A stretch of DNA of 64,000 nt from Bdellovibrionales bacterium (GTDB taxonomy: Bacteria > Bdellovibrionota > Bdellovibrionia > Bdellovibrionales > UBA1609): the NCBI GenBank assembly GCA_020630675.1, contig JAHDIR010000006.1:21132-85131 (forward strand), read 5' to 3'. The notes under the pieces were generated by a model. The model was not told the DNA's origin, ran no database searches, and saw only the letters and a list, made by a program, of their open reading frames with translations. Both the position numbers and the translations under genes were made by a program. Below, piece by piece: positions 1 through 64,000 of this stretch (position 1 is its first letter; each line of letters opens with the position of its first letter).

Positions 1-159
1 GAAAAAATAAATATTTATAATTATGCCTATGGTTATCCCTGGTTTTATTTTGATCAGAAAAACTTTACTAAGCATTGGTTAGATCGGCTTATACACCTAC
101 CTATGTTTAAAAAACTAAAAGAAAATATAGGGTATAATCAAAGGTCTATGAAAATTTGA
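1..159 (+). CDS. 3' end of an unidentified CDS entering from the left window edge (52 codons, stop TGA 157-159)
   Basis: Frame 1 is open from base 1 (EKINIYNYAYGYPWFYFDQKNF...RSMKI*). It converges on and overlaps the end of the minus-strand radical SAM gene by 22 nt. No family recognised. Confidence 0.3.
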   Translation, partial: EKINIYNYAYGYPWFYFDQKNFTKHWLDRLIHLPMFKKLKENIGYNQRSMKI

Positions 160-992
160 CTGGTCAAACGTTTACGTAACTTTTGAGCCAGGTTGTATAA
201 AATAATATCACTGGTTGGTTTTAAGTCAGCGTAATTTTGCTTAAGGGTTGTAAGTAGTATTTTTTTGGGTTTTAGCATTCCTAAAACCTCAAGCAAATCA
301 CCAAAGTGCTCGTCAGTTGTATTTGAAATTTGCCCACTGACTAACATGGTTTGTACAGATAAATTATGAATTTTTTGCGCGGCAAAAATGAGTTTTTCTA
401 AATTTTGTCTTACAATAGGTGCGTTTAATTTTTTTAAAGTGATATCATCGGAACAATCAATTTTTAAAAATACATCATCAAATTTTTCAGTAGAAGCCAT
501 CGACTTTTTAGTCATAAAATGAGCTCCATTTGTGAGTAAAGTTAAATTAATATGCGAAGCTTTTTCGGCTTTCCATAAGTTAAGGTCAAATGCAATTTCA
601 CTAAATTGAGGGTGGAGGGTCGCTTCGCCGTTACCTGAAATTAGAAGAGTATCAATTTTTTGCCCACCCAACATAATTTCATCAAACTTTTCATTAATGC
701 TAGAAATAATTTCTGCACCAGATGGAAAATTGAGAGTTTTAACGGCGTTAATTTTAGTGGTTGTTTTTCCGAGGTGACAATATTTACAATCGTAGGAGCA
801 AACTTTTTGTGTTAAGGGCAGAATGTTTATCTCTAAGTGATGACCAAAATGTTTATTTTTTTTTAAATCAGAAACAATAGGAAATAGTGATTCGGAATGT
901 TGAGTTTCTTTTTTGATACTGTTCACAAAGGTTAATCGGTAATTAGGTCGAGAATCTAAAGAGATTATGACAGGTCTAAAATTCCTAGCCAA
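138..992 (-). CDS. radical SAM domain protein
   Basis: Canonical CX3CX2C cluster motif (VCSYDCKYCHLG) near the N-terminus and a GNGE-type glycine-rich stretch (ISGNGEATLHP). It is the last gene of the coupled minus-strand operon and overlaps the upstream gene by 28 nt. Confidence 0.8.
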   Translation of the reverse strand: MARNFRPVIISLDSRPNYRLTFVNSIKKETQHSESLFPIVSDLKKNKHFGHHLEINILPLTQKVCSYDCKYCHLGKTTTKINAVKTLNFPSGAEIISSINEKFDEIMLGGQKIDTLLISGNGEATLHPQFSEIAFDLNLWKAEKASHINLTLLTNGAHFMTKKSMASTEKFDDVFLKIDCSDDITLKKLNAPIVRQNLEKLIFAAQKIHNLSVQTMLVSGQISNTTDEHFGDLLEVLGMLKPKKILLTTLKQNYADLKPTSDIILYNLAQKLRKRLTSQIFIDL

Positions 993-1648
993 AAAGGCAG
1001 GTCTTCATTGTTTTGAACTAAGTAATCACTCATATTTTCTAAAGTCAGGCGATCTTTTGTTTGAGGAATAAAATTAAAGGGGTAAATTTTATGACGATGA
1101 ATTAAAATGATTTGATCTTCAGGTTTTACATTAAATTTATGTATATCTATAGAGACCTCTTTATTGAGGCCAAGCATTTTAGTGGGAAGGGGAGCGTATA
1201 TTCTACTTTGATCTCCAAACTCAGAGCTTAGGTCGGGGCTAGTATATAGGAGCTTGAGTTCATTTTTTGTTTTATGAAAAACATGTGGTTGGCCCACTTG
1301 CGCTCTAAATATAGTGTTTTCTACCAGCTGCAAAGCAATGATCTCTACACCCGAAACAAATTCCTCTTTGTTGTATTTTTGGTAATAGTAATTGTGTGCA
1401 AGTAAAAGAGCTGTTCTAAGGTTATTCTCATAAAAATCAAGATGGTCTAAAACCTCGAGAGGGGAAGTGTGGTCATTATCTCGTAGTTTTGAGCTATTGA
1501 AGTTAATAATCATATCTATCATTGGTTGAGGGTTTATAGGCCGTCCCCAAACGTTACAAGAAATAAGAAGTTTAGACGATTCGTCTAGATGAACATGTGG
1601 CGAGGGAAGAGAGTAATGGCTGCTATAAGAACGGTAATTAAACTTCAC
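965..1648 (-). CDS. hypothetical protein with a weak PP2C/SpoIIE-like pattern in which the usual metal-binding Asp positions appear substituted
   Basis: 227-aa ORF with a 4-nt overlap to the FHA gene upstream. GVEIIALQLVENTIFRAQVGQPHVF resembles the PP2C 'vanvGDSR' strand, and EDQIILIHRHKI resembles the 'gD.llLcSDG' strand, but the Asp residues are not conserved. The assignment is tentative. Confidence 0.45.
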   Translation of the reverse strand: MKFNYRSYSSHYSLPSPHVHLDESSKLLISCNVWGRPINPQPMIDMIINFNSSKLRDNDHTSPLEVLDHLDFYENNLRTALLLAHNYYYQKYNKEEFVSGVEIIALQLVENTIFRAQVGQPHVFHKTKNELKLLYTSPDLSSEFGDQSRIYAPLPTKMLGLNKEVSIDIHKFNVKPEDQIILIHRHKIYPFNFIPQTKDRLTLENMSDYLVQNNEDLPFWLGILDLS

Positions 1649-3657
1649 TCCAGACTCTCATATTTATCTAATTTTCTTTTAGCTTTTTGATAATATTCAT
1701 CTGTTTTAATATGTACTTTTAAAATTTCATTCCATTTATCTCTAGCCGCTGAAATATTACCCAGGCTCTCTTCTAAAGCTCCATCTGCATAAAGCCCCTT
1801 AGCCTTTGCCCTTAAATTTTCAAGAGATGAGGTTCTAATGTCTTCTGCTTGGGTGTTTTCAGGAAACTTGTTAAGAACCTTAAGGCAAGAGTAATAGCTA
1901 TCTTTATAGTTTTTATTTTCAAAATTATCTTGGCATATACTCATAAGCTGAGAAGACAATTTTTCTAAGTTGCCTTTTAAGCTTGAGATTTCTCTTTTGA
2001 CCATAGAGGCTTGCCCGTTGGAATGAGAGTAATTCCCTCTTAAGTACTGGTTATAAAGTTGAATTGATTTTTTTAACTGTCCTCTTTTTTTATTTTGTTT
2101 GGCTTGTAACAGTAAACGTTGACCTTGTGCAAGCCTTTGCTGTTTCATTTTATTTTGTTCTACTCTTTGTATTTTATCTAGTTCCATTTGTTCCCACTGA
2201 TTTTCTAAATTTGAAATCATTGGGTGAGCTGGGTTGAGAACAAGTAATGAGTTAAGGCAGTTATCAAGTTGACTTTTATTGGTAAATTTTTTGATTTTTC
2301 TTTGGCAATTCAGTGCGATTTGGTTGGATTTTTTTTCCACCTCTTGAGCTTGGGCTTCGCGCTCAGTCTTAATTTTTTGTTCTTGCTCTAGCTCAAGTCC
2401 TTGTTTGCATAAAACTTCCATGCGTTGAGAGTTTTTAAACTTTGGAATGATTTTATGTAAGCGTTCAATTTCTTCCAAACAAGAAAAGAACTGTTTTTCT
2501 GTGTAATTATTTTTTGCCATATTATAAATGTCTGAAGCAAGAAGCTCTTTTTCTTTTGTAAGACCATTTTGTTTTTTGATCACTTTTTGGTTGCTAGCTA
2601 TGGTTCGATTTTTTCGATGACCTTTTGTTTTGTATCCATATATTGCCGTTACTGTCAGAAGAGCAAGGGCCACCCTCATCAGAAGAATTGATTTATTTCT
2701 TTTTCGAGGAGAAACTATATCATTTTCAATAAATGAATTTTCCCAAGAGTGTGACGCTTCTTGAATGGATTCCACTTGGTAAATTTTTTCTCTGTATTTA
2801 ATGTCTCTAATTTCAATTTGAAGAGTTAACGACTTAATACTGATGGTATCATTGTTATAAAGGCGTATATGTTCTCCTTTTGGGAGTTTTTTTTCATTTA
2901 ACGATGTGCCATTTGAGCTTCCGTAGTCATATATATAGTAACCTTCACTGGTTTTGATAATTTCGAAGTGCTTACGACTTATAAAAGGGTAGTTTAAAAA
3001 TAAACTGCAGTTTTTATCACGGCCCATTAACCAAGAGCTCCCTTCAAGTTCATAAGACTTTTTGGGTTTTCCCGATGATGAAATAATATGTAGGGTGGCA
3101 GTCAGGGAGTTCAGGGCCGTCACAGTGTCTTCATCGGTATTGCTGTTAGGCGCAGTGGTAAGCAGTTGATCTTCTGGTATTTTTTTGGTCACACTGAAGC
3201 CGTCATTATCAGTGACATGAGTGGAGTCAGTCAGAGAGTTTTGTGCTTCAAAGTCGTTTGAGTCTGTGTTTGAGCTTAAAGGTAGAGAGTTCGTTGACTC
3301 TTTTGGTGTGTCGTCAGCACTGGGTAAATTTTCATCAGCTATGCTAACTTCTTGTTGAACTAAATTTTCATTTTTTAAAACAAATTTAAAATTTCGTACA
3401 AAAAACTCATGACCTTCTTTTAATTGCAAGCCTTCAACGAGTTCATTGTCAAATAAGAGTTCTCCTAATTTAGAAACGAGTTGAACTTCAAGGTGTTCTT
3501 CTTCATTAAGAAGTAGTTTGAGGTGAGTTCTTGAAATACCATTTTTTGCCGGTAAAACAATATCGCAGTCACTAGATCTGCCAACACTGTACTCTGTGTT
3601 AGGCTCTAACAAAAACTCATTAATTAGTTTATCTTCCAAGAAGAGAAGAATTTTCAT
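1645..3657 (-). CDS. membrane protein with two N-terminal FHA domains and a long coiled-coil/TPR-like C-terminal region
   Basis: FHA signatures GRSSDCDIVLPAKNGISRTHLKL and GRDKNCSLFLNYPFISRKHFEI...SSNGTSLN. One hydrophobic helix (LLMRVALALLTVTAIYGY), then about 330 aa of K/E/Q-rich sequence. Confidence 0.85.
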   Translation of the reverse strand: MKILLFLEDKLINEFLLEPNTEYSVGRSSDCDIVLPAKNGISRTHLKLLLNEEEHLEVQLVSKLGELLFDNELVEGLQLKEGHEFFVRNFKFVLKNENLVQQEVSIADENLPSADDTPKESTNSLPLSSNTDSNDFEAQNSLTDSTHVTDNDGFSVTKKIPEDQLLTTAPNSNTDEDTVTALNSLTATLHIISSSGKPKKSYELEGSSWLMGRDKNCSLFLNYPFISRKHFEIIKTSEGYYIYDYGSSNGTSLNEKKLPKGEHIRLYNNDTISIKSLTLQIEIRDIKYREKIYQVESIQEASHSWENSFIENDIVSPRKRNKSILLMRVALALLTVTAIYGYKTKGHRKNRTIASNQKVIKKQNGLTKEKELLASDIYNMAKNNYTEKQFFSCLEEIERLHKIIPKFKNSQRMEVLCKQGLELEQEQKIKTEREAQAQEVEKKSNQIALNCQRKIKKFTNKSQLDNCLNSLLVLNPAHPMISNLENQWEQMELDKIQRVEQNKMKQQRLAQGQRLLLQAKQNKKRGQLKKSIQLYNQYLRGNYSHSNGQASMVKREISSLKGNLEKLSSQLMSICQDNFENKNYKDSYYSCLKVLNKFPENTQAEDIRTSSLENLRAKAKGLYADGALEESLGNISAARDKWNEILKVHIKTDEYYQKAKRKLDKYESLE

Positions 3658-4550
3658 TAAAAATTTCCCTCCAATTGATTTTCACAATATTTATAGTTTT
3701 GAGTGGCCTCTTTAAAAAGTTTTTTTGATGGATCTTTAACCAAAAAAGTAACATTTCTAAATGTAGAGCTACAAGCTTGATACTGTTTTTGATCTTTATA
3801 CTTACGGCCTAACACCATATGATATTGAATGAGTTCTTGAATTTTCTTTCTAGATAAGCGTAAGTAACGCTGACAAAGCTCATGTTGAGGCTGTAAAGCT
3901 AGGCATTGTTGGAAGTGGAGTAAGCCACTTTCATACTGGCCTTTTTTAAAGTCTCTAAAGCCTTTGATGTACTGAGCTTGTGCTGGTAAGTTTTTGTTTT
4001 TGTTGCTTTTTTTAAAGTTTGAGTTGAGTAAAACGACGGGGGCAACTTCCCCTTTAGGGGTCACACTGGCAATATTCCTATTCTTAGGCTTAGTATTAGA
4101 AGGGGAGATAAGTTTAAACCCTAAAAGTAAAATCAGTAGACCAATAGTGATGGTCACTGGGTTTATTTTTGATTTTTTTCTTGGGGAGGAATAGTTTTTA
4201 TTTTTAGAAGATTTTTTCTTAGTTGATTTTTCTTTATAGATAATTTGTAATTCACTAGCACCCATCTGAATGACATCAGATTTGGTGACTTGGCTCTGTT
4301 CCATTTCATTTTTGTTAATATAAACTTTATTCTTGTCACTCATGTTTTTAATGTAAACTTTTTTATCACTCAAAATAACTTGGGCATGAAGTCGACTGAT
4401 TCTGTTATCTTTTGCTAATAATACTTCACAAGAGCTATCTCTACCAATTCGACTACGACCTGTTAGGCTTAAGCGAAAAGTCTCTCCTTTGTGCGGTCCT
4501 GCCGTCACTCGAAGATATAAATAAGAAGAGTCTTTTTGCTTACCGATCAC
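3657..4550 (-). CDS. FHA domain membrane protein with a TPR-like C-terminal part
   Basis: FHA signature GRDSSCEVLLAKDNRISRLHAQV, a Lys/Ser-rich linker, a TM helix (VTITIGLLILLLGFKLI) and a C-terminal helical repeat region. The start overlaps the upstream stop (4 nt) and the stop overlaps the next start (1 nt). Confidence 0.85.
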   Translation of the reverse strand: MIGKQKDSSYLYLRVTAGPHKGETFRLSLTGRSRIGRDSSCEVLLAKDNRISRLHAQVILSDKKVYIKNMSDKNKVYINKNEMEQSQVTKSDVIQMGASELQIIYKEKSTKKKSSKNKNYSSPRKKSKINPVTITIGLLILLLGFKLISPSNTKPKNRNIASVTPKGEVAPVVLLNSNFKKSNKNKNLPAQAQYIKGFRDFKKGQYESGLLHFQQCLALQPQHELCQRYLRLSRKKIQELIQYHMVLGRKYKDQKQYQACSSTFRNVTFLVKDPSKKLFKEATQNYKYCENQLEGNF

Positions 4551-6130
4551 TCTTGATCCTCTTTAGGAATAAAAGAAACAATGAAATAACTAATGTCATT
4601 TTTTCCATAGATAGAGGACATCATAATTTCATAATTGGCTCCTGATATTTCAAGCTCGTTTTGGTTCATTTGTCCTGGATTTAAAGAAGATTGGTCAAGT
4701 AAGTCTTTGAGGCTTAGTTTGAGGGCCTGATCATTTAATTGTTCAAGAGTGAGTCCAAGGTTATCTGGGCCTAAACCAATGCTTTCTGCGGCACTGGCGT
4801 TGATGGCCGCGATGGCTTGATGGGGATTGGTAATAGCTAACGCCGGAAACCCAATCATTTGTATAACGTTATTTATTTCATAAGTTCTATCATACTCACT
4901 GGTAGAGGATAAACTCATGCTATCATTGGGTGATCTTGAGAGAGAACTGTTTATGTTAGAAATTAGTTTTTGAGCACTTTCTAAGTTGTAATTGAGCTTA
5001 ATATTTCCTGTTGGGTTTTTTAGCTCTTCGTTGAGCTGAGCATTTATATTGACAAAAGGGTATTCAAAAAGCTTAAAGACAAAAAACATAAGTAAGCTAC
5101 CCACGATCAAAGCAATAAATAAAACTTGAATGTACAAGCTGATAGTGCGTCCATCATCTATAGCTAAAGAGCCCATGTCGTATAAAATAAATGAGTAAGC
5201 CGCAACGGAATGATTGCCAGTGTTGGCATTATAAAAGCTCATTGGAACGATGGCTCCAATTTCATTATGTGAAATTTGTTGAACTTGAGTTTTACCCTCT
5301 TGTCGGGCGGTATGAATAAAAGGAATATCAAGGTGTTCTCCAGCCTTTGAGGATGGGGCAATGACAGATCCATTGGCGTTTATAATAAGTGCTTGAAGAA
5401 CTCCAGCTTCGTTGGCTGCCGAATTAAGCTGCAACGAAGAGTGTAGCCCTTGGGCTAAGGTAGACTTATTAATTTCTGCTAAATTTTTTGCAATGGTTAG
5501 AGCTCTTCGTTGACTCTCTTTTTCAATACTCGATTTTAGAAGATTAATCGCAGGAAACGTTGAGAGAACTGTGATTAGAAAAATAATAGAACCCAATAGC
5601 CCGGCGAGAACCCACTTAAAGTCAAACCATTCAGCCAACTTATAAACTCCAGGTAAAACCACTTCGTCGAGATAGTTATTTAATTTGTCTTTATAGTCAG
5701 CAGAGGCACTCATTGGGTTTATTAAATTTTCTTTTGGTTCATCATGAATTGGTTCAGAATAGTTTAACGCTTGTGAGTCAACGGCGAGATGACCTAGTGA
5801 TTGAGGAGCGGCAAAGTCTACCGATGAAGGAGCAACGGTCATCGCTTGTTTTGTTATGGTTATGACAACATCATGTAAAGTAATTTTATCAGATTCTTTA
5901 ATAATTTGTTGATGAACTTGAACGCCATTAACAAAAGTTCCATTCCTTGAGTTTAAATCTGTTAAGTAAACCCCTTGATTTTTTATATTTAGTTGTGCAT
6001 GTTTTTTTGAAACTTGTGAAGATTCAATCACAATATCGGCCTGAAGAGATCGACCGATGATAAGTTGAGGTTTATCAAGAGGAAAACTTTGACCGGCTTG
6101 AGGGCCAGAAAGAATATTAAGTACCAACAT
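4547..6130 (-). CDS. FHA domain protein with two TM helices flanking a periplasmic sensor-like domain and a C-terminal cytoplasmic domain
   Basis: FHA signature GRSLQADIVIESSQVSKKHAQL...SRNGTFVNG. TM helices WVLAGLLGSIIFLITVLSTF and IQVLFIALIVGSLLMFFVF are separated by about 140 aa. Confidence 0.85.
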   Translation of the reverse strand: MLVLNILSGPQAGQSFPLDKPQLIIGRSLQADIVIESSQVSKKHAQLNIKNQGVYLTDLNSRNGTFVNGVQVHQQIIKESDKITLHDVVITITKQAMTVAPSSVDFAAPQSLGHLAVDSQALNYSEPIHDEPKENLINPMSASADYKDKLNNYLDEVVLPGVYKLAEWFDFKWVLAGLLGSIIFLITVLSTFPAINLLKSSIEKESQRRALTIAKNLAEINKSTLAQGLHSSLQLNSAANEAGVLQALIINANGSVIAPSSKAGEHLDIPFIHTARQEGKTQVQQISHNEIGAIVPMSFYNANTGNHSVAAYSFILYDMGSLAIDDGRTISLYIQVLFIALIVGSLLMFFVFKLFEYPFVNINAQLNEELKNPTGNIKLNYNLESAQKLISNINSSLSRSPNDSMSLSSTSEYDRTYEINNVIQMIGFPALAITNPHQAIAAINASAAESIGLGPDNLGLTLEQLNDQALKLSLKDLLDQSSLNPGQMNQNELEISGANYEIMMSSIYGKNDISYFIVSFIPKEDQE

Positions 6131-6479
6131 ATAATAAATCCCCCTGGTTTAAGTTTTGCACATTTTTATTTTTGGCCGTGCACTCTAAAACAGCCCAAGC
6201 TCCAAAAACGGGGGCCGCCAGTCGGAATGGCAAGACATTTTTTTGAATTTTTATAATTTCATATTTTTTTGAAAGATAAATAATATCAATACTAAACTTC
6301 ATAAAAAAAGTGTGTATCCATTGAAAGCCGGTACTGGTAATTAGAAATGCTTCATTTTCATCTAGAGGACTTCTGAACATTAAACCATTGTTGCGTTTAA
6401 AAAAGTCACTGGGTTTTTCAACAGAATTAAAAATAATAGCTCCTGTTTTTTTGTTTGTACAAACGAGAGGTGATTTCAT
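6117..6479 (-). CDS. DUF192 family protein
   Basis: Small protein with the DUF192-like pattern GLMFRSPLDENEAFLI...IHTFFMKFSIDIIYL...AVLECTA...GDLL. It is coupled to both neighbours. Confidence 0.6.
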   Translation of the reverse strand: MKSPLVCTNKKTGAIIFNSVEKPSDFFKRNNGLMFRSPLDENEAFLITSTGFQWIHTFFMKFSIDIIYLSKKYEIIKIQKNVLPFRLAAPVFGAWAVLECTAKNKNVQNLNQGDLLYVGT

Positions 6480-7375
6480 TAATTTCCTCCTGTTACAAAC
6501 TGGATAATCACAGGTGCAAAAACCATGATGAATACCGCGGGTAAAATAAAAAGCATCATAGGTATCATAATAGCTTGCGAGGCTTTGGCCCCTGCTTTTT
6601 CAGCACGAACAAAGCGCTCAAGTCTCATTTGAACAGACTGGTCCTTTAAGACTTGTGCAATACTTGCGCCAGTTTGATCGGCATCAATGACCACGGCACA
6701 AAAACTTGTGGCTTCAGGAATATCTAGTCTTTGTGACATTTTTCTTAGGGCATCAGCTCGAGAGCTTCCCAGCTTTATGTCTTTAAGTACGATAGAAAAT
6801 TCATTGGCAAGTGGGGTGTCTTTGGCTTTGTCGACAATTCTTTGTATGGCTCCGATGAAGTCTAACCCGGCTTCTGTTGACAAAGCTAATATATCTATGA
6901 AGAAGGGGAGCTCAACCACCACTGAAGTCGTTCTTTGTTTTTTTTCTGTGGCACAATAAAAATTGGGGAAGAACCAACCGAGAAGGCCAAGAACAAAGCA
7001 GAATACGGGGCTAAACCCTAACTGTAAGGCAAAGTTGAGTATAAACATGAGGGCGGGAGCCGCGACTCCCCATAAAATTTGTAAGCCAATAAACTCATCA
7101 ACATTCAGTTCTTGCGACAAACCAGCCGTTAAAATTTTATTTTCTACTTTACTACGATAATTCTCGTTTTTTACTTTTTGAGCGTAGCCAAGAGTAAAGT
7201 TATGAACCATAGACCTTGAAAAGTTAACAACAGGAGATTTTGATTTATTGGGTTCATCACCAGCGCCCCAAGCTAAGGCATCATTAGACGCTGTATTTTT
7301 GAGCAGGGTTGAGACAAATAGATAAACACTAAAACCAATCAAGCTCAGTGATGAGATTAAAATTATTGTGTTCAT
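6479..7375 (-). CDS. tadC: type II secretion system F family protein, Tad pilus platform (TadC/TadB-like)
   Basis: About 300 aa with an N-terminal TM, a single T2SS-F domain (ELPFFIDILALSTEAGLDFIGAIQRIV) and C-terminal TM helices. This is the typical TadB/TadC architecture. Confidence 0.8.
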   Translation of the reverse strand: MNTIILISSLSLIGFSVYLFVSTLLKNTASNDALAWGAGDEPNKSKSPVVNFSRSMVHNFTLGYAQKVKNENYRSKVENKILTAGLSQELNVDEFIGLQILWGVAAPALMFILNFALQLGFSPVFCFVLGLLGWFFPNFYCATEKKQRTTSVVVELPFFIDILALSTEAGLDFIGAIQRIVDKAKDTPLANEFSIVLKDIKLGSSRADALRKMSQRLDIPEATSFCAVVIDADQTGASIAQVLKDQSVQMRLERFVRAEKAGAKASQAIMIPMMLFILPAVFIMVFAPVIIQFVTGGN

Positions 7376-7418
7376 AAGTTCTAGTTGCTCCTTAAATTAT
7401 TTTCAGTCATATATAAGT

Positions 7419-8030
7419 ATGCTTAATTTAATTCTTGCCTCATCTTCTCCGCGTCGCCGTGAAATCCTATTAAAGTTTGGTTATAAATTTGAAGTAGTTA
7501 CAGTACAAACATCGGAAATATTTGAAGAAAACCTGAGCTTTGAGGACGCTTTATTGTTAATTTCTCAAACAAAAGTACAGGCCACTCTTAACTCTTTTTC
7601 ATCTCCTTTAGAAAGCCCGACCTTGGTCGTAGGAGCTGACACCGTCGTTTGTCTGGGTGACCAAGTTTTAGGCAAACCTTTAGATAATAGACAGGCCTTT
7701 GATTTTTTAAGTCGTCTTTCGGGTCAAATTCATCAAGTTAAAACATCCGTAAATATCTTTCACTCAGGGCTAAAAGAATGGGCGGGTTTTGTCGAAACCA
7801 CTCAAGTGAAAATGAGAAACCTTTCAAATGGCGAGATCGAAGCTTATATTCAGTCGGGAGAGCCTCAGGGAAAAGCCGGTGCCTATGCTATTCAAGGAAA
7901 AGGTGGAAAGTTGGTTGAATCTTTTCAGGGCTCTTGGCACAATGTTGTAGGCTTTCCTATAGAAAGTTTTGAAAACCTTATTCAGCAAAAAGGTTGGTCA
8001 CTTGATGTCCATTCAGGAAAACCTAAATAA
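7419..8030 (+). CDS. maf: Maf-like nucleoside triphosphate pyrophosphatase (septum formation inhibitor family)
   Basis: N-terminus MLNLILASSSPRRREIL and the C-terminal GAYAIQG motif. ATG 7419 was chosen over the upstream in-frame ATG at 7368. Confidence 0.9.
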   Translation: MLNLILASSSPRRREILLKFGYKFEVVTVQTSEIFEENLSFEDALLLISQTKVQATLNSFSSPLESPTLVVGADTVVCLGDQVLGKPLDNRQAFDFLSRLSGQIHQVKTSVNIFHSGLKEWAGFVETTQVKMRNLSNGEIEAYIQSGEPQGKAGAYAIQGKGGKLVESFQGSWHNVVGFPIESFENLIQQKGWSLDVHSGKPK

Positions 8031-8676
8031 AATTTTAAAACAAATTGAAGGCCTGAATTTACCACCTCACCGTTCCATTGAAATTGTTTCGGCGTGCAAA
8101 GCACAACCGATTCAAAAAATTGAAGAGGCGGTGAGTGCCGGTGTAAACGCTTTTGGGGCAAACTATGTCAATGAATTTTTGCTGCAAAAAAAGGAACTTC
8201 AGCAAAATTTAAATTGGCATTTTATTGGTTCTCTACAAAGTAATAAGTTAAAAAATATTGTAGGTGAAGTCAGTTTAATCCACTCTGTGAGTCGTTTTTC
8301 TACATTGACTAAAATAAATAAATTAGCCAAAGAAAAAAAAATAATTCAAGAGGTTTTACTGCAGTTAAATTTGTCAGGTGAAGACACTAAGTCTGGATTT
8401 AATGAATCAGATTTATTTGATAGTTTTGAAGAAGCCTTGGCTTTGTCTTCAGTGAGAGTGAGTGGGCTTATGACCATGCCTCCCGTTGGAGCCGGGGAGT
8501 TTTACTTTAAAAAGTTAGCACAAATTAAAGAGACACTAAATGATCAGTTTAACCCTGGATTGCCTATAGAAAAACTATCTATGGGAACCTCAGATGATTA
8601 TTTACAAGCTATTCAAGCTGGAGCAACACATATTCGCTTAGGAACTGTTTTAATGGGAAGAAGGAGTTATCAATGA
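8005..8676 (+). CDS. yggS: YggS family pyridoxal-phosphate-binding protein
   Basis: Conserved ...ACKAQP...AFGANYVNE and the C-terminal MGTSDDY...IRLGT pattern. ATG 8005 was preferred over 7969. Confidence 0.9.
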   Translation: MSIQENLNKILKQIEGLNLPPHRSIEIVSACKAQPIQKIEEAVSAGVNAFGANYVNEFLLQKKELQQNLNWHFIGSLQSNKLKNIVGEVSLIHSVSRFSTLTKINKLAKEKKIIQEVLLQLNLSGEDTKSGFNESDLFDSFEEALALSSVRVSGLMTMPPVGAGEFYFKKLAQIKETLNDQFNPGLPIEKLSMGTSDDYLQAIQAGATHIRLGTVLMGRRSYQ

Positions 8677-9503
8677 GTTTGAAAAATACTAAAGTTGGTT
8701 TTATAGGCTGCGGAAATCTTGCTCAAGCGATTTTAAAGTCTGTTCTTGTTAATAATATAATGTCTAAAGATCAGTTTGCATTTACCAATAGGTCTGAAGC
8801 CAAAGCTAATAAAATCAAAAGTGATTTTGGCATTTCGTCTTATGATAGTAATGATGAATTAATTGATAGTTCGGATATTGTTATTATTGCTGTTAAACCT
8901 CAAGATTTTCTCGAGGCGGTTGAGCCTTTTGTGTCAAATTTCAGGCCAGAACAAATTGTTGTTAGTTTAGCGGCAGGAGTTGATTTTAAGTCTTTACAAG
9001 CTTTAGTGACAACGACTCCTCGTTTAGTAAGAGTTATGACTAATACGCCCGCATCAGTGTCCAAAGGGGTTGTTGGCTATTACCATTCTCGAGAAGACGG
9101 ACCGTTGGATTCAACCATTGAATATATATTTGGAAGTTTGGGCCGCGTATATCCATTAAAAGATGAAGACGAGTTTGCAGCCTTTACGGTGGCTGTTTGT
9201 AGTGGAGTGGGCTTTATTTTTGAAATTATGTCGTATTGGTCGGAGTGGATGGAGCAGTATGGAATTAGTCGATTAGCCGCTGAAAATATGATTTTAGATA
9301 CTTTTAAAGGCACTGTTTTATTGGCCGAACAAAATAGTGATATGTCGTTAACCCAATTGCAAGATAAAGTCGTCTCTAAAAAGGGAGTCACGCAAGCAGG
9401 CCTGGACGCCATGAATGAAATGGAGTTAGAGCGTTTGTTTAGGGTTTCTTTTGAAAAAGCAGTTATGAGAGACAAGGAGTTAGCGAAATTTATTAGCCCT
9501 TAG
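8673..9503 (+). CDS. proC: pyrroline-5-carboxylate reductase
   Basis: N-terminal Rossmann motif GFIGCGNLAQA, internal VRVMTNTP and C-terminal SKKGVTQAG, typical of ProC. ATGA overlap with yggS. Confidence 0.9.
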   Translation: MSLKNTKVGFIGCGNLAQAILKSVLVNNIMSKDQFAFTNRSEAKANKIKSDFGISSYDSNDELIDSSDIVIIAVKPQDFLEAVEPFVSNFRPEQIVVSLAAGVDFKSLQALVTTTPRLVRVMTNTPASVSKGVVGYYHSREDGPLDSTIEYIFGSLGRVYPLKDEDEFAAFTVAVCSGVGFIFEIMSYWSEWMEQYGISRLAAENMILDTFKGTVLLAEQNSDMSLTQLQDKVVSKKGVTQAGLDAMNEMELERLFRVSFEKAVMRDKELAKFISP

Positions 9504-9591
9504 TCGAGTTAGCAGGACCTAGAATGTATTCCAGTAGTCAGACCTTAAAGTCGTGAGTACAATGAAAAACAGCAAAAAAAGGGTGGTTAAA

Positions 9592-10173
9592 ATGAAAATA
9601 GCTCCAATAGATATAGCTCATAAAAGTTTTACTCGTAAAATGATGGGGTTAGATCCTGATGAGGTCATGAGCTTTCTAAAGACAGTTTCTGATGAGATGG
9701 AAAGTCTAATCAGTGAAAGAAACAACTTAAGGCAGAGCTTACGAGATAAAGAGTTAGCTATCATCGAATTCAAAGAAAGAGATGAGCTTCTTAAAAACAC
9801 GATTACAACAGCCACTAAAATGTCCGATAAAATTCGTGTAGATGCAGAAAGAGAATCAAGACTTCTTTTAAATGACGCTAATCAAAAAGGTGAGGCGATT
9901 GTTCGTGATGCTCGCGATTCTTTGAAGCGAATTTATCAAGAAATTACTGACTTGAAAAAAATTAGAATGCAGTTTGAAAATAATTTAAAAGCCCTGATTC
10001 AATCTCACCTTACAATGATGGAACAGGGGCAAAATGTAATGCCTAGCCCTAAAGTTGGGCATGAAACAGCTGCTCAGCCAAGAAGGTCCATGCTCAATGA
10101 TGATGAGCAAATCAAGGCCAATATTTCACAGGCTATTTCTAAAGCGACTCAAGTCAATTTAGATATTGAGTAG
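9592..10173 (+). CDS. divIVA: DivIVA domain cell-division/polarity protein
   Basis: Starts MKIAPIDIAHKSFTRKMMGLDPDEVMSFL (classic DivIVA N-terminus) followed by coiled coil. GTG 9553 and ATG 9562 are alternative upstream starts. Confidence 0.85.
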   Translation: MKIAPIDIAHKSFTRKMMGLDPDEVMSFLKTVSDEMESLISERNNLRQSLRDKELAIIEFKERDELLKNTITTATKMSDKIRVDAERESRLLLNDANQKGEAIVRDARDSLKRIYQEITDLKKIRMQFENNLKALIQSHLTMMEQGQNVMPSPKVGHETAAQPRRSMLNDDEQIKANISQAISKATQVNLDIE

Positions 10174-10188
10174 AGCTTTTAAGATTTC

Positions 10189-11034
10189 GTGAACTTATCA
10201 CAAACAATTGATCAGTGCTCATTAGTAGTATTAGACCTTGAAACTTCGGGGAAGTTCCCCGTTGAGTCTGATATTTGTGAAATAGCCGCTGTTAAATATT
10301 TGAATGGGCAAGTGATCGACACTTATCAAACATTAGTGAAACCTAGAGAGCCCATGAGTGATTTTGTCATAGGCATTCATAATATTACGAATGAAATGGT
10401 AGAAAACTCGCCGGCGATTAGCGATGTAATTGAGAATTTTTGGAATTTTTGTAAAAATAGTGTTTGTGTGGCTCATCATGCGCCTTTTGATTTAGGCTTT
10501 CTGTCTTATGATTTTGAGCGATTTAATCTAGGTTTACCTTCTGGTGTGAACTTGTGTACGAGTTTATTGGCAAGGGCTTTGATATCTGAAACAGCCAACC
10601 ATAGATTACAAACTTTAGTTCAATTTTTAAAGATTGAACCGGGGGCCGCTCACCGCGCTCTTGATGACACGAAGTCTTGTTTAGCGGTATTACAAGAGTG
10701 TATTCGTCGGGCCTCACTCAATACAGAAGTGACCTTAGAAAGCTTACTAAAAATTCAAGGGCCCTTTTTAAAATGGTCAGATTTTTCAATGAATTATTAT
10801 CGGCAACAAGATGTTTTTTCTCAGTTGGTGATGGCCACTGAGGCTCAAACTCCCGTTATGATGACCTATGGTGGCGGCTCCAAAGCAGGTAAGCCCCGCT
10901 GGATTCATCCTATATCAATAGTGAGAAACCCTGAAGGTGATTTTCTAGTAGCCTTTGATACAAAAGAAACCAACAAGAGACCAAAGCGTTATTATATGAA
11001 CAAAGTCTTAGCTATTGAAGAGGTCAGCTCTTAA
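10189..11034 (+). CDS. DEDDh 3'-5' exonuclease (DnaQ/epsilon-like) with a C-terminal WYL-like domain
   Basis: Exo motifs VVLDLETSG, AHHAPFDLGFL and HRALDDT. The C-terminal ~90 aa (PVMMTYGGGSKAGKPRWIHPISIVRNPEGDFLVAFD...RYYMNKV) resembles a WYL-type beta-barrel. GTG start. Confidence 0.75.
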   Translation: MNLSQTIDQCSLVVLDLETSGKFPVESDICEIAAVKYLNGQVIDTYQTLVKPREPMSDFVIGIHNITNEMVENSPAISDVIENFWNFCKNSVCVAHHAPFDLGFLSYDFERFNLGLPSGVNLCTSLLARALISETANHRLQTLVQFLKIEPGAAHRALDDTKSCLAVLQECIRRASLNTEVTLESLLKIQGPFLKWSDFSMNYYRQQDVFSQLVMATEAQTPVMMTYGGGSKAGKPRWIHPISIVRNPEGDFLVAFDTKETNKRPKRYYMNKVLAIEEVSS

Positions 11035-11037
11035 TAA

Positions 11038-12009
11038 TTAGCCTGTGGGGTCAAGAGGTTTTTTGGGGTTAGCTTCCTTGTCTTCGTCACTTATGTTTTT
11101 GGTCAAAGCATTGGCTGTGTAGTTTTTCTTGAATTGCGCTCGAATGATTTCTGCCAGCTGTTCAAGATGAACGAACTCATCACCGGCTCGCAATTTAAAC
11201 TTACGATCTTTACCGTTAGCTAAATCTTTTAAAAATAATTCAAAAGCGTAAATGGGACCAGCTGTTCTGTGTGATAAAATTCGTCCGATGATAAAAAGAG
11301 TCAGCATAAAAATTCCACTAATACAGCCAAAAGTGACTAAAAAGGGAAATATAAATTTATGTTCAATTGTAGTTGAGCGGCCAATAACGAGGTCATCAAT
11401 TGTCACTTTTAAATATGTGTAAGAAAAAGTTCCGCAAATGGTCGCAAAACCAGCCCCAATAGCCATGAGCTTTAAAATATACTTTCTTTGAAATTTAGGG
11501 TTAACCCAAGTTTGTTTTCTTTCATTTTCATTGGGCCATAGCTGATTGCCTTCTTTAATGAGGTTGACAACAATTAGCCCGTAACCCACCCACTGAAGAG
11601 CATCGGCAACATTAAAGGCGGGAGTGGCCTTTTGTCGACTACCTAAGGTAATAAAATCTACAACTGACCCCCACAAAATACGGTCATGAACATTTCCTAA
11701 AATTCCACCTAACAAAATTGACATTCCTGACCTTAAACCTAAAGACCTTTTGGGTAGGAGGTATTGAATAAATGTATAAATAAAAATAAGAAAAGCACCA
11801 CCTGTAGATAATGAAACTATTCTTAAAACTGGTGGGAGGTCAGAGAACATTCCAAGCATAGCTCCTGGGTTTCGGTGCAAAACAAAACCGACGGGCCCAT
11901 AAAATTTAAACCCAACAATGGTATCTAAAGCCCAAACTTTAGTGACTCGGTCCAACCCCCAAACAATCAATATGAGGCTTATGATAAAAAACCAGTCTCT
12001 TTTTTTCAT
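11038..12009 (-). CDS. lspA: lipoprotein signal peptidase II fused to an extra two-TM plus HAMP-like C-terminal module
   Basis: The first ~155 aa carry LspA motifs (HRNPGAMLG, GNVHDR, VVDFI, FNVADA). Residues ~175-323 add two TM helices and SHRTAGPIYAFELFLKDL...LRAGDEF. Confidence 0.8.
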   Translation of the reverse strand: MKKRDWFFIISLILIVWGLDRVTKVWALDTIVGFKFYGPVGFVLHRNPGAMLGMFSDLPPVLRIVSLSTGGAFLIFIYTFIQYLLPKRSLGLRSGMSILLGGILGNVHDRILWGSVVDFITLGSRQKATPAFNVADALQWVGYGLIVVNLIKEGNQLWPNENERKQTWVNPKFQRKYILKLMAIGAGFATICGTFSYTYLKVTIDDLVIGRSTTIEHKFIFPFLVTFGCISGIFMLTLFIIGRILSHRTAGPIYAFELFLKDLANGKDRKFKLRAGDEFVHLEQLAEIIRAQFKKNYTANALTKNISDEDKEANPKKPLDPTG

Positions 12010-12226
12010 ATTTTAGTTATCCTTTGTAGATGTGCATAAAAGCTTAGATTTCTATCGGTTTATTTTGTGCAAGACTCATTATGATCTTAGTCTAGAAAGT
12101 TAATAAATATAGGGTTATTTTCATAGCTTATGCTCTAGAAAAAGGCGATGAGAGCTGGTCGTCGTGTTTTAAAATAAGACATTAAATTTAGTTTATGTTT
12201 TTGTCAGACTATAGTATAGCTCAGTT

Positions 12227-13978
12227 ATGAACCCATTAAAGCAAGTTTTAAATTATACTCGAACTTTAAAAAAACAAATTTACTGGGCCAGTGCCTACTC
12301 TTTTATCAATAAAGTGTTTGATCTCTTGCCTCCGGTATTAATTGGTGTGGCTGTCGAAATTGTGGTTAAAAAGGAAAATTCTTTTTTATCTGATTATGGT
12401 TTAGTCGACCCCTTTCATCAGCTTCTAGTTTTATCTTTGCTAACATTAATAGTTTGGGGGTCGGAGTCTTTATTTGAATATTTGGCCAATGTTAAGTGGA
12501 GAAATATAGCACAAGACTTACAGCACTTATTAAGAGTAGATACCTATAGCCATGTTCAAAACTTAGATCTTAGCTACTTTGAGGATAAAAATTCAGGGCA
12601 ATTGATTTCAGTCATAAGTGATGATGTCAATCAACTGGAACGATTTTTAAATGAAGGCGCCAACACGATCATTCAGGTGGCCACTACGGTTGTGTTTATA
12701 GGGGCTGTTTTTATTTACTCTTCTCCTTTAGTGGCTACATTTGCTTTCCTACCAATACCTATTATTTTATTGGGGTCATTTAGTTATCAAAAAAAATTAC
12801 AGCCTTTGTATCAAAACGTCAGAGGAAAAGTCGGAAACCTTAACGAAGCTTTAGTCAATAATTTTAGAGGGATTGCTAATATTAAAAGCTTTACGGCTGA
12901 ACTTTTTGAAAAAGAAAAACTTCAAAAATTGAGCACAGATTATTGTGCCGCCAATTCACAGGCCATTCGGGTTTCTTCAGCCTTTTCTCCTTTGATACGA
13001 ATGGCTGTGGTTGCAGGATTTATTGCGACCTTAGTGATTGGGGGTAAGCTGACGGTAGAAGGAGACCTTTCCGTTGGTGTTTATAGTATATTAGTTTTTA
13101 TGACTCAAAGATTATTATGGCCTTTGACAAGGCTTGGAACTACTTTTGATTTGTATCAGAGGTCAATGGCGTCTGCGGAAAGAATTTTTCAACTTTTACA
13201 AACTCCTATTTTTATTAAAGAAGGCACTGAAGTTTTTTCTGAAAAATCGAAAGGAAAAATTGAATTTAAGTCTGTGTCTTTTTCTTATAACCCTGGTCAT
13301 AAAATTTTAGACAATATTTCTTTTCAAGTGCAGCCCGGAGAAATGCTGGCTATTGTTGGCTCTACGGGGTCTGGAAAAAGCACTGTTGTTAAATTGTTAA
13401 ATCGGTTTTATGAAGCCAACGACGGGCAAATTCTAATTGGCGACCAAGATATTAAATCTCTTAAGTTTTCTTCATTGCGTTCTGAGCTTTCCTATGTGAG
13501 CCAAGAAAATTTTTTATTTCATGGAACCGTTAACGAAAACATTAAGTTTGGTGACATCAATAAAACTTTTTCTGAAGTTCAGCAGGCGGCTCAACGTGCA
13601 GAAGCTCAAGACTTTATTGAATCACTTCCTAAGCAATGGGACACTATCATTGGTGAAAGAGGTCAAAAATTATCTGGTGGTCAGCAACAACGGCTATCTT
13701 TAGCGCGGGCATTGTCTAAGAATTCTTCGGTACTTATTTTAGACGAAGCCACAAGCGCTGTAGATAATGAAACAGAAGCCGCTATACAGCGCTCGCTAGA
13801 AAAAATTGCGAGTGAAAAAACAACCATTGTGATTGCTCACAGGCTATCAACGATAGTGAATGCCGATCAAATTTTAGTTTTAGATCAAGGACGTATTGTT
13901 GAGCAAGGGAAGCATCAAGAGCTTCTTAATAAAAAGGCTGTTTATTCTGGGCTGTGGAGAGTGCAAACAGGCCTATAA
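12227..13978 (+). CDS. ABC transporter, fused permease/ATP-binding exporter (MsbA/MdlB-like)
   Basis: Six-TM N-terminal half, Walker A GSTGSGKST, signature LSGGQQQR and Walker B ILILDEATS. Confidence 0.9.
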   Translation: MNPLKQVLNYTRTLKKQIYWASAYSFINKVFDLLPPVLIGVAVEIVVKKENSFLSDYGLVDPFHQLLVLSLLTLIVWGSESLFEYLANVKWRNIAQDLQHLLRVDTYSHVQNLDLSYFEDKNSGQLISVISDDVNQLERFLNEGANTIIQVATTVVFIGAVFIYSSPLVATFAFLPIPIILLGSFSYQKKLQPLYQNVRGKVGNLNEALVNNFRGIANIKSFTAELFEKEKLQKLSTDYCAANSQAIRVSSAFSPLIRMAVVAGFIATLVIGGKLTVEGDLSVGVYSILVFMTQRLLWPLTRLGTTFDLYQRSMASAERIFQLLQTPIFIKEGTEVFSEKSKGKIEFKSVSFSYNPGHKILDNISFQVQPGEMLAIVGSTGSGKSTVVKLLNRFYEANDGQILIGDQDIKSLKFSSLRSELSYVSQENFLFHGTVNENIKFGDINKTFSEVQQAAQRAEAQDFIESLPKQWDTIIGERGQKLSGGQQQRLSLARALSKNSSVLILDEATSAVDNETEAAIQRSLEKIASEKTTIVIAHRLSTIVNADQILVLDQGRIVEQGKHQELLNKKAVYSGLWRVQTGL

Positions 13979-13995
13979 TTTAACAGGGTTTGTCT

Positions 13996-14688
13996 TTATA
14001 AAAATTGTGCGACCACTCCCAAGCCGAGGTGGAGACTATTTTTTATATCACCGACCTCTTCTTGGAACGTAGACTCCGTAACTTCGGAGGAGTAGTAAAT
14101 TAAGCCGGTTTGTAAATTTAAAGAAGGAGTCATTGGATTTGTTGTTTGAAAAATCAATGAGGCGATATTGTCACGAGTAGTTATATCATTTCCGAATTGA
14201 GAGTAGCCATGGCTGATTCTTAAAATCATATTTCCATTATTGGTGACCCGAAACGCAGCTTGGGCAAATACCGCATTAGAAGTTTGATTTAAGACTTGGG
14301 TGAGTGAGTTTTGAGTGATTTCTTGTTGAGACCTTTTTTGTGAGACGCCCATGCCAAAAGGCCCATAATTAACTCCAATTTCAACTTGTACAAAATCGTT
14401 GTCTTCTTTATTAAAACCAAACCCAATCATTGTAGCAACAAAAGGTTGACCACTTAAAAAGTTATCCAAAGCCTGTTTTTGTAAGCGAGTCATAGTTAGA
14501 ACTAGTGTGTTAGGTTGAGCTTTGAGCTGAGCTTGTTGATAATTTTCGGTGTTGTTTATGGTGTTGTAAACATCTTGTAGGGTTACAGGCTTTTTGGGTG
14601 GACCTAATTGAAGGCCGCCGTTGGCCCATGTGGAAGAAATGGTTAAACTGATCAAAAAAAATAAACAAGACAACTTAACTGGGTTCAC
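13996..14688 (-). CDS. secreted protein, probable outer-membrane beta-barrel
   Basis: Signal peptide (LFFLISLTISSTWA) and alternating hydrophobic/polar strands toward the C-terminus. No family recognised. Confidence 0.4.
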   Translation of the reverse strand: MNPVKLSCLFFLISLTISSTWANGGLQLGPPKKPVTLQDVYNTINNTENYQQAQLKAQPNTLVLTMTRLQKQALDNFLSGQPFVATMIGFGFNKEDNDFVQVEIGVNYGPFGMGVSQKRSQQEITQNSLTQVLNQTSNAVFAQAAFRVTNNGNMILRISHGYSQFGNDITTRDNIASLIFQTTNPMTPSLNLQTGLIYYSSEVTESTFQEEVGDIKNSLHLGLGVVAQFL

Positions 14689-14858
14689 TCAATAGCTCCT
14701 GACTGATTGGGGGTAGCATAGACCTCAATTACAAGTCCTATGCCACAAATCAATAGTTAATGATTTCAAGGCTTTAAATGGGTTTTGCAGGTAAGTGAAG
14801 TGTTCAGTTTTTGGTGGTTTTGGAAAATAATTCAGCGTTCAAAATTGCGCTAAAAATC

Positions 14859-15767
14859 TCACGAGCTCATTTGCACCTGGTTACGTCCATTATTTTTGGC
14901 TTGATAAAGTGCTTTGTCAGCGAGTTCAATTAATTCACTGGCTATACTGGTGTCAGACGGAGACGTTGAAACTCCAATACTTAAGGTAACATTTGTTTTG
15001 TGATCACTATCAGAAAAAAAACTAAGAGATGAGAAGTTGTGACAAATTTTTTGAGCAAGAAGCACGGCCTCTTTTTTGTTGGTATTTGGTAAAATAACAC
15101 CAAACTCTTCCCCTCCATAACGAGACAAAGAAAAAGAGGGGTTGTTTAAGCACTCTGTTAGTCGGTCGGCAATGGCTCTTAAAAGTTTATCTCCTTCGGG
15201 GTGACCATACGAGTCGTTATAAGATTTAAAGTGATCGACATCAATCATAAGTAAAGAAACAGGATTTTTTGAATGAGAGTTTGATAAGTCTTTTCGGATT
15301 TGTTCTTGAAAAAAACGATGGTTAGTGAGTTGAGTGGTTGGGTCGGTAATAGATAATTTTTTATACTTATTTTTTTCTTGAACGAGGTAATGAGTTTGTA
15401 AAGCTTCTTGAATTTGAAGTTTTAAAACTTGATTGTCCCAGGGTTTTAAAAAAAACTTATGAATAATTTGTTGATTGATAGAAAGAGAGAGGTCTTCAAT
15501 TTCCATCTGTCCGGAGAGAATAACTCTTATTGTAGATGGGGATATGTTTTTGACTTCATTTAAAAAATCAATACCATTGACGAGAGCCATTTTAAAATCA
15601 CTAATGATAACAGGAATAACTTTAGGGCTACTTTTGATAAAACTTAAAGCCAAAGCAGGGCTTTCGAAGGAATGAACTTCAAAAGATGATCTAAAAACTC
15701 TGTGAAGAGCATTGAGCACCTCAATTTCATCATCGACACAGACTAGTAGCGGTAAGTGATTTTCCAT
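14859..15767 (-). CDS. response regulator receiver plus GGDEF diguanylate cyclase
   Basis: Receiver motifs (VCVDDE, ISDFKM, FFLKPW) and the GGDEF domain with active-site GGEEF (RYGGEEFGVIL). No RxxD I-site is visible upstream of GGEEF. Confidence 0.9.
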   Translation of the reverse strand: MENHLPLLVCVDDEIEVLNALHRVFRSSFEVHSFESPALALSFIKSSPKVIPVIISDFKMALVNGIDFLNEVKNISPSTIRVILSGQMEIEDLSLSINQQIIHKFFLKPWDNQVLKLQIQEALQTHYLVQEKNKYKKLSITDPTTQLTNHRFFQEQIRKDLSNSHSKNPVSLLMIDVDHFKSYNDSYGHPEGDKLLRAIADRLTECLNNPSFSLSRYGGEEFGVILPNTNKKEAVLLAQKICHNFSSLSFFSDSDHKTNVTLSIGVSTSPSDTSIASELIELADKALYQAKNNGRNQVQMSS

Positions 15768-15856
15768 AGAGTTATTTTATCGGTTTATTCTGGTCTTGTC
15801 ATGCAAATAGAATTTGATTAACATTGTTTTAAATTTAACCGTAAAAGGAAGTTCAG

Positions 15857-17308
15857 TTGCCTCAGTATACTTTAGCCCTTGTTTGCATTTTAACTTTTTC
15901 TTTTTCCCAGGCGGCATTAACTGAAAGAGGCCTTTCTCGTTTTACACAAAAAATTGAAAAACAAATAAAAAAGAGCCGTTTACCTAAGGGGCATTTAGGG
16001 CTTTCGGTGAGTGTGATCTCTGAAGGTCAACCTCATGAGCTCTATAACTTAAACTCAACTAAAAAGTTTATACCAGCCTCTTTGACAAAAGTTCCCACAG
16101 CTCTAGCCGCTTTTCATATTTTAGGTTTAGAGCATAAGTTTTTAACTACGTTAGAGGCCAATAGCCCCGTAGTTAAAGGTCGCTTAACGGGCTCTTTGTA
16201 TTTAGTCGGCCATGGAGATCCTGCTTTTACGTCTGAATCTATGTGGTCTTTAGTGAATGAGTTTAAAAGAGCTAAAATTCATACCATTGAAGGCGATATT
16301 GTTGTTGATGATACTTTTTTTGATTCAGAAAGATATGATCAAAATAGAGATCCGCATCGTAAAGACAGAGCTTATGATGCTCCGGTGGGAGCAATGTCTT
16401 TTAACTGGAACTCCGTTAATATTTTTGTACGCCCTACGCAAAAAGGGCAACCTCCATCAGTATATATTGACCCCATTGATAGTTATTTTAAAGTTATTAA
16501 TAAAGCAAAAACCATCGCTGGCCGTCGACAACGTTTAAAGATTAGTCGCATTAAAAATAAAGATCAAAGTCAGTTTCCTTTTGAAACCATTGTTATTTCT
16601 GGCAGTATTGGTCGAAAAGCTAAGGAGTATGTTTCATATAAAAGTATCACTCGCCCAGAAGTTTGGTCAGGCTATAATTTGAAAGCCTTTTTACTACAGA
16701 GAGGAGTTAAAGTTTTAGGAGCTGTTAAAATCGGGAAAAAACCAGGTTCTACAAAAGTTCTTTCTAAATATGAAAGCTTATCATTATCTCATGCTATTCA
16801 AAGTATGAATAAGTATTCCAATAATTTTGTGGCAGAAATGTTAATCAAAAATATTGCCGCTCAATCTCGACGTCCAGGAACGATGAATTATGGTTTAAAA
16901 AAAGTGAATGAATATTTACAAAAAATAGGGTTAGAGTCTGAGCATTATAATTATGAAAATGCTTCGGGTTTAACAAAAAATAATTTTTTTCGCCCTGTTG
17001 ATTTCACACAAATGCTCGTCGGTGCTCAGCAAGACTCTTCCATATTTCCTGAGCTTTTAACTTCTTTGCCAATATCAGCCCTTGATGGCACTTTAAAGAA
17101 ACGGATGACTCAACTCTATTCGGCCAAAAAAGTGCGAGCCAAAACAGGAATGTTAAATGAAGTGAGTGGTTTAGCTGGTTACATAAAAAAAGAAGCAAAA
17201 ACCTATGTGTTTACTTTCTTGTATAACGGGCCTTCTCAGAAAAATAAAGAGGCAAGAGATCTCTTCGACTACCTAACCGAAGCTATTGTTGTTTTTAATG
17301 ATCGTTAA
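15857..17308 (+). CDS. dacB: D-alanyl-D-alanine carboxypeptidase/endopeptidase, PBP4 (S13) family
   Basis: SxxK (PASLTKV), SxN (YSNNFVAE) and KTG (KTGML) motifs with PBP4-type spacing, plus a signal peptide. TTG start. Confidence 0.85.
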   Translation: MPQYTLALVCILTFSFSQAALTERGLSRFTQKIEKQIKKSRLPKGHLGLSVSVISEGQPHELYNLNSTKKFIPASLTKVPTALAAFHILGLEHKFLTTLEANSPVVKGRLTGSLYLVGHGDPAFTSESMWSLVNEFKRAKIHTIEGDIVVDDTFFDSERYDQNRDPHRKDRAYDAPVGAMSFNWNSVNIFVRPTQKGQPPSVYIDPIDSYFKVINKAKTIAGRRQRLKISRIKNKDQSQFPFETIVISGSIGRKAKEYVSYKSITRPEVWSGYNLKAFLLQRGVKVLGAVKIGKKPGSTKVLSKYESLSLSHAIQSMNKYSNNFVAEMLIKNIAAQSRRPGTMNYGLKKVNEYLQKIGLESEHYNYENASGLTKNNFFRPVDFTQMLVGAQQDSSIFPELLTSLPISALDGTLKKRMTQLYSAKKVRAKTGMLNEVSGLAGYIKKEAKTYVFTFLYNGPSQKNKEARDLFDYLTEAIVVFNDR

Positions 17309-18420
17309 AAAAATGATTGCACCATTTGTAGGTCGTTGGATTTTTCTTTTTCATAGGAGTAAATTTCTTCTAAAATAAACCCATGACTTTCTAAAGAACT
17401 GATTTGGTGAATGCTTTTAAGGTGCCTTTGCGAATGTTCGCATCCAACGGTAATGATTATGTTTAAACTCAATTGGATCAATTGACGAATGGCTTGTAAA
17501 CTCCATTGAGGAGCTCCTAATTGAATGAGCATTTCTAAACGAATTAAAGCCTGACGGGGGTGGTTGGCATGCATGGAGCAAAGCCCCCCTTCATGACCTG
17601 TCGATAGGGCCATCAAATAATCTTTGGCTTCTGAGCCACGAATTTCACCTATGATTAAGCGTTGAGGGCGCATTCTTAAGCTTTGCTTTAATAGGTCTGA
17701 CTGATCATATGTGCGAAGATCAGAAAACTGCTCTGTGCGTGTAAGAAGTTTTGTGCTTGATACGTTTGGGCATATGAGTTCATTTGTATCTTCAATAATG
17801 ACACATCTATCAAGCGGGTCGAGAACTTGTAAGCAAGAATTTAGAATGGTTGTTTTTCCTGAGCCTGTGGGGCCAACGATGAGTATATTTTTCTGATCTT
17901 TAATAGATTGCAAGATATATTCAATTTCTCGTGGCTGGGCCCATTGGTTTTCTTCTAGTTTTTTAAAGTTCCAACTATTCATAGAGTGCCGTCGAAGTGT
18001 GACGCAAGTTTTTTTTGTGATGGGCTTACAAATAATATGAACACGAAAGTTTTTCCAACTTGTATTTAAGTGCGGAGTTTTTAAATCAATTTGAGTTTTT
18101 GTTTCAAAAGTAATTTTATGTATAAAATTCTCAAAAGTTCTAGGTGAGTAAAACTCATCATTATGTTTTATGAAACGTCCCTTTTCTTCATAAATAATAC
18201 CATCATATCCGTTAATAATAATTTCGCTAATATTTTGGTTTTCGATGAGAGAGTGTAAGGGGCCATAGTTAAAAAACTCATTAATTATTCGATCTTGAAT
18301 TTCAATGGGTTCATTATTGATTTCATTGCGTACGTAATGCTGTAAGTCTTGATCTGAGTAGCTATCGCTTCGGTCTTTAATAATTTGATGGGCTTGTTTG
18401 TAAAAGCATTTTTGTAACAT
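17305..18420 (-). CDS. cpaF: Tad/CpaF-family secretion ATPase
   Basis: Walker A GPTGSGKTT, Walker B/Asp box RLIIGEIRGSEA and the His box region GHEGGLCSMHAN, typical of CpaF/TadA/VirB11-like ATPases. Confidence 0.85.
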   Translation of the reverse strand: MLQKCFYKQAHQIIKDRSDSYSDQDLQHYVRNEINNEPIEIQDRIINEFFNYGPLHSLIENQNISEIIINGYDGIIYEEKGRFIKHNDEFYSPRTFENFIHKITFETKTQIDLKTPHLNTSWKNFRVHIICKPITKKTCVTLRRHSMNSWNFKKLEENQWAQPREIEYILQSIKDQKNILIVGPTGSGKTTILNSCLQVLDPLDRCVIIEDTNELICPNVSSTKLLTRTEQFSDLRTYDQSDLLKQSLRMRPQRLIIGEIRGSEAKDYLMALSTGHEGGLCSMHANHPRQALIRLEMLIQLGAPQWSLQAIRQLIQLSLNIIITVGCEHSQRHLKSIHQISSLESHGFILEEIYSYEKEKSNDLQMVQSFF

Positions 18421-18427
18421 AATTTTT

Positions 18428-19681
18428 TTACCTTGAGCTGGAAATTAGCTGGGGGGTGACAATTAAGATCACCTTATAATTTTGATGACTTTGATCATTG
18501 GCCCCAAGTAGTCGACCTAATAGGGGAGTGTGGGCAAAAGGAGCGAGACCATTTTTGGTATGAGAAGATTTTTTTGAAGTGAGCCCTGTGACGACAATAC
18601 TCTGAGTATTTTTTGTGAAAATAGAAGTGTTTAGTTTTTTTATACGAATTCCTGGAATATTATTAATACTCATTTTGGCATCAGGGTAGGAGGCTTCGTA
18701 ATTCAGATTGAGCTTTATGGTTTCACCAGCAAGAAGTTTTGGTAAAAATTTAAAGCGAATGCCAAATGATTTCCAAGTGACTTGGCTATTGGTAAAACCA
18801 CTAGTTCTAATAGGAAGCTCACCTCCATCAGTGAATTCACATTCGTGGTTCACTTCACAAACTAAGCTGTTTTGAGAAAGTACACTAATGCTTCCTTTGC
18901 CGACGGCTTGATTGAGTGTTGTGGTCAAGCTAGAGAGGTCTTTAAATGAGCTCATAAGTTGAGCTTTAAAACTTCCTTCCCATGAAAGTCCCAAGGTTTC
19001 AGAGCTTGATTGACTAACTTCTGCAAAAGCCAAATTAAGTTTTATTTGTTTTGAGATTTGTTCTGCCTTATAGGTTTTCACCGGTACTCCTAATAAACCT
19101 AGGGCATAATCAAACTCTTGGTTTTGGTTGCCTTCCAAGCGATAAACCACTGGCTGCGGCTGAAATTTAAAATTGGGAATGAGTTGTGAATATTGTAGCA
19201 ATAAAGGTTTTAATTTTTTCTGGGCGATAAGTTGAACATCTGAATCCACATGGGCAGTCAGAGTGTAGGTGTGTTGTTTTTCTAGAGCCAGTTGATTGAG
19301 TTGCTGCCAGTCTTTCCAGCGATAAAGCTGACCAGAAATTTGAATTTGGTTATTGATGAAATTTGCTTTTAGCCCTTTCATTTTTTGAACAAGGTTTACA
19401 AAGTTTTTAAACAAATGAGAGTTTTGCTGAGATACGATTTGTAAATTATAAATGCGATCATGAGCTTTAATGGTGCAAAAGCCCTCTTGTTTGGCTTTTA
19501 TCTTTAATTGTAGCCCTTGATCTTGCCAAGAAATAATTTTGCCATTTGATATTTTAATAGGGTCGCTTTGATGAATGGGCAATAAAAGGTTTTGTCCGAC
19601 CTCAAGAACATAGTCTTTGGCAAAACTACAACTTAAAAAAAGAAAGGTTAAAGCTAGAGCAGTAAGAGTTTGTCTTGTCAT
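18428..19681 (-). CDS. cpaC: CpaC/RcpA-type secretin
   Basis: Signal peptide, an N-terminal pilus-N domain (LEVGQNLLLPI...IKISNGKIISW...GFCTIKA...YNLQIV), a C-terminal secretin domain and the typical end VILIVTPQLI. Confidence 0.75.
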   Translation of the reverse strand: MTRQTLTALALTFLFLSCSFAKDYVLEVGQNLLLPIHQSDPIKISNGKIISWQDQGLQLKIKAKQEGFCTIKAHDRIYNLQIVSQQNSHLFKNFVNLVQKMKGLKANFINNQIQISGQLYRWKDWQQLNQLALEKQHTYTLTAHVDSDVQLIAQKKLKPLLLQYSQLIPNFKFQPQPVVYRLEGNQNQEFDYALGLLGVPVKTYKAEQISKQIKLNLAFAEVSQSSSETLGLSWEGSFKAQLMSSFKDLSSLTTTLNQAVGKGSISVLSQNSLVCEVNHECEFTDGGELPIRTSGFTNSQVTWKSFGIRFKFLPKLLAGETIKLNLNYEASYPDAKMSINNIPGIRIKKLNTSIFTKNTQSIVVTGLTSKKSSHTKNGLAPFAHTPLLGRLLGANDQSHQNYKVILIVTPQLISSSR

Positions 19682-19805
19682 GATTGGTCAAATGATGCAA
19701 AAAAAGAGACCAGTAATTTTTTTGTTTCAGCTGCGGCTAAGTACTTTTGGTGTTCGCTTTTCGGACAGAAAAAAAATTAAAAAATTTTTAAATTCATTTA
19801 GAGCT

Positions 19806-20516
19806 TTAAGATCTTATGATGTATATGAGAGCGCCAATTAACAAAATAAGAATAACGCCCATGTTTTGCTTAGAGAAAAGCCCTTGTTCGGATTCACGGG
19901 CTTGGTAGTCAGGCTCTTCTTCGGTTAAAATCAGGTGGTTTGGGCTATTTTTATAGCCAGTCACTGAAGGAGTGGTCGTGCGCGTGCCTAAGGTGTCTTT
20001 ATTTGTAACGACTTTTAAGCTTGAAATAGCCCTCAAAAACTCATTCACATATAAAGTGTATTGGTCTTTATGAGAAGTGAAAGTGATTAAGATGCCAATA
20101 TTATTTTTAACTGTGGCTAAGTAGCGGGTGTAGTAGTTGGGAGCTTCGCTATTGTAGCTAAGACCGTCCACCCATGTGTGATTATTTATGTTTGTATTTT
20201 TAAGTTGTATCTTCTTGGATTTTAAAAACTTTTTGTTTTTTAAGTAGACACCAGGCTTTTGACTAATTTTTTTTGAATAGAAAGTCAGCGTGTCCTGAGG
20301 GCCAGCTTCTTTGGCGGCTAAAACAATCACCGCCGATTTATTTTTTTTTTCAAATTGGTTAGAACAGTTCCATGTGGTTTTTGTAAGCTGACAATTCCAC
20401 TTGGCGGGAAGTTCAAAACTCACAAAAGAATTTTTAAAAAGCTTTGCGGAAGAAGCCTGAGACCACAGACCGATAAGAATGAGACAGCAAAGGTATTTAA
20501 AAGAAACAAAAGGCAT
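19806..20516 (-). CDS. hypothetical exported protein with a C-terminal TM anchor
   Basis: Signal peptide (CCLILIGLWSQASSA) and a C-terminal helix (MGVILILLIGALIYII). The start overlaps the hpt stop by 1 nt (TAATG). Confidence 0.5.
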   Translation of the reverse strand: MPFVSFKYLCCLILIGLWSQASSAKLFKNSFVSFELPAKWNCQLTKTTWNCSNQFEKKNKSAVIVLAAKEAGPQDTLTFYSKKISQKPGVYLKNKKFLKSKKIQLKNTNINNHTWVDGLSYNSEAPNYYTRYLATVKNNIGILITFTSHKDQYTLYVNEFLRAISSLKVVTNKDTLGTRTTTPSVTGYKNSPNHLILTEEEPDYQARESEQGLFSKQNMGVILILLIGALIYIIRS

Positions 20517-21043
20517 TAATTTAAATTTTTAACTTGAGCAATATATGGAAGTGTTCGGAAGTATTGGTTGTAGTCTAAGCCATAACCCACCACAAACTCA
20601 TCTTTTATGGTAAAGCCAATATGATCAGGTTTAAAATCATTTTTTTGAGCTTCAGGTTTATGAAGTAAAGAAACAGTTGTGATGCTTTCAGGAGATCGTG
20701 TGTTTAATAGTTGTAATAAAGAGGCCATGGTTGTTCCTGTGTCGATGATATCTTCAACAAGCACGACATGTTTACCTTTGATATTTTGAGAGAGGTCTAA
20801 TGTCACTTTAACTTCTCCGGTGCTTTGGCTACCGCTGTAGCTAGATAAACCTAAAAAGTCACAGGCAAAGTCACAGTCGATTTCACGAATCAAGTCGGCA
20901 AAAAACATAAATGATCCATTTAAAACACAAACACATACAAGGTCTTTTCCTTGAAACTCTTTAGTGAGAGTTTTTCCAAGCTCAATCACACGCTCTTTGA
21001 TGTCGTCTTCACTGATAAGTTGAGATAATTTTATGTGTTCCAT
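20516..21043 (-). CDS. hpt: hypoxanthine phosphoribosyltransferase
   Basis: PRPP-binding motif VVLVEDIIDTGTT, about 175 aa, and the C-terminal GYGLDY motif. Confidence 0.9.
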   Translation of the reverse strand: MEHIKLSQLISEDDIKERVIELGKTLTKEFQGKDLVCVCVLNGSFMFFADLIREIDCDFACDFLGLSSYSGSQSTGEVKVTLDLSQNIKGKHVVLVEDIIDTGTTMASLLQLLNTRSPESITTVSLLHKPEAQKNDFKPDHIGFTIKDEFVVGYGLDYNQYFRTLPYIAQVKNLN

Positions 21044-21145
21044 AGGGCCTTCCTTAAAAAAATGAATATCACTAATTATTAATATTAAATGGGAAAAAAG
21101 CCAATGAAATTTTCAAATCAATCTAGGCATCTTTAATGGTCAAAA

Positions 21146-22120
21146 TCAATTAAAAGTGAGTACAGCAATGAGCTCTGATTTGTACTCCAAAAATAAAGGA
21201 GAGCTCAGAACACTAAGAGGTGAAGAAGAGTTATAACTATCTTCCAGAAAAGAAAGAGGAACTTCAAAATGAGGAAGTTTAACCTTGATAAGAACAGTTT
21301 TAGAGGAAGAGACCTCGAAACTTCTAGCCCAATCAAAGCTATTTCCTGGCCCTTCTTTTTGAGGAATATTACCCTCCACGCGAAGGTTAAGTTCGACCTG
21401 ACCAGTTTCTGAGAGGTTACGAACTTTTTTAATAGAAAACTTAATTCCCTTAGGAGAAGAGTCATCAAGGGGTTCGTTCATAAAGTTGAGTTGAGCTTTC
21501 TTGTCGTCTTTAAAGGCCCAAAGAAGTTCTCCAGGTAAGGGGCTGGCCTCTAGAGCGCCTAGATCTAAGCTTTTACTATCAACAATTAAAAGTGAAATTG
21601 TGCTGGAGATATTTTTAAAGAGGTTACCAACTTGCTCTGAGCCGAGCTCAAAAAACTGAAGACGAGTTTGAGAGGGAAGCTTAAGGTTTTTTGTTTTTTC
21701 AGAAGGAGTTGGGTCTTCGGCAGCAAGAGCTTTTGGTTTTGTCTCATCAGGCTTTGGTGTTTTTTTTGTGGCTAGGGGGCTAACTACTTTTAGCTTTTGT
21801 GTAGTTTGCACAATGTTTTTTTTTGCTGAGGCACTGGCTGTGGAGTTTTGGGAAACAGGCTCTGGAGTTTCGTCTAAAGATGAAGTTTCATTGCTAGAAG
21901 CCTGGACTTCAGTTGAGTCTATGGGAGCTGGCTGGTTGATAATGACAAAAAAAGCAGCCAAGGCAAAGATAAGAGCCGAAGTAATCTGAAAGTAGGGGTC
22001 TTTTAAGAGTCGAATCCAAGCAGGAGGCTTAACCGGTTGATACTTTTCAATATTAATCCCGCAGTTAGCGCAGTAAACGTCTCTAGGTTGTGTAAATCCG
22101 CATTTGGCGCAAACAATCAT
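21146..22120 (-). CDS. zinc-ribbon membrane protein
   Basis: N-terminal CxxC...CxxC (MIVCAKCGFTQPRDVYCANCG), one TM helix, a low-complexity S/T/P/K linker and a C-terminal globular region. Confidence 0.55.
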   Translation of the reverse strand: MIVCAKCGFTQPRDVYCANCGINIEKYQPVKPPAWIRLLKDPYFQITSALIFALAAFFVIINQPAPIDSTEVQASSNETSSLDETPEPVSQNSTASASAKKNIVQTTQKLKVVSPLATKKTPKPDETKPKALAAEDPTPSEKTKNLKLPSQTRLQFFELGSEQVGNLFKNISSTISLLIVDSKSLDLGALEASPLPGELLWAFKDDKKAQLNFMNEPLDDSSPKGIKFSIKKVRNLSETGQVELNLRVEGNIPQKEGPGNSFDWARSFEVSSSKTVLIKVKLPHFEVPLSFLEDSYNSSSPLSVLSSPLFLEYKSELIAVLTFN

Positions 22121-22253
22121 TTTTTTACCTAAGTTCTTTTCCAGAAAAAGAATGTGATTTAGTAGGTTTTAGACGCGTTACATTAGTCTAACATATAAGT
22201 TAGATGAGAGCCTAGGTTAATTAACCAGACTTGATGCGCAGCGCCTATGTGTT

Positions 22254-22290
22254 AAAGTGGAATAAAGTGGAACAAACTGGAGAAACACTG
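22254..22290 (+). promoter_or_regulatory. putative MraZ operator: three direct repeats with an exact 10-bp period immediately upstream of mraZ
   Basis: AAAGTGG at 22254-22260, AAAGTGG at 22264-22270 and AAACTGG at 22274-22280, with a possible degenerate fourth unit at 22284-22290. The third box overlaps the GGAG Shine-Dalgarno (22279-22282), 13 nt before ATG 22296. Confidence 0.55.
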
Positions 22291-22295
22291 AGCCG

Positions 22296-22769
22296 ATGGC
22301 TGCCAAGCTGAAAGATAAATTTTTTAGAGGTCGCTTTAACTGTCGTATTAATGATAAAGGTCGCCTCAGTTTACCCGCTGCTTTTAGAGAAAATGTCGAC
22401 TTTAAAAACCTGATCATTACCAATAGTCTTTGTCAGGGAAAAAAATGCTTAGATGTATATTCTCTTAAGCAATGGACTCAGCTTGAAAGTGATATTGCAA
22501 AACTTCCAAGGCTAAGACCTGAGGTTCAAGCCTATCAAAGATTTTATATTGCCGGTGGCTTAGAAGTAAAGTTGGACAGTCAATTTCGCATGCTTATTCC
22601 ACAAAGCTTGCGTCAGTTTGCTGGCCTCAAAGATGAGGTCATGGTGGTGGGCTTAGGCGGAAAGTTTGAGCTTTGGTCAACAGAGCGTTGGAGTGAACTT
22701 TATGAAAATGCGAGCGCAAATTTTGAAAACATAGTGGGTATAGTTTCAGGGCTTTTAGATGAAAAATAA
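22296..22769 (+). CDS. mraZ: transcriptional regulator MraZ
   Basis: Two SpoVT/AbrB-like halves with DxxxR motifs (NDKGRLSLPAAFR and DSQFRMLIPQSLR). First gene of the dcw cluster. Confidence 0.95.
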   Translation: MAAKLKDKFFRGRFNCRINDKGRLSLPAAFRENVDFKNLIITNSLCQGKKCLDVYSLKQWTQLESDIAKLPRLRPEVQAYQRFYIAGGLEVKLDSQFRMLIPQSLRQFAGLKDEVMVVGLGGKFELWSTERWSELYENASANFENIVGIVSGLLDEK

Positions 22770-23682
22770 CTTAGAATTACATCAGCCGGTTTTACTTGAA
22801 GAAGTCTTATCGTTTATTAAAGATAAGCCTTTAGAGAATCCGAGTTACTTAGATGCCACTTTTGGCCGTGGTGGTCACGCCTTAGAGGTCAATCAACTTT
22901 TCTCTAATTTAAAAATTATTGGCGTCGATCAAGATAGTGAAGCCATTTCTTATGGCAAAGAGCTTTTTCAAAAAAAAATCTCAGCTGGTGACCTTCAGTT
23001 TATTCATTCAAATTTTAGTGAAATTAAAAATTATAAAGAGCAAATTAAAAATTTTCTCGGAAAGGGTTTGGTCTCGTATATTTTAGCCGATCTAGGAGTG
23101 AGCTCTCCCCAGCTTGATGATGCAAGGAGAGGTTTTAGCTTTTATAAAAATGGCCCTTTAGATATGAGAATGAATGACCAAGAGGGTATCACAGCAAGTG
23201 ATATAATAAACAATTGGTCAGCTGAGGACCTAGTGTCTTTATTTATAGAAAAAGGAGAGGTGCGCCGACCTCAAAGAATAGTTGATAAAATCATTGAACG
23301 ACGAAAAGAAAAGCCATTTAAAACTACGGATGACCTTTCTGTATTTATTGAAAAGTGCTTAGGGTGGAGAAAAAAAGGTCAGCATCCTGCCACTCAGTTT
23401 TTTTTAGCCTTACGTTTAGAAGTCAACCAAGAATTAGAAGTCATTGAATCAACTATTGAAGATTTTCTTGATTTACTAGAACCAGGTGGTCGTCTGTTGG
23501 TGATCACTTTTCATTCACTTGAAGATCGTATTGTAAAATATAAATTTAAAGAAATGGCTGAAACGAAGGGGACGATTTTAACTAAAAAAGTAGTGCAGCC
23601 TTCTTGGCAGCAAAAAAAGAAAAACAAAAGAGCAAGAAGTGCTAAATTACGAGTTTTTGAAAGGGGAGACTATGTCGAGTAA
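22759..23682 (+). CDS. rsmH: 16S rRNA (cytosine1402-N4)-methyltransferase
   Basis: HQPVLLEEV, DATFGRGGH, GVDQD and ADLGVSSPQLD motifs. Confidence 0.95.
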   Translation: MKNNLELHQPVLLEEVLSFIKDKPLENPSYLDATFGRGGHALEVNQLFSNLKIIGVDQDSEAISYGKELFQKKISAGDLQFIHSNFSEIKNYKEQIKNFLGKGLVSYILADLGVSSPQLDDARRGFSFYKNGPLDMRMNDQEGITASDIINNWSAEDLVSLFIEKGEVRRPQRIVDKIIERRKEKPFKTTDDLSVFIEKCLGWRKKGQHPATQFFLALRLEVNQELEVIESTIEDFLDLLEPGGRLLVITFHSLEDRIVKYKFKEMAETKGTILTKKVVQPSWQQKKKNKRARSAKLRVFERGDYVE

Positions 23683-23971
23683 AAGTATATCAGAATTAAA
23701 ACCGTTCATGAGTGTAATTATTATTATTTTAACTCTTTTTAGTTTAGTCTTTTTTAAAATGGAAGGGCGGCGATTGGGTTATCATATGTTAAAGCAAGTT
23801 CAAGACTATAAAACCATGCAAGACTTACATCGTTTAAAAGTGATTGAGTACGCTCGTTTGACTAGCCCTGACCGATTGAGAAGTCTAGCTAAGACAAAAC
23901 TAACTTTATCTGAGGCCGAGTTGGGTCAAATTATTCAAATTTCAGGGGAGAGTATCGCATTAAAGCAGTAG
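23672..23971 (+). CDS. ftsL: FtsL-like cell division protein
   Basis: About 100-aa bitopic protein (TM VIIIILTLFSLVFF) followed by a coiled coil, in the canonical position between rsmH and ftsI. ATG 23672 is preceded by AAGGGGAG. Confidence 0.7.
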   Translation: MSSKSISELKPFMSVIIIILTLFSLVFFKMEGRRLGYHMLKQVQDYKTMQDLHRLKVIEYARLTSPDRLRSLAKTKLTLSEAELGQIIQISGESIALKQ

Positions 23972-24015
23972 TCGTTAAACCCAGAGTTGTTGTTATTTTT
24001 TTAGCTCTCGCTATT

Positions 24016-25929
24016 TTGTGGGGAGCTGTTATATTTAGAGCTGCCGTTGTACAGGTTTTACCCAATCAAAGAATGGCTCAAATTAAAAAGCGTCAATTTA
24101 ATAAAACGGTCACTTTAAATTCTCGTCGTGGCGCTATTTATGATCGTCATCAAAAAGAATTAGCTGTAACGGTCACCTCTTACTCTATTTACGCTGACCC
24201 TAAAATTATTAAACACCCAAAGAAAACGTCAAAAATTTTAGGTAAAATTTTAAAAATACCTCGCTCTAAAATTTATAAAAAAATTAAAAATAAAAAAAGA
24301 CGATTTGTTTGGCTCAAAAGAAGAACGTCTCCCGAGGTAAAGAAAAGAGTGAGCTTAGCAAAGCTCAGAGGAATTTCTGTTATAGAAGAGCCGAAAAGAA
24401 TTTATCCCAGTGGTCGTCTACTTTCTCAAACCATCGGGTTTGTTGGTTCGGAAGACCAAGGGTTAGAAGGGCTGGAGCTTAAGTTAGATCAATCTTTAAA
24501 AGGTGATGAGCGTAAAATAAGACTTAACCGAGATGCTAGAGGGCGGCCTTTATTATTAAGTGGCCAGTTTTTTACCGAAAATCAAGACGGAATTGATTAT
24601 ACTTTAACCATTGATAGTGAGCTTCAATACAAGCTTGAAGCCGAGTTGATTTCGGCCGTTGATCGTTTTCAAGCCGACTCTGCTGTGGGAGTTATACTAG
24701 ATGCGGAAACTTCAGAAGTTTTGTCTATAGCGAATGTCCCTACTTTTAATGTCAATAAGCCCTTTCGTTCCAAAGCCGGCGATCGAAGAAATAGAGCCTT
24801 AACCGATGCTTTCGAGCCAGGTAGTACTTTAAAAACTTTTGTTGTGGCCGGAGCTATTGCTGGCAGTGGTTACCAACCCAATACAAAAGTAAATTGTGAA
24901 AATGGAAAGTTTAAAGTGGGTGGGCGTACTGTTCGTGAAGCCGATGCGGGACATAGCTTTGAAACCCTGACTGTCAGTGAAGTGCTGGCTAAATCATCCA
25001 ATATTGGTGTTGCAAAAATGGCTTTAAAAATGGGTGATAAAAAAGTTCGAAACATATTATCTAACTTTGGTTTTGGAGAAAAAACTGGTGTTTTGTTTCC
25101 TGGGGAGTCCAGTGGAATTTTAAAAAAATTGCCTTGGCGCCCTCACTTACTGAGTAATATTTCTTTTGGACATGGGGTAACAACAACGCCTTTGCAAATG
25201 GCTTCGGCTTATGCCTCAATAGCTAATGGTGGTGTTTTAAAGCGTCCGACATTAGTTAAGAGTAGTTATAACCACTCCACAGGTAAAACAGAGGAGTTTA
25301 AATCCGAGGTGATTCGTCGAGTTTTAACAAAAGAAGATGCAGCCACCATGAGGTTAATGTTGATGTCGACGACAAATTCCTCAGGAACGGGCTTTAATGC
25401 GCGAATTCATGGTTTTCCTGTGGCAGGTAAAACAGGAACAGCTCAGAAAGCCTCCCCAAAGGGCGGCTATATGAAGGGAGGTTATGTGGCCAGTTTTGCT
25501 GGGTTTGTTCCAGCCAATAACCCGAAGTATGTCATTTACATTGCTGTTGATCACCCTCGTTTAAAGTATTATGGCTCTGAAGTGGCGGCCCCTATTTTTG
25601 CAAAAGTAGCTAGCTTTGCTGTTTTAAAAGAAGGCTTGCCTCCTGTACTTTTGAGCTCTGAAGATATTATTAGTAAAAAAGAGAACTCTTGGGAAGATGA
25701 CCAAAAAAGAGCTTTGCGCAAGATTGCTCAAACCTCATCAACAACAGAAAAAAATAAGCTTTCGCATATGCCTATTTTAGAAGGTTTAAGCTTGAGAGAG
25801 GTTTATAGAAAGCTTGAAGGTCAGGGGCTTAAAATCAAAGTGAATGGGTCTGGACGAGTTGTAAAAACCTGGCCTCAGCCGGGGGACCAAATTGCTAAAG
25901 ACCGCAAAGTACGAGTGAAGTTGAAGTAA
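24016..25929 (+). CDS. ftsI: peptidoglycan D,D-transpeptidase FtsI (PBP3) with a C-terminal PASTA-like domain
   Basis: SxxK GSTLKTF, SxN KSSNIG and KTG GKTGTA. The last ~60 aa (MPILEGLSLREVYRKLEGQGLKIKVNGSGRVV...VRVKL) look like a PASTA domain. The start is uncertain; see findings. Confidence 0.9.
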   Translation: MWGAVIFRAAVVQVLPNQRMAQIKKRQFNKTVTLNSRRGAIYDRHQKELAVTVTSYSIYADPKIIKHPKKTSKILGKILKIPRSKIYKKIKNKKRRFVWLKRRTSPEVKKRVSLAKLRGISVIEEPKRIYPSGRLLSQTIGFVGSEDQGLEGLELKLDQSLKGDERKIRLNRDARGRPLLLSGQFFTENQDGIDYTLTIDSELQYKLEAELISAVDRFQADSAVGVILDAETSEVLSIANVPTFNVNKPFRSKAGDRRNRALTDAFEPGSTLKTFVVAGAIAGSGYQPNTKVNCENGKFKVGGRTVREADAGHSFETLTVSEVLAKSSNIGVAKMALKMGDKKVRNILSNFGFGEKTGVLFPGESSGILKKLPWRPHLLSNISFGHGVTTTPLQMASAYASIANGGVLKRPTLVKSSYNHSTGKTEEFKSEVIRRVLTKEDAATMRLMLMSTTNSSGTGFNARIHGFPVAGKTGTAQKASPKGGYMKGGYVASFAGFVPANNPKYVIYIAVDHPRLKYYGSEVAAPIFAKVASFAVLKEGLPPVLLSSEDIISKKENSWEDDQKRALRKIAQTSSTTEKNKLSHMPILEGLSLREVYRKLEGQGLKIKVNGSGRVVKTWPQPGDQIAKDRKVRVKLK

Positions 25930-25981
25930 ATATTATTTGTTGCATCTTGCTTCCTCTGATTTCAGCTGGCAACCTAGGCCC

Positions 25982-27472
25982 ATGAATCATTCTTGCGATA
26001 AATTCCTCACAGACTTAAAAGCTAAAGTGGTGTGCCAAGGGCCGGGGCACTTAAATGATTTATTTTACACAGATGTCACTAGTGACTCTCGACAAGTAAC
26101 AGCTCACTCTTTATTTGTTGCCGTCAAAGGGACAAACTTTGATGGACATGATTTTTTAGAGGCTGCGGCCAAAGTTTCTCAACTTCTTATTGTCGAAGAA
26201 GAAAATAAAATTCCTAGCGACTTTAACGGCTGGGCCTTTAAAGTGGCATCTACTCAAAGTGTTTTTGCTCAACTTTGCTCGCAAGTTTATTCCCCTGGAG
26301 CCCAAAAACTTAAATTTTTAGGCGTCACAGGTACGAATGGCAAAACCAGCACCACTTATATGCTAGAATCTCTTTTGTCTCATCATGGTCAAAAAGTGGG
26401 AGTATTAGGCACCAATAATCATCGTTTACAAAATACAATTTGGGAAAGTCAGTTAACAACTCCTGGTCCTAAAGTTTTACATCAACGATTACAAGAAATG
26501 TATGATCTTGGAGCTCAATATGTTGCGATGGAAGTTTCTAGCCATGCTTTGCATCAGGGGCGTGTCGATGGCTTGCAATATGATGTTGCTATTTTTACTA
26601 ATTTAAGCCTAGATCATCTCGATTACCATAAAACTTGGCAGCAGTATTATGAGGCCAAAAAAATTCTTTTTACATCTCGTTTAAAAAATACCGCCATTTC
26701 AATTATTAATGGCGATGATGAGCATGGTTTTCAAATAAACCCCTCACATGGTGTAAAATATTTGTTTGGACAACAAAAACATAACGATTTTATTTTTAAA
26801 ATTATTCAACAAGATCTGTCAGGCAGTCATGTTCAGTTTTCTTTTCAAAACCAAAGCTACTCTTTTTTTCTACCGATTGTTGGCGTACATAATGTTTATA
26901 ATGTGATGGGAGCTTTAATTGCGGCTTGGGCCTTAGGTTATTCTTTAGAAAAACTCATGCCTGCCACAGAGAGCATACGGGGAATCCCTGGTCGCTTAGA
27001 GCCTGTGAAAAATAATAAAAATTTGAGTGTATTTGTCGATTACGCCCACACCCCTGATGCTTTAGCAAAAGTCCTAAGCTTATTGCATGACGTAAAAAAA
27101 CAGCTGGCTAAAGTTCCGCAAATTATTACCGTTTTTGGTTGTGGCGGTGATCGAGATAAGTCAAAACGCCCTCTCATGATGCAAGAAGCTCAAAGGTATT
27201 CTGATGTTGTGATAGTGACTTCTGATAACCCTCGAACAGAAAATCCCAAGGCCATCCTTCAAGATATTTTGCAAGGACAAGTTCCTTGTGGAAAACAGTT
27301 AATAGTTCATGAGCTTCGGCAAGAGGCTTTACAGCAAGCCGTAAATATAGCGCAGCCAGGAGATATTATTTTAGTGGCCGGAAAAGGACATGAAAATTAT
27401 CAAATTATCGGCACCGAAAAAAAGCCATTTAGTGATCAAGCAATTTTAAAAGAGGCTCTTCATGAAAGTTAA
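25982..27472 (+). CDS. murE: UDP-N-acetylmuramoyl-L-alanyl-D-glutamate--2,6-diaminopimelate ligase
   Basis: GVTGTNGKTS P-loop and the DNPR motif (TSDNPRTENP), characteristic of meso-DAP-adding MurE. TTG 25937 is an alternative start. Confidence 0.93.
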   Translation: MNHSCDKFLTDLKAKVVCQGPGHLNDLFYTDVTSDSRQVTAHSLFVAVKGTNFDGHDFLEAAAKVSQLLIVEEENKIPSDFNGWAFKVASTQSVFAQLCSQVYSPGAQKLKFLGVTGTNGKTSTTYMLESLLSHHGQKVGVLGTNNHRLQNTIWESQLTTPGPKVLHQRLQEMYDLGAQYVAMEVSSHALHQGRVDGLQYDVAIFTNLSLDHLDYHKTWQQYYEAKKILFTSRLKNTAISIINGDDEHGFQINPSHGVKYLFGQQKHNDFIFKIIQQDLSGSHVQFSFQNQSYSFFLPIVGVHNVYNVMGALIAAWALGYSLEKLMPATESIRGIPGRLEPVKNNKNLSVFVDYAHTPDALAKVLSLLHDVKKQLAKVPQIITVFGCGGDRDKSKRPLMMQEAQRYSDVVIVTSDNPRTENPKAILQDILQGQVPCGKQLIVHELRQEALQQAVNIAQPGDIILVAGKGHENYQIIGTEKKPFSDQAILKEALHES

Positions 27473-28850
27473 ATTAACAGTAAAAGATCTTTTACAAGCC
27501 ACCACTGGTGAGCTTTTACAGGGCCATGAGTCTACGACTTTTGAGGGAGCAGAAATAGATTCTCGGAAGCCCTTAAATGGCAAGCTGTTTATTGCTTTGA
27601 AAGGAGATAAATTTGACGGTCATGATTTTATTAAAAGTGATTTGTCGGCTCATGTTTTTTTAGTTCATAAAATCATCGAACTCACTCAGTTTCCTCCTCA
27701 AGCTACGGTTGTTATGGTGCCGGACACTCTTTTGGGGCTTCAAGATTTAGCTCATTTTTGGAGAAAAAAAGTTCCGGCTAAATTTTTAGCTATTTCAGGG
27801 TCAAATGGTAAAACAACGTCTAAGGAATTCACTAAGTCGGTATTGAGTCAGCAATTTTCTGTGGTGGCGAGTCAGGCCAGCTTTAATAATCATTGGGGAG
27901 TCCCTTTGACTCTTTTGAATGTTGGCGAAAAAGATGATGTGGCAGTTATTGAAATGGGAATGAATCACTTAGGAGAGCTCAAACGCTTGTCTGAAATCAC
28001 TCAGCAAGATGTTTCTGTGGTTACCAATATTGGTCGAGCACATATGGGTGAAGTGGGGTCTTTCGAAAAAGTCATTCAGGCCAAAAAAGAGCTTTATGAT
28101 CACTCGCCACAAGCTTTACATATTTTTAACCTTGATAATATCGAAACTAAAAAAATATATGAAAGTCGATTAAAGTGTAAAAACCAAATGACGTTTTCTT
28201 CACAAAACAAAAACGCAGATGTTTATTTGCGGGTGAATGAAATGTTTTTGGATCAATTTTCTGTTGAGGGACATATTCAGGGTTTGAACGGACAAGCCAT
28301 GGTTTCGGTTTTTGGCCGGCATAATGTGTATAATGTCATGGTGGCGGCGGCCTTAGGTTTAGCTTGTGGGATGAGCCCTGAGCAGGTGTGGTCAGCTTTG
28401 CCAAATATTCAGGGGGCTTGGGGGAGGAGCGAGCTGAAGTCCTGTCCTCAAAAAGGGTTTCAAGTGATATTTGATGCCTACAATGCCAACCCTGAAAGTG
28501 TAAATGCTTTAATTCATTCGGTTTCAGAGGTCTCCCATGCCGGGCAAAAGTATTTTATTTTAGGAGATATGTTAGAGCTCGGTGAACAATCATTAGTTTT
28601 ACATCAAAAGGTGATTGCTGAAATCATGAAAAAATACGATGGTTTTTGGTATATAGGGCAACACACTGAGTCTATTGAGGCTTTTGTTAAAGAGCAAAAA
28701 TTTGAAAAAACTTATTTCTTATCAAGTACTTATGAAGAAGTTCTTGCAATGAAATTCCATTCTATGTTACACCCTGAGGACCTAGTTTTAATAAAAGGTT
28801 CTCGTGGTATGCGCTTAGAAAGCATTTTAGAGGCCTGGAATATCAAGTAG
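27462..28850 (+). CDS. murF: UDP-N-acetylmuramoyl-tripeptide--D-alanyl-D-alanine ligase
   Basis: Mur ligase P-loop ISGSNGKTT, the NNHWGVP motif, and its position after murE. Confidence 0.93.
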   Translation: MKVKLTVKDLLQATTGELLQGHESTTFEGAEIDSRKPLNGKLFIALKGDKFDGHDFIKSDLSAHVFLVHKIIELTQFPPQATVVMVPDTLLGLQDLAHFWRKKVPAKFLAISGSNGKTTSKEFTKSVLSQQFSVVASQASFNNHWGVPLTLLNVGEKDDVAVIEMGMNHLGELKRLSEITQQDVSVVTNIGRAHMGEVGSFEKVIQAKKELYDHSPQALHIFNLDNIETKKIYESRLKCKNQMTFSSQNKNADVYLRVNEMFLDQFSVEGHIQGLNGQAMVSVFGRHNVYNVMVAAALGLACGMSPEQVWSALPNIQGAWGRSELKSCPQKGFQVIFDAYNANPESVNALIHSVSEVSHAGQKYFILGDMLELGEQSLVLHQKVIAEIMKKYDGFWYIGQHTESIEAFVKEQKFEKTYFLSSTYEEVLAMKFHSMLHPEDLVLIKGSRGMRLESILEAWNIK

Positions 28851-28859
28851 AGGTCTTTC

Positions 28860-29936
28860 TTGCTATCACACTGGTTGTTTCAACTTGCCGATCAATTTAG
28901 TTTTTTAAATGTTTTTAGGTATATCACTTTTAGATCCTTCATTTCTTTTTTTACCGCTTTTTTTACATGTTGGTTTTTGGGTCCGTACTTCATAAAAAAA
29001 ATGGTGCAAAAACAAGTTAAACAAAACGTACGAGAGGACGGCCCTGAAACTCATTTTAAAAAACAAGGCACTCCAACTATGGGAGGAGTGTTAATCATGA
29101 TGTCTATATTGGCCTCAGCTCTTTTGTGGATGGATGTACTTAACTTATACATGTGGTCGGCCTTAAGTTTAACAATGCTGTTTGGTCTAATTGGTTATTT
29201 TGATGATGCCTTGACCATTAAACGGAAAAGTTCAAAAGGTTTGCCAGGTAAATTGCGTTTGGTTTTAGAGTTTTTGGTTTGTGTACTTATTATTGGCTAC
29301 TTGGTGGTTGATAATAAATTGAGTACGGAACTACATATTCCATTTTTTAAAAACCTATATTTTGATTTAGGTTATTTTTATATTCTCTTTGCTAGCTTTG
29401 TTATTGTTGGCTGTGCCAACGCAGTGAACCTGACAGATGGCCTTGATGGTTTAGCTATTGTGCCAGTGATCATATGTGCTGGTACCTTTGCCTTATTTGC
29501 CTATTTGGCCGGTCATTACGAAATTGCCAACTACTTAAATATCCCCCATATTTCAGGCGTAGGAGGCTTAACCCCTTTAGCGGTGAGTGTGATTGCCGCA
29601 GGCCTTGGCTTTTTGTGGTTTAATGCTTACCCCGCTCAAGTTTTTATGGGTGATGTCGGAAGTCTAGGTTTAGGTGGCTTTTTAGGTGTGATGGCTGTTT
29701 TAACAAAAAATGAACTTATCTTATTGTTAGTGGGTGGTGTTTTTGTTGTAGAGGCTTTGTCTGTTATTACTCAAGTGGTTTCGTTTAAGTTAACCGGTAA
29801 AAGAGTCTTTAGAATGGCGCCCATTCATCATCATTTTGAACTGAAAGGTTTAGTTGAAAATAAAATTATTGTTCGTTTTTGGATCATTTCTATTTTATTA
29901 GCCGTGCTGAGTTTAAGCACATTAAAGTTGAGGTAA
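28860..29936 (+). CDS. mraY: phospho-N-acetylmuramoyl-pentapeptide transferase
   Basis: Polytopic membrane protein with the [20 protein letters not shown] and HHHFE motifs. TTG start. Confidence 0.95.
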
Positions 29937-29938
29937 AT

Positions 29939-31324
29939 ATGCAAGATATATCAGAAGTCAGAGGTAAGAAAATTTTAGTTGTTGGCCTAGCTAAAACAGG
30001 TGTGGCTTTAAGTCACCTTTTAGTGAAGCATGGCGCATTGGTGACGGTCAGTGATCATAAATCTAAGGCTGAGCTTTCTAACTTTTTAGATAAAATGAAC
30101 GATATAGAAGTTGAGTATGAGTTAGGAGGGCACACTCCTAAAACATTTCTGCAACAAGATTTAATTATTTTAAGCCCAGGAATCTCTCCAAACTTAAAGC
30201 TTTTTGAATATGCTAGAAGTCACGGTGTAAAAGTTTCTGGTGAGTTTGAGTTTGTTACTCAGTTTATCAAAGAGCCAATGATTGCCGTTACAGGCACCAA
30301 CGGTAAAACCACTGTGAGTAGTTTATTAAAGGCTATGTTTGATGAGGAAGGAATATCTTGCTGGCTGGGTGGTAATATTGGAGCTCCGATGTCTGAGTAT
30401 ATGCTGGCTGAGAAGCCGGCTCAGGTTGTGGTGGCTGAAGTTTCTAGCTTTCAACTAGAACATGTTGAAAACTTTAAGGCTAAAAATATTATTTTTTCTA
30501 ATTTAGCCGAGAACCATTTAGACCGTTATAAAACCATGGAAGAATATATAAATGCAAAAAGAAAAATATTCTTAAACACAAACCAAGATACAACAAGCAT
30601 ATTAAATGCAGATGATAATGCTGTAGTTGAATTGGCAAGAGACCCTTCAGTACAAAGAGGACGAATTTTTTATTTCTCACGCCGACCTATTTTAGAGCCA
30701 CAAATTATGAATATCGGTGGTTGTGTCGTTGTTGATAATCAAATTAAGCTCAGAACAGGGCCTGAAATTAGGACCTTTAATTTATCCAATGTGCAAATGC
30801 GCGGAAAGCACTCTTTAGAAAATATTATGTCTTCAGCTTTGGCGGCCAGTGAAAACGGAGTGAGCCAAGCTTCGATTCAAAAAGTCATCGACACCTATTC
30901 TGGGCTTCCTCATCGCCTAGAGTATGTTCGTAAAGTTGGTGGTGTTAGGTTTTATAATGACTCAAAAGCCACTAATGTTCATGCTGTTAAAAGAGCTTTA
31001 AATGCATTTGATGAAAATATAATTTTAGTTATGGGTGGCAAAGACACTAACTTAAATTACTCTCCTTTAATTGATGATATAAAATTAAGAGTTAAAAACT
31101 TGATTTTGGTCGGAGAGGCTAAAGAGCGAATTAATCGTGACATTGGTGACTACAGTGAAACTTTTTTAATTGGAACTTTTGAAGAGGCTGTTCATATGGC
31201 TTATCAAAAAAGCCGTATTGATGATATTGTTTTACTTTCTCCAGGAGCTTCCAGCTTTGACATTTTTGACAGTTATGTCGAGCGTGGAAACTACTATAAA
31301 GAGATTGTAAACAAGTTTAGGTAA
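29939..31324 (+). CDS. murD: UDP-N-acetylmuramoylalanine--D-glutamate ligase
   Basis: N-terminal Rossmann motif KILVVGLAKTG and P-loop VTGTNGKTT. ATG 29939 lies just after the mraY stop and is preferred over 29879. Confidence 0.93.
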   Translation: MQDISEVRGKKILVVGLAKTGVALSHLLVKHGALVTVSDHKSKAELSNFLDKMNDIEVEYELGGHTPKTFLQQDLIILSPGISPNLKLFEYARSHGVKVSGEFEFVTQFIKEPMIAVTGTNGKTTVSSLLKAMFDEEGISCWLGGNIGAPMSEYMLAEKPAQVVVAEVSSFQLEHVENFKAKNIIFSNLAENHLDRYKTMEEYINAKRKIFLNTNQDTTSILNADDNAVVELARDPSVQRGRIFYFSRRPILEPQIMNIGGCVVVDNQIKLRTGPEIRTFNLSNVQMRGKHSLENIMSSALAASENGVSQASIQKVIDTYSGLPHRLEYVRKVGGVRFYNDSKATNVHAVKRALNAFDENIILVMGGKDTNLNYSPLIDDIKLRVKNLILVGEAKERINRDIGDYSETFLIGTFEEAVHMAYQKSRIDDIVLLSPGASSFDIFDSYVERGNYYKEIVNKFR

Positions 31325-31332
31325 TTTTAAAT

Positions 31333-33231
31333 TTATTTTTTGAGATCTTCTAATAGGGGCGAAACAGTGAATGTTTCGCCTTTTTTAGTGGTATAAGTCA
31401 GTTGGGTTTGGTTGTAGCCATAGGGGTTGTTAATGATACCAGAGCTTTCAAATCGAAACTCTAAAATTCCCGTTAGTAAAACTCGGCATTGCTTATTTTG
31501 CCACACGACGATATTTCCTGAAAGGCTTAAGCCGACCAGTCTTTGCATCCAAGGTTCTGTGGTGACTGAGTTGACTTGACAGTGATGACTAAAATCAATT
31601 TTTTCTTGTTGCCCAATAAAACTATTTTCATACTTGAGGTGAGTAGATTTTGTAATCACAAAGTCTATAATTTCTTCGTCAGATTTTAAAAACTGCTCTT
31701 CTTGTTCTTCAAGCGATTGTGCTCTAATCTTAATGTACTTATGATATTTCTTTACTTTGATGCGGCCAGAGTCATCGAGTAGGGCTCTTAAGCCCACACC
31801 GTCTTGAATTTTGACTGCCTTCGTTGGCGTAGTGGCTTGTAATTCATCAGGGCTATACTCAAGGCTAATAACACTGTACTCTAAAGGAAGTTCATCTTCT
31901 CTTTTTAATCGTCCAAAGTTCACAACTCCTTCCGTGTCTATTGCATAGAAAGAAAAACCATAATGGTTAGGTGTAATGCTTTTAATATTATTAGGTGTGT
32001 TTAACTTAGGAAAAGTGAGCTCTTTAAATTCAGAGTTATAAAAGCTCACTTGCCCGTTGTTTTGTAATAAGACAAGGTTTCTGCCATGAAGTAAATGGAG
32101 CGAGCTGACATTGTTTACTCGGTCGAAATTTATGTAATCTCTGTCGTCATTCGAGTTAATACCTTCGATCATCAAAGTATCATCGTTGTTTAAAATTAAG
32201 TTTCTATTGACCTTAAGTTCTGGGTTAAATGTACGAAATAATTTTTTGGCTTGAGGTAGATAAGGCGCGATATGGTCATTATGGTAATCATCGACTTGTC
32301 TTTTATCTGGAGCCCAAGAATAAATTTGCTTGTCTTTGGAATAAACATGAATGCCATGGGTTTTTGAGTTATGTGATAGACTTTCAGTAGGGCCCAGCTT
32401 ATTGATTTCATGAATTGGAGAGAACTCTTTAAATAAAGGGTCATAACTTAAAACCTCTTGTTTAGAGTTAAGGGCAACAATGACATCGTTATATTGAGCT
32501 TGTTCAAACATATGATTGAACCTGTGGGCGGCAAAATCGTTGGCAGTATTTAAAGCTAATTTTCGATCACTATCGTTAAATGCATGACCTTTCGTTTTTG
32601 CCACTAAAATTAAAAACCAGTATTCAACACTGTAGGCACCAGCAAACTTGATCCTTTTTTCTAAAGCGTCGTCACAACCTGCCACTCCTTGTAAGTTGCC
32701 CTGGTAACAATCAGCATGCATAGCGCTTTTAGGGTTAGAGTGAGTGGCTTCGTGAATCATGACAGATAATTGGCTTACCAGCGGACTTTCTAATAGAAGT
32801 TTAGGAACTAAGAGCTCTCCGGTGTTTAAATCGTAAGCTCCAATAGCGCGAGAGGCGGTGTCAAAGCGAAGGCCCTTAAGGTTTTGCCCCATAAAAAATT
32901 GCCAAGGCTTTTTTAGGGCTTGAGTGACTTCGTTATTAATTTCTTCTGGAAAACTCTCAAACTCAAAAGACATAAAAAATTGAAGTGTTTTTATCAATTG
33001 TGAAAGGTAACTATTCTGACAGTCAGGTGAAGCCGCAAGAAAAGATTTATGGTCAATGTTGATAGGGATGTTTTTTAAATCAACTTTGTTTTGCTCGGTG
33101 AGAGCACATTGCTTTGTGGGGTTTATTTGTAAACTATTTGGTGTTGGCTCAGCATAAGAAACATTTTTAAAAACTAAAAGCGTATACAATGCTAAGTAAA
33201 ATACAAAAGGTTTGCCTTTTATTAACCTCAT
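31333..33231 (-). CDS. secreted hypothetical protein with an HExxH zinc-metallopeptidase-like motif
   Basis: Signal peptide (LALYTLLVFKNVSYA) and the motif VMIHEATHSNPKSAMH (HExxH plus a downstream His). The C-terminal ~350 aa are beta-rich. It converges on murD with only 8 nt between the stops. Confidence 0.55.
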   Translation of the reverse strand: MRLIKGKPFVFYLALYTLLVFKNVSYAEPTPNSLQINPTKQCALTEQNKVDLKNIPINIDHKSFLAASPDCQNSYLSQLIKTLQFFMSFEFESFPEEINNEVTQALKKPWQFFMGQNLKGLRFDTASRAIGAYDLNTGELLVPKLLLESPLVSQLSVMIHEATHSNPKSAMHADCYQGNLQGVAGCDDALEKRIKFAGAYSVEYWFLILVAKTKGHAFNDSDRKLALNTANDFAAHRFNHMFEQAQYNDVIVALNSKQEVLSYDPLFKEFSPIHEINKLGPTESLSHNSKTHGIHVYSKDKQIYSWAPDKRQVDDYHNDHIAPYLPQAKKLFRTFNPELKVNRNLILNNDDTLMIEGINSNDDRDYINFDRVNNVSSLHLLHGRNLVLLQNNGQVSFYNSEFKELTFPKLNTPNNIKSITPNHYGFSFYAIDTEGVVNFGRLKREDELPLEYSVISLEYSPDELQATTPTKAVKIQDGVGLRALLDDSGRIKVKKYHKYIKIRAQSLEEQEEQFLKSDEEIIDFVITKSTHLKYENSFIGQQEKIDFSHHCQVNSVTTEPWMQRLVGLSLSGNIVVWQNKQCRVLLTGILEFRFESSGIINNPYGYNQTQLTYTTKKGETFTVSPLLEDLKK

Positions 33232-33585
33232 TTATCCCTCCCAAGATAGCCTTGGTTTACCATGGGCAAATGTCGATCGAGGACCATTTTTTCTGAATAT
33301 GTAAAAAATTGAGATTTGCATAGATTTTTCTTATGGGAGGTAAATCACTTAATTTTTAAGGAGTTGGGTTGCTTACTTGCAGGGCACAACTTTAGTAGTG
33401 TTTTAAAAAGTTGAGAGTTATTAGATAGATATATTATTGAGTCTCTAGGCTATTTATGTTCCCATAAAGGTATAAGAAGTGAATGAGTTTGTTTTTTTAA
33501 CAAAAAAATAGTCCTTTCACAGTTTTTGATGATTAAAAAACCAATAGAAGATTCAGCTTTAAAAAGCAGCACAAGGAGAGTCTAA

Positions 33586-34215
33586 ATGAAGTTAATAATT
33601 GGAATGATGGTGGCCCTTTTAATGACGTCTTGTTCGTCCAATAAAAAAGTAGAAACTCAAGCTCAAGAAGTTGTTAAAACGGAAGTGGAAACCAAAGCTG
33701 AGCCCGTTCAAGAAGAAGCGCCAGGAGTTCCTGAGGTGAGCGTTCCGGCAGCAACAACGGCAGAATTACCAATGATCACTGGAGACTCGATATTAGATGT
33801 AAACTGTGCTTTAGGGAGAGATCAAAGAACAATAAGTTTATTAAAAAGAACTGATGCTCAAGGTTGGGGAGTTGTTTACGAGAAGTTTGGCACTAAAAAG
33901 ACAATAGCGATTGCACAAAATGACAAAAGTTTTTGTGATGAAGTTGTCGGTCGTGTGAAATCAAATTTACAAAATGCCGGTTTTCAGTGTGATGGAGAGG
34001 GGGCTGTTTCTTCAGCTCCGGCTTCTGGTGCAGAAGAAGCCAGTGCGAACATTCAAGAAAAAACAAATATAGACAAGGCCAAAGAAGATGTGACGAATGC
34101 TAAAGAAAGTGCCGGAGCTATTATTGATAAAACAAAAGAAGGGGCCGTGAAAGTTATGGATAAGGCCAAAGAAACAGTAAAAGAAGTTGTGAATGAAGCA
34201 AAAGGTGATGAGTGA
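33586..34215 (+). CDS. lipoprotein with a Cys-containing central domain and a K/E/A-rich repeat tail
   Basis: Lipobox LLMTSC, an acidic linker, a central segment with 3 Cys, and a C-terminal repetitive tail (DKAKEDV.., DKTKEGA.., DKAKETV..). The stop TGA overlaps the GTG start of ftsW. Confidence 0.7.
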   Translation: MKLIIGMMVALLMTSCSSNKKVETQAQEVVKTEVETKAEPVQEEAPGVPEVSVPAATTAELPMITGDSILDVNCALGRDQRTISLLKRTDAQGWGVVYEKFGTKKTIAIAQNDKSFCDEVVGRVKSNLQNAGFQCDGEGAVSSAPASGAEEASANIQEKTNIDKAKEDVTNAKESAGAIIDKTKEGAVKVMDKAKETVKEVVNEAKGDE

Positions 34216-35321
34216 TCTCCAAATTAGATAAGGGTTTACTGTTAGCTCTTATTTTTCTTTTAGGCCTGGGGTTAGTCCAGGTCTATTCCTCCAGTTATGT
34301 TTATGCCGGAGAAAAATTTGATAATGCTTATCATTTTTTCTTTCGACAGCTGAGTTTTTCAGCTCTTGGTTTTGGCGTACTTTTAGTTTTTAGTCATTTG
34401 CCTTGGAAGTTCATAGAAAAATGGGGAGTTCTTATTTGGGGGGTGGCTTTTATAGGGATAGTCCTCACTTTTGTACCCTCTCTGTCAATTAAAGCTGGGG
34501 GAGCTGCCCGTTGGTTACGCTTACCTATGGGGTTGCGCTTTGAACCGTCGGAGTTGTTTAAAGTGACCTGGCCTTTATTTTTATCCACTTTTTTACTGAA
34601 TGAATGGAAAGGTCTTGGCCGTTGGAAATGGCCGATGGTTTCAGCTATAATTTTGGTGTCATTTGCTTTGCTTCTTAAGCAGCCCGATTTTGGTACCGTT
34701 GTTATCTGCACACTTTCTCTTTTAACGGTTTTATTTTGTTTTGGTTTAAAGTGGGGGTATATTCTCGTTAGTTTATTAATTGCCGTTCCCGCGGCAGTTC
34801 TTTTAGTTATATCTAAATCTTATCGTTATCAACGAATCGTCGCATTCTTAGACCCTTGGGCTGATCCATCTGAAAAAGGTTTTCAAATTATTCAAAGTTT
34901 GTTGGGCTATTATTCGGGAGGAGTTTTTGGTAATGGCTTAGGGCAGGGGCAAGCCAAGTTATTTTTTCTGCCGGAAGCACACACTGACTTTACCCTCTCT
35001 GTGTTGGGGGAAGAGATTGGCTTTCTAGGATTTTCTGCTGTATTTTTAATTTATGGTTTTATTGTTTTTAAAGGCATTCAAATTTCGGTAAGAGCGGCCA
35101 CTGGAAAACAGCAAATGGTGGCGTTAGGTTTAACCGTTATATTTGCATACTCTGTATTTATTAATGCCGGTGTGACTTTGGGCATGTTGCCAACAAAGGG
35201 CCTAGCCTTACCTTTTTTAAGTTATGGCGGTAGCTCTTTAGTTTGTGCCTGTTTTATGATGGGCTTGTTATTAAATATTGATAAGCAACCTAAAGTTATA
35301 AGTAAACGTTCTCGTCGTTAA
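34212..35321 (+). CDS. ftsW: SEDS-family peptidoglycan glycosyltransferase FtsW
   Basis: About ten TM helices, with the QPDFGT, PEAHTDF and LPFLSYGGSS motifs. GTG start. Confidence 0.93.
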   Translation: MISKLDKGLLLALIFLLGLGLVQVYSSSYVYAGEKFDNAYHFFFRQLSFSALGFGVLLVFSHLPWKFIEKWGVLIWGVAFIGIVLTFVPSLSIKAGGAARWLRLPMGLRFEPSELFKVTWPLFLSTFLLNEWKGLGRWKWPMVSAIILVSFALLLKQPDFGTVVICTLSLLTVLFCFGLKWGYILVSLLIAVPAAVLLVISKSYRYQRIVAFLDPWADPSEKGFQIIQSLLGYYSGGVFGNGLGQGQAKLFFLPEAHTDFTLSVLGEEIGFLGFSAVFLIYGFIVFKGIQISVRAATGKQQMVALGLTVIFAYSVFINAGVTLGMLPTKGLALPFLSYGGSSLVCACFMMGLLLNIDKQPKVISKRSRR

Positions 35322-35341
35322 TAATGTTCAATGGTTACAAT

Positions 35342-36226
35342 TTAGGCTTTAATATCAAAAGAGCCCAAGCTATGTAGTTTTTCACATAAATCTTGATTTC
35401 CTGTTTTAGAAATGAGCTGCGACATTTTTTCAATTTTCAAACTTTGGCTTTTGTGCCAAAAGGTTTCTTGTTTTAAATTTACTTTTTGCTCATGAGATAA
35501 ATGTCCAGCAGTAATCTCTAAAGACTTAGTGACCCAGTCGGCTTCAATTAATGAACGCACAAAGTTATGGGTAAGGTGAATAATCTGTTCATTTTGAGCG
35601 GCTAAGTTGCCACTTTTTTTTGTTAAGACAACACCCATGCCGTGATGTCCGACCTCATCTTTAATGATATCGTTAAATACCAAAGCCAATTCGGGGTTTA
35701 GGCAGGAATCTCTGAGTTGCGAGTAATGCATAAGACCAAACCCCTCAAGGATCACTTGAATGGTGAAGGTCATTGATTCTTTTGAGCCTTGCTGAAGACA
35801 AAGGTTAAGGGCCGATAGTAAGGGGTGAAGGTTTAAATTTTGGGGGTGTTCTCCCAATAGAAATGGCTCAATCATAAGTCGGTGTCGAACCTCATCACCT
35901 GCAAACAACGAGTATAAAGATTTCTCTTCTTCGCTTTCAGCAAGTTCAATCATCCGGGCCCCGTAGTTTAAGCCAAACTTTTCAATAAAATATATGAGCT
36001 CTAAGCTCCAGCGGTTTAATCTTAAAACCACCTCATTTTTTTGTATCTCACTCATTGAATTGTAAATAGACGAGCGTTGTAATTGATAATGGCCTTCGGC
36101 CCAATAAGGTTTGGTTCCTGTATTTTTAGTTGCTGGTATGCCGCTCACAGATCTCATGAGGGTGTGGAGGGGGTCTTTGTCTCCTAAGCGCCGGCAAAGC
36201 ATGCTATGATCGTGTTGTTTTTCCAA
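35342..36226 (-). CDS. ferritin-like di-iron carboxylate protein (putative oxygenase/hydroxylase)
   Basis: Two E...ExxH half-sites: ELIYFIEKFG...AGDEVRH and VILEGFG...IKDEVGHH. This is the signature of four-helix-bundle di-iron enzymes. The subfamily is not identified. Confidence 0.55.
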   Translation of the reverse strand: MEKQHDHSMLCRRLGDKDPLHTLMRSVSGIPATKNTGTKPYWAEGHYQLQRSSIYNSMSEIQKNEVVLRLNRWSLELIYFIEKFGLNYGARMIELAESEEEKSLYSLFAGDEVRHRLMIEPFLLGEHPQNLNLHPLLSALNLCLQQGSKESMTFTIQVILEGFGLMHYSQLRDSCLNPELALVFNDIIKDEVGHHGMGVVLTKKSGNLAAQNEQIIHLTHNFVRSLIEADWVTKSLEITAGHLSHEQKVNLKQETFWHKSQSLKIEKMSQLISKTGNQDLCEKLHSLGSFDIKA

Positions 36227-36848
36227 GGGACCCCCTTTCTATATGGCCTTTCATGGCTCGGCTGTGAGCAGGTAAAAAGTCGTGATCTAAAATTTTTGTA
36301 CCAGGGCCAAGACTACTTTGTGCCCCTATGATGGCATACTTTCCAATAGAGACCTTTTGAATATAAGAGCTTAATTCTCCCTTTTGGCGAATTAAAAAGT
36401 GTGAACCTAAAAGTGTTTCTCCACCAATGAACGAGTAGTCATCAACTTCAATTAATGAACGATCATAAACTCTAGCCGTTGGAGCCCATATAACTTTTTT
36501 ACCAATATGACTTCCCCATAAACGAAGCCAAGTGCTGAACCCCCCAGGGATAATAATTAGAACTCTTTCAAAGGCGGGAAAACAAATGAAATTATATTGT
36601 AAGTAATGAGAGATTAGCCAAGCAGATCCTTTTTTACTTTTATTTCCCAGCGTTTCTTTGCCAAGTTTAATTTTTAATCTTAAAGCCTTCCAGGTCAAAA
36701 GGGGAACTAAATAAATACAAAAAAATAGGTTTAAAAAACTGTAAATCGTTGGGTGAATAATGGCCCATGCAAAGCTGAATAAAATAATCAGTAAATGAAA
36801 AAGGGGGAAGTATCGCATGAGAATTTCGATAAACTTCATTAAGTTCAT
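36204..36848 (-). CDS. membrane-anchored hexapeptide-repeat (left-handed beta-helix) acyltransferase
   Basis: Two N-terminal TM helices, then the WLRLWGSHIGKKVIW...IEVDDYSFIGGETLLGSH...VSIGKYAIIGAQSSLGPGTKI pattern typical of WcaF/LbH acetyltransferases. Confidence 0.6.
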   Translation of the reverse strand: MNLMKFIEILMRYFPLFHLLIILFSFAWAIIHPTIYSFLNLFFCIYLVPLLTWKALRLKIKLGKETLGNKSKKGSAWLISHYLQYNFICFPAFERVLIIIPGGFSTWLRLWGSHIGKKVIWAPTARVYDRSLIEVDDYSFIGGETLLGSHFLIRQKGELSSYIQKVSIGKYAIIGAQSSLGPGTKILDHDFLPAHSRAMKGHIERGSLGKTTRS

Positions 36849-36867
36849 AGCCCCTCCTTTTTTAGAG

Positions 36868-37542
36868 TTAAGTTAGAGATCCGCTCAGTCTTTTGTAAAT
36901 ACGTTTTTCGTTTCTTATGAGGCGAGCTGTGGATAACAAAACATCTTCGATTTCGCCAATGAGCATTGAATAGTAAATTTTACGATTGGGGCAGTAAATA
37001 GAACCATTGCTTTGCATGCCAAATTTAGAAAAAAGTTTTACATTGTGAGGTTTGCAAATGGCAACAAGTCCCTGGCAGCCTCGCAAAGAAAATACTTCTA
37101 AGCCAGACACACATAATAGGTATTGAACAATTACGGCTAAAGTGATGTGATCTAAGTCTTGCGAGGTGACAAGTCGTCCAATTTCCCAATAATTATCAAA
37201 CTGATTATAATTTATATTTAAGCCTTCGTAGTCTTCAATTTCAAAGGGGCGACAAATGAGTCTTAAAGAAGCAAGTATTTCTCCTTGATGAGATACAACA
37301 AAAGTTAATCCACGTGAGTCTAGATGAGCTTCTAGTTCTCTTTCTTGGGTTTGTAAAAGGTGTGGAGCTTTGGCCAAATAGTATTTAGTTCTGTGTTCCC
37401 AAACTTGTCGGTATAAAATTTGGTGTTCGGCTTGAGCGCTGTCTTTATCTATAATATCAACGCTTAAAAGGTCAGAAAAGATGCGTTTCATCTTTCTTGT
37501 GGATTGTACGGCTGGAAATGTATCTATCGTTAGATCGGTCAT
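36868..37542 (-). CDS. GNAT-fold N-acyltransferase resembling LuxI / N-acyl amino acid synthase family
   Basis: ILYRQVW...ELEAHLDSRGLTFVVSHQGEILASLRLI...YWEIGRLV mirrors the conserved R..vF / D.yD / g..RL / wE.sR blocks of this superfamily. The assignment is tentative. Confidence 0.45.
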   Translation of the reverse strand: MTDLTIDTFPAVQSTRKMKRIFSDLLSVDIIDKDSAQAEHQILYRQVWEHRTKYYLAKAPHLLQTQERELEAHLDSRGLTFVVSHQGEILASLRLICRPFEIEDYEGLNINYNQFDNYWEIGRLVTSQDLDHITLAVIVQYLLCVSGLEVFSLRGCQGLVAICKPHNVKLFSKFGMQSNGSIYCPNRKIYYSMLIGEIEDVLLSTARLIRNEKRIYKRLSGSLT

Positions 37543-37619
37543 AGATTTAACTTAATAGAATTTAAGAAATGTCACAATGAGAGTCGTCCTTTGCAGAATT
37601 TTCAAACTTGAAAATTGGC

Positions 37620-38291
37620 TTAAGGCTGTAAAGTCTTCGTGGTGACAGAATTTACTTGGAGTTCTGTTTTTAGCTTTTCAAGGTTTTCGTTCCATAAGTC
37701 TTCCCAGCGCACAGCTAAAAGAGGTTGGGCTTGAAGCCCCAGAGACCAGCCACGAGACACCTCATTTAAAAGCAAGGGAAGCTCTTTAGGCTTTCGAAGT
37801 AAAAAATGAATAAAAGATAAAGCAATGATAAGGCCCGACAGGGGAGATTGCAATTGAGCGTAGTAAAAGCTAATGAGTCCGGCTTCTCCTTCATCGCTGG
37901 TTTCAAACCCGGTGAGTAGGTGCCATAAGTCATGTGTTTTTCTAAGTCGATAAGCTAGGTAAGCGTATTCCGAGCTGTCTTGTTGGGGGGCTTTAAATTT
38001 ATAAAAATGAGGGTCGAGGTTTTGTTTTACAATATAGTTATAAAATTCACGACCCAAAGACAAAGGGGGGAGCTGAGCTAATAAAGAAAAATCAAAGTCT
38101 TGTCGGCCGTACTGTTCTTCAAATAATTTTTGTGTTGCTGGATCACTCTTAGCCTTGTTCACTGAGTTTTGTCTTGAGTTTTTTGTGGTGATGGCATTTC
38201 CAAGCTTTAAAACCGAACGTACATCTTTAGGGTTTGCCAAGTACTTTAGTACACATTTTATAATAATTATTTTTTGAACCAGTCCAGACAA
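37620..38291 (-). CDS. Coq4-family protein (HDxxH-x11-E zinc-site motif)
   Basis: KTHDLWHLLTGFETSDEGEAGL matches the Coq4 HDxxH...E signature. The ORF contains no Met codon, so a TTG (38291) or other non-ATG start is required. Confidence 0.6.
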   Translation of the reverse strand: MSGLVQKIIIIKCVLKYLANPKDVRSVLKLGNAITTKNSRQNSVNKAKSDPATQKLFEEQYGRQDFDFSLLAQLPPLSLGREFYNYIVKQNLDPHFYKFKAPQQDSSEYAYLAYRLRKTHDLWHLLTGFETSDEGEAGLISFYYAQLQSPLSGLIIALSFIHFLLRKPKELPLLLNEVSRGWSLGLQAQPLLAVRWEDLWNENLEKLKTELQVNSVTTKTLQP

Positions 38292-38392
38292 TGTAAAAAA
38301 CTCCTTCTTGTCGATCGTGGTTTTCTACGGCAAGAGCTTGTTTTATATTAACAATTGGTGGTTCTGGCAAATAGAAGGGGAGAAATATAGAA

Positions 38393-38962
38393 ATGTTTTT
38401 TGAGAAAAATATGCTTTCAGGAATTTATTTCATTGTTACTCTTTGTGCAATACTGTCTTTTTTGCATTCTAGTCTTTTTGTTTTTAAAAACCCCAATCAT
38501 AAAAATAAAACCACTAAACTATTTTTAAAAATTCCGACTTTACTTCTTTGGTTTTCGTTTCCGATTCACTTTTTGTTTGTTCCTGGTAGTATAAACTTGC
38601 AAAGTTTGCCTTTGGCTTTGGTTTTTAGTTCAATGGCTTTGATGGTTTACTGGTTTTCTGTTTACTCTAAAAGAAACTACACCTTTTCGGTTATTCATAG
38701 CGACTTAGACAGCTCTGGGCTTTGTCGGGATAATATTTATTCTTTAGTGGCTCACCCCTTTTATCTAGCTTACATAATTGGGTATGTTTCTATTTTTTTG
38801 GCTATGCCAAACCTTATACACTTTTTTTTAACGACACTTCTCATCGCTGTTTACTTTAGAGCGGCTTACCAAGAAAAACATCAAATTTTACAAAGCAGTA
38901 TTGGAGCTGAATATAAGGCTTACTTAAAGACGGTGGGGATGTTTTTTCCTCGTTTTTTTTAG
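38393..38962 (+). CDS. ICMT/PEMT-family integral membrane methyltransferase
   Basis: Polytopic protein. VAHPFYLAYIIGYVSIF plus RAAYQEKHQILQSSIGAEYKAYLKTVGMFFP resemble the RHPxYxG and EE..L...fG.eY..Y blocks of the isoprenylcysteine carboxyl / phospholipid methyltransferase family. Confidence 0.55.
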   Translation: MFFEKNMLSGIYFIVTLCAILSFLHSSLFVFKNPNHKNKTTKLFLKIPTLLLWFSFPIHFLFVPGSINLQSLPLALVFSSMALMVYWFSVYSKRNYTFSVIHSDLDSSGLCRDNIYSLVAHPFYLAYIIGYVSIFLAMPNLIHFFLTTLLIAVYFRAAYQEKHQILQSSIGAEYKAYLKTVGMFFPRFF

Positions 38963-39103
38963 CGGCAAATTTATACAGTTTTAGCTGACCTGTTCTGTTT
39001 TTTATCAAAGCCACAAAGCCTGGGTTATCTATATTTAAAAGTATTATTTTATAGAAAAGCCTTTCATTTTTAGGTAAAGTTTACTTTTACCCATGGAGCC
39101 TGT

Positions 39104-40170
39104 ATGAAGCAAAAAGTGATTTTAGCCGCCGGAGGAACAGGTGGCCACATTTATCCAGCCATTGCCGTTGCAGATGTTTTGAAAAAATCAAATTTAGACA
39201 TACTATTTTGGGGAGCCACTCAAGGGCTTGAAAATAAAATTGTTCCACAGGCGAACTACTCTTTGACGACAGTTAAGATGGGACGACTAAATAGTAACGT
39301 TCGTAAAAGTGAAAGATTACTCACTTTATTTTTATTACCTTTAGCTTTTTTGAAAGCTATTTACATACTTTTAATGAATAGGCCTCTTTTTGTTTTGGGA
39401 TTTGGCGGTCACGCTTCGGCGCCTTTACTTTTAGCTTCTAGAATATTCCTAGTTATATTTGGGAGCCAAATGCTTTACCAGGGTTGGCCAACCGAAAATT
39501 ATCACAATTTGTTGATGAAGCTTTTGTTGTTTTCGAAGCCGCCAAAAAAAAGATGAAGTGCCCAAGTCAGGATTTTGGGTTGCCCATTCGAAAAGACGTT
39601 GAAAACACAGCTTTTGTTGAAAAACCAATTTCATCAAGTTTTAATGTTTTGATTTACGGAGGCTCACAAGGTTCTCGGGCCATAAATAATTTAATTACTG
39701 AAATTGTAAAAAATGGGCTCCTTTCTTCTGATGTTCAATTGAAGTTACAAACAGGTGTAAAGAATTTTCAAGAGGTTAAGTCGTTAGGTTTAGATCACCC
39801 GCAGTTAGAGATCGTGGAATATCTTCATGATATGCCATCGGAGTACGCTTGGGCTGACCTTACAATAGCTCGAGCCGGAACAGGGACCATCTCTGAGCTG
39901 GCTTCAGTGGGTATGCCTAGTCTTTTGATTCCTTTGCCGACATCGGCAGATAACCACCAATATGTGAATGCTCATAGCTTAGTTGAAAAAGGGGCCTCTA
40001 TTTTGTTGGAAGAAAAAAACCTAACAGCAGCGGTGTTGTGGGAGCAAATCTTAAGCTTAAAAAAGAACAAAGAAAGCTTGCTTAGGCTATCACAAAATAT
40101 TAAAAGTTTTTACAAGCCCCAAGCTGCTGAAAATATAGCGGCCTACTTGTTAAAAAAACACAATTCCTAG
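39104..40170 (+). pseudogene. murG: murG (undecaprenyl-PP-MurNAc-pentapeptide GlcNAc transferase) with its reading frame broken by a 1-nt shift near 39442
   Basis: The ORF at 39104-39556 encodes the MurG N-terminus (AAGGTGGHIYPAIAV...GFGGHASAPLLLASR). A second frame, open from 39442, continues NIPSYIWEPNALPGLANRKLSQF... through the C-domain (RAGTGTISELA) to 40170. One extra A in ...tctaga|atattcct... would restore the frame. Confidence 0.85.
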
Positions 40171-40177
40171 AGGTCTT

Positions 40178-41524
40178 ATGCAGCAAAACCGTCTGATTGA
40201 GTCTAAAGTTCATTTTATTGGTGTCGGTGGAATTGGTATGAGTGGCCTTGCTGAGTTATTACATAATATGGGAGCTCAAGTCTCAGGCAGTGACTTAAGT
40301 CAAAACTCGCAAACTGAGCATTTAAAAAAACTAGGTGTGAATGTCTTTCAGGGACACGACGAGTCGCAAGTGCATGGTTGTGATGTTGTGGTTTACACAA
40401 GTGCTGTAAAACCAACCAATGTCGAATATAAACAAGCAAGTCTGTTAGGTATTCCCTTGATTGCTCGTGCTGAAGCTTTAGCTGAAATCATGCTTTTAAA
40501 AAAAGGAGTAGCCATTGCCGGCACTCACGGTAAAACCACGACCACCAGTTTGTCGGCCTCAGTTTTTATTGAAGCTGGTTCCGATCCTACAATTGTTGTG
40601 GGCGGTCGTCTTGATTTGATCAAATCAACGGCCTTATTGGGGCAAGGGCAGTGGCTCATTGCTGAAGCAGATGAAAGTGATGGCAGTTTTTCTCGTTTGT
40701 CGCCAGAAGTTGTTGTGATCACTAATATTGATTCTGACCATATGGACCATTACAAAAGTTTTGAAAATATAAAGAGAGCTTTTTATGATTTTGCGACTCG
40801 TATTCCCTTTTATGGCCAGTTAATTTATTGTGGTGACGATGAAGTGGCTGAACATTTATTTAAAACTTTTCCTAAAAAGAAAGTCAGCTATGGCTTTTCA
40901 AAGCACAACACTTATCGATTGAGTGGTGAGCGAGGCCTGTATCAAGTTTTTCATGAAGGCGAATGTTTAGGGCAGCTTTGTATTCCAATTCCAGGTAAGT
41001 ACAATGCCTTAAATGCTTTGGCGGCTGTCGTTAGTGGTTTACAAGCTGGATTTTCTTTTGAAACTTGTGCTCGTGGAGTAAAAAACTTTCAAGGCGTAGA
41101 TCGTCGCTTTCAGCATAAAGCGACCAAAAATGGGGTAGATTATTACGATGATTATGCTCATCACCCAACCGAACTTAAAGCGGTGGTCTCTGCTTTTAAA
41201 GAAAAATTTCCCGACCGAAGATTAGTGGTTGTTTTTCAACCTCATCGTTTTTCTAGAACGCAAAGCTGTTGGTCTGAATTTGTTCAGTCTTTTGATGGTG
41301 TGGATTCCTTGTTTTTACTTAATATTTATCCGGCAGGCGAAACTCCTATTGAGGGCGTCACTTCTGAGCTTCTGGCTCAAGAAATTAAAACCGTACCTGT
41401 GGCTAATGTCCAACAAGATGAGCGCGGTTTGTCTCAAATTAAACAGTCGGTTCAATCTGGCGATATTGTTGTGACCTTAGGTGCCGGTAATATCTCAAAG
41501 TGGGGAGAGGCTATTTATAGCTAG
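40178..41524 (+). CDS. murC: UDP-N-acetylmuramate--L-alanine ligase
   Basis: HFIGVGGIGMSGLAE N-terminus and P-loop GTHGKTTTTS. Confidence 0.95.
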   Translation: MQQNRLIESKVHFIGVGGIGMSGLAELLHNMGAQVSGSDLSQNSQTEHLKKLGVNVFQGHDESQVHGCDVVVYTSAVKPTNVEYKQASLLGIPLIARAEALAEIMLLKKGVAIAGTHGKTTTTSLSASVFIEAGSDPTIVVGGRLDLIKSTALLGQGQWLIAEADESDGSFSRLSPEVVVITNIDSDHMDHYKSFENIKRAFYDFATRIPFYGQLIYCGDDEVAEHLFKTFPKKKVSYGFSKHNTYRLSGERGLYQVFHEGECLGQLCIPIPGKYNALNALAAVVSGLQAGFSFETCARGVKNFQGVDRRFQHKATKNGVDYYDDYAHHPTELKAVVSAFKEKFPDRRLVVVFQPHRFSRTQSCWSEFVQSFDGVDSLFLLNIYPAGETPIEGVTSELLAQEIKTVPVANVQQDERGLSQIKQSVQSGDIVVTLGAGNISKWGEAIYS

Positions 41525-41529
41525 TAAAT

Positions 41530-42432
41530 ATGGACTGTCCTGATTTCATTCATTCACAAGTTTGTTTAAAAAGCTATAACACCTGGAAAGTCGGTGGACA
41601 GGCTGATTATCTGGTTGAGCCCAGTAGTCTTGAGCAATTACAAAAAGCCTTGGCTTGGGCTCAAAAACAAAATTTACCTCTTTGTATTCTTGGCGATGGC
41701 AGTAATGTTTTGTTAAGTGATAAGGGTGTTGAAGGTTTAGTTGTTGTTTTAAAAAAACTGGCGAGCGTTGAATCTTATATGCAAAATGGTCATTTAAAAG
41801 TGGAAGCTATGGCCGGGGCCTCCAAGGCTGAAGCTTTAAAGTTATTTTTAAAGCATAAATTATCCCCAGCTTTATTTTTGACGGGACTGCCTGGAAATAT
41901 TGCCGGTGGCGTAGTCATGAATGCGGGGGTGGGGGAAAGCCGTGTCCCTCGAGAATTTTGTGAAATTGTCGAATGGGTGGATGTTTTACGCTTAGATAGT
42001 TTAAAGGTTGAGCGTGTTTTGTCTGAGAATATAGATTGGTCGTATCGTTCGAGCCTGGGGTGGCAACCAGGAGTCATTGTAAAAGTAGGTATGAGCTGGC
42101 CGTTAAGCCCGGAGCACCCAGATATTATGTTGGAAATAAAAAAAGCCACACGTCAAAGAATTCTTAAGCAGCCAATTAATCAGCCAAGTTGTGGCTCGGT
42201 ATTTAGAAATCCAAAGCCTCAATCTTCGGGCGCTTTAATTGAAGGTTGTGGTTTGAAGGGGTTTAGTATTGGACGGGCTCAAGTATCGACTAAGCACGCT
42301 AATTTTATTGTTACCAGTGAAGGGGCTTTAGCCACAGATGTCGATCAGTTAGTTCAGCACGTTCAGAAAACGGTAAAGTCTCACCATGGTATAAATTTAC
42401 ACCCAGAGTTTGTTTATTTAGGGCGATGGTAA
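41530..42432 (+). CDS. murB: UDP-N-acetylenolpyruvoylglucosamine reductase
   Basis: FAD-binding domain motifs (LGDGSNVL, GGVVMNAG) and the catalytic region SCGSVFRNP. Confidence 0.93.
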   Translation: MDCPDFIHSQVCLKSYNTWKVGGQADYLVEPSSLEQLQKALAWAQKQNLPLCILGDGSNVLLSDKGVEGLVVVLKKLASVESYMQNGHLKVEAMAGASKAEALKLFLKHKLSPALFLTGLPGNIAGGVVMNAGVGESRVPREFCEIVEWVDVLRLDSLKVERVLSENIDWSYRSSLGWQPGVIVKVGMSWPLSPEHPDIMLEIKKATRQRILKQPINQPSCGSVFRNPKPQSSGALIEGCGLKGFSIGRAQVSTKHANFIVTSEGALATDVDQLVQHVQKTVKSHHGINLHPEFVYLGRW

Positions 42433-42437
42433 GCACT

Positions 42438-43718
42438 TTAATTTAAAAATTGAACGTCAAAAATTTCTTGAGTATCAAGGTTTACTTTTAATGACTGCAC
42501 CGGTGTTTCTTTGTTTTCTATCAATACCGTTAATTTAGAAAATTTATCTCGAGTTAAGAACAATACTTTTTCTGGAAAGCTAAATTGGTCTACTTTAATA
42601 GTGGCATGAACCCATTCTTTTTTAACGATGAGTGGGTGGTGGTAATCAACGACCTCGGTATGACAGATACGACTGGGTTGACCATCCTTACTGTAGCCGA
42701 GAGATTGAAAAAACATTTGGGATTGACCATTTTTATTAAAGCCTATTTGTTGAAATAAACATTGAATGGAAACATTTAGTTTTAATGGTGATAGGTCTGG
42801 AGTTAAGAACGAAAAATCAATAAGAGTAGTTTCTTGCAGTGAGAAAAACTCAGGGTAGAGTCCGTGAAAGTAAAACGGAGACTCAGCTATTACATTTAAA
42901 GTTTGGTTTTGATTAAAATCAAAACTTCCGTGCATGATAGGGCCGTCATCACGCCAAGTTTTAAAACCCAACCAGCTGCCTCGGTCGACTTCTAAATCAA
43001 ACTCGTTAACCTCTTTGTGGTAGTGAAAGTTGGGAAACATTGGGCTAAATTTAGCTTTGTTAAGTTCTTGGTGCCAAATGTTTTGGTTGATTTCCTTAAA
43101 GTTTTCAGAGGTGACCAGGGCGTTGAGTTTTCTTATGTTAAAAGACGTATTGTTAAATCTAAGAAGAATGTTTTCTCGATAAAAAAGTTCATGTAAAATT
43201 AAGCGAGCTTGTTGATCTAGAGTTAATTCCTTCCAAACCGTATTATATATTGTTAGGTTTAAGCGACCTTGTCTTAAACCATTTTGGTAAATCGGTTCTA
43301 TTTGCTCTAGGGCTAATTGTAATTGGCAGTCTTCAGCAATTTTAATGGGTCCCAAGCCATAATACTTTTGGTTAGCTGGTAGTAGTGCTTCTTTTTGATT
43401 GAGATAAAATATATTAGTTCGATAATCGACTTTTGCTTTTGACCAGAAGTTATTAAATTGAAATCGGTAGTTTTTTGCTCTATTGGGATCGATGGATTGT
43501 AATTTGTTAAGGAGGTGGTTAACCTTTTCGTTTAAGTTGAGACCAGGTAGGGAAGCGTAGGTTAAGTTATGCTTAACTTCACCTTCATAGGTATCAAATA
43601 CTTGCTTTTTTCCAGAGCAATTAATAATAAAGCCGCCGTTTCCAACCTTACCCCATGAGTAAGCTGTTATTGGCATCATTAGGAAAAGTCCGCATAGAAG
43701 ATAAATAGATTTACTCAT
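42438..43718 (-). CDS. secreted hypothetical protein
   Basis: Signal peptide, then a WGKVGNGG...FDTYEG N-terminal motif. No family recognised. 4-nt overlap with the upstream regulator gene. Confidence 0.5.
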   Translation of the reverse strand: MSKSIYLLCGLFLMMPITAYSWGKVGNGGFIINCSGKKQVFDTYEGEVKHNLTYASLPGLNLNEKVNHLLNKLQSIDPNRAKNYRFQFNNFWSKAKVDYRTNIFYLNQKEALLPANQKYYGLGPIKIAEDCQLQLALEQIEPIYQNGLRQGRLNLTIYNTVWKELTLDQQARLILHELFYRENILLRFNNTSFNIRKLNALVTSENFKEINQNIWHQELNKAKFSPMFPNFHYHKEVNEFDLEVDRGSWLGFKTWRDDGPIMHGSFDFNQNQTLNVIAESPFYFHGLYPEFFSLQETTLIDFSFLTPDLSPLKLNVSIQCLFQQIGFNKNGQSQMFFQSLGYSKDGQPSRICHTEVVDYHHPLIVKKEWVHATIKVDQFSFPEKVLFLTRDKFSKLTVLIENKETPVQSLKVNLDTQEIFDVQFLN

Positions 43719-44563
43719 TTAGGCTCCTTTTTATTATTAATTTGACTGAGAGGAAAAAACTGCATTTGTATTTGATAAATCTCATCACCTTCATCAGTAT
43801 CCATAGACTCGGCAAAGGTATTAAGAAACTCTCGTAAGAGTTTTTTGGCTTGTGGTAATTTACTTTGTTTAAAACAAAGAGTGCCCGATAAGTATTCTCT
43901 TTCATCAATTCCAAATTGCTTTAAACCTTGCTGGGCATTTTTTAACATAGATGTATGATAGCTTTGAATGGCAGAACTAGTAATGTCTTCACTTGTTGAG
44001 ATATTACCATTTTTTAAATTTATTTTTTTATTTTTAACTTCAATTAAATTTGATTTTTTTAAGTTATCAATAGCTTGATAAACTTCCGCTTCTGAGACAG
44101 AAAAATTTAAATTTTGACTAATCCATGGGATGCTAAATTTAAATTTTTTTAATCGACTCATTTCTCTTATAGCGTAATGAAACCATTTACCGATCACCTC
44201 AAAGGTTCGTAAATCAATAAGGTTAAGGCTATCTTGAGTGCCAGATTGTGAAAGTCTTTGGAGTAAAACTGACTTCATTTGCGGGTTATTTTTTATCTTG
44301 GCCACCTTAATAAGGTCAATGAAGTGAGCTTTTTCTTTTTGATTTAATTTTAAATTACAACAAAGACTTTGAGTAATTTGATGGCCAGGGGCACGCTCAC
44401 CATTAATAATTTTTGAAATCGAAGATGTAGATTTCAGCCCGAGCTCTATTGACCATTGCCGAAGGCTCCATCGCCGATTTTGGTTTTTTTTAAAATAAAC
44501 AACGTCATTCAAATACGAACAATAATCATTGTAGTTTCTAATTTTTGGCTCGACGTTTGGCAT
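43715..44563 (-). CDS. TIGR02147/DUF4423-type putative HTH regulator
   Basis: N-terminal YNDYCSYLNDVVYFKK...WSLRQWSIELGLKSTSSISKIINGERAP (XRE-like HTH), about 280 aa in total. This architecture is typical of the TIGR02147 family expanded in Fibrobacter, Bdellovibrio and Leptospira. Called from memory. Confidence 0.6.
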   Translation of the reverse strand: MPNVEPKIRNYNDYCSYLNDVVYFKKNQNRRWSLRQWSIELGLKSTSSISKIINGERAPGHQITQSLCCNLKLNQKEKAHFIDLIKVAKIKNNPQMKSVLLQRLSQSGTQDSLNLIDLRTFEVIGKWFHYAIREMSRLKKFKFSIPWISQNLNFSVSEAEVYQAIDNLKKSNLIEVKNKKINLKNGNISTSEDITSSAIQSYHTSMLKNAQQGLKQFGIDEREYLSGTLCFKQSKLPQAKKLLREFLNTFAESMDTDEGDEIYQIQMQFFPLSQINNKKEPK

Positions 44564-44788
44564 TATTTAAAAGTTCCTTTATTTTTTTTAAGTTTACATA
44601 AATGTTGGCAAAATTAAAAGATTTTTTTGCCTACAAAGAAAAATAGCTTTGGCGGCCTTTTTCTAAAGGGCTTTTGAGGTCGAGTCTGTGCTTATAAGTT
44701 GAAAAATATAATTTGACCCGAATTCGAATCGTTTGCCACAATCTTTTAGAAGTTAAGTTTTTTTAAATGAGGCCAAGGAGGGTTTCTT

Positions 44789-47700
44789 ATGAAAGTGCTG
44801 CTGTTAATGCTTATTGGAGTATTTAATTTTTCCTGGTTAGTTCAGGCTAACCCAAACCCTTCGAGAAATATCGATAGCTTATCGGTCACCAAAGAAAAGT
44901 GGGAGCTTTATAAGCTTTTGGATGATATCGAGCAAGAGCTTAATTATAATGAACAATCACAAACACAAATTGAACGTTCATTTAATTTTTTTGAAAACTC
45001 TTTTAAGGCTTTGCTTTTTAGAGGTCCTCGTCCAGGTAAAGGGCTTGCAAAAATATCCTTTGAAGAAGGTCAGCAGTATAACTTTGGACATACAACTGTC
45101 GGCGGACAAAGTTCTGCCCAATTAAAATTGGTAAATACTGGTGACCAAACAGCCGAGGCTATCAGCTTTAGTGGTATGACAGCCCCTTTTTCATTTAAAG
45201 GGGGAGGGTACCCTGGTAAGGGAGGAACTTGTGGAACAACTCTTGCCCCCGAGGGCAGTTGCACTGTTGTTATTGAAGTTGAGCCAACAAGTACGAGCCT
45301 GGTTACAAATGTTTTAACAGTTATTTATGATGATGGGAATGACAAGCAAGAATCTTCTATTGATTTACAAAGTACAGGAGTGTCTCCTGCCATATTAACC
45401 ATTAGTGAAACAGACCCTTATGATTTTGGTGATGTGACGGCCGGTGCCGTTAATTCATTATTTCTTATTATTACGAATACAGGGGGCACTGCAGCGACTT
45501 CTATGAGTGGAGTTCATTTAGTGTCTCCCTTTTATTTTGCAGGTGGGAGTTACCCTGGTGCGGGTGGCACCTGTACAACAGCATTAAATCCAGGCACAAC
45601 TTGTTCAGTGGTTATTAACTTTGCGCCGGTATCAACGGGGTATGTTCTAGAAACTCTAGAGCTCAACTACTTTGATGGAGCTGCGACAGTGGCCACAACA
45701 AGAAACTTACAAGGCACGGGCTTGTCACCAGCTATATTAACAATAAGTGAGACTGACCCCTATAATTTTGGTGAAGTGACTGAAAACGGAGAAGCTGTAA
45801 GAACATTCACTGTAACAAATACAGGTGGTTCCAAAGCGGGCTCCATATCTGGTTTTGGTTTAACTCGGCCCTTTTTGTTTTCGGGGGGTGGTTTTCCAGG
45901 AAATGGTGGAGATTGTCGCACAACACTTTCTCCAGGTTCCCTCTGTCAAATAGCAATTACTTTTGCGCCGACGGCATCAGGGGTAGCCTTTGATACCTTG
46001 GAGTTAAACTACTTAGATGGGGCCGCTGCACAGACCTCAACCAGAGACTTAACTGGCTATGCCAGTGCGCCTGCTTTATTAAGCATAAAGCCATCTTTGA
46101 CCATCGATTTTGGAAATGTGCCCCTACAAGGAGAGAGTGTGGTTATGTTAACAGTCACAAACACGGGGGGCTCTGAGGCTCGGTCAATCCATGCTTTAGG
46201 TCTAAGTGCTCCCTTTTCTTATACTGGCTTAGGCTACCCAGGAACAGGTGGTGATTGTGGATCGTCGTTGCCAGCAGGTACCTATTGTCAATTGAGTATA
46301 TCATTCTCTCCTTCTCGTCAGGTGAGTAGTCTTGAAACCTTGAGTCTTAATTATTTTGATGGTGTAAAAGTAAAGACATCTTCGAAGAGTTTAAGAGGAA
46401 GAGGAGTTACACCAGCTGTTTTAACAATTTCAAATGCTCCTGAGTGGGATTTTGGAACTGTGGTTGTTGGTACAAAAAATAGAGTTCATTTGACGGTCAC
46501 AAACTCAGGAGGTTTTGAGGCATGGTCTCTGGAAGGGTTGGGGCTAGCAGCTCCGTTTTCATTTGAGGGAGGAAGCTTCCCTGGAACAACAGGTGATTGT
46601 GGGGTAACCTTAAAAGCAACGGCCTCTTGCACTTTGGCAATTTTATATTCTCCAATGGCAGTTTCGGCCGATTTTGATAAGCTTATGCTCAATTACGATG
46701 ATGGGGTCTTTAGGCAAACCGCATTCAGAGGCCTGCAAGGCGCTGCCGTGGCTCCTGCAAAATTGACAATAAGTGAGGTCGACCCTTATGATTTTGGTCT
46801 TGTTGAAATGGGTCAGCAGATTTTCCAGACATTTATTATTACAAATACTGGAGGAGCAAGAGCCACCCAGATAAAAGAAGTATCGCTTGCCACGCCATTC
46901 TTATGGAAAAAAAGAAGAGCCTCACAGAAAAAAAATCAACGAGATTGTAACTCATCATTATCTTCAGGTGATTTTTGCGAAATGGTGGTGAGCTTTGAGC
47001 CAACATCTTCAGGAGTTTTTTCTGGGTCACTGAGTTTAGACTATCATTCAGGAGTCAGTTCTGAGCAAAGTTTTAGAACGGTTGTGGGAACAGGGGCAAA
47101 CTCTGCCAACTTGGTGCTAAGTGATGGGCCTACCTATGACTTTTTAGAGGTAGCTCCTGGTCACAAAGCGTCTCATATTTTTACCTTAACTAACTCAGGA
47201 GGCATGCCAGCTGACAATATTCATTACAGCTCATTACAGGCTCCATTTAGCTTTGCTGGTGGACTATTTCCTGGTGTTGGCGGAACGTGCACGTCTATTT
47301 TATCTTCTGGATCGAGTTGTACCCTAAGTGTTGAATATGCACCTCTGGTTCCTAGTGCTGCAGATCAGGCAGAGTTAAGTATAAGTTACTCCACAGGCCA
47401 TACAATAATGTACGCAAAGCGACAGTTAGTAGGGTCGTCAAAGGGTTTACCAAAACTTGAATTTTTGAGCGGAAACTTCTTTTTTAATTTAGGGCATCGT
47501 CCAGTGGGCAGTGTTAGTTTTGCCACCTTCACGATCATTAACAATGGGTCGGCAGGGGCAACACTTAAAGAGGCTCAAATTCCTGCCCCTTTCTTTGTAG
47601 TAAAGAAGGGCCCGGTACTAAACAAAGAGGCTTGTCATAAAAAGCTGTCTCCTGGGCAACACTGTCAACTCATAGTGAAGTTTGCTCCAAAAACATTGGG

Positions 47701-48250
47701 ACCTTTTGCCGACTATGTGCTGTCGATGACCTATACAAGTTCAGACGGAGCAGCTAATTCTGTGAGCAAGTTTATCACAGCCTACGCCAGTACACCTGCG
47801 AAATTAACGATCAGTGATGGTCCTGTTTATGACTTTGGTAATCAGCCACTAAAAACAAAAGTATATAAAGAGTTTGAGGTTGTGAATATTGGGCAAACGG
47901 CAGCTTACCTAAACGAGTATAGATTTAGATGGCCACAAAACAGTCCGGCTTTTTCCTTTCTAAAGGGTAAGCGACCTTGTGGGCAAAAAATTAAGCCTGG
48001 CGAGAGCTGTAGTTTTAAAGTGAGCTTTTATGCTTATGCAAGTAAAGAATATAAGGCGGCCGCTTGGCTGGGGTATCACGATGGTGTGGCAAATACATGG
48101 GCCACAAGAGAGCTTCGTGGCAGTTCTTTTAGTTCAGATAATTTTGAGCAAGGATTGGAATGGGTTGTCTCACAAGATTATTTTGATCCGGTGGAAAATA
48201 ATAAAATTGAATCAAGCTCTCATAAGCAGGAGGTTTCTTTGCTTCAGTAG
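44789..48250 (+). CDS. large secreted protein with nine tandem ASH / choice-of-anchor-D-like Ig-fold repeats
   Basis: Signal peptide, a ~60-aa helical N-module, then nine ~114-aa units. Each unit has (D/E)FG.V..G, T(V/I)TNTGG, PF.F.GG.(Y/F)PG.GG.C and an invariant C-x9-C. Confidence 0.8.
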   Translation: MKVLLLMLIGVFNFSWLVQANPNPSRNIDSLSVTKEKWELYKLLDDIEQELNYNEQSQTQIERSFNFFENSFKALLFRGPRPGKGLAKISFEEGQQYNFGHTTVGGQSSAQLKLVNTGDQTAEAISFSGMTAPFSFKGGGYPGKGGTCGTTLAPEGSCTVVIEVEPTSTSLVTNVLTVIYDDGNDKQESSIDLQSTGVSPAILTISETDPYDFGDVTAGAVNSLFLIITNTGGTAATSMSGVHLVSPFYFAGGSYPGAGGTCTTALNPGTTCSVVINFAPVSTGYVLETLELNYFDGAATVATTRNLQGTGLSPAILTISETDPYNFGEVTENGEAVRTFTVTNTGGSKAGSISGFGLTRPFLFSGGGFPGNGGDCRTTLSPGSLCQIAITFAPTASGVAFDTLELNYLDGAAAQTSTRDLTGYASAPALLSIKPSLTIDFGNVPLQGESVVMLTVTNTGGSEARSIHALGLSAPFSYTGLGYPGTGGDCGSSLPAGTYCQLSISFSPSRQVSSLETLSLNYFDGVKVKTSSKSLRGRGVTPAVLTISNAPEWDFGTVVVGTKNRVHLTVTNSGGFEAWSLEGLGLAAPFSFEGGSFPGTTGDCGVTLKATASCTLAILYSPMAVSADFDKLMLNYDDGVFRQTAFRGLQGAAVAPAKLTISEVDPYDFGLVEMGQQIFQTFIITNTGGARATQIKEVSLATPFLWKKRRASQKKNQRDCNSSLSSGDFCEMVVSFEPTSSGVFSGSLSLDYHSGVSSEQSFRTVVGTGANSANLVLSDGPTYDFLEVAPGHKASHIFTLTNSGGMPADNIHYSSLQAPFSFAGGLFPGVGGTCTSILSSGSSCTLSVEYAPLVPSAADQAELSISYSTGHTIMYAKRQLVGSSKGLPKLEFLSGNFFFNLGHRPVGSVSFATFTIINNGSAGATLKEAQIPAPFFVVKKGPVLNKEACHKKLSPGQHCQLIVKFAPKTLGPFADYVLSMTYTSSDGAANSVSKFITAYASTPAKLTISDGPVYDFGNQPLKTKVYKEFEVVNIGQTAAYLNEYRFRWPQNSPAFSFLKGKRPCGQKIKPGESCSFKVSFYAYASKEYKAAAWLGYHDGVANTWATRELRGSSFSSDNFEQGLEWVVSQDYFDPVENNKIESSSHKQEVSLLQ
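45038..48120 (+). repeat. intragenic tandem repeat array, nine units of about 342 bp
   Basis: Repeat 2 starts at 45383 (tctcctgccatattaacc) and repeat 3 at 45725 (tcaccagctatattaaca), exactly 342 bp apart with clear nucleotide similarity. Later units are more diverged. The outer boundaries are approximate. Confidence 0.75.
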
Positions 48251-48331
48251 ATAATCAATTAAAAAAATGCCTTCATTGATGGAGGCGAAAAGATAAAAAA
48301 ATTGTTAATTCAAATAAAAAAAGGATTTTTT

Positions 48332-48958
48332 ATGAAAAAATTAATCACGCGTTCAATACTTGTAAACTTTATTTGTGGGGCTATTTTATTGCCAATGAGT
48401 TTGGCCACTGTCGAAAAAACATCCACCTTAAAAAAATCAGACCTATATAAATTAGTTTATAAAATCAGAGAAGAACTCAACGAAAACTTACACACAAAAA
48501 AGCAGGTCAAAAAAAGTTATCGTTACCTTGTAGGGGCTTACAAAACATTAACTGAGCCAGAACATAAAATTCAAAATCAGCAATGGGCTCAACTATTAGT
48601 GTTAGATTCCCACAGCCATAACTTTGGCTCATTAAATATTTTATCTAAAAAGAGTGTGAAGAAAAATATTTCTCTTTTGTATTCAGGAAATACCCCTGTG
48701 ACGGATATTGTTTTAATGTATGACGGCGCCGTCTTGCTAACAAATAGTGATCAGGAAAGAAAACAAGCCCAATGGCAGAGCTCAGCTTTTAGCGTTTCAT
48801 CGACCTGTGATTTTTCTTTGCTTGAGCAAGAATGTCAGTTGTCTGTTGAGTTTTTTCCTCAAAGTAAAACAAACTATGAAATGAACCTAGAGGTTCATTA
48901 TCAAGCGGGCTTTGAAGAGAAGGTTTTAACTTTAAGCTTTATGGGCAAGGGAGTTTAA
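48332..48958 (+). CDS. small secreted paralogue: the same N-terminal helical module plus one ASH-like domain
   Basis: Signal peptide. DLYKLVYKIREELNENLHTKKQVKKSYRYLVGAYKTL aligns with ELYKLLDDIEQELNYNEQSQTQIERSFNFFENSFKAL of the giant protein. The C-terminal domain has HNFGSLN... and C-x8-C...VEFFP. Confidence 0.65.
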   Translation: MKKLITRSILVNFICGAILLPMSLATVEKTSTLKKSDLYKLVYKIREELNENLHTKKQVKKSYRYLVGAYKTLTEPEHKIQNQQWAQLLVLDSHSHNFGSLNILSKKSVKKNISLLYSGNTPVTDIVLMYDGAVLLTNSDQERKQAQWQSSAFSVSSTCDFSLLEQECQLSVEFFPQSKTNYEMNLEVHYQAGFEEKVLTLSFMGKGV

Positions 48959-49242
48959 AAGTTTATTGAGATAGTTGGAGTTGTATCAGGCCTCTATGGG
49001 TGGTTTTATTCCTGTACTTACGGTGCTTTAGGTCTGTTTTATATTGTTTTTTCAAAAAGTTCAAAAAGAAAGGTGAACAAGAATTTGTAGCTTATACCCT
49101 TTGGTGGGATTGGCTATAAGTTTGACAGTGTAGCCTTGAAGATATTTCTAAAAATAAGCTTTTGTTTGATTATAACCTAAGATTTTCTTACTTATAAACT
49201 TTGAGCGAGTTGAAATAATAACTAAAACTTGGAGCTGTTTTT

Positions 49243-50169
49243 TTGAAAAATGCTGTAAAATATTTGGTGACGACATTAATTTTTTCGATTTTTACTTCAG
49301 GAGCCTTGGCCCAAAATCAACAAATGCTTGGTGCTTGTGATTCGGAGGGTTACAGTTCAGAGTTAAAAACAAGCAAAGGAGAAACCTACTTTTTTAAAAC
49401 AAGCGTTTCAGGTTTTGTTTACAAATTTGTGCCTCAAGGTGAAGATGTTCCTCTATTTGAAATATACAAATGTCCTTTGAGTTATCAGACAAAAGAAGAG
49501 TGCTTGGAAAAGCATACTTATTATGAAAACCTAGTTGGTAAGGAAAAAGGTAAAAGCTATCCTATGATCAGTAGGTCCGTTAAATACGCTCACTCAAGTT
49601 ACGATAGATATGTTGAGTGGCTTGACGGATACTTAGCATACATTAAAGATCAACTTGCTCTTCAAGAGAATTATCATCAATTTGTAACAAAGCTCATTAG
49701 TAAACATGTTACTTTAACACAACAACATCTTGAAAATCCAAACACCGACAAGACACTGAATATGCATATTTTTAACTCTTTAAAGAAGCCTGTTTTAACC
49801 TTGCCTTTGTTTAAGTGGGAGCAAAATCCAGAAACTGGGAAAGGCTACTACCCTAGGCTTGGACCAAATACAGAGCCTGAAGAGATTACCCAGCACTTTT
49901 TTAAGCGGAGTGAGAGCGGAAGTTTTGAAATTAGAAGGAACGTGTTAGAGTCGGCCATAGAGGATGAGGTTAAGCAGCTGCAAAAAAAAGAAACATTTGC
50001 GCAGCATCTTTGCGAAGAGAGACTTTTTTATTTTACGCAATTTTACGATCTCTCTAAAGAATTTAAATTTATCAGTATTAACAACAAGGCAAACCCAAAT
50101 GTGGAGCTTTCATTTTCTACCAAACTCAATAATTATGGGCTCTTATTCGGCGTTCAGTTTCCTCAATAA
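49243..50169 (+). CDS. secreted hypothetical protein
   Basis: Signal peptide (TLIFSIFTSGALAQ). TTG start. No recognisable family. Confidence 0.45.
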   Translation: MKNAVKYLVTTLIFSIFTSGALAQNQQMLGACDSEGYSSELKTSKGETYFFKTSVSGFVYKFVPQGEDVPLFEIYKCPLSYQTKEECLEKHTYYENLVGKEKGKSYPMISRSVKYAHSSYDRYVEWLDGYLAYIKDQLALQENYHQFVTKLISKHVTLTQQHLENPNTDKTLNMHIFNSLKKPVLTLPLFKWEQNPETGKGYYPRLGPNTEPEEITQHFFKRSESGSFEIRRNVLESAIEDEVKQLQKKETFAQHLCEERLFYFTQFYDLSKEFKFISINNKANPNVELSFSTKLNNYGLLFGVQFPQ

Positions 50170-50337
50170 ACAAACTTTAAGGCTTTGCTGGTTGTTTGGC
50201 CTTCTTTTTATTTCATAATTGAATCTAAGAAAATTTTTGGCCTAGTAATATAACTAAGCGGCATTGGCAGTTAAGCTAGACTTTAGTTTTGCTAGCTTCT
50301 GAGGTTTTATTTTACGCACACTGTTTTTCATGGGGCC

Positions 50338-51126
50338 ATGAAGGCGAAGCAAAAAAACACACTATCAAAAAAAATATATTTAGTATCTAATGATCTTATG
50401 GGAAAAAAGATTCTATTTATATTTATGCTTTTAACTTTAAGTGGCGTTACATTAGTTTTTGCCACGTACAAAGGTTTTTTTGATATTCAAAAATTAGAAA
50501 TTCAACTTTCAAAAAAAGAAAAGGGTTTGGACCATCAAGGCTTAAAAGTCTTGGCTCGAAAAAATTTAAAAGCGGTTTTAGGAGAAACTCTTTTTGGAGT
50601 TTCGTTAAAAAAAATTTACCAAAAAGTGATCACTGACCCACGCATCAAAAGTATCAATGTAAAACGGCGCTTTCCCAATCAGTTGACAGTTGAAATAGAG
50701 CCCCTCAAGCCAAAGCTGGCCTTAATGTCTTTTCAGCATGGTTTACACATTGTCTCTCAGTCAGGGAAAATTTTGCCTGTGAAGTACTCTGAACAGAATA
50801 TGGATTTACCGATACTTCGTGGGGCTAATTTTCATCAAAAATTAGGCCTGAGACAAAAAGCCATTCGTTTACTTGAAGACATTCCTGATCAAGGAATTTT
50901 TAGCCGTCAAAATATTTCTGAAATTCGTTATGATGAAAAAAATGGGTTTTCACTTTTCCTTGTTCATCGACAAACATTAGTGAAATTAGGTCAGGATTTC
51001 TCTCCTCAGAAATCGAGTTATATCGAAAGAGCGATGAGTTATCTTGAAAGCCAAAGGATGGAAGGCCGCGTTATTGATGCTCGTTTCTCAAAAAAAGTTG
51101 TTGTCAAGCTGCGTAACGAACCTTAG
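50338..51126 (+). CDS. ftsQ: cell division protein FtsQ
   Basis: Bitopic protein (TM ILFIFMLLTLSGVTLVFA) with a POTRA-like region (IKSINVKRRFPNQLTVEIEP), directly upstream of ftsA. Confidence 0.8.
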   Translation: MKAKQKNTLSKKIYLVSNDLMGKKILFIFMLLTLSGVTLVFATYKGFFDIQKLEIQLSKKEKGLDHQGLKVLARKNLKAVLGETLFGVSLKKIYQKVITDPRIKSINVKRRFPNQLTVEIEPLKPKLALMSFQHGLHIVSQSGKILPVKYSEQNMDLPILRGANFHQKLGLRQKAIRLLEDIPDQGIFSRQNISEIRYDEKNGFSLFLVHRQTLVKLGQDFSPQKSSYIERAMSYLESQRMEGRVIDARFSKKVVVKLRNEP

Positions 51127-51196
51127 GCTTAAAGTAGAGGTTCAACGGATGAACCTAGCTTAAAGATCTGATTAAGCAACTAGCAAAAGGACTTGG

Positions 51197-52471
51197 ATGT
51201 CAAAAGCAAAGCCTCAAACGACTTATTTAGCCGCATTAGATATTGGATCCACTAAAGTTGTATTTTCCATAGCTCAAGCTAAGCCTTCTGGTATTGAAAT
51301 TATCGGTTTAGGCTCTGTGCCTCACTCTGGCGTTAAACAAGGTTTAGTTGTCAATATAGAATCTACTTCAGAGGCCATCACAAAGGCCAAAGAAGAGGCC
51401 GAGCTAATGGCAGGAACCTCTGTTGATCAAGTCTGGTTAGGGGTGGGCGGATCTTATATTCAATCTTTCCAGTCATCTGGTATGGTGGCCGTGAGTGATA
51501 AAGAAGTTTCTCAAAGAGATGTTGACCGTGTTATAGAGGCGGCAAAAGCAGTGGCGATCCCTTCTGATCGCAGCGTTTTACATGTTATTCCTAATTTTTA
51601 CAAAGTAGATAATCAAGATGGTATCAGTGACCCACTCGGAATGACGGGGGTTCGCCTAGAGGCCTCAGTTTTAATCGTGACGGCTTTAAAGTCATCAATG
51701 CAAAATTCAATACGAGCCACAGAAAAAGCTGGGCTTAAAGTAAAAGGAACAGTTTTACAAACATTGGCGGCTTCGAAAGCTGTTTTGACTGACGATGAAA
51801 AAGACATGGGCTCAAGCTTAATTATTCTTGGCGGCAGTAAAACAGAAATCATTAGTTTTGTGGGAGGTAGTGCTATACATACCTCAGTGATTCCGGTGGG
51901 GGGTATTCATTTTACACAAGATGTAGCGATGGGTTTAAGAACAACTCAGGCCAACGCAGAGGTGTTGAAGTGTAAGCATGCCTATGCCCTTTCTCAAACC
52001 ATTGAAGGGGAAGAAACGATCGAAGTGGAAAGCGTTGGTGGCCGTCCATCACGCACTATAGATAAAAAAGCCCTTTGCGATATTATTGAAGCTAGGTCTG
52101 AAGAGACCTTAGGCTTAGTTGGGTCGGAGTTGAATAAAAATAATTTAATTTCTTTATTGGGCTCTGGGGTGGTTATTACTGGTGGTGGAAGTCAATTGAA
52201 TGGCCTCATTGATTTAGCTGACTTTATATTTGATGTGCCGGTGCGCTCGGGGGCTCCCAAAAAAGTAGGTGGGTTAACAGACGTTGTGAGCTCTCCTCAT
52301 TTTTCCACGACGGTGGGTCTGTTGCTTTATGGGCGTGATCAAATTTCTGAAGATATTTTAGATGAAGAAGATGTTTTAGATAACTCGAAAGAAGACGAAG
52401 AGACATATTCTTTCGATTCTATAAAAGAGTTAAGTAATAAAGTTAAAAAGTATTTTGAAAAATTATTTTAA
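51197..52471 (+). CDS. ftsA: cell division protein FtsA
   Basis: Actin-fold motifs (ALDIGSTKV, VVITGGGSQLNGL) and a C-terminal amphipathic helix (KVKKYFEKLF). Confidence 0.95.
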   Translation: MSKAKPQTTYLAALDIGSTKVVFSIAQAKPSGIEIIGLGSVPHSGVKQGLVVNIESTSEAITKAKEEAELMAGTSVDQVWLGVGGSYIQSFQSSGMVAVSDKEVSQRDVDRVIEAAKAVAIPSDRSVLHVIPNFYKVDNQDGISDPLGMTGVRLEASVLIVTALKSSMQNSIRATEKAGLKVKGTVLQTLAASKAVLTDDEKDMGSSLIILGGSKTEIISFVGGSAIHTSVIPVGGIHFTQDVAMGLRTTQANAEVLKCKHAYALSQTIEGEETIEVESVGGRPSRTIDKKALCDIIEARSEETLGLVGSELNKNNLISLLGSGVVITGGGSQLNGLIDLADFIFDVPVRSGAPKKVGGLTDVVSSPHFSTTVGLLLYGRDQISEDILDEEDVLDNSKEDEETYSFDSIKELSNKVKKYFEKLF

Positions 52472-52483
52472 TGAGGGGGATAT

Positions 52484-53956
52484 ATGTTTGAACTAGAAGA
52501 GAGCACCAACCTGGGCGCAAAAATTAAAGTCATTGGTGTTGGTGGCGGCGGTAATAACGCTGTTCAAACGATGATTGAAGGTGGACTTTCCGGCGTTGAA
52601 TTTATTGTTGCCAATACGGACCGCCAATGTCTAGAGGCCACTAAGTCGGATAAAAAAATTAACTTAGGAAGTGAGTTAACAAAAGGCTTAGGAGCTGGAG
52701 CCAACCCTGAAACTGGTAAGCGTGCGGCAATAGAATCTTACAACGACATCGTTGAAGCTTTAGAAGGGGCCGATATGGTTTTTGTGACGGCTGGAATGGG
52801 TGGTGGCACAGGCACCGGTGGAGCTCCCATTGTCGCTAAAATTGCCAAAGAGCTTGGCGCTTTAACGATCGGAGTTGTCACTCGTCCTTTCATATTTGAA
52901 GGTAAGAAAAGAAAAAAACATGCAGACTTAGGGATCACTGAATTAAAAGAAAATGTTGATACTTTAATTGTTATCCCCAACCAAAAGTTACTGACAATTT
53001 CTAGTGAAAAAACTCCTTTAGTAGATACTTTTAAGCAAGCCGATCATGTATTATTTCAGGCCGTCAAAGGAATTTCAGACCTCATTAATATTCGTGGTCT
53101 TATCAACCTTGATTTCGCTGACATCAGAACAGTGATGGCTTCACAAGGTATGGCAATTATGGGTTCTGGTGCTGCTAGTGGTGAAAACAGAGCTGTCGAA
53201 GCCGCCAGTGCCGCCATATCTTCTCCATTACTTGAAAACATAGCTATTGATGGAGCAACAGGTATCATTATTAATGTCACCGGTGGTGATGATCTGACCT
53301 TATGGGAAGTGAACGAGGCCTCTACATTAATTACTGAGGCTGCCCATGAAGATGCCGAAATCATATTTGGTGCTGTGATTGATGAAAATATGGGAGACGA
53401 AGTGAGGGTGACTGTGATTGCCACAGGTTTTGGTGATGAAAACCAAAAGATGATCAGTGATCAAATCAGTAAGCTTAAAATGATGGCGCAAGCGAATTTA
53501 GCTCAGATGCCACCTTCTAGCCCTGACTTAACAATGCCTGAAGTGCCTAATCATCAAAATAGAATGGTTTCATCTCAACCGGAAAGTTTGTCTCCGGAGC
53601 CGGTGACACAGATTGATGAATCAACACTCAATGGAGCGCAAGGGCTAACTCCGCCATTAAGTACACCAGTTAATGTTCAAGCTGATACTTCTGCTAATGG
53701 CCCTGTGGCTGAAAATGGTGTGCTTCCAAGAGATTTATTAATGGCTAAGGTGAAGGCTTTTAAACAAAGTCAAATGACATCCGTTGGAGACCCAGAAACT
53801 CCCTCTCAAGAACAATTGACTATGAATATAGAGGAAGGTTATCAAGAGGGCAGAAAAGTTGAAAGTTCTCCGAGTTCTCCTTTTAAAGCTGAGAATCTTG
53901 AGATTCCCTCTTACTTAAGGAAACAGCAAAATTTAAATGATCAAGGCCGAAACTAA
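52484..53956 (+). CDS. ftsZ: cell division GTPase FtsZ with a long disordered linker
   Basis: [10 protein letters not shown], the tubulin signature [10 protein letters not shown] and NLDFADI, followed by a ~130-aa P/S/Q-rich linker and the conserved C-terminal peptide [10 protein letters not shown]. Confidence 0.97.
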
Positions 53957-54683
53957 ACCTTTTAAATTCCATTTTGTTTCAGATATTCATTTGGGCTCTC
54001 GACGAGAGCCCAATTTTTTATTGTTTAAAGCCTACTTGCAAAGTCTTGAAAGTAAAAATGTCACACATTTATTTTTAATGGGTGATATATTTAATTTGTG
54101 GGTGGCCAACCACCGTTATTTTATTGATGAGTATATCGAACTCATTGATGAAATAAAAAAACAGGCTCAAGCCGGTTTAGAAGTTCATTACTTTGAGGGA
54201 AATCATGACTTTCATTTGCGTCAGTTTTGGCAAAATGAACTGGGAGTTTTTGTTTACGACTCTCCTCAAAGGTTAGATGTAAATGGGGTTCGGCTTTATT
54301 TAGCTCATGGCGATGAATTTGATGCCTCAGATATAAACTACCTTCGCTTGCGTGTTTTTTTTAGATCTCCGATGATGACCTTTTTAGCTCACCACTTACC
54401 TGGTGTTGTTGTGCGAGCTATTGGGCAAAAGGCTGAGCAAAAAAGCCATGGACATTATTTAAGAGAAAATAAAAATGAAAAAAAAATCATTCAGTTGTTA
54501 CGAAATTTTGCCAAGGCAGAATATCAAGTTTCAAATTATGATTACTTAATCGCTGGGCATTTTCATATTAGAGACGAATATAAGGTTAATAATAAAGCTA
54601 AGGCTATTAACCTTGGCACTTGGCTCGAGGCTCCCGGAGTTTATGAAATTACCTCAGAGCGCGCTCATTTTATTGATTTATAA
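53937..54683 (+). CDS. lpxH: UDP-2,3-diacylglucosamine diphosphatase
   Basis: Metallophosphoesterase motifs in the LpxH arrangement: [35 protein letters not shown]. It overlaps the ftsZ 3' end by 20 nt. Confidence 0.85.
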
Positions 54684-54696
54684 ATATTTTTTTACC

Positions 54697-55065
54697 TTAG
54701 AAGCTTTGTTCAATCTCTTCAAAGCTTTGGCCGTCAATATCTCTTTCAATGTCAGAGAAGTCTTTATCAAAAGTCATTGATTCCCACTCGGTGGCTTCTT
54801 GGTTTAAAGCGCTTTGTAATTGTAAGCTATTGTAAATTTTATGACCATCAATTTTCTGAATGAGGTCCCCCTTTTTATAACCCATATCTTGGTAAATACT
54901 GTCTTTACTCATAGAGATAACCTTAAAGCCAATAATCTTTTTTTTATCGTACTCAGCAGTTAACTGAATTTCATTGCCAACATCTATAACTTGCGGGTTA
55001 GGAACACTGGCCATTGTTGCGAAAAAAGAAAAATATAAACTAGTAAATATAAAAAATCTCTTCAT
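54697..55065 (-). CDS. small secreted PDZ-domain protein
   Basis: Signal peptide, then GFKVISMSKDSIYQDMGYKKGDLIQKIDGHKI (PDZ-like GLGF-loop region). Confidence 0.5.
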   Translation of the reverse strand: MKRFFIFTSLYFSFFATMASVPNPQVIDVGNEIQLTAEYDKKKIIGFKVISMSKDSIYQDMGYKKGDLIQKIDGHKIYNSLQLQSALNQEATEWESMTFDKDFSDIERDIDGQSFEEIEQSF

Positions 55066-55321
55066 TGATGACTCCTGTTTTTTGTTTAAAAAATTGTTGG
55101 TTATTAGAGGTTAAGGCTCAAAGTCGAGGTTTGCAAGGAGCAAAGGCCACAGAGAAAAGCTTGGGCATAAGACAGTAGCCCATAGTCTAGCTTTTATTTA
55201 CAAATATAAAAAAGAGGAGGGCCTGTCAGGCTAGTTTTTAATGGGACTTTGACGAAATCACCACTGAGTCATTAAAATAATAGGGTCTGATTTATTTTAA
55301 CAAAAAAACGAAAGGAACTTT

Positions 55322-57325
55322 ATGAATTTACTTTATAAACTTTCAAAAATAGTATTAGTTCTTGGCCTTAGTTTTAGCCTATTAACCGCCTGCTCACATT
55401 CTCACATTCATTCAGGCTTTCATCAGTCCCTAAAAAATAAAGAGTTAGCGAGAAAATTAGCTAACGTTGATCGCCCAGCTCCAGTCAATGTTTGGGCCAA
55501 AAATAAAGAAAACGCTGGGCAAATTGAAGTTTTTTGGAGTCAAAGTCCAGGTGCTCGAGCCTACAGAATTTATGTCGGAGGTGTAGAAAAAGCTGAGGTT
55601 CCCGCAAATTTAGCGAACGAAGTGCTTGATGGTTTAACACCCTTTAATGGTCAGTATACAATCACAGTGAAAACTCTTTATAACGGGTATGAATCAGACC
55701 CCTCTAGCGCTTATGATTTAAGTACCACGCAAGGCTCGGCACCGCCGCCTCCAGCGACGACAGTACCGGTTCAAAATTCTGTGCAAAGTGTTCAATCATG
55801 GAATGGTCAAGGGATTATACCGTATCCGTCACAGGTTTTTGCCCAAGCCATAAGCTCTACATCTATAAGAGTGAGTTGGGCGAAAGTGGAAAATGCAAAA
55901 AATTATTTAATTCTTTTAGATGGGGGCGAGCGCTTAACAGTACCAGGTTCTGTTTATGAGGCAGAAGTTAAAAACCTTTACCCCAGGCGAACTTATAATA
56001 TCACAGTGAAGTCAATGGACTCCACCGGACAAAAATCTTATCCGTCAAACCCCAGCGTAAATGTCACCACTCAAGATGGTGTTGCTGGACAAATGCAAAA
56101 TGATTCACCCAGTTTAACGGGCACAAGTTATGGTCGTGCCACGAGCAGCTTGGTAGATAAGAAAACTCCTGTAGGAGTAGGTCCTGTTTTGCAGTCACCA
56201 CTGGTCGGCCAGTATAAATTGGTGTTTAGTGATGAGTTTGATGGAAACCCTGACAAAGAAGAAGAGGAAGAAGGCAATGTCGCCTTCATTAATCCGATAC
56301 GTTGGAACACAAAGCTAATGTGGGATGGGGATTATAATGGTTCTTGGTTTGAGTATCGAACGATCAATCGCGAAAAACAGTTTTATGTCAATAGACTGGC
56401 TGCAAATAGCAGTGGGTCTGGTGACACTGAGTTGGACCTTCAGCACAAACAACTTGTTCTTGATCGCCTACCAGCTTCGTTTCCAGCCTCCTTTCCCTTT
56501 GTGCGCGAACAGCCGGGAATATTAACCATCGAAGCTCGAGTAAACCCTTGGTACAATGGGCACAGAGTCGGAACTTTTTCAGAAAGTCGTGCCGCGGTTT
56601 TAAATGTTATGATGAGAGAGCAGCCCATACTTTCAGGAACTCTCACGACCTATGGAAAATTTGATACTAAGTACGGTTACTTTGAGGCAAAAATTAAAAT
56701 TCCTAGAAACGATGGCGCCTTTCCTGCCTTTTGGCTGCATCACTCACTAAGAAATAACGACCCCAATAGAAAGTCTGAGGTGGATGTTATGGAGGCCATT
56801 GGCCGATCCGATGGGCATCTTTCAAGATATATTTATAATTCATTTCATTATGTCGTGAACCCTGAGGTGTCCATGGTCACGACCCATTTTAAACCTTTTC
56901 GCACAGGTCAGTTCGACTCGAAAGGGCTGCCTGAGCGTCAAGGGCAAATTTATACAGGAGAGGCTTTTAGTGAAGACTTTCATGTGTATGCTGTGAAGTG
57001 GGAGCCAGGAGTTTTAGTTTGGTATTTAGACGGTCGTGAAGTGAGCCGTTTATCTGAATCAGAGTGGAACTCTTATCGTCAAAAAAGACATGAGTTATAT
57101 AACTCTCCTCTAAGTGCATACCCCGATCTTGATGTGGATTTTGATGAAATGTATCTTATGTTTAATTTGGCTATGGGTGGTTTTTGGGTGAATTCTCCTA
57201 ACTCAGCTGGTGGTATGGATAGAACAGACGGAAACTTTTTTCCGACATGGAACGACCTTGAAAATCTAAAGAAAAACCCTGTAAAAATGCATATTGATTA
57301 TGTGCGAGTTTGGAAAAAGCAATAA
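55322..57325 (+). CDS. lipoprotein with two fibronectin type III domains and a glycoside hydrolase family 16 catalytic domain
   Basis: Lipobox LLTAC. Two FN3-like units (QIEVFWSQSPGARAYRIYV..., SIRVSWAKVENAKNYLILL...). GH16 catalytic motif ExDxxE as SEVDVMEA, with the flanking PAFWL and W.PG....Y.DG blocks. Confidence 0.8.
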   Translation: MNLLYKLSKIVLVLGLSFSLLTACSHSHIHSGFHQSLKNKELARKLANVDRPAPVNVWAKNKENAGQIEVFWSQSPGARAYRIYVGGVEKAEVPANLANEVLDGLTPFNGQYTITVKTLYNGYESDPSSAYDLSTTQGSAPPPPATTVPVQNSVQSVQSWNGQGIIPYPSQVFAQAISSTSIRVSWAKVENAKNYLILLDGGERLTVPGSVYEAEVKNLYPRRTYNITVKSMDSTGQKSYPSNPSVNVTTQDGVAGQMQNDSPSLTGTSYGRATSSLVDKKTPVGVGPVLQSPLVGQYKLVFSDEFDGNPDKEEEEEGNVAFINPIRWNTKLMWDGDYNGSWFEYRTINREKQFYVNRLAANSSGSGDTELDLQHKQLVLDRLPASFPASFPFVREQPGILTIEARVNPWYNGHRVGTFSESRAAVLNVMMREQPILSGTLTTYGKFDTKYGYFEAKIKIPRNDGAFPAFWLHHSLRNNDPNRKSEVDVMEAIGRSDGHLSRYIYNSFHYVVNPEVSMVTTHFKPFRTGQFDSKGLPERQGQIYTGEAFSEDFHVYAVKWEPGVLVWYLDGREVSRLSESEWNSYRQKRHELYNSPLSAYPDLDVDFDEMYLMFNLAMGGFWVNSPNSAGGMDRTDGNFFPTWNDLENLKKNPVKMHIDYVRVWKKQ

Positions 57326-57386
57326 ACAACAGCCTCTATAATTTATAAAGGATGTTTTAAAGTGATACGGCCATTAACTTATCAAT

Positions 57387-57420
57387 GTTTAGAACTTTTA
57401 CAGAGGTAAAAGTTCTAAAC
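57387..57420 (+). terminator. perfect 14-bp hairpin downstream of the GH16 gene
   Basis: gtttagaactttta (57387-57400), loop cagagg, taaaagttctaaac (57407-57420). No U-tract follows, so terminator function is uncertain. Confidence 0.4.
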
Positions 57421-57483
57421 CCTTGTAATGACAATAGTCAGTTAATCATAAGATTGGCACTCTTCTGGCTCTAATAATAAGAC

Positions 57484-60144
57484 GTGGGGGTATTTATGGG
57501 AAAATCGTTGAACGCAACTCAAAACATAATAGGGCTAATGGCTTTGGTCGGTTTAGTTTTATTTGGTTTTAACAACTGTACAAACGTTAACTTTTCAGTA
57601 GATAAAGACGGTGTGGTTGATCTTTTAAGTCAAAATTCAGCCTTAGTTATTAATGATAACGACAACTATACACTATCCAAAAATGTTATTCTTTCTATTG
57701 GCTCTGATGGCGCTGACGAAATGATGATATCAAATGATCCTCAACAAGAAACGGAATGGGAGGCTTATTCTACGCAAAAAAATTGGGTGTTAGGTCAAGA
57801 AAATGGTGTTGCCAGAGTTTATATCAAGTTTCGCTCTCGCGGAATAGAAAATCAAGGTTGGATTAATGATGGAATCATTCACGACAACACAGCGCCTGCA
57901 ATTTCTGTTAACTCAAGACCAAATAACTACACCAATAATAGCTCGTCTGCCGTGGAGTACAGCATTTATGAAAGAGGAAGTGATATTCAAATGAATGAGT
58001 GCGGAAGAGATGCCAGCCTTAGTTTTGAAAATTGTGGAGGTGATCGGCTGGAACTAGTGGCCCAAAATTTTAATCATAGTTCGGATGGAACTTTTCAACA
58101 TTTTATTAGATCTAAAGATAAAGCTGGTAACCTTTCCCAAACCACCAGTGTTATATGGGTGGTCGACCGAGTGCCTCCGACAGTTTTTCTATCAGGACAA
58201 CTTCCAGAGTTAACAGGAGCCACGACCATTTCTATTGGCTTTCATGGGGAAGATGATCGCAGTGGAATTTCTCACTTTTTATGTAAGTGGCAGGGAGAAA
58301 ATTTTAAAGACTGTAGCTCTCCTTACGAGAGAAATTCTTTAACCGACGGAAGTTACTCTTTTGAAGTTCAGTCTGTGGATCGTGCCGGCAATATTTCATC
58401 AGCAGTCAGGCACCAGTGGGAGGTTCATACCTCTGCACCGACCATCACTTTTGTCGCTCCTTTGCCACTGGCCAACAGCAATGCCACTTCTGCTCAAATT
58501 GGTTTTGTTGGAAAAGACAAAGACTTTACAATGACGAGCTTTCAATGTCGTTTAAATGGAGGAAGTTTTCAAAATTGCACAAGCCCTTACTCCATGAGTA
58601 ATTTACAAGATGGTCAACAAACATTAAGTGTTCGTGGAAGAGACCGTCTTGGTCAGTTTTCTGTCGCCTTTCCTTACACTTGGAACGTTGATACAAAAAT
58701 TAATAATATTAGTTTTACAAAAAAACCAAAAGCTTATTCCAGCGACACGACTGGTTTTTTCACTTTGGGAGGGCTTGATGCCGACGTTGATAAAGTTTAT
58801 TGTCAGCTCAATGAAGAAGCTTATAAGTTGTGCCCAGGAAAGTCTTCGTTTAGTTTGACGGGCCTAATGAACCGTGACCATACCCTTAAAGTTTATGCTC
58901 AAGATAAAATAGGCAATCGATCCAATGTCATTAGCTACACTTGGACGGTAGATCTAGAGGCTCCTGTGGTCACTATTGCTGGCCCTGATGCCATTATTAG
59001 GTCAGGACTTTCCAACTTTGTTTTCACAGCAACAGACAATGCGACAGCAACCAATTTACTGACTTATGAATGTAAAATAGATAACCAAAGCTATCAAAGC
59101 TGTTCTAAAAATCAATCTTATACGGTGTCTGCAGGGCCACATTCTTTATTAGTGCGAGTGACTGATAAGGCGGGCAATAGTGGTGTTAGCAATATTTATA
59201 GATGGACCGTTGATTTAAGCAATACTCAAATCATAGTTAAACAGCAGCCTGAAAGTGTTATTTACCAAGATGAAAAAGCCATAGTTCTTTTTGAAGTCGT
59301 AGACAATGGCTTTCCTATTGAAAGTTTAAGCTGCCAATTGGACGGTTTGAATAAAACATGTGCCTCAAATGTCAGTTTAGACTTAGGGGCTTTAAGTGTG
59401 GGTGATCATATTTTTTCAATCCGTGTGGTGAGTGATTTAGGTTCTATCATAAATAAAAACATATCTTTTGAAGTCAAAGAAGTAGGAAATTGCACAGGAG
59501 AAGACAATGTTTGTTTAGTTCTTCGTGATGATTTTGAAAGAGAAAATTTACAAAGCGGAGAGTTTGGCTGGAGTTTGTTTGTTGATGATATTGGTCGTAA
59601 TGAAAACGGTTTGATCGTAAGCATTAATGATCACGGTGAAGCCAGTAGCGGTGAAAAGGCCGTCTTTTTTACGGGGCGTCCTGGTGGTTCTGTGCATTCT
59701 TTAAATTTAATTTCAAAAGCGTTTGATCTCAGTGAATATGATCGAATCACAGTTGAGTTTGATTACCTGATGGCTTCATTTGAAGGTTGGAGTTATGGTG
59801 GTCAATCGGGGCGTGAGTATATACACTTTGATTTATGTACCGAGGGAGAAAGTCAGTGCGCCTCCCAGCTTAAAAATTCAAGTGTTTGGGTGAATCATTT
59901 TGAAGATACTGCCACCTCAGATATCAATCAGCATATGACAGGTTACAACCATACTAGAAGTGATTTTGTTAGCCGCAGAGACAATAACAAAATTACAATT
60001 GATTTAACAAATTCGTCCATTGATCGTTCAAAACTCATGATGCGTTGGAGTGTGAAAATTGATGAAGGTCTTGAGTACAATGCCCCCGGCAACGCCGACG
60101 CTGGTATCGTTGATAACATAGTCGTGAAGGCTTATAAAAACTAA
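57484..60144 (+). CDS. large secreted Ig-like-domain repeat protein with a C-terminal jelly-roll/CBM-like domain
   Basis: N-terminal hydrophobic signal, then five to six ~95-aa units. Each has a Cys pair and an AGN-type motif (e.g. FLCKWQGENFKDCSSPY...DGSYSFEVQSVDRAGNIS and YECKIDNQSYQSCS...HSLLVRVTDKAGNSG). GTG 57484 or ATG 57496 start. Confidence 0.7.
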   Translation: MGVFMGKSLNATQNIIGLMALVGLVLFGFNNCTNVNFSVDKDGVVDLLSQNSALVINDNDNYTLSKNVILSIGSDGADEMMISNDPQQETEWEAYSTQKNWVLGQENGVARVYIKFRSRGIENQGWINDGIIHDNTAPAISVNSRPNNYTNNSSSAVEYSIYERGSDIQMNECGRDASLSFENCGGDRLELVAQNFNHSSDGTFQHFIRSKDKAGNLSQTTSVIWVVDRVPPTVFLSGQLPELTGATTISIGFHGEDDRSGISHFLCKWQGENFKDCSSPYERNSLTDGSYSFEVQSVDRAGNISSAVRHQWEVHTSAPTITFVAPLPLANSNATSAQIGFVGKDKDFTMTSFQCRLNGGSFQNCTSPYSMSNLQDGQQTLSVRGRDRLGQFSVAFPYTWNVDTKINNISFTKKPKAYSSDTTGFFTLGGLDADVDKVYCQLNEEAYKLCPGKSSFSLTGLMNRDHTLKVYAQDKIGNRSNVISYTWTVDLEAPVVTIAGPDAIIRSGLSNFVFTATDNATATNLLTYECKIDNQSYQSCSKNQSYTVSAGPHSLLVRVTDKAGNSGVSNIYRWTVDLSNTQIIVKQQPESVIYQDEKAIVLFEVVDNGFPIESLSCQLDGLNKTCASNVSLDLGALSVGDHIFSIRVVSDLGSIINKNISFEVKEVGNCTGEDNVCLVLRDDFERENLQSGEFGWSLFVDDIGRNENGLIVSINDHGEASSGEKAVFFTGRPGGSVHSLNLISKAFDLSEYDRITVEFDYLMASFEGWSYGGQSGREYIHFDLCTEGESQCASQLKNSSVWVNHFEDTATSDINQHMTGYNHTRSDFVSRRDNNKITIDLTNSSIDRSKLMMRWSVKIDEGLEYNAPGNADAGIVDNIVVKAYKN

Positions 60145-60170
60145 GTTTTATATTTAAGCTTACTTAAGGA

Positions 60171-60208
60171 AAGAGCTCTAAAGCCTAAGGCCAGAGCTCT
60201 TTTTTTTT
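60171..60208 (+). terminator. rho-independent terminator between the Ig-repeat gene and convergent recN
   Basis: 9-bp stem aagagctct (60171-60179) / agagctctt (60193-60201), a 13-nt loop, and a run of eight T (60201-60208). Confidence 0.75.
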
Positions 60209-60211
60209 GAG

Positions 60212-61900
60212 CTAATTTTTTAAAAGCTGTTCGGCGTGAGCTAAGCTTGTTTTGGTGATGGTTTCACCAGAGATAAGTCGAGCGATCTCTTCAATTTTTT
60301 CTTTCTTTTCGAGTTTTCTCATTTTCATTGTTGTCTTTGATTGAGTGTTTGTTTTTTGAATTAAATAATGATGATCTGAATAAGCTGCGACTTGCGGTAA
60401 ATGTGTGACACAAATCACTTGTTGGCCTTTAGCAATGGCTTTGAGCTTTTTACCCACCTTTTCGGCGGTGGTGCCACTAACGCCTGTATCGACCTCATCA
60501 AATAAAAATGTTCTAGGCACGTCTGTGTTGCCAACGACTCGCTTTAAGCTTAAGAGTATACGACTAAGCTCACCACCACTTGCCACTTTTGAGATTGGAC
60601 GGGCCTTATCTCTTTTGTTTTGCTGAATTAAAAATTCAACTTGAGAAATACCAGTGCCGGAGAGGTCAGGGATTTTACGCACCTCAATTAAAAAATTAAC
60701 TCCCTTCATATTCAGGTCAAGAAGTTCCTTGTTAATGCTTTTCGCTAAAAGAACAGAACCATTACAGCGTTTTTTATGTAGAGTTTCTGCCATTTTTGTT
60801 GCCGCTTTTAGTTGTTTTTCTTTTTGTTGAATCAGTTCACTCAGCTCACTATCAAAGTTTTCAATACTAAAAATTTCTTGTTCGACTTTAGCTTTGTGCT
60901 CAAGTATGTCTTCTACGGTTTCACCATATTTGCGCTGGAGTTTCCTGAGAGAGTTAAGGGTGTCTTCCATGCTGTTAAGTTGGCTGGCGTCGGTATTTAT
61001 GTTATTCACAAAGTCACGTAAATCGTATAAACACTCTTCAACGAGGGTTCGGGCTTGCATTAAAGGTGAAATTTTTTCGACCAATTCAGGGGAAATACTT
61101 TTGAAATCATTGGCTTGGCCAATGAGGTTGTGAACGACCACTAAAAAAGATTTTTCAGATCGATATAAAGTATTTTCTACGGAATCAATATATTGAATAA
61201 GGTTGTGAGAGTTTTTAAGCGTTTTGATTTGAGCCTCAAGCTCTACCTCTTCTCCGGGTTTTAATTCTAGCTCTGAAATTTCTTTGTTTTGAAAATTTAA
61301 AAAGTCTAGCCGCTGAGCTTGATCTTGTTGTTTTAAGGAAAGGTCTTCAATTTTTTGCTGAATATTTTTTATCTCATTATATGTTTTTTCATAAGATGTG
61401 CGCAGTTCCCAAGCCCCAACATAGGAGTCTAGAATATCTAGGTGATAAAGATGAGACTGTAAATTACGATTATCGTGTTGAGCAGTCATTTCAATAAGGG
61501 GAGTTTCTTGGTGGGTGAGCTCAATAAGAGGAGCGACAATTTGCTTAAGAGTAGATAGAGCCGATAAGCTTTCATTTAAGTAAACTTTACTTTTTCCTTG
61601 AGAATTTAAAACACGTCTGACAATTAAGCACTCTTCACTGTTAGCAATACCCATAGAGCCTAATTTTTCAATAATATCTTCACGCCCCGATAAATCGAAA
61701 GCTCCTTCAATAGAGGCGCTGTCTTTTCCTTGCTGTATGATGCTAGTTGAGGTTTTGTGGCCCATCAACATAGAGAGGCATTTAAGAATAATAGATTTTC
61801 CAGCGCCTGTTTCTCCACTAATAATATTTAAACCTGAATCAAAGTTAATGTGTAAGTTGTCAATGATTGCAAACTGATTCACCTTAAGTTCTGTTAACAT
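60212..61900 (-). CDS. recN: DNA repair protein RecN
   Basis: SMC-like protein with Walker A GETGAGKSI, a long coiled coil, signature SGGELSR and Walker B FLFDEVD. Confidence 0.95.
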   Translation of the reverse strand: MLTELKVNQFAIIDNLHINFDSGLNIISGETGAGKSIILKCLSMLMGHKTSTSIIQQGKDSASIEGAFDLSGREDIIEKLGSMGIANSEECLIVRRVLNSQGKSKVYLNESLSALSTLKQIVAPLIELTHQETPLIEMTAQHDNRNLQSHLYHLDILDSYVGAWELRTSYEKTYNEIKNIQQKIEDLSLKQQDQAQRLDFLNFQNKEISELELKPGEEVELEAQIKTLKNSHNLIQYIDSVENTLYRSEKSFLVVVHNLIGQANDFKSISPELVEKISPLMQARTLVEECLYDLRDFVNNINTDASQLNSMEDTLNSLRKLQRKYGETVEDILEHKAKVEQEIFSIENFDSELSELIQQKEKQLKAATKMAETLHKKRCNGSVLLAKSINKELLDLNMKGVNFLIEVRKIPDLSGTGISQVEFLIQQNKRDKARPISKVASGGELSRILLSLKRVVGNTDVPRTFLFDEVDTGVSGTTAEKVGKKLKAIAKGQQVICVTHLPQVAAYSDHHYLIQKTNTQSKTTMKMRKLEKKEKIEEIARLISGETITKTSLAHAEQLLKN

Positions 61901-61930
61901 AACAAGGTCTCCTCATTGAGTGGGTAAGGT

Positions 61931-62800
61931 TTAGTCTCTTTGGCCAAATTTGAGTTTTTCTCGGAGTAAATCAAAGTAATTATGATTAGGTTTACGCAAG
62001 ACGTAGTGCTTGTGTTTAGAGGTGCGTAAGCTAACTTTATCTTTTGGAGAAAGTTTTAACAGCATTTGACCATCAACAGTGAGTAAGGCCCGGTGTTTAG
62101 GGTTATTAAGAGTTAAATGAATGTTGGCCGTGTTAGGAAATATAATGGGTCGGGTCGTGAGGGAATGAGGAGAGATAGGGGTAACAACAAATGCCGCCAG
62201 ATAAGGAAAAAGAATGGGACCACCTGCCGCTAAATTATAAGCGGTTGAACCTGTCGGTGTCGAAATAATTATGCCATCAGCTTTTAACGGACTCACGAGT
62301 AAGTCGTTGTGTTCAATGTTTAAATCAATGAGCTGGCTCATGTCTCCTCGCTCAATGACGATATCATTTAAAGCGTGTTCACATAGAATAACTTTGTTGC
62401 CTCTTTTTACTTTTACCTCTAGAAGATCGCGGGGGCGTTCTTCCATTTTATTTTTTAAAACTTTATCAATGGCTTCATATAGTTTTTCAACACGAACTTC
62501 GGTTAAAAAACCAAGAGAACCTAAGTTAATGCCTAGGATAGGGACTTTGTTTTTTCCAATTAAGCGTGCGGCCTCTAGGTAAGTTCCATCTCCACCTAAA
62601 ACAATAAAAAGGTCCATGTTTTTAATTTCTTTTTGTGCAAGTTTTTTAGCCCCCGTAATTTTTTGCTTCGGGTGTGAAAAAACACTTAGGTTTTTCTTTT
62701 TAAGCCAGCCACTCACTTCATGGGCATGTTGAAGAGCATCTTTTTTATCCGGTCGATAAACAATGGCAATTTTATTAAAGCTAGATGTTTTAGATTTCAC
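61931..62800 (-). CDS. nadK: NAD(+) kinase
   Basis: GGDGT motif (VLGGDGTYL), NLGSLGFL and TPTGSTAYNLAAGGP. The nadK-recN pairing is conserved. Confidence 0.93.
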   Translation of the reverse strand: MKSKTSSFNKIAIVYRPDKKDALQHAHEVSGWLKKKNLSVFSHPKQKITGAKKLAQKEIKNMDLFIVLGGDGTYLEAARLIGKNKVPILGINLGSLGFLTEVRVEKLYEAIDKVLKNKMEERPRDLLEVKVKRGNKVILCEHALNDIVIERGDMSQLIDLNIEHNDLLVSPLKADGIIISTPTGSTAYNLAAGGPILFPYLAAFVVTPISPHSLTTRPIIFPNTANIHLTLNNPKHRALLTVDGQMLLKLSPKDKVSLRTSKHKHYVLRKPNHNYFDLLREKLKFGQRD

Positions 62801-64000
62801 TAGGCAAAGCCCTCTCTTCGTAAAAGCGCTTCAGGCTTGGGTTCTCGGCCTCGAAAGTTTTTATATAGAGTCATCGGGTGGGCAGAACCACCCTTTTCTA
62901 AAATTTCAGTTTTAAACTTTTGCGCCACTTCTTTATTAAATATTCCTTTTTCTTTAAAAAGTTCGAAGGCATCGGCGTCTAAAATTTCTGCCCATTTATA
63001 ACTATAATAGCCGGCAGAATATCCGCCCGCAAAAAGGTGGCCAAAAGAAACAGAGGTGTTAGTCCCTTCGATATAAGGTGTTAGCACATAGGGCTCAAGA
63101 GCTTGGCGCTCAAAATCTTCGACACCCAATTCAGTTTCAGCTTCAAGAGTGTGCCAAGCTAAGTCAAGTGCGCCCAGACTAAGTTGCCTTAAGCAAGCTG
63201 TCCCTGATTGAAATTGGTTGGCTTTTTTTATGGCTTGTAGGTAACTGTCAGGTAGGTCTTCATTGGTTTGGTAATGCTTAGCAAATAAATCAAGACATTC
63301 TTTTTCAAGGGCCCAGTTTTCCATAATTTGCGAGGGGAGTTCAACAAAATCCCAATATACATTGGCTCCAGAAAGAGATTGATACTTACATTTTGATAAA
63401 AGCATATGAAGGGCGTGACCAAATTCGTGAAAAAGAGTTTCGACCTCTTCAAAGCTTAACAGGGAAGGTGCCGAATCCGTACTGGGTGAGAAATTACAAA
63501 CAATCATGGCATGAGGGCGCTGAGGTTGGCCGTCTACAAAACTTTGATCCTTAATTTCAGTGGCCCAGGCCCCCGCACGTTTACTTTCTCTTGGAAACAA
63601 ATCAACATAAAAAAGCCCAACAAATTCATTATTTTTTTTATCATAAACTTCGTAAGTTTTTACATCTTTATGAAAGACAGGGTAAGAAGCTTGTTTGAAC
63701 TCAATGTCGTAGAGTTGACTGGCAACATTGAAAACTCCCTGCACGGTGCGGTCAACTTCAAAATAAGGTCGCAAGTTTTCACTGTCAAAATTTAAAGTTT
63801 TTTGTTTTAAAATTTCAGAGTAGTAAAGGTTGTCCCAAGGCATGATCTCTTCTAAGCCGTCAGTCTCTAGAGCGATTTTTTTCACCTCACTAAGTTCTGA
63901 TAAAGCAAACTCTTTCGAGGGTTGATAAAGTTGGTCATAAAGAGCTTTCACTCGGGAGACATCCTGAGCCATTCTTTCTTTTAAGACATACTCAGCATGG
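62800..64000 (-). CDS. M3-family zinc oligopeptidase (Dcp / oligopeptidase A-like), N-terminus beyond the window edge
   Basis: HEFGHALH zincin motif with downstream VELPSQIMEN. The frame stays open to base 64000 and M3 enzymes are about 680 aa, so the CDS is partial. The stop overlaps the nadK start by 1 nt. Confidence 0.85.
   Translation of the reverse strand, partial: HAEYVLKERMAQDVSRVKALYDQLYQPSKEFALSELSEVKKIALETDGLEEIMPWDNLYYSEILKQKTLNFDSENLRPYFEVDRTVQGVFNVASQLYDIEFKQASYPVFHKDVKTYEVYDKKNNEFVGLFYVDLFPRESKRAGAWATEIKDQSFVDGQPQRPHAMIVCNFSPSTDSAPSLLSFEEVETLFHEFGHALHMLLSKCKYQSLSGANVYWDFVELPSQIMENWALEKECLDLFAKHYQTNEDLPDSYLQAIKKANQFQSGTACLRQLSLGALDLAWHTLEAETELGVEDFERQALEPYVLTPYIEGTNTSVSFGHLFAGGYSAGYYSYKWAEILDADAFELFKEKGIFNKEVAQKFKTEILEKGGSAHPMTLYKNFRGREPKPEALLRREGFA

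Follow-up and report, generated by a model that had tools for sequence, protein, structure and literature searches.

The 64-kb window analysed here, a single stretch of 64,000 nucleotides from a Bdellovibrionales bacterium, begins with what we read, at a probability of roughly two in three, as the tadC operon of a predator of this order whose FHA proteins would span the membrane as a phosphothreonine-reading checkpoint on the Tad machine. Six genes make up one operon, headed by a lone TadC-type platform gene to which five accessory genes are translationally coupled. The locus is a new copy, from an uncultured relative of Bdellovibrio, of a known operon. Because sequence, gene order and flanking genes all agree with those of Bdellovibrio bacteriovorus HD100, the cluster is the orthologue of the HD100 tadC operon Bd0470-Bd0475. 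That set has been named an operon (Duncan et al. 2019, PMC6561027; PMC12034629) and its region the 'tadC locus' (preprint 10.64898/2026.07.08.737194, Tesseur et al. 2026); for B. bacteriovorus the literature already holds phenotypes of mutants together with their complementation, localisation data and one partner from a two-hybrid assay. A first-pass annotation had found the gene combination not assignable to any described system, a view that gives way to the match with Bd0470-Bd0475, for which phenotypes are in print and which is largely the kind of characterised Tad/Kil locus whose orthology the annotation had itself set against its reading.

ORF calling returned seven co-directional ORFs, all on the minus strand, between 7375 and 138 (Table 1); they carry the domains first ascribed to them, as judged with Pfam for all but the 227-aa protein, which has no Pfam match. 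The annotation held that every junction abuts or overlaps, which is true of the first six genes (overlaps at 6479, 1 nt; 6117-6130, 14 nt; 4547-4550, 4 nt; 3657, 1 nt; and 1645-1648, 4 nt) and fails at the junction with the radical SAM gene (965-992). In the nearest relative, L082, independent gene calls give an identical pattern of 1, 14, 4, 1 and 4 nt. Estimated gaps at the successive junctions of related loci have medians of -4, -14, +8, +2 and 0 nt (n=46), the -14-nt DUF192/FHA overlap being nearly universal among them. Given this conservation in L082 and the related loci, the packing of the first six genes is not due to chance. The gap estimates also place the accessory genes in coupling with tadC in every lineage looked at.

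Table 1. Features of the tadC operon and of the Tad-type pair found elsewhere in the window (positions counted from the first letter of the window).
Feature	Coordinates	Strand	Basis
tadC, T2SSF domain, 298 aa	6479..7375	-	Pfam T2SSF, E 3e-18
DUF192 protein, 120 aa	6117..6479	-	Pfam DUF192, E 2.6e-13
FHA sensor-like membrane protein, 527 aa	4547..6130	-	Pfam FHA/Yop-YscD_cpl; Bd0472 position
FHA-TM-TPR protein, 297 aa	3657..4550	-	Pfam; Bd0473 position
2xFHA-TM-helical/TPR protein, 670 aa	1645..3657	-	Pfam, two FHA stretches; Bd0474 orthologue
Predicted PP2C-fold pseudophosphatase, 227 aa, soluble	965..1648	-	AF2/Foldseek; Bd0475 position
Small radical SAM protein, 262 aa (start GTG 926)	138..926	-	weak Radical_SAM match, CxxxCxxC
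Divergent intergenic region tadC/maf, 43 bp	7376..7418	.	sequence inspection
Secretin (417 aa) and TadA/VirB11-like ATPase (371 aa)	17305..19681	-	Pfam Secretin, T2SSE; outside the operon

The conserved unit comprises six genes and not seven, because a radical SAM gene lies downstream in only 8 of 39 loci. Co-conservation across relatives was thus upheld for the six genes, whose order and domains are identical in L001, in L082 and in about 40 more loci from Bdellovibrionales, that of Bdellovibrio sp. qaytius among them, and not for the radical SAM gene, which is absent 3' of the 227-aa gene in 31 of the 39 related loci with room for it. The 28-nt overlap first described for that gene (965-992) is an outcome of taking the longest ORF (TTG 992, 284 aa). 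A public gene call for the same protein gives 262 aa, equivalent to GTG 926, the closest homologues have 260-262 aa, and the orthologues start about 22 aa ahead of the Cys motif; GTG 926 is the most likely start, leaving a gap of 38 nt to the 227-aa gene, and in L082 the corresponding gap is 87 nt. The Pfam match is weak (30.1 bits, cut-off 29.5), and CxxxCxxC and a GNGEPT segment are conserved across nine sequences. The product belongs to the radical SAM superfamily, and its gene is a lineage-specific neighbour, outside both the core and the device.

On the other side of the operon, Maf, YggS, ProC and DivIVA are encoded divergently on the plus strand (7419-10173), and the same YggS/ProC/DivIVA flank is found in HD100 as Bd0466, Bd0465 and Bd0464. 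The HD100 locus also has six genes of the same order and domain content, and Bd0474 and Bd0475 have 674 and 228 aa (PMC6561027; PMC12034629) against 670 and 227 aa here. The two loci differ in their host, here an uncultured lineage of low GC content (about 35%), unlike HD100; in the radical SAM gene and convergent sulfatase gene that lie downstream here and in a minority of lineages; and in the dcw cluster, which is near the operon here and not nearby in HD100. Among the Bdellovibrionales loci set beside this one, the accessory proteins reach only about 21-40% identity to those here, and those of B. bacteriovorus, the source of the functional data, only about 25-30%.

The first gene encodes TadC, the orthologue of Bd0470 and KilH; the Tad (type IVc) pilus machine has two platform subunits in the inner membrane, of which TadC is one. 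Its residues 200-288 share 74% identity with the B. bacteriovorus row of the KilH block (eLife Kil supermatrix), 72% with B. exovorus and 39% with M. xanthus KilH; over TadC, identity is 52-68% across Bdellovibrionales loci and 57-59% to Bdellovibrio sp. loci. Bd0470 is itself listed as the KilH orthologue, as a reciprocal-best match (PMC8460266). In B. bacteriovorus, lasting attachment to prey and invasion both depend on the Tad machine, tadC stands apart from the main tad locus, TadC-mCherry localises to the invasive pole and a tadC deletion was not obtained (10.64898/2026.07.08.737194), and a Bd0470::Tn mutant neither attaches to prey nor kills or rounds it, a defect that was complemented (PMC6561027; PMC12034629). 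Here, an AAGGAG ribosome-binding site lies 10 nt 5' of the tadC ATG, within 7376..7418. The tadC promoter must overlap this short region or the 5' end of maf; none was assigned because a promoter scan of the tadC/maf region gave scores no better than those of shuffled sequence.

In 48 related loci the DUF192 gene follows tadC and precedes the 527-aa gene, the position held by Bd0471; its product has neither signal peptide nor transmembrane helix and is predicted to be cytoplasmic. For the three FHA proteins that follow, the membrane location first proposed is confirmed by a hydropathy scan, with two, one and one transmembrane helices in the 527-, 297- and 670-aa proteins. The 527-aa protein has an N-terminal FHA domain, a disordered linker, a first helix (168-200), a periplasmic PAS/Cache-like domain, a second helix (328-360) with a long helical extension, and last a PAS domain in the cytoplasm. 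Its AF2 model (mean pLDDT 80.6) has the WalK sensor kinase model 9a5d_A as its top Foldseek match (E 1e-13, 382 columns), although a different domain arrangement keeps the global TM-score low (0.37), and its FHA part matches GarA/OdhI/DgcB. Pfam detects neither DHp (HisKA) nor HATPase_c in this protein, and the model closes with PAS at residue 522 of 527, so that the protein is a WalK-like sensor devoid of a kinase core.

The 297-aa protein matches Yop-YscD_cpl (E 5e-15), FHA (E 1.5e-11) and TPR_2 (E 6e-4) in Pfam, with a cytoplasmic FHA domain, a basic linker, a transmembrane helix (129-152) and a periplasmic TPR-like domain, and is paralogous to the FHA2-linker-TM part of the 670-aa protein (28% identity over 157 aa). 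In the latter, the helix spans residues 322-342 and the linker between the FHA domains is hypervariable, with Thr178 kept in all 47 aligned sequences. Its B. bacteriovorus counterpart Bd0474, which has two FHA domains and an extracytoplasmic TPR domain, is attack-phase specific and binds Bd0075 in a two-hybrid assay; the Bd0474::Tn mutant attaches to prey without rounding or killing it, was complemented, and is defective in predation after attachment, not in growth (PMC6561027; PMC12034629). The class II phenotype of this mutant could partly come from polarity on Bd0475. An AF-Multimer ipTM of 0.60 is reported for Bd0473 with Bd0475 (PMC6561027; PMC12034629).

The FHA domains keep their phosphothreonine-binding residues, and phosphothreonine binding is predicted. 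In the 527-aa protein, GR, SxxH and NG occur in at least 80% of 57 sequences, and FHA2 of the 670-aa protein reaches the same 80% level; FHA1 of the latter protein, which lacks the Asn, and the 297-aa protein conserve GR and SRxH.

The last of the six genes starts at GTG 1648, as backed by a conserved N-terminus, and its product belongs to a family of 378 representatives of about 225 aa. The AF2 model (pLDDT 94, pTM 0.91) shows the PPM fold, a beta-sandwich with helices on its flanks, and matches the PP2C phosphatase tPphA in Foldseek (E 7e-13, TM 0.70), the T6SS phosphatase PppA ranking ninth, and the family HMM matches a genuine Pfam PP2C_2 protein (E 1e-10). The description of this protein as PP2C-like without the usual Asp was well founded: in the comparison of the family profile with tPphA (E 2e-4), the GDSR Asp is replaced by Gln and the SDG Asp by Arg, and no Asp is invariant or at least 90% conserved among the 41 aligned family members. 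We therefore class it as a putative PP2C-fold pseudophosphatase that has lost the metal-binding aspartates of the phosphatase motifs (DGxGG, GDSR, SDG and the C-terminal DN), and not as a phosphatase. In the literature searched, we found neither this pseudophosphatase nature of the 227-aa/Bd0475-type protein, nor the WalK-like, kinase-core-less reading of the 527-aa protein, nor the conservation of the FHA phosphothreonine-binding residues.

The other ORFs of at least 120 aa in the window were searched with Pfam, and the whole 64 kb was scanned for motifs in six frames. The absences reported earlier stand: these searches found no Ser/Thr kinase (no Pkinase match in the ORFs, no HRDxKxxN motif in any frame), pilin, prepilin peptidase, second platform protein or TadZ, and no kilG, kilB or kilK/L/M pilin genes in the window. 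This is not a complete Tad/Flp cluster, as it holds a single T2SSF protein without pilin motif, peptidase or TadZ. Two Tad-type parts had been overlooked about 10 kb from the tadC operon, a secretin (18428-19681, minus strand) and a TadA/VirB11-like ATPase (17305-18420, minus strand) whose best NCBIfam match is the TadA family TIGR03819 (E 1e-50). This pair is possibly a second Tad module comparable to B. bacteriovorus rcpA2-tadA2, which is reported to be dispensable; the same scattering of Tad genes is reported for HD100 (10.64898/2026.07.08.737194). The window also contains the whole dcw cluster.

How could such a set act on a pilus machine? We propose that the FHA proteins cross the membrane at the Tad platform and serve it as an adaptor or checkpoint. 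On the periplasmic side, their domains, PAS/Cache-like in the 527-aa protein and TPR-like in the 297- and 670-aa proteins, would sense the state of the envelope or contact with prey and may bind partners such as a Bd0075-type TPR protein, while the FHA domains would dock on phosphothreonine sites produced by a kinase whose gene lies elsewhere. The dead PP2C may be a non-hydrolysing binder of phospho-sites or a partner of the FHA domains, locking or masking one state, and the output would be a licence for the post-attachment step, prey remodelling and entry. It is tempting to speculate further, in a version that we hold to be possible and offer only tentatively, that the six-gene unit is the kinase-less 'reader' half of a threonine-phosphorylation checkpoint on the Tad pilus machine, in which a WalK-like sensor with an FHA output, two TPR-bearing FHA adaptors and a PP2C pseudophosphatase that binds phospho-sites would turn prey contact into a licence to invade. 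The invariant Thr178 in the linker of the 2xFHA protein and the invariant T61-S-P-F/L motif of the pseudophosphatase are candidate phospho-sites. If true, it would define for the first time a signalling route by which Bdellovibrio-like predators pass from attachment on prey to entry, and a PP2C pseudoenzyme would have been put to a new use.

In an alternative, structural reading, the three FHA-TM proteins would be phospho-independent, SctD-like blocks of an inner-membrane ring or cage around TadB/TadC, replacing accessory Tad parts, with the PP2C-like and DUF192 proteins as assembly chaperones. SctD (YscD/PrgH) has an N-terminal cytoplasmic FHA fold, a single TM helix and a large periplasmic part, a topology shared here; the Pfam scores of Yop-YscD_cpl equal or exceed those of FHA in the 527- and 297-aa proteins, MXAN_4649 beside kilH is annotated as PrgH-like, and published cryo-ET shows several trans-envelope assemblies at the invasive pole. 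However, the Bd0474 mutant attaches whereas the tadC mutant does not, so that the machine does not need Bd0474 to mediate attachment. The residues that bind phosphothreonine are missing from SctD-type FHA domains, which are phospho-independent, unlike those of this operon, and the ring-building motifs of SctD are not found in the periplasmic parts, the 527-aa protein being PAS/Cache-like there and the other two TPR-like or helical. We thus consider a ring unlikely.

A view close to that of the first-pass annotation is that of an undescribed envelope system that captured a TadC-like protein, works apart from the Tad pilus and counts the radical SAM enzyme among its integral components. The accessory genes are indeed without characterised function, tadC is remote from the main tad locus of B. 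bacteriovorus and the window lacks tadB and pilin genes. Against this stand the reciprocal-best match between Bd0470/TadC and KilH, the interaction of TadC with TadB/TadZA and its requirement in Flp pilus assembly, which the preprint already largely implies (10.64898/2026.07.08.737194), and the loci, 31 of 39, in which no radical SAM gene follows, which together make such a module very improbable. We give equally little credence to a regulator of envelope growth or division, the counterpart of the actinobacterial FhaA-FhaB-PstP module of peptidoglycan synthesis, to which the tadC link would be incidental. FhaB/FipA is the best NCBIfam match of all the FHA domains, but far under the cut-off and over the FHA domain only; the operon is divergent from maf-yggS-proC-divIVA and shares the window with the dcw genes, but these are not near the locus in HD100, the set is coupled to tadC in every lineage looked at, and Bd0474, specific to the attack phase, affects predation after attachment and not growth.

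The checkpoint that we favour has partial parallels in known systems. In the P. aeruginosa T6SS pathway TagQRST-PpkA-Fha1-PppA, an FHA scaffold, a PP2C-fold protein and periplasmic sensors likewise gate an envelope machine; unlike that pathway, the operon and window have no Hanks kinase, the PP2C-fold protein lacks the catalytic Asp and the FHA proteins span the membrane themselves. With WalK-type kinases the 527-aa protein shares the succession of TM helix, extracytoplasmic PAS/Cache, TM helix, linker helix and cytoplasmic PAS; unlike them, it stops after PAS, without DHp and catalytic ATPase domains, and bears FHA at its N-terminus. The link to Tad/Kil drawn in the annotation was correct. 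In cluster 2 of the M. xanthus Kil system (MXAN_4648-4661; Seef et al. 2021, PMC8460266), kilH adjoins FHA genes as tadC does here, being flanked by the FHA/PrgH-like MXAN_4649 and the FHA and TPR protein MXAN_4648, a likeness to the 527- and 297-aa FHA proteins that rests on domain content, TadC and KilH themselves being only 39% identical. That cluster differs in also having kilG (tadB), kilB and pilin genes and in listing no DUF192 or PP2C-like gene. The Kil system resembles the present one in its over-representation of FHA proteins and its predatory function (PMC8460266), and M. xanthus KilD, an FHA and TPR protein, forms foci where prey is contacted and does so in mutants of the kil machine as well, which puts KilD upstream of the machine.

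The seven co-directional minus-strand ORFs within 138-7375 of the window, with the domains named for them in the first-pass annotation, are borne out by the ORF map, Pfam and NCBIfam. The proposal made there that they form an undescribed envelope-spanning system does not hold, because the locus itself is already known and is not a discovery: on gene order, flanking genes, protein sizes and the sequence match of TadC, the string is the orthologue of the Bdellovibrio bacteriovorus HD100 tadC locus Bd0470-Bd0475 (PMC6561027, PMC12034629), named by Tesseur et al. (2026 preprint, 10.64898/2026.07.08.737194), and orthology to a characterised Tad/Kil locus is thus largely established. A search with the 527-aa protein returned hundreds of full-length homologues at 36-55% identity, the named ones coming from Bdellovibrionales, Bdellovibrionaceae or Pseudobdellovibrionaceae. 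When one genome per species was scanned with the same protein, ~55 loci gave full-length matches, all in Bdellovibrionota (including the complete Bdellovibrio sp. qaytius genome and one Bacteriovoracaceae MAG); outside this phylum there was no full-length match, the FHA domain alone being matched. By tblastn of the window proteins, the order TadC, DUF192, FHA-527, FHA-TPR, 2xFHA, 227-aa is kept on a single strand in every locus whose contig extends far enough, with TadC at 52-68% identity in most loci (31-40% in L053 and L054, the two most distant) and the accessory proteins at 21-40%.

The flank points the same way. Divergent Maf-YggS-ProC-DivIVA genes lie upstream in related loci too, and in HD100 Bd0464, Bd0465 and Bd0466 are DivIVA, ProC and YggS (PMC7186360). 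Bd0470 is a T2SS-F protein encoded apart from the main tad locus Bd0110-0119 and the reciprocal-best orthologue of KilH, the TadC platform protein of the Kil prey-killing system of Myxococcus xanthus (PMC8460266, supplementary file 2). In the tadC-operon papers Bd0473 is an FHA protein, Bd0474 a 674-aa protein whose two FHA domains are cytoplasmic and whose TPR domain is extracytoplasmic, and Bd0475 a 228-aa hypothetical protein, the counterparts of the last two measuring 670 and 227 aa in the window.

Features of the window, with family matches from Pfam/NCBIfam and transmembrane (TM) helices from a hydropathy scan
Feature	Position (nt)	Strand	Length (aa)	Matches and remarks	TM helices
Sulfatase-family gene	1-159	plus		cut by window start	
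Radical SAM protein		minus		borderline Radical_SAM, 30.1 bits (cut-off 29.5); CxxxCxxC motif	0
227-aa protein	965-1648	minus	227	none	0
T61 codon, 227-aa protein	1466-1468				
670-aa protein		minus	670	two FHA stretches	1
Thr178 codon, 670-aa protein	3124-3126				
297-aa protein		minus	297	FHA; weak TPR match	1
527-aa protein		minus	527	FHA/Yop-YscD_cpl	2
DUF192 protein		minus	120	DUF192	0
tadC product		minus	298	T2SSF	
LspA (signal peptidase II) homologue	11038-12009	minus	323	Peptidase_A8, residues 12-151 only	
Response-regulator/GGDEF diguanylate cyclase	14859-15767	minus		PleD-like	
ATPase	17305-18420	minus	371	best NCBIfam matches TadA-family, TrbB, VirB11	
Secretin	18428-19681	minus	417		
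ORF upstream of secretin	19806-20516		236	no family match	
dcw cluster	22296-53956				
Blocks of unannotated ORFs in dcw cluster	31333-33231, 35342-38291, 42438-44563	minus			
MurG, N-terminal domain	39104-39556	plus			
MurG, C-terminal domain	39484-40170	plus			
Ig-like/ASH-domain protein	44789-48250		1153		

Within the first six genes the junctions overlap by 1, 14, 4, 1 and 4 nt, as first described. The same pattern is found, from independent public gene calls, in the nearest relative (locus L082, whose 527-aa protein is 55% identical). Estimated over related loci, the median distances at these junctions are -4, -14, +8, +2 and 0 nt, and in 46 loci the DUF192/FHA overlap of 14 nt is essentially invariant; the overlaps are thus clearly not due to chance. 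No promoter or terminator was assigned, since consensus scans returned counts equal to those in shuffled sequence.

The end of the string must be revised. The 28-nt overlap at 965-992 rests on the first TTG of the open frame, whereas the public call for the radical SAM gene, starting at GTG 926 (262 aa), leaves a gap of 38 nt (87 nt in L082). The four closest homologues are 260-262 aa long, and in an alignment of orthologues (n=9) the others start ~22 residues ahead of the Cys motif. Sequence extends 1 kb or more beyond the 227-aa gene in 39 related loci; the radical SAM gene lies 3' of the 227-aa gene in eight of these and has no detectable copy within the locus in the others. Of the seven genes initially proposed, six make up the conserved unit on this distribution and the radical SAM gene does not belong to the core. 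Both the distribution and the gap led us to reject the idea that the enzyme modifies a component of the system. A convergent sulfatase-family gene runs with its last codons into the 3' end of the radical SAM gene, and the radical SAM/sulfatase/ExbB-ExbD neighbourhood is shared with L082 and another close relative, L001, the nearest relatives, which stood in for sequence beyond the left window edge. PDB sequence searches with the radical SAM and DUF192 proteins returned nothing informative, and a literature search for DUF192 and pili gave no work on the pairing.

The 227-aa protein allows a sharper annotation. Its public gene call covers only 185 aa, an automated choice that obscures part of the fold as well as the coupling to the gene upstream; because the first 42 residues carry the family-invariant P15, P17, W34 and G35, the longer reading from GTG 1648, with its 4-nt overlap, is upheld. 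The family (378 representatives at 50% clustering, ~225 aa) receives marginal Pfam SpoIIE matches in just 4 of 41 members. An AlphaFold2 model from 41 sequences (pLDDT 94, pTM 0.91) is best matched by the PP2C phosphatase tPphA (E 7e-13, TM 0.70), then by MsPP, the T6SS regulator PppA, Stp1 and PstP. The 41-sequence family profile also reaches tPphA by sequence (E 2e-4); a four-sequence profile gave no match in the PDB. In the tPphA alignment, the Asp of GDSR is replaced by Gln and that of SDG by Arg, and among the 41 sequences none of the Asp positions reaches 90% conservation, let alone invariance. The confident fold model, the tPphA match and the motif replacements agree with the first-pass view of a PP2C-like protein without the usual Asp residues, and since a PP2C fold is combined with the lack of any conserved Asp, we predict that the protein is a PP2C-fold pseudophosphatase, an assignment that receives no mention in the tadC-operon papers examined.

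The family HMM also matches a genuine Pfam PP2C_2 protein in L059, a locus from a Myxococcales MAG (E 1e-10), a match that supports the PP2C homology of the family. As a Kil counterpart L059 was rejected: it has a genuine PP2C and a DgcB-like FHA-GGDEF protein and no T2SSF gene. The 639-aa genuine-PP2C protein lies ~5 kb from the DgcB-type protein (3238-5157 and 9917-10816 of L059), a further pairing of FHA and PP2C in a predatory lineage.

The hydropathy scan recovered the TM helix expected in each of the three FHA proteins. In the model of the 527-aa protein (pLDDT 80.6), residues 1-94 form an FHA domain and 97-140 a disordered linker; then come a TM helix, a periplasmic alpha/beta PAS/Cache-like domain (~236-323) and a second TM helix running into a long helix, while 416-522 make up a C-terminal PAS domain. 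In structure it is closest to the sensor kinase WalK (382 columns, E 1e-13); the protein ends after the PAS domain, without DHp or ATPase core, and the model thus depicts it as sensor-kinase-like without a kinase core. The phosphothreonine-binding GR, SxxH and NG positions are at least 80% conserved among ~55 orthologues in its FHA domain and in the second FHA domain of the 670-aa protein; GR and SRxH are kept in the first FHA domain of the latter and in the 297-aa protein, which is a paralogue of the 670-aa protein over its FHA2-linker-TM part. Residue Thr178 of the 670-aa protein, present in 47 of 47 aligned sequences, sits in an otherwise hypervariable acidic linker just ahead of FHA2, and the 227-aa protein has an invariant T61-S-P-F/L motif; each is a candidate phospho-acceptor site or FHA ligand.

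The absence from the window of a Ser/Thr kinase, pilin, prepilin peptidase, second T2SSF protein and TadZ, already remarked in the first-pass annotation, was confirmed by Pfam scans of the other ORFs of at least 120 aa and by six-frame searches for prepilin motifs (Flp/type IV) and for the catalytic loop of Hanks kinases. The window also contains a secretin gene directly upstream of an ATPase gene, ~10 kb from tadC, a pair that had been overlooked. A diguanylate cyclase gene lies between the tadC region and this pair; prey invasion by Bdellovibrio is under c-di-GMP control. The LspA homologue bears a C-terminal extension of ~170 aa with further hydrophobic segments. Near divIVA, unlike in HD100, lies a complete dcw cluster (MraZ, MraW, FtsI, MurE, MurF, MraY, MurD, FtsW, MurG, MurC, MurB, FtsQ, FtsA, FtsZ), broken by minus-strand blocks of unannotated ORFs and with the Ig-like/ASH-domain protein between murB and ftsQ. 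MurG occupies two overlapping ORFs in different frames, which could reflect a frameshift, an assembly error or a real split gene.

The data show a tadC gene that belongs to a Tad machine of the predation type and has five conserved accessory genes translationally coupled to it. In B. bacteriovorus, Bd0470::Tn cells do not attach to, kill or round prey, whereas Bd0474::Tn cells, the sole class II mutant among eleven followed up, attach normally and neither round nor kill prey; both mutants were complemented. The TPR membrane protein Bd0075 is a two-hybrid partner of Bd0474, and AF-Multimer gives Bd0473 and Bd0475 an ipTM of 0.60. The tadC gene proved refractory to deletion, and at the invasive pole TadC-mCherry co-localises with both RomR and RcpA (Tesseur et al. 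2026 preprint). Because the Bd0474 mutant still attaches and the tadC mutant does not, we favour a role of the FHA set as a checkpoint or adaptor licensing a post-attachment step over a role in building the pilus. The three FHA proteins would span the inner membrane, exposing to the cytoplasm domains able to read phosphothreonine and to the periplasm a PAS/Cache-like ligand or state sensor and protein-binding TPR-like domains, one of which binds Bd0075 in the model organism. The pseudophosphatase would probably bind a phospho-site or an FHA protein without turnover, and the kinase must be encoded elsewhere.

The main rival, in which the FHA proteins form an SctD-like ring independently of phosphorylation, sits poorly with the retained phosphothreonine pockets, with periplasmic folds that are not of ring type and with the class II phenotype. 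Weaker still are the readings of the genes as an independent module apart from the Tad machine or as a cell-division system: both conflict with the invariant coupling to tadC and with what has been published on TadC.

Among loci bearing on how Bdellovibrio-like predators pass from attachment to entry, the tadC operon is one of the few in which mutants part the two steps, since the Bd0474 mutant attaches and stops there. Divergent Bdellovibrionales share the six-gene unit together with its pattern of overlaps; the value of the present analysis lies in this six-gene definition, from which the radical SAM gene is removed, and in sharper annotations (a putative pseudophosphatase, a predicted kinase-less sensor, FHA domains retaining phosphothreonine-binding residues) that make the mechanism testable in the cultured model.

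FHA/TPR genes near tadC were remarked on by Tesseur et al. (2026 preprint), and in M. xanthus kilH is flanked by MXAN_4649 (FHA, PrgH-like) and MXAN_4648 (FHA+TPR) (PMC8460266). KilD, an FHA+TPR protein of M. xanthus, still forms foci at the contact with prey when the Kil machine is broken, and reviews have proposed FHA proteins as a link from contact to behaviour. The secretin/ATPase pair is similar to "tad locus 2" (rcpA2-tadA2) of B. bacteriovorus, a dispensable module. Residues 200-288 of the window TadC match the KilH block of the Kil supermatrix with an identity of 74% in B. bacteriovorus, 72% in B. exovorus, 48% in H. marinus and 39% in M. xanthus.

Follow-up and report, generated by a model that had tools for sequence, protein, structure and literature searches.

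A five-gene cassette restricted to Bdellovibrionota that may make a tailored fatty-acyl amide

The window (the whole 64,000-nt stretch of Bdellovibrionales DNA that was analysed) contains five adjacent genes that we read, with moderate confidence, as a self-contained membrane-associated biosynthetic cassette most likely making a tailored fatty-acyl amide, either an N-acyl amino-acid-type lipid or a diffusible signal. The cassette was found only in Bdellovibrionota, the predatory Bdellovibrio-type bacteria. Its features are as follows:

35342-36226, minus strand: di-iron protein gene (294 aa), the last gene of the operon
36204-36848, minus strand: predicted beta-helix acyltransferase gene (214 aa)
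36868-37542, minus strand: LuxI/FeeM-like GNAT gene (224 aa)
37620-38291, minus strand: Coq4-family gene (223 aa), the first gene of the minus-strand operon
38292-38392, no strand: divergent intergenic region of 101 nt between the Coq4-family and methyltransferase genes
38393-38962, plus strand: predicted ICMT-type methyltransferase gene (189 aa), divergent

A preliminary description had proposed five ORFs arranged as a four-gene minus-strand operon with a divergent fifth gene, and exactly this layout was recovered; the operon is tight. According to the ORF coordinates, the spacing between consecutive minus-strand genes is −23, 19 and 77 nt. The 23-nt overlap of the di-iron and beta-helix genes, also described earlier, hinges on a TTG start at 36226; it agrees with the coordinates and with a strong Shine-Dalgarno sequence (AAAGGGGG) 4 nt before this TTG, while an in-frame ATG 24 nt 3' of it has none. 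The same overlap is present in loci L001 and L002. The 223 aa given for the Coq4-family protein correspond to the longest ORF, and an alternative 206-aa call exists. Because each of the five has syntenic conserved homologues in other genomes, these are real genes and not chance ORFs. Judged from the sequence, the overlapping or near-abutting reading frames indicate co-translation.

The 101-nt divergent region presumably carries a shared promoter or regulatory region, and the divergent layout is kept in L001, L002, L004, L005, L024 and L027-L031. A promoter scan of this region returned only weak sigma-70-like matches at or below chance level, and an Rfam search of it gave no match. The GC and GC3 values of the cassette agree with those of the host; repeats, tRNAs and integrase genes were looked for at the cassette and none were found.

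The genes were confirmed to travel together elsewhere. The same five-gene order occurs in at least seven other Bdellovibrionota assemblies (L001, L002, L004, L005, L024/25, L029, L031), in differing neighbourhoods; all related loci come from uncultured MAG or metagenome contigs. The core of GNAT, beta-helix and di-iron genes is present in about 20 of 23 species-level genomes, with the beta-helix gene adjoining the di-iron gene in 22 of 23 loci and the GNAT gene within 2.2 kb of this pair in about 20. Beside this core, Coq4 plus ICMT (8 loci) and a PF14518 heme-oxygenase-like di-iron oxidase (16 loci), sometimes fused to an FkbM methyltransferase, are mutually exclusive, and Coq4 is missing from two thirds of loci. 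Coq4 and ICMT may form an exchangeable tailoring module, replaced in other lineages by the heme-oxygenase-like oxidase with or without an FkbM methyltransferase or a His-box membrane enzyme. Genes for an acyl carrier protein, an acyl-CoA ligase or an exporter are absent from the conserved block.

It is very unlikely that the five genes are independent, share no pathway and are neighbours only through the common ancestry of related genomes. All loci belong to one phylum, and some flanking genes are also common to close relatives (L001/L002/L004; L005/L029/L031); however, the five-gene block keeps its order and boundaries at 41–57% protein identity amid differing neighbourhoods, the core trio survives changes of order and strand at 22–39% identity, and the reading frames point to co-translation.

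The 224-aa protein belongs to the LuxI/FeeM-like GNAT acyltransferases; as a putative N-acyl amide synthase it would set the scaffold of the product. Its AF2 model (pLDDT 88) retrieved 343 GNAT matches in Foldseek, with SidF and the AHL synthases RpaI, MesI and BjaI among the best; the AHL synthases had the highest query-normalised TM-scores (about 0.55–0.58). A profile of 59 relatives matched the AHL synthase TofI (3P2F) at 1.4e-10, the RL..P and E.SR motifs coinciding, and LasI at 0.02. Residues R94, E101, E120 and R123 are invariant. FeeM was the commonest Pfam match among the 59 relatives (20); PF13444, the OlsB-type family, was matched weakly by 8 and Autoind_synth by 5. The window protein alone scored 15.9 bits against FeeM (cut-off 27) and had no Autoind_synth match even at E ≤ 1.

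FeeM-type N-acyl amino acid synthases (PF21926) have the LuxI-like GNAT fold and share RL..P and E.SR with the window protein, and eDNA clusters built on them produce tailored N-acyl amino acids. In contrast to these systems, the GNAT family profile fails to reach the FeeM structure in the PDB, no ACP gene adjoins the cassette GNAT, and no tailoring set of Coq4, di-iron, TM-anchored beta-helix and ICMT proteins was described in the literature searched.

Alternatively, the GNAT could be a divergent LuxI, an AHL-type quorum-sensing synthase using SAM and acyl-ACP or acyl-CoA, with the other four enzymes modifying the signal. Among the LuxI-family synthases (TofI, LasI, BjaI), TofI is its best solved sequence relative, and the LasI match, the AHL synthases at the top of the Foldseek results and the Autoind_synth matches of five relatives point the same way. 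We nevertheless consider this unlikely, given the lack of an Autoind_synth match for the window protein and the preference of its relatives for FeeM (20 versus 5). In the TofI alignment, Tyr stands where LuxI has the Trp of its 'lgW' segment, and Ser stands at the second position of the D..D pair. N-terminal residues presumably involved in SAM binding are only partly kept. In none of the loci does the cassette contain or adjoin a gene for a LuxR-type regulator, and we know of no AHL system with a membrane-anchored second acyltransferase.

The 294-aa protein is a soluble ferritin-like di-iron carboxylate protein and a putative O2-activating oxygenase or oxidase. Across 26 homologues, the ligand motifs E82, E112xxH115, E161 and E191xxH194 never vary, and neither do H134, H195 and D190. 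The all-helical AF2 model (pLDDT 89) had as top Foldseek matches aldehyde-deformylating oxygenase (ADO), AurF/CmlI, PaaA and RNR R2 (prob 1.0, E ~4e-3). ADO, AurF/CmlI and PaaA share with it the four-helix-bundle core and the two E...ExxH ligand sets, and the structure that matches best belongs to ADO, which binds substrates with long fatty chains. However, the window protein is only 10–14% identical to these enzymes and lies outside the Pfam families: a Pfam search gave it no match, and Ferritin_2 was matched weakly by 16 of the 26 family members. The extra invariant His residues of the family (H134, H167, H195) do not sit at the positions known from AurF. With solved relatives only at E ~4e-3, it could be a ferritin-like protein other than an oxygenase.

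The Coq4-family protein matched PF05019 at 1.4e-24 (87 bits, cut-off 22.9) and, in the PDB, 3MSQ at 1.3e-27 and 6E12 (Alr8543) at 1.5e-22. It is a true member of the COQ4/Alr8543 family, its HDLWH-x11-E representing the HDxxH-x11-E metal motif. This motif and the binuclear site of COQ4 have been described, and COQ4 is a C1 oxidative decarboxylase with a hydrophobic tunnel beside the active site (PMC10680789). Unlike COQ4, the window protein keeps company with acyltransferases rather than quinone genes, and two thirds of cassette versions do without its gene and carry the heme-oxygenase-like oxidase instead.

These two proteins could suggest a quinone (ubiquinone-like) ring module in which Coq4 performs C1 oxidative decarboxylation, the di-iron protein acts as a Coq7-like ring hydroxylase and the methyltransferase O-methylates. 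Coq7 is a ferritin-like di-iron hydroxylase with two ExxH motifs, and the solid Coq4 membership and the decarboxylase activity of COQ4 also fit. We find this reading highly improbable: COQ7 was matched by none of the 26 di-iron family members in Pfam and was not among the top Foldseek matches, and the block lacks a UbiA-type prenyltransferase, a UbiE/UbiG-type methyltransferase and a polyprenyl synthase. To our knowledge, quinone synthesis has no role for two acyltransferases, and known quinone O- or C-methyltransferases are not ICMT-type. The quinone-like compound offered as one option in the preliminary description is further weakened by the linkage of the di-iron gene to GNAT and beta-helix genes (20–22 of 23 loci) and not to Coq4, which two thirds of the loci lack.

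The 214-aa protein is predicted to be a membrane-anchored left-handed beta-helix (hexapeptide) acyltransferase, with two hydrophobic helices at its N-terminus (residues 6-56 form a hydrophobic stretch) and a WcaF/MAT-type LbH domain after them. Its family profile matched maltose/galactoside O-acetyltransferases at 3e-9, the invariant H150 aligning with their His-containing 'TATHPL' segment, presumably at the catalytic His. WcaF was matched by 20 of 20 members and the Pls/PosA NRPS terminal domain TIGR02353 by 19 (best 4e-14), all below curated cut-offs. The C-terminal membrane condensation domains of the Pls/PosA homopoly-amino-acid synthetases consist of repeated units of two TM helices plus a left-handed beta-helix, as in the window protein, and in PosA modelling three units form a membrane pseudo-trimer (PMC10522769). 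In contrast, the window protein is a stand-alone single unit without adenylation or carrier domains, scores are far under the 423-bit TIGR02353 cut-off, and WcaF scores equally well.

The 189-aa protein is predicted to be an ICMT-family polytopic membrane methyltransferase with at least four hydrophobic segments. Pfam matches to PEMT (8e-5) and ICMT (2e-3) were just under cut-offs, and NCBIfam gave weak matches to isoprenylcysteine MT, MddA and LmtA (the last at 8.5e-5). A profile of six orthologues matched Methanosarcina ICMT (Ma-ICMT, 4A2N) over its full length at 5.4e-14 and insect ICMT at 1e-8. HPFY and a C-terminal E...Y..Y motif are invariant in the family; Ma-ICMT, PEMT, MddA and LmtA are likewise polytopic and share HP.Y and the C-terminal E...Y. 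However, the window protein lies under the Pfam and NCBIfam cut-offs of each named family, and in it the Arg of the usual RHP.Y motif is replaced by Ala.

All five earlier family assignments were right at superfamily level: Coq4 by its strong PF05019 match and motif, the GNAT by family profile and fold, the di-iron protein by invariant motifs and a fitting fold, the hexapeptide acyltransferase by profile matches and hydrophobic N-terminus, and the ICMT/PEMT-type enzyme by its match to 4A2N.

The cassette is flanked by FtsW (PF01098, 3.5e-100) and MurG (PF03033 and PF04101), and the full dcw cluster, from mraZ to ftsZ, lies inside the window. This position, previously called striking, lost its weight: no ftsW, murG or other dcw genes were found near any of about 30 related loci, and unrelated genes break up the dcw cluster of the genome studied at three points. 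The position is therefore idiosyncratic, and our best explanation includes no functional tie of the cassette to cell division, with the ftsW-murG site being a lineage-specific rearrangement. A dcw-linked envelope unit that O-acetylates, methylates or hydroxylates peptidoglycan precursors, lipid A or surface polysaccharide is accordingly very doubtful. The site itself, the WcaF matches (a family of exopolysaccharide acetyltransferases) and the match to the lipid A methyltransferase LmtA would suit it, but these matches are all far under curated cut-offs, dcw, lipid A and polysaccharide genes adjoin none of the other loci, the cassette is antisense to the dcw genes, and the cluster holds two further unrelated insertions. 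We also know of no role for a LuxI/FeeM-like GNAT or Coq4 in envelope pathways.

In the proposed route to a fatty-acyl amide, the GNAT would N-acylate an amino acid or a related amine, drawing the fatty acyl chain from acyl-ACP or acyl-CoA; the result would be a lipidated head group whose carboxylate stays free. The soluble di-iron enzyme would then hydroxylate or desaturate the N-acyl intermediate with O2, and the translationally coupled beta-helix acyltransferase, held by its two-TM anchor, would carry out a second acylation or an acetylation at the membrane, forming an ester or an amide; its trimer is probably similar to the Pls/PosA domain. The Coq4-family binuclear-metal enzyme may perform a further O2-dependent head-group modification, the known chemistry of this family being oxidative decarboxylation or hydroxylation of a lipid-tailed aromatic acid. 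Finally, the ICMT-type enzyme may methylate the lipidated product at a carboxylate or at some other anionic group, in parallel with the action of its family on N-acylated prenylcysteine. Lipid-tailed carboxylates are substrates of both ICMT and Coq4, and of the five proteins three are either membrane-bound or members of families working on lipidated substrates. If Coq4 decarboxylated the sole carboxylate, carboxyl methylation would be left without a target, and the two steps would then need different groups or different chemistry. The window GNAT, beta-helix protein and methyltransferase fall under the curated cut-offs of every named family, and homology does not reveal their specific chemistry.

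The earlier outline of N-acylation, second acylation, oxygenation and methylation is a reasonable inference; the family assignments and the co-occurrence were supported, the emphasis on dcw position was not, and the quinone-like option is weakened. The statement that no pathway with this gene set had been described agrees with our literature searches, which likewise found none. On the best reading, the cassette encodes an uncharacterised pathway confined to the phylum, whose product would be an N-acyl amide lipid or signal that undergoes oxygenation, further acylation and methylation.

The ornithine/aminolipid route, in which OlsB-OlsA are followed by OlsC/D/E hydroxylases and the OlsG methyltransferase, follows the same logic: GNAT-type N-acylation of an amino acid, second acylation, hydroxylation and methylation of a membrane lipid. 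However, every cassette enzyme is of another family: a beta-helix protein takes the place of the PlsC-type second acyltransferase, a soluble ferritin-like protein is the candidate hydroxylase and the methyltransferase is ICMT-type. A PlsC-type gene lies 3' of the cassette in just a single subclade of close relatives (L005/L029/L031), where it flanks the cassette as a pair with a 366-aa gene. Flanking genes of clusters 22, 23 and 29 are common to the close relatives L001/L002/L004.

The five ORFs of the cassette are present in the window exactly as placed by the preliminary description, with FtsW and MurG genes as flanks:

35342-36226, minus strand: di-iron protein, ORF of 294 aa
36204-36848, minus strand: hexapeptide (beta-helix) protein, ORF of 214 aa
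36868-37542, minus strand: GNAT, ORF of 224 aa
37620-38291, minus strand: Coq4-like protein, ORF of 223 aa
38393-38962, plus strand: methyltransferase, ORF of 189 aa

On the minus strand, the intervals between the four genes are −23, 19 and 77 nt; the methyltransferase gene lies divergent from them across 101 nt. The 23-nt overlap of the hexapeptide and di-iron genes depends on a TTG start of the latter; a strong Shine-Dalgarno sequence (AAAGGGGG) lies 4 nt before this start, whereas the following in-frame ATG lacks one. An equal overlap was found in the related loci L001 and L002. In a promoter/terminator scan, promoter-like sites were no more numerous than in shuffled sequences. The ftsW and di-iron genes converge, with only 20 nt (35322-35341) between their stop codons; no terminator-like hairpin was detected in this stretch, and transcripts coming from either gene would continue antisense into its neighbour.

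A scan with the di-iron protein alignment, covering one genome per GTDB species, yielded 23 loci, whose neighbourhoods were compared using tblastn and clustering. Twenty-one are titled Bdellovibrionota (Bdellovibrionales, Bdellovibrionaceae, Bacteriovoracaceae, Halobacteriovorax, Bacteriovoracia); the records of the other two, L003 and L008, say no more than "bacterium" and "Proteobacteria bacterium". All five genes retain their order and orientation in L001, L002, L004 and L005, and the block recurs in the further metagenome contigs L024/25, L029 and L031; the genes initially described as a set do occur together elsewhere. L003 carries the block minus Coq4 only, and the divergent methyltransferase-Coq4 pair was found at the contig ends of L027, L028 and L030. 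The hexapeptide and di-iron genes adjoin in 22 of the 23 loci, with GNAT nearby in approximately 20. Sixteen loci lack the Coq4 and ICMT-type genes and carry instead a di-iron oxidase of the heme-oxygenase-like type (PF14518, 1.9e-17). In L007, L008 and L013 this oxidase forms a fusion with an FkbM methyltransferase, and a PD40 beta-propeller or a membrane protein with three His boxes is often found with it. The two accessory sets co-occur in no locus. The linkage of the core and the mutual exclusion of the accessory sets thus define a unit in which three conserved core genes, for GNAT, the TM-anchored beta-helix acyltransferase and the di-iron protein, are combined with exchangeable oxidase and methyltransferase modules. 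This organization, which goes beyond the preliminary description, is the strongest argument for a single pathway. Mere neighbourhood inheritance of independent genes is unlikely, because the core outlives rearrangement at 22-39% identity.

Several local features accompany the cassette in the related loci. Most loci of Bacteriovoracaceae/Halobacteriovorax type have the PF14518 oxidase beside the core trio (L006-L010 and L013-L023; e.g., L006:8574-9326 and L007:6832-8466). The three-His-box membrane protein (HEWAAH, HASHH, HFSHH) occurs in six of these PF14518 loci (L006:6755-7900, L007:5807-6835, L008, L013, L017 and L020); it recalls desaturase/alkane-hydroxylase enzymes and has no Pfam match. 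A response-regulator/HD-GYP-like protein adjoins the cassette in four loci of different sub-lineages (L003:6501-7841, L018:10750-12658, L019:4508-6410 and L023:10822-12712), which could reflect a regulatory link or coincidence. In L011:9794-10621 and L012:10870-11697, a 275-aa protein with no Pfam match and no detectable similarity to GNAT occupies the expected place of GNAT, downstream and on the opposite strand; it may be a highly divergent GNAT substitute. In one Bacteriovoracaceae MAG, a lone di-iron gene lies about 6 kb from a separate group that comprises two heme-oxygenase-like oxidases, the His-box protein and the GNAT but lacks a beta-helix gene (L020:15629-18864 and L020:10001-10726); a beta-helix and di-iron pair of the same MAG lies on contig L011.

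Profile and fold searches upheld all five initial family guesses at the superfamily level, with uneven strength. By sequence, the Coq4 protein is a clear member of PF05019 (87.1 bits against a cut-off of 22.9, residues 9-215 of 223 covered), matching the solved bacterial homologues PDB 3MSQ (1.3e-27) and Alr8543 (6E12, 1.5e-22). Its translation contains HDLWH-LLTGFETSDEG-E, which corresponds to the HDxxH-x11-E metal-binding motif defined for Coq4 (PMC10680789). COQ4 performs the oxidative decarboxylation of an aromatic acid with a lipid tail; its binuclear metal site adjoins a hydrophobic tunnel, and the protein has withstood attempts at in-vitro assay (PMC10680789). The predicted polytopic methyltransferase narrowly missed the thresholds of both ICMT (PF04140; 18.8 bits, threshold 24) and PEMT (PF04191; 23.4 bits, threshold 25). 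At superfamily level, a profile of six methyltransferase sequences matched the Methanosarcina ICMT (Ma-ICMT) over the full length at 5.4e-14.

The di-iron protein of the window had no Pfam match, and a phmmer search of the single sequence against PDB gave chance matches only. Among 26 homologues, E82/E112xxH115 and E161/E191xxH194 are invariant, and weak matches were obtained to Ferritin_2 (16 of 26), Rubrerythrin and RNR-small. The structural model (pLDDT 89) has a ferritin-like helical bundle, and its nearest solved relatives are aldehyde-deformylating oxygenase (ADO), AurF/CmlI, PaaA and RNR R2 (probability 1.0, E only ~4e-3). These data point to a ferritin-like di-iron carboxylate protein, with two E...ExxH sets predicted on a four-helix bundle. 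No family member matched COQ7 or Ald_deCOase, and one matched AurF (0.076). A Coq7-like identity was rejected in view of the structural matches, the locus linkage and the absence of COQ7 matches.

The beta-helix protein begins with a hydrophobic segment (residues 6-56). Its single sequence scored 18.4 against Hexapep, below the cut-off of 27; the family profile matched maltose/galactoside O-acetyltransferases at 3e-9 (maltose transacetylase 2IC7). The invariant H150 of the family aligned with the His of the "TATHPL" segment of MAT/GAT enzymes, which we take to be their catalytic residue. The protein thus fits the MAT/GAT/WcaF branch of left-handed beta-helix acyltransferases, with the active-site His kept. 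WcaF was matched by 20 of 20 orthologues and the Pls/PosA NRPS terminal domain (TIGR02353) by 19 of 20, all far below curated cut-offs; for the window protein, the best scores against WcaF, HpsU and TIGR02353 were 19-29 bits, with NCBIfam cut-offs of 192-423. Judged by these scores, it is related to all three families and a member of none. Pls/PosA synthetases form amide bonds, so amide- as well as ester-forming chemistry is possible for the beta-helix enzyme. In PosA modelling, the polymerisation domain of Pls/PosA consists of three [2-TM + beta-helix] repeats arranged as a pseudo-trimer (PMC10522769); as a homotrimer, the cassette protein would reproduce this architecture.

The AlphaFold (AF2) model of the GNAT (pLDDT 88) shows the GNAT alpha/beta fold. 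Its PDB matches at E<=1e-3 number 343; every one of the 50 listed is a GNAT-fold acyltransferase, with SidF and the AHL synthases RpaI, MesI and BjaI among the top ones. Only 165 relatives were recovered when 1.84 billion representatives were searched exhaustively with an HMM. The window protein alone matched FeeM (PF21926) with 15.9 bits (E 0.012), below the Pfam threshold of 27 bits. FeeM was weakly matched by 5 of 19 cassette orthologues and was the commonest Pfam match among 59 of the wider relatives (20/59), ahead of the LuxI-type AHL synthase family Autoind_synth, PF00765 (5/59 at E<=0.01). A profile of the 19 cassette GNATs found nothing in PDB; only that of the 59 relatives reached the AHL synthase TofI (1.4e-10), in an alignment that includes the RL..P and E.SR core. 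An AHL-type signal is a possible product of the cassette, although three observations speak against it. The window GNAT had no Autoind_synth match at E<=1, and no LuxR was found near the cassette. In addition, LuxI residues are kept only in part at the N-terminus: the core R94, E120 and R123 match TofI, whereas Tyr replaces the LuxI Trp and Ser the second Asp of D..D, presumably residues of the SAM site in LuxI-type synthases.

LuxI/FeeM-type enzymes join the acyl group of a fatty thioester to an amine through an amide bond, and the GNAT would accordingly perform the scaffold-forming step. Since the di-iron gene is translationally coupled to that of the beta-helix acyltransferase, the di-iron protein might oxygenate the intermediate and the beta-helix enzyme acylate the new group, or the two proteins might form a membrane complex. 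The substrate of ICMT enzymes is an N-acylated, lipidated cysteine, whose free carboxylate they methylate; COQ4 and ICMT chemistry would both be compatible with a lipidated carboxylate-bearing intermediate, e.g., an N-acyl amino acid. That Coq4 and heme-oxygenase-like oxidases alternate so cleanly points to an O2-dependent modification of the head group as the Coq4 step. Characterised heme-oxygenase-like oxidases catalyse oxidative decarboxylations and C-C cleavages.

Another reading is modification of a quinone; in ubiquinone biosynthesis, Coq4 acts in the C1 oxidative decarboxylation of a polyprenyl-hydroxybenzoate. This reading is undercut by the di-iron protein not being Coq7-like, by most cassette versions dispensing with Coq4, and by the absence of a prenyltransferase and a quinone methyltransferase; no quinone genes were found in the cassette or its copies in related loci. 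Unlike the ornithine-lipid system OlsB/OlsA, the cassette has no match to PF13444 (OlsB-type) in the window GNAT and no PlsC-type gene in the window. In L029:8370-10221, L031:3739-5588 and L005:5992-7830, a 366-aa protein without assigned family and a PlsC-type acyltransferase (PF01553) come after the cassette. This pair is absent from the window and the other loci; it resembles an OlsA analogue but was not counted with the cassette, being confined to one closely related subclade (66-80% identity).

Each cassette protein comes from a known superfamily, and the general logic is like that of FeeM-type and ornithine-lipid-type pathways. As far as our searches reach, the specific families, their combination and their modular exchange are undescribed: literature searches on Coq4 homologues, Coq4 gene clusters and Bdellovibrio N-acyl amino acid synthases yielded no description of this gene set, in line with the initial remark that no such described pathway was known. 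The most far-reaching reading, which we put forward tentatively and regard as rather unlikely, is that the cassette holds the first Coq4-family enzyme recruited to a task other than quinone biosynthesis. The products of the cassette would be N-acyl amide lipids or signals of a new class, oxygenated, doubly acylated and methyl-esterified, and specific to predatory Bdellovibrionota, with Coq4 + ICMT and the heme-oxygenase-like oxidase (± FkbM) as interchangeable modules on the common core. The cassette could also open genetic access to compounds of the N-acyl amino-acid methyl-ester type, for which we know of no biosynthetic genes so far; among known product classes, the one nearest to a pairing of GNAT and carboxyl-methyltransferase comes from unrelated bacteria.

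If the pathway proposed above is right, predatory bacteria have a conserved route of their own to a modified acyl-amide lipid or signal, built of enzyme families not known to work together and including a di-iron family without a Pfam model and a stand-alone form of the poly-lysine/ornithine synthetase membrane condensation unit. A non-quinone Coq4 protein would then be a tractable bacterial handle on Coq4 chemistry. The alternation of Coq4/ICMT with the heme-oxygenase-like oxidase and FkbM would be a natural experiment in which equivalent tailoring chemistries can be compared.

The division and cell wall (dcw) cluster of the window is complete (mraZ, rsmH, ftsI, murE, murF, mraY, murD, ftsW, murG, murC, murB, ftsQ, ftsA, ftsZ). 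It is interrupted three times, by the cassette between ftsW and murG and at two further sites:

31333-34215, murD-ftsW: 632-aa minus-strand ORF and 209-aa lipoprotein-like ORF
42438-50169, murB-ftsQ: five unrelated ORFs, namely orf426 (minus strand), DUF4423 (minus strand), a 1153-aa HYDIN/ASH/DUF1573 Ig-like repeat protein, a 218-aa ORF and a 308-aa ORF

The 218-aa and 308-aa ORFs had no Pfam match, and no ddl was recognised between murB and ftsQ. None of ftsW, murG, murD, murC and murB lies within 10 kb of the cassette genes in any of the 23 genome loci, and no dcw genes were found in the flanks of the further metagenome contigs examined; the neighbourhoods of the related loci also differ among themselves. 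The position in the dcw cluster, initially considered striking, thus loses its significance, as linkage is not conserved and the cluster is broken three times here. The same lack of linkage undercuts an envelope modification connected with the dcw neighbours. Recent horizontal insertion was dropped as the cause of the position, since no Rfam match, meaningful flanking direct or inverted repeats or tRNA in the window was found and the GC and GC3 of the cassette equal those of the neighbouring host genes. The location results from local rearrangement of a loosened cluster and is no evidence of a division role; because it is incidental, the finding has no bearing on cell division.

In the window, murG (39104-40170) is split into two overlapping ORFs, a 150-aa N-domain and a 228-aa C-domain, with a frameshift near 39441-39444. 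One added A in "AGAAT" would restore a continuous MurG (...LLLASRNIPSYIWEPNALPGLANRKL...). The split reflects either an indel from sequencing or assembly or a true frameshift of this essential gene.
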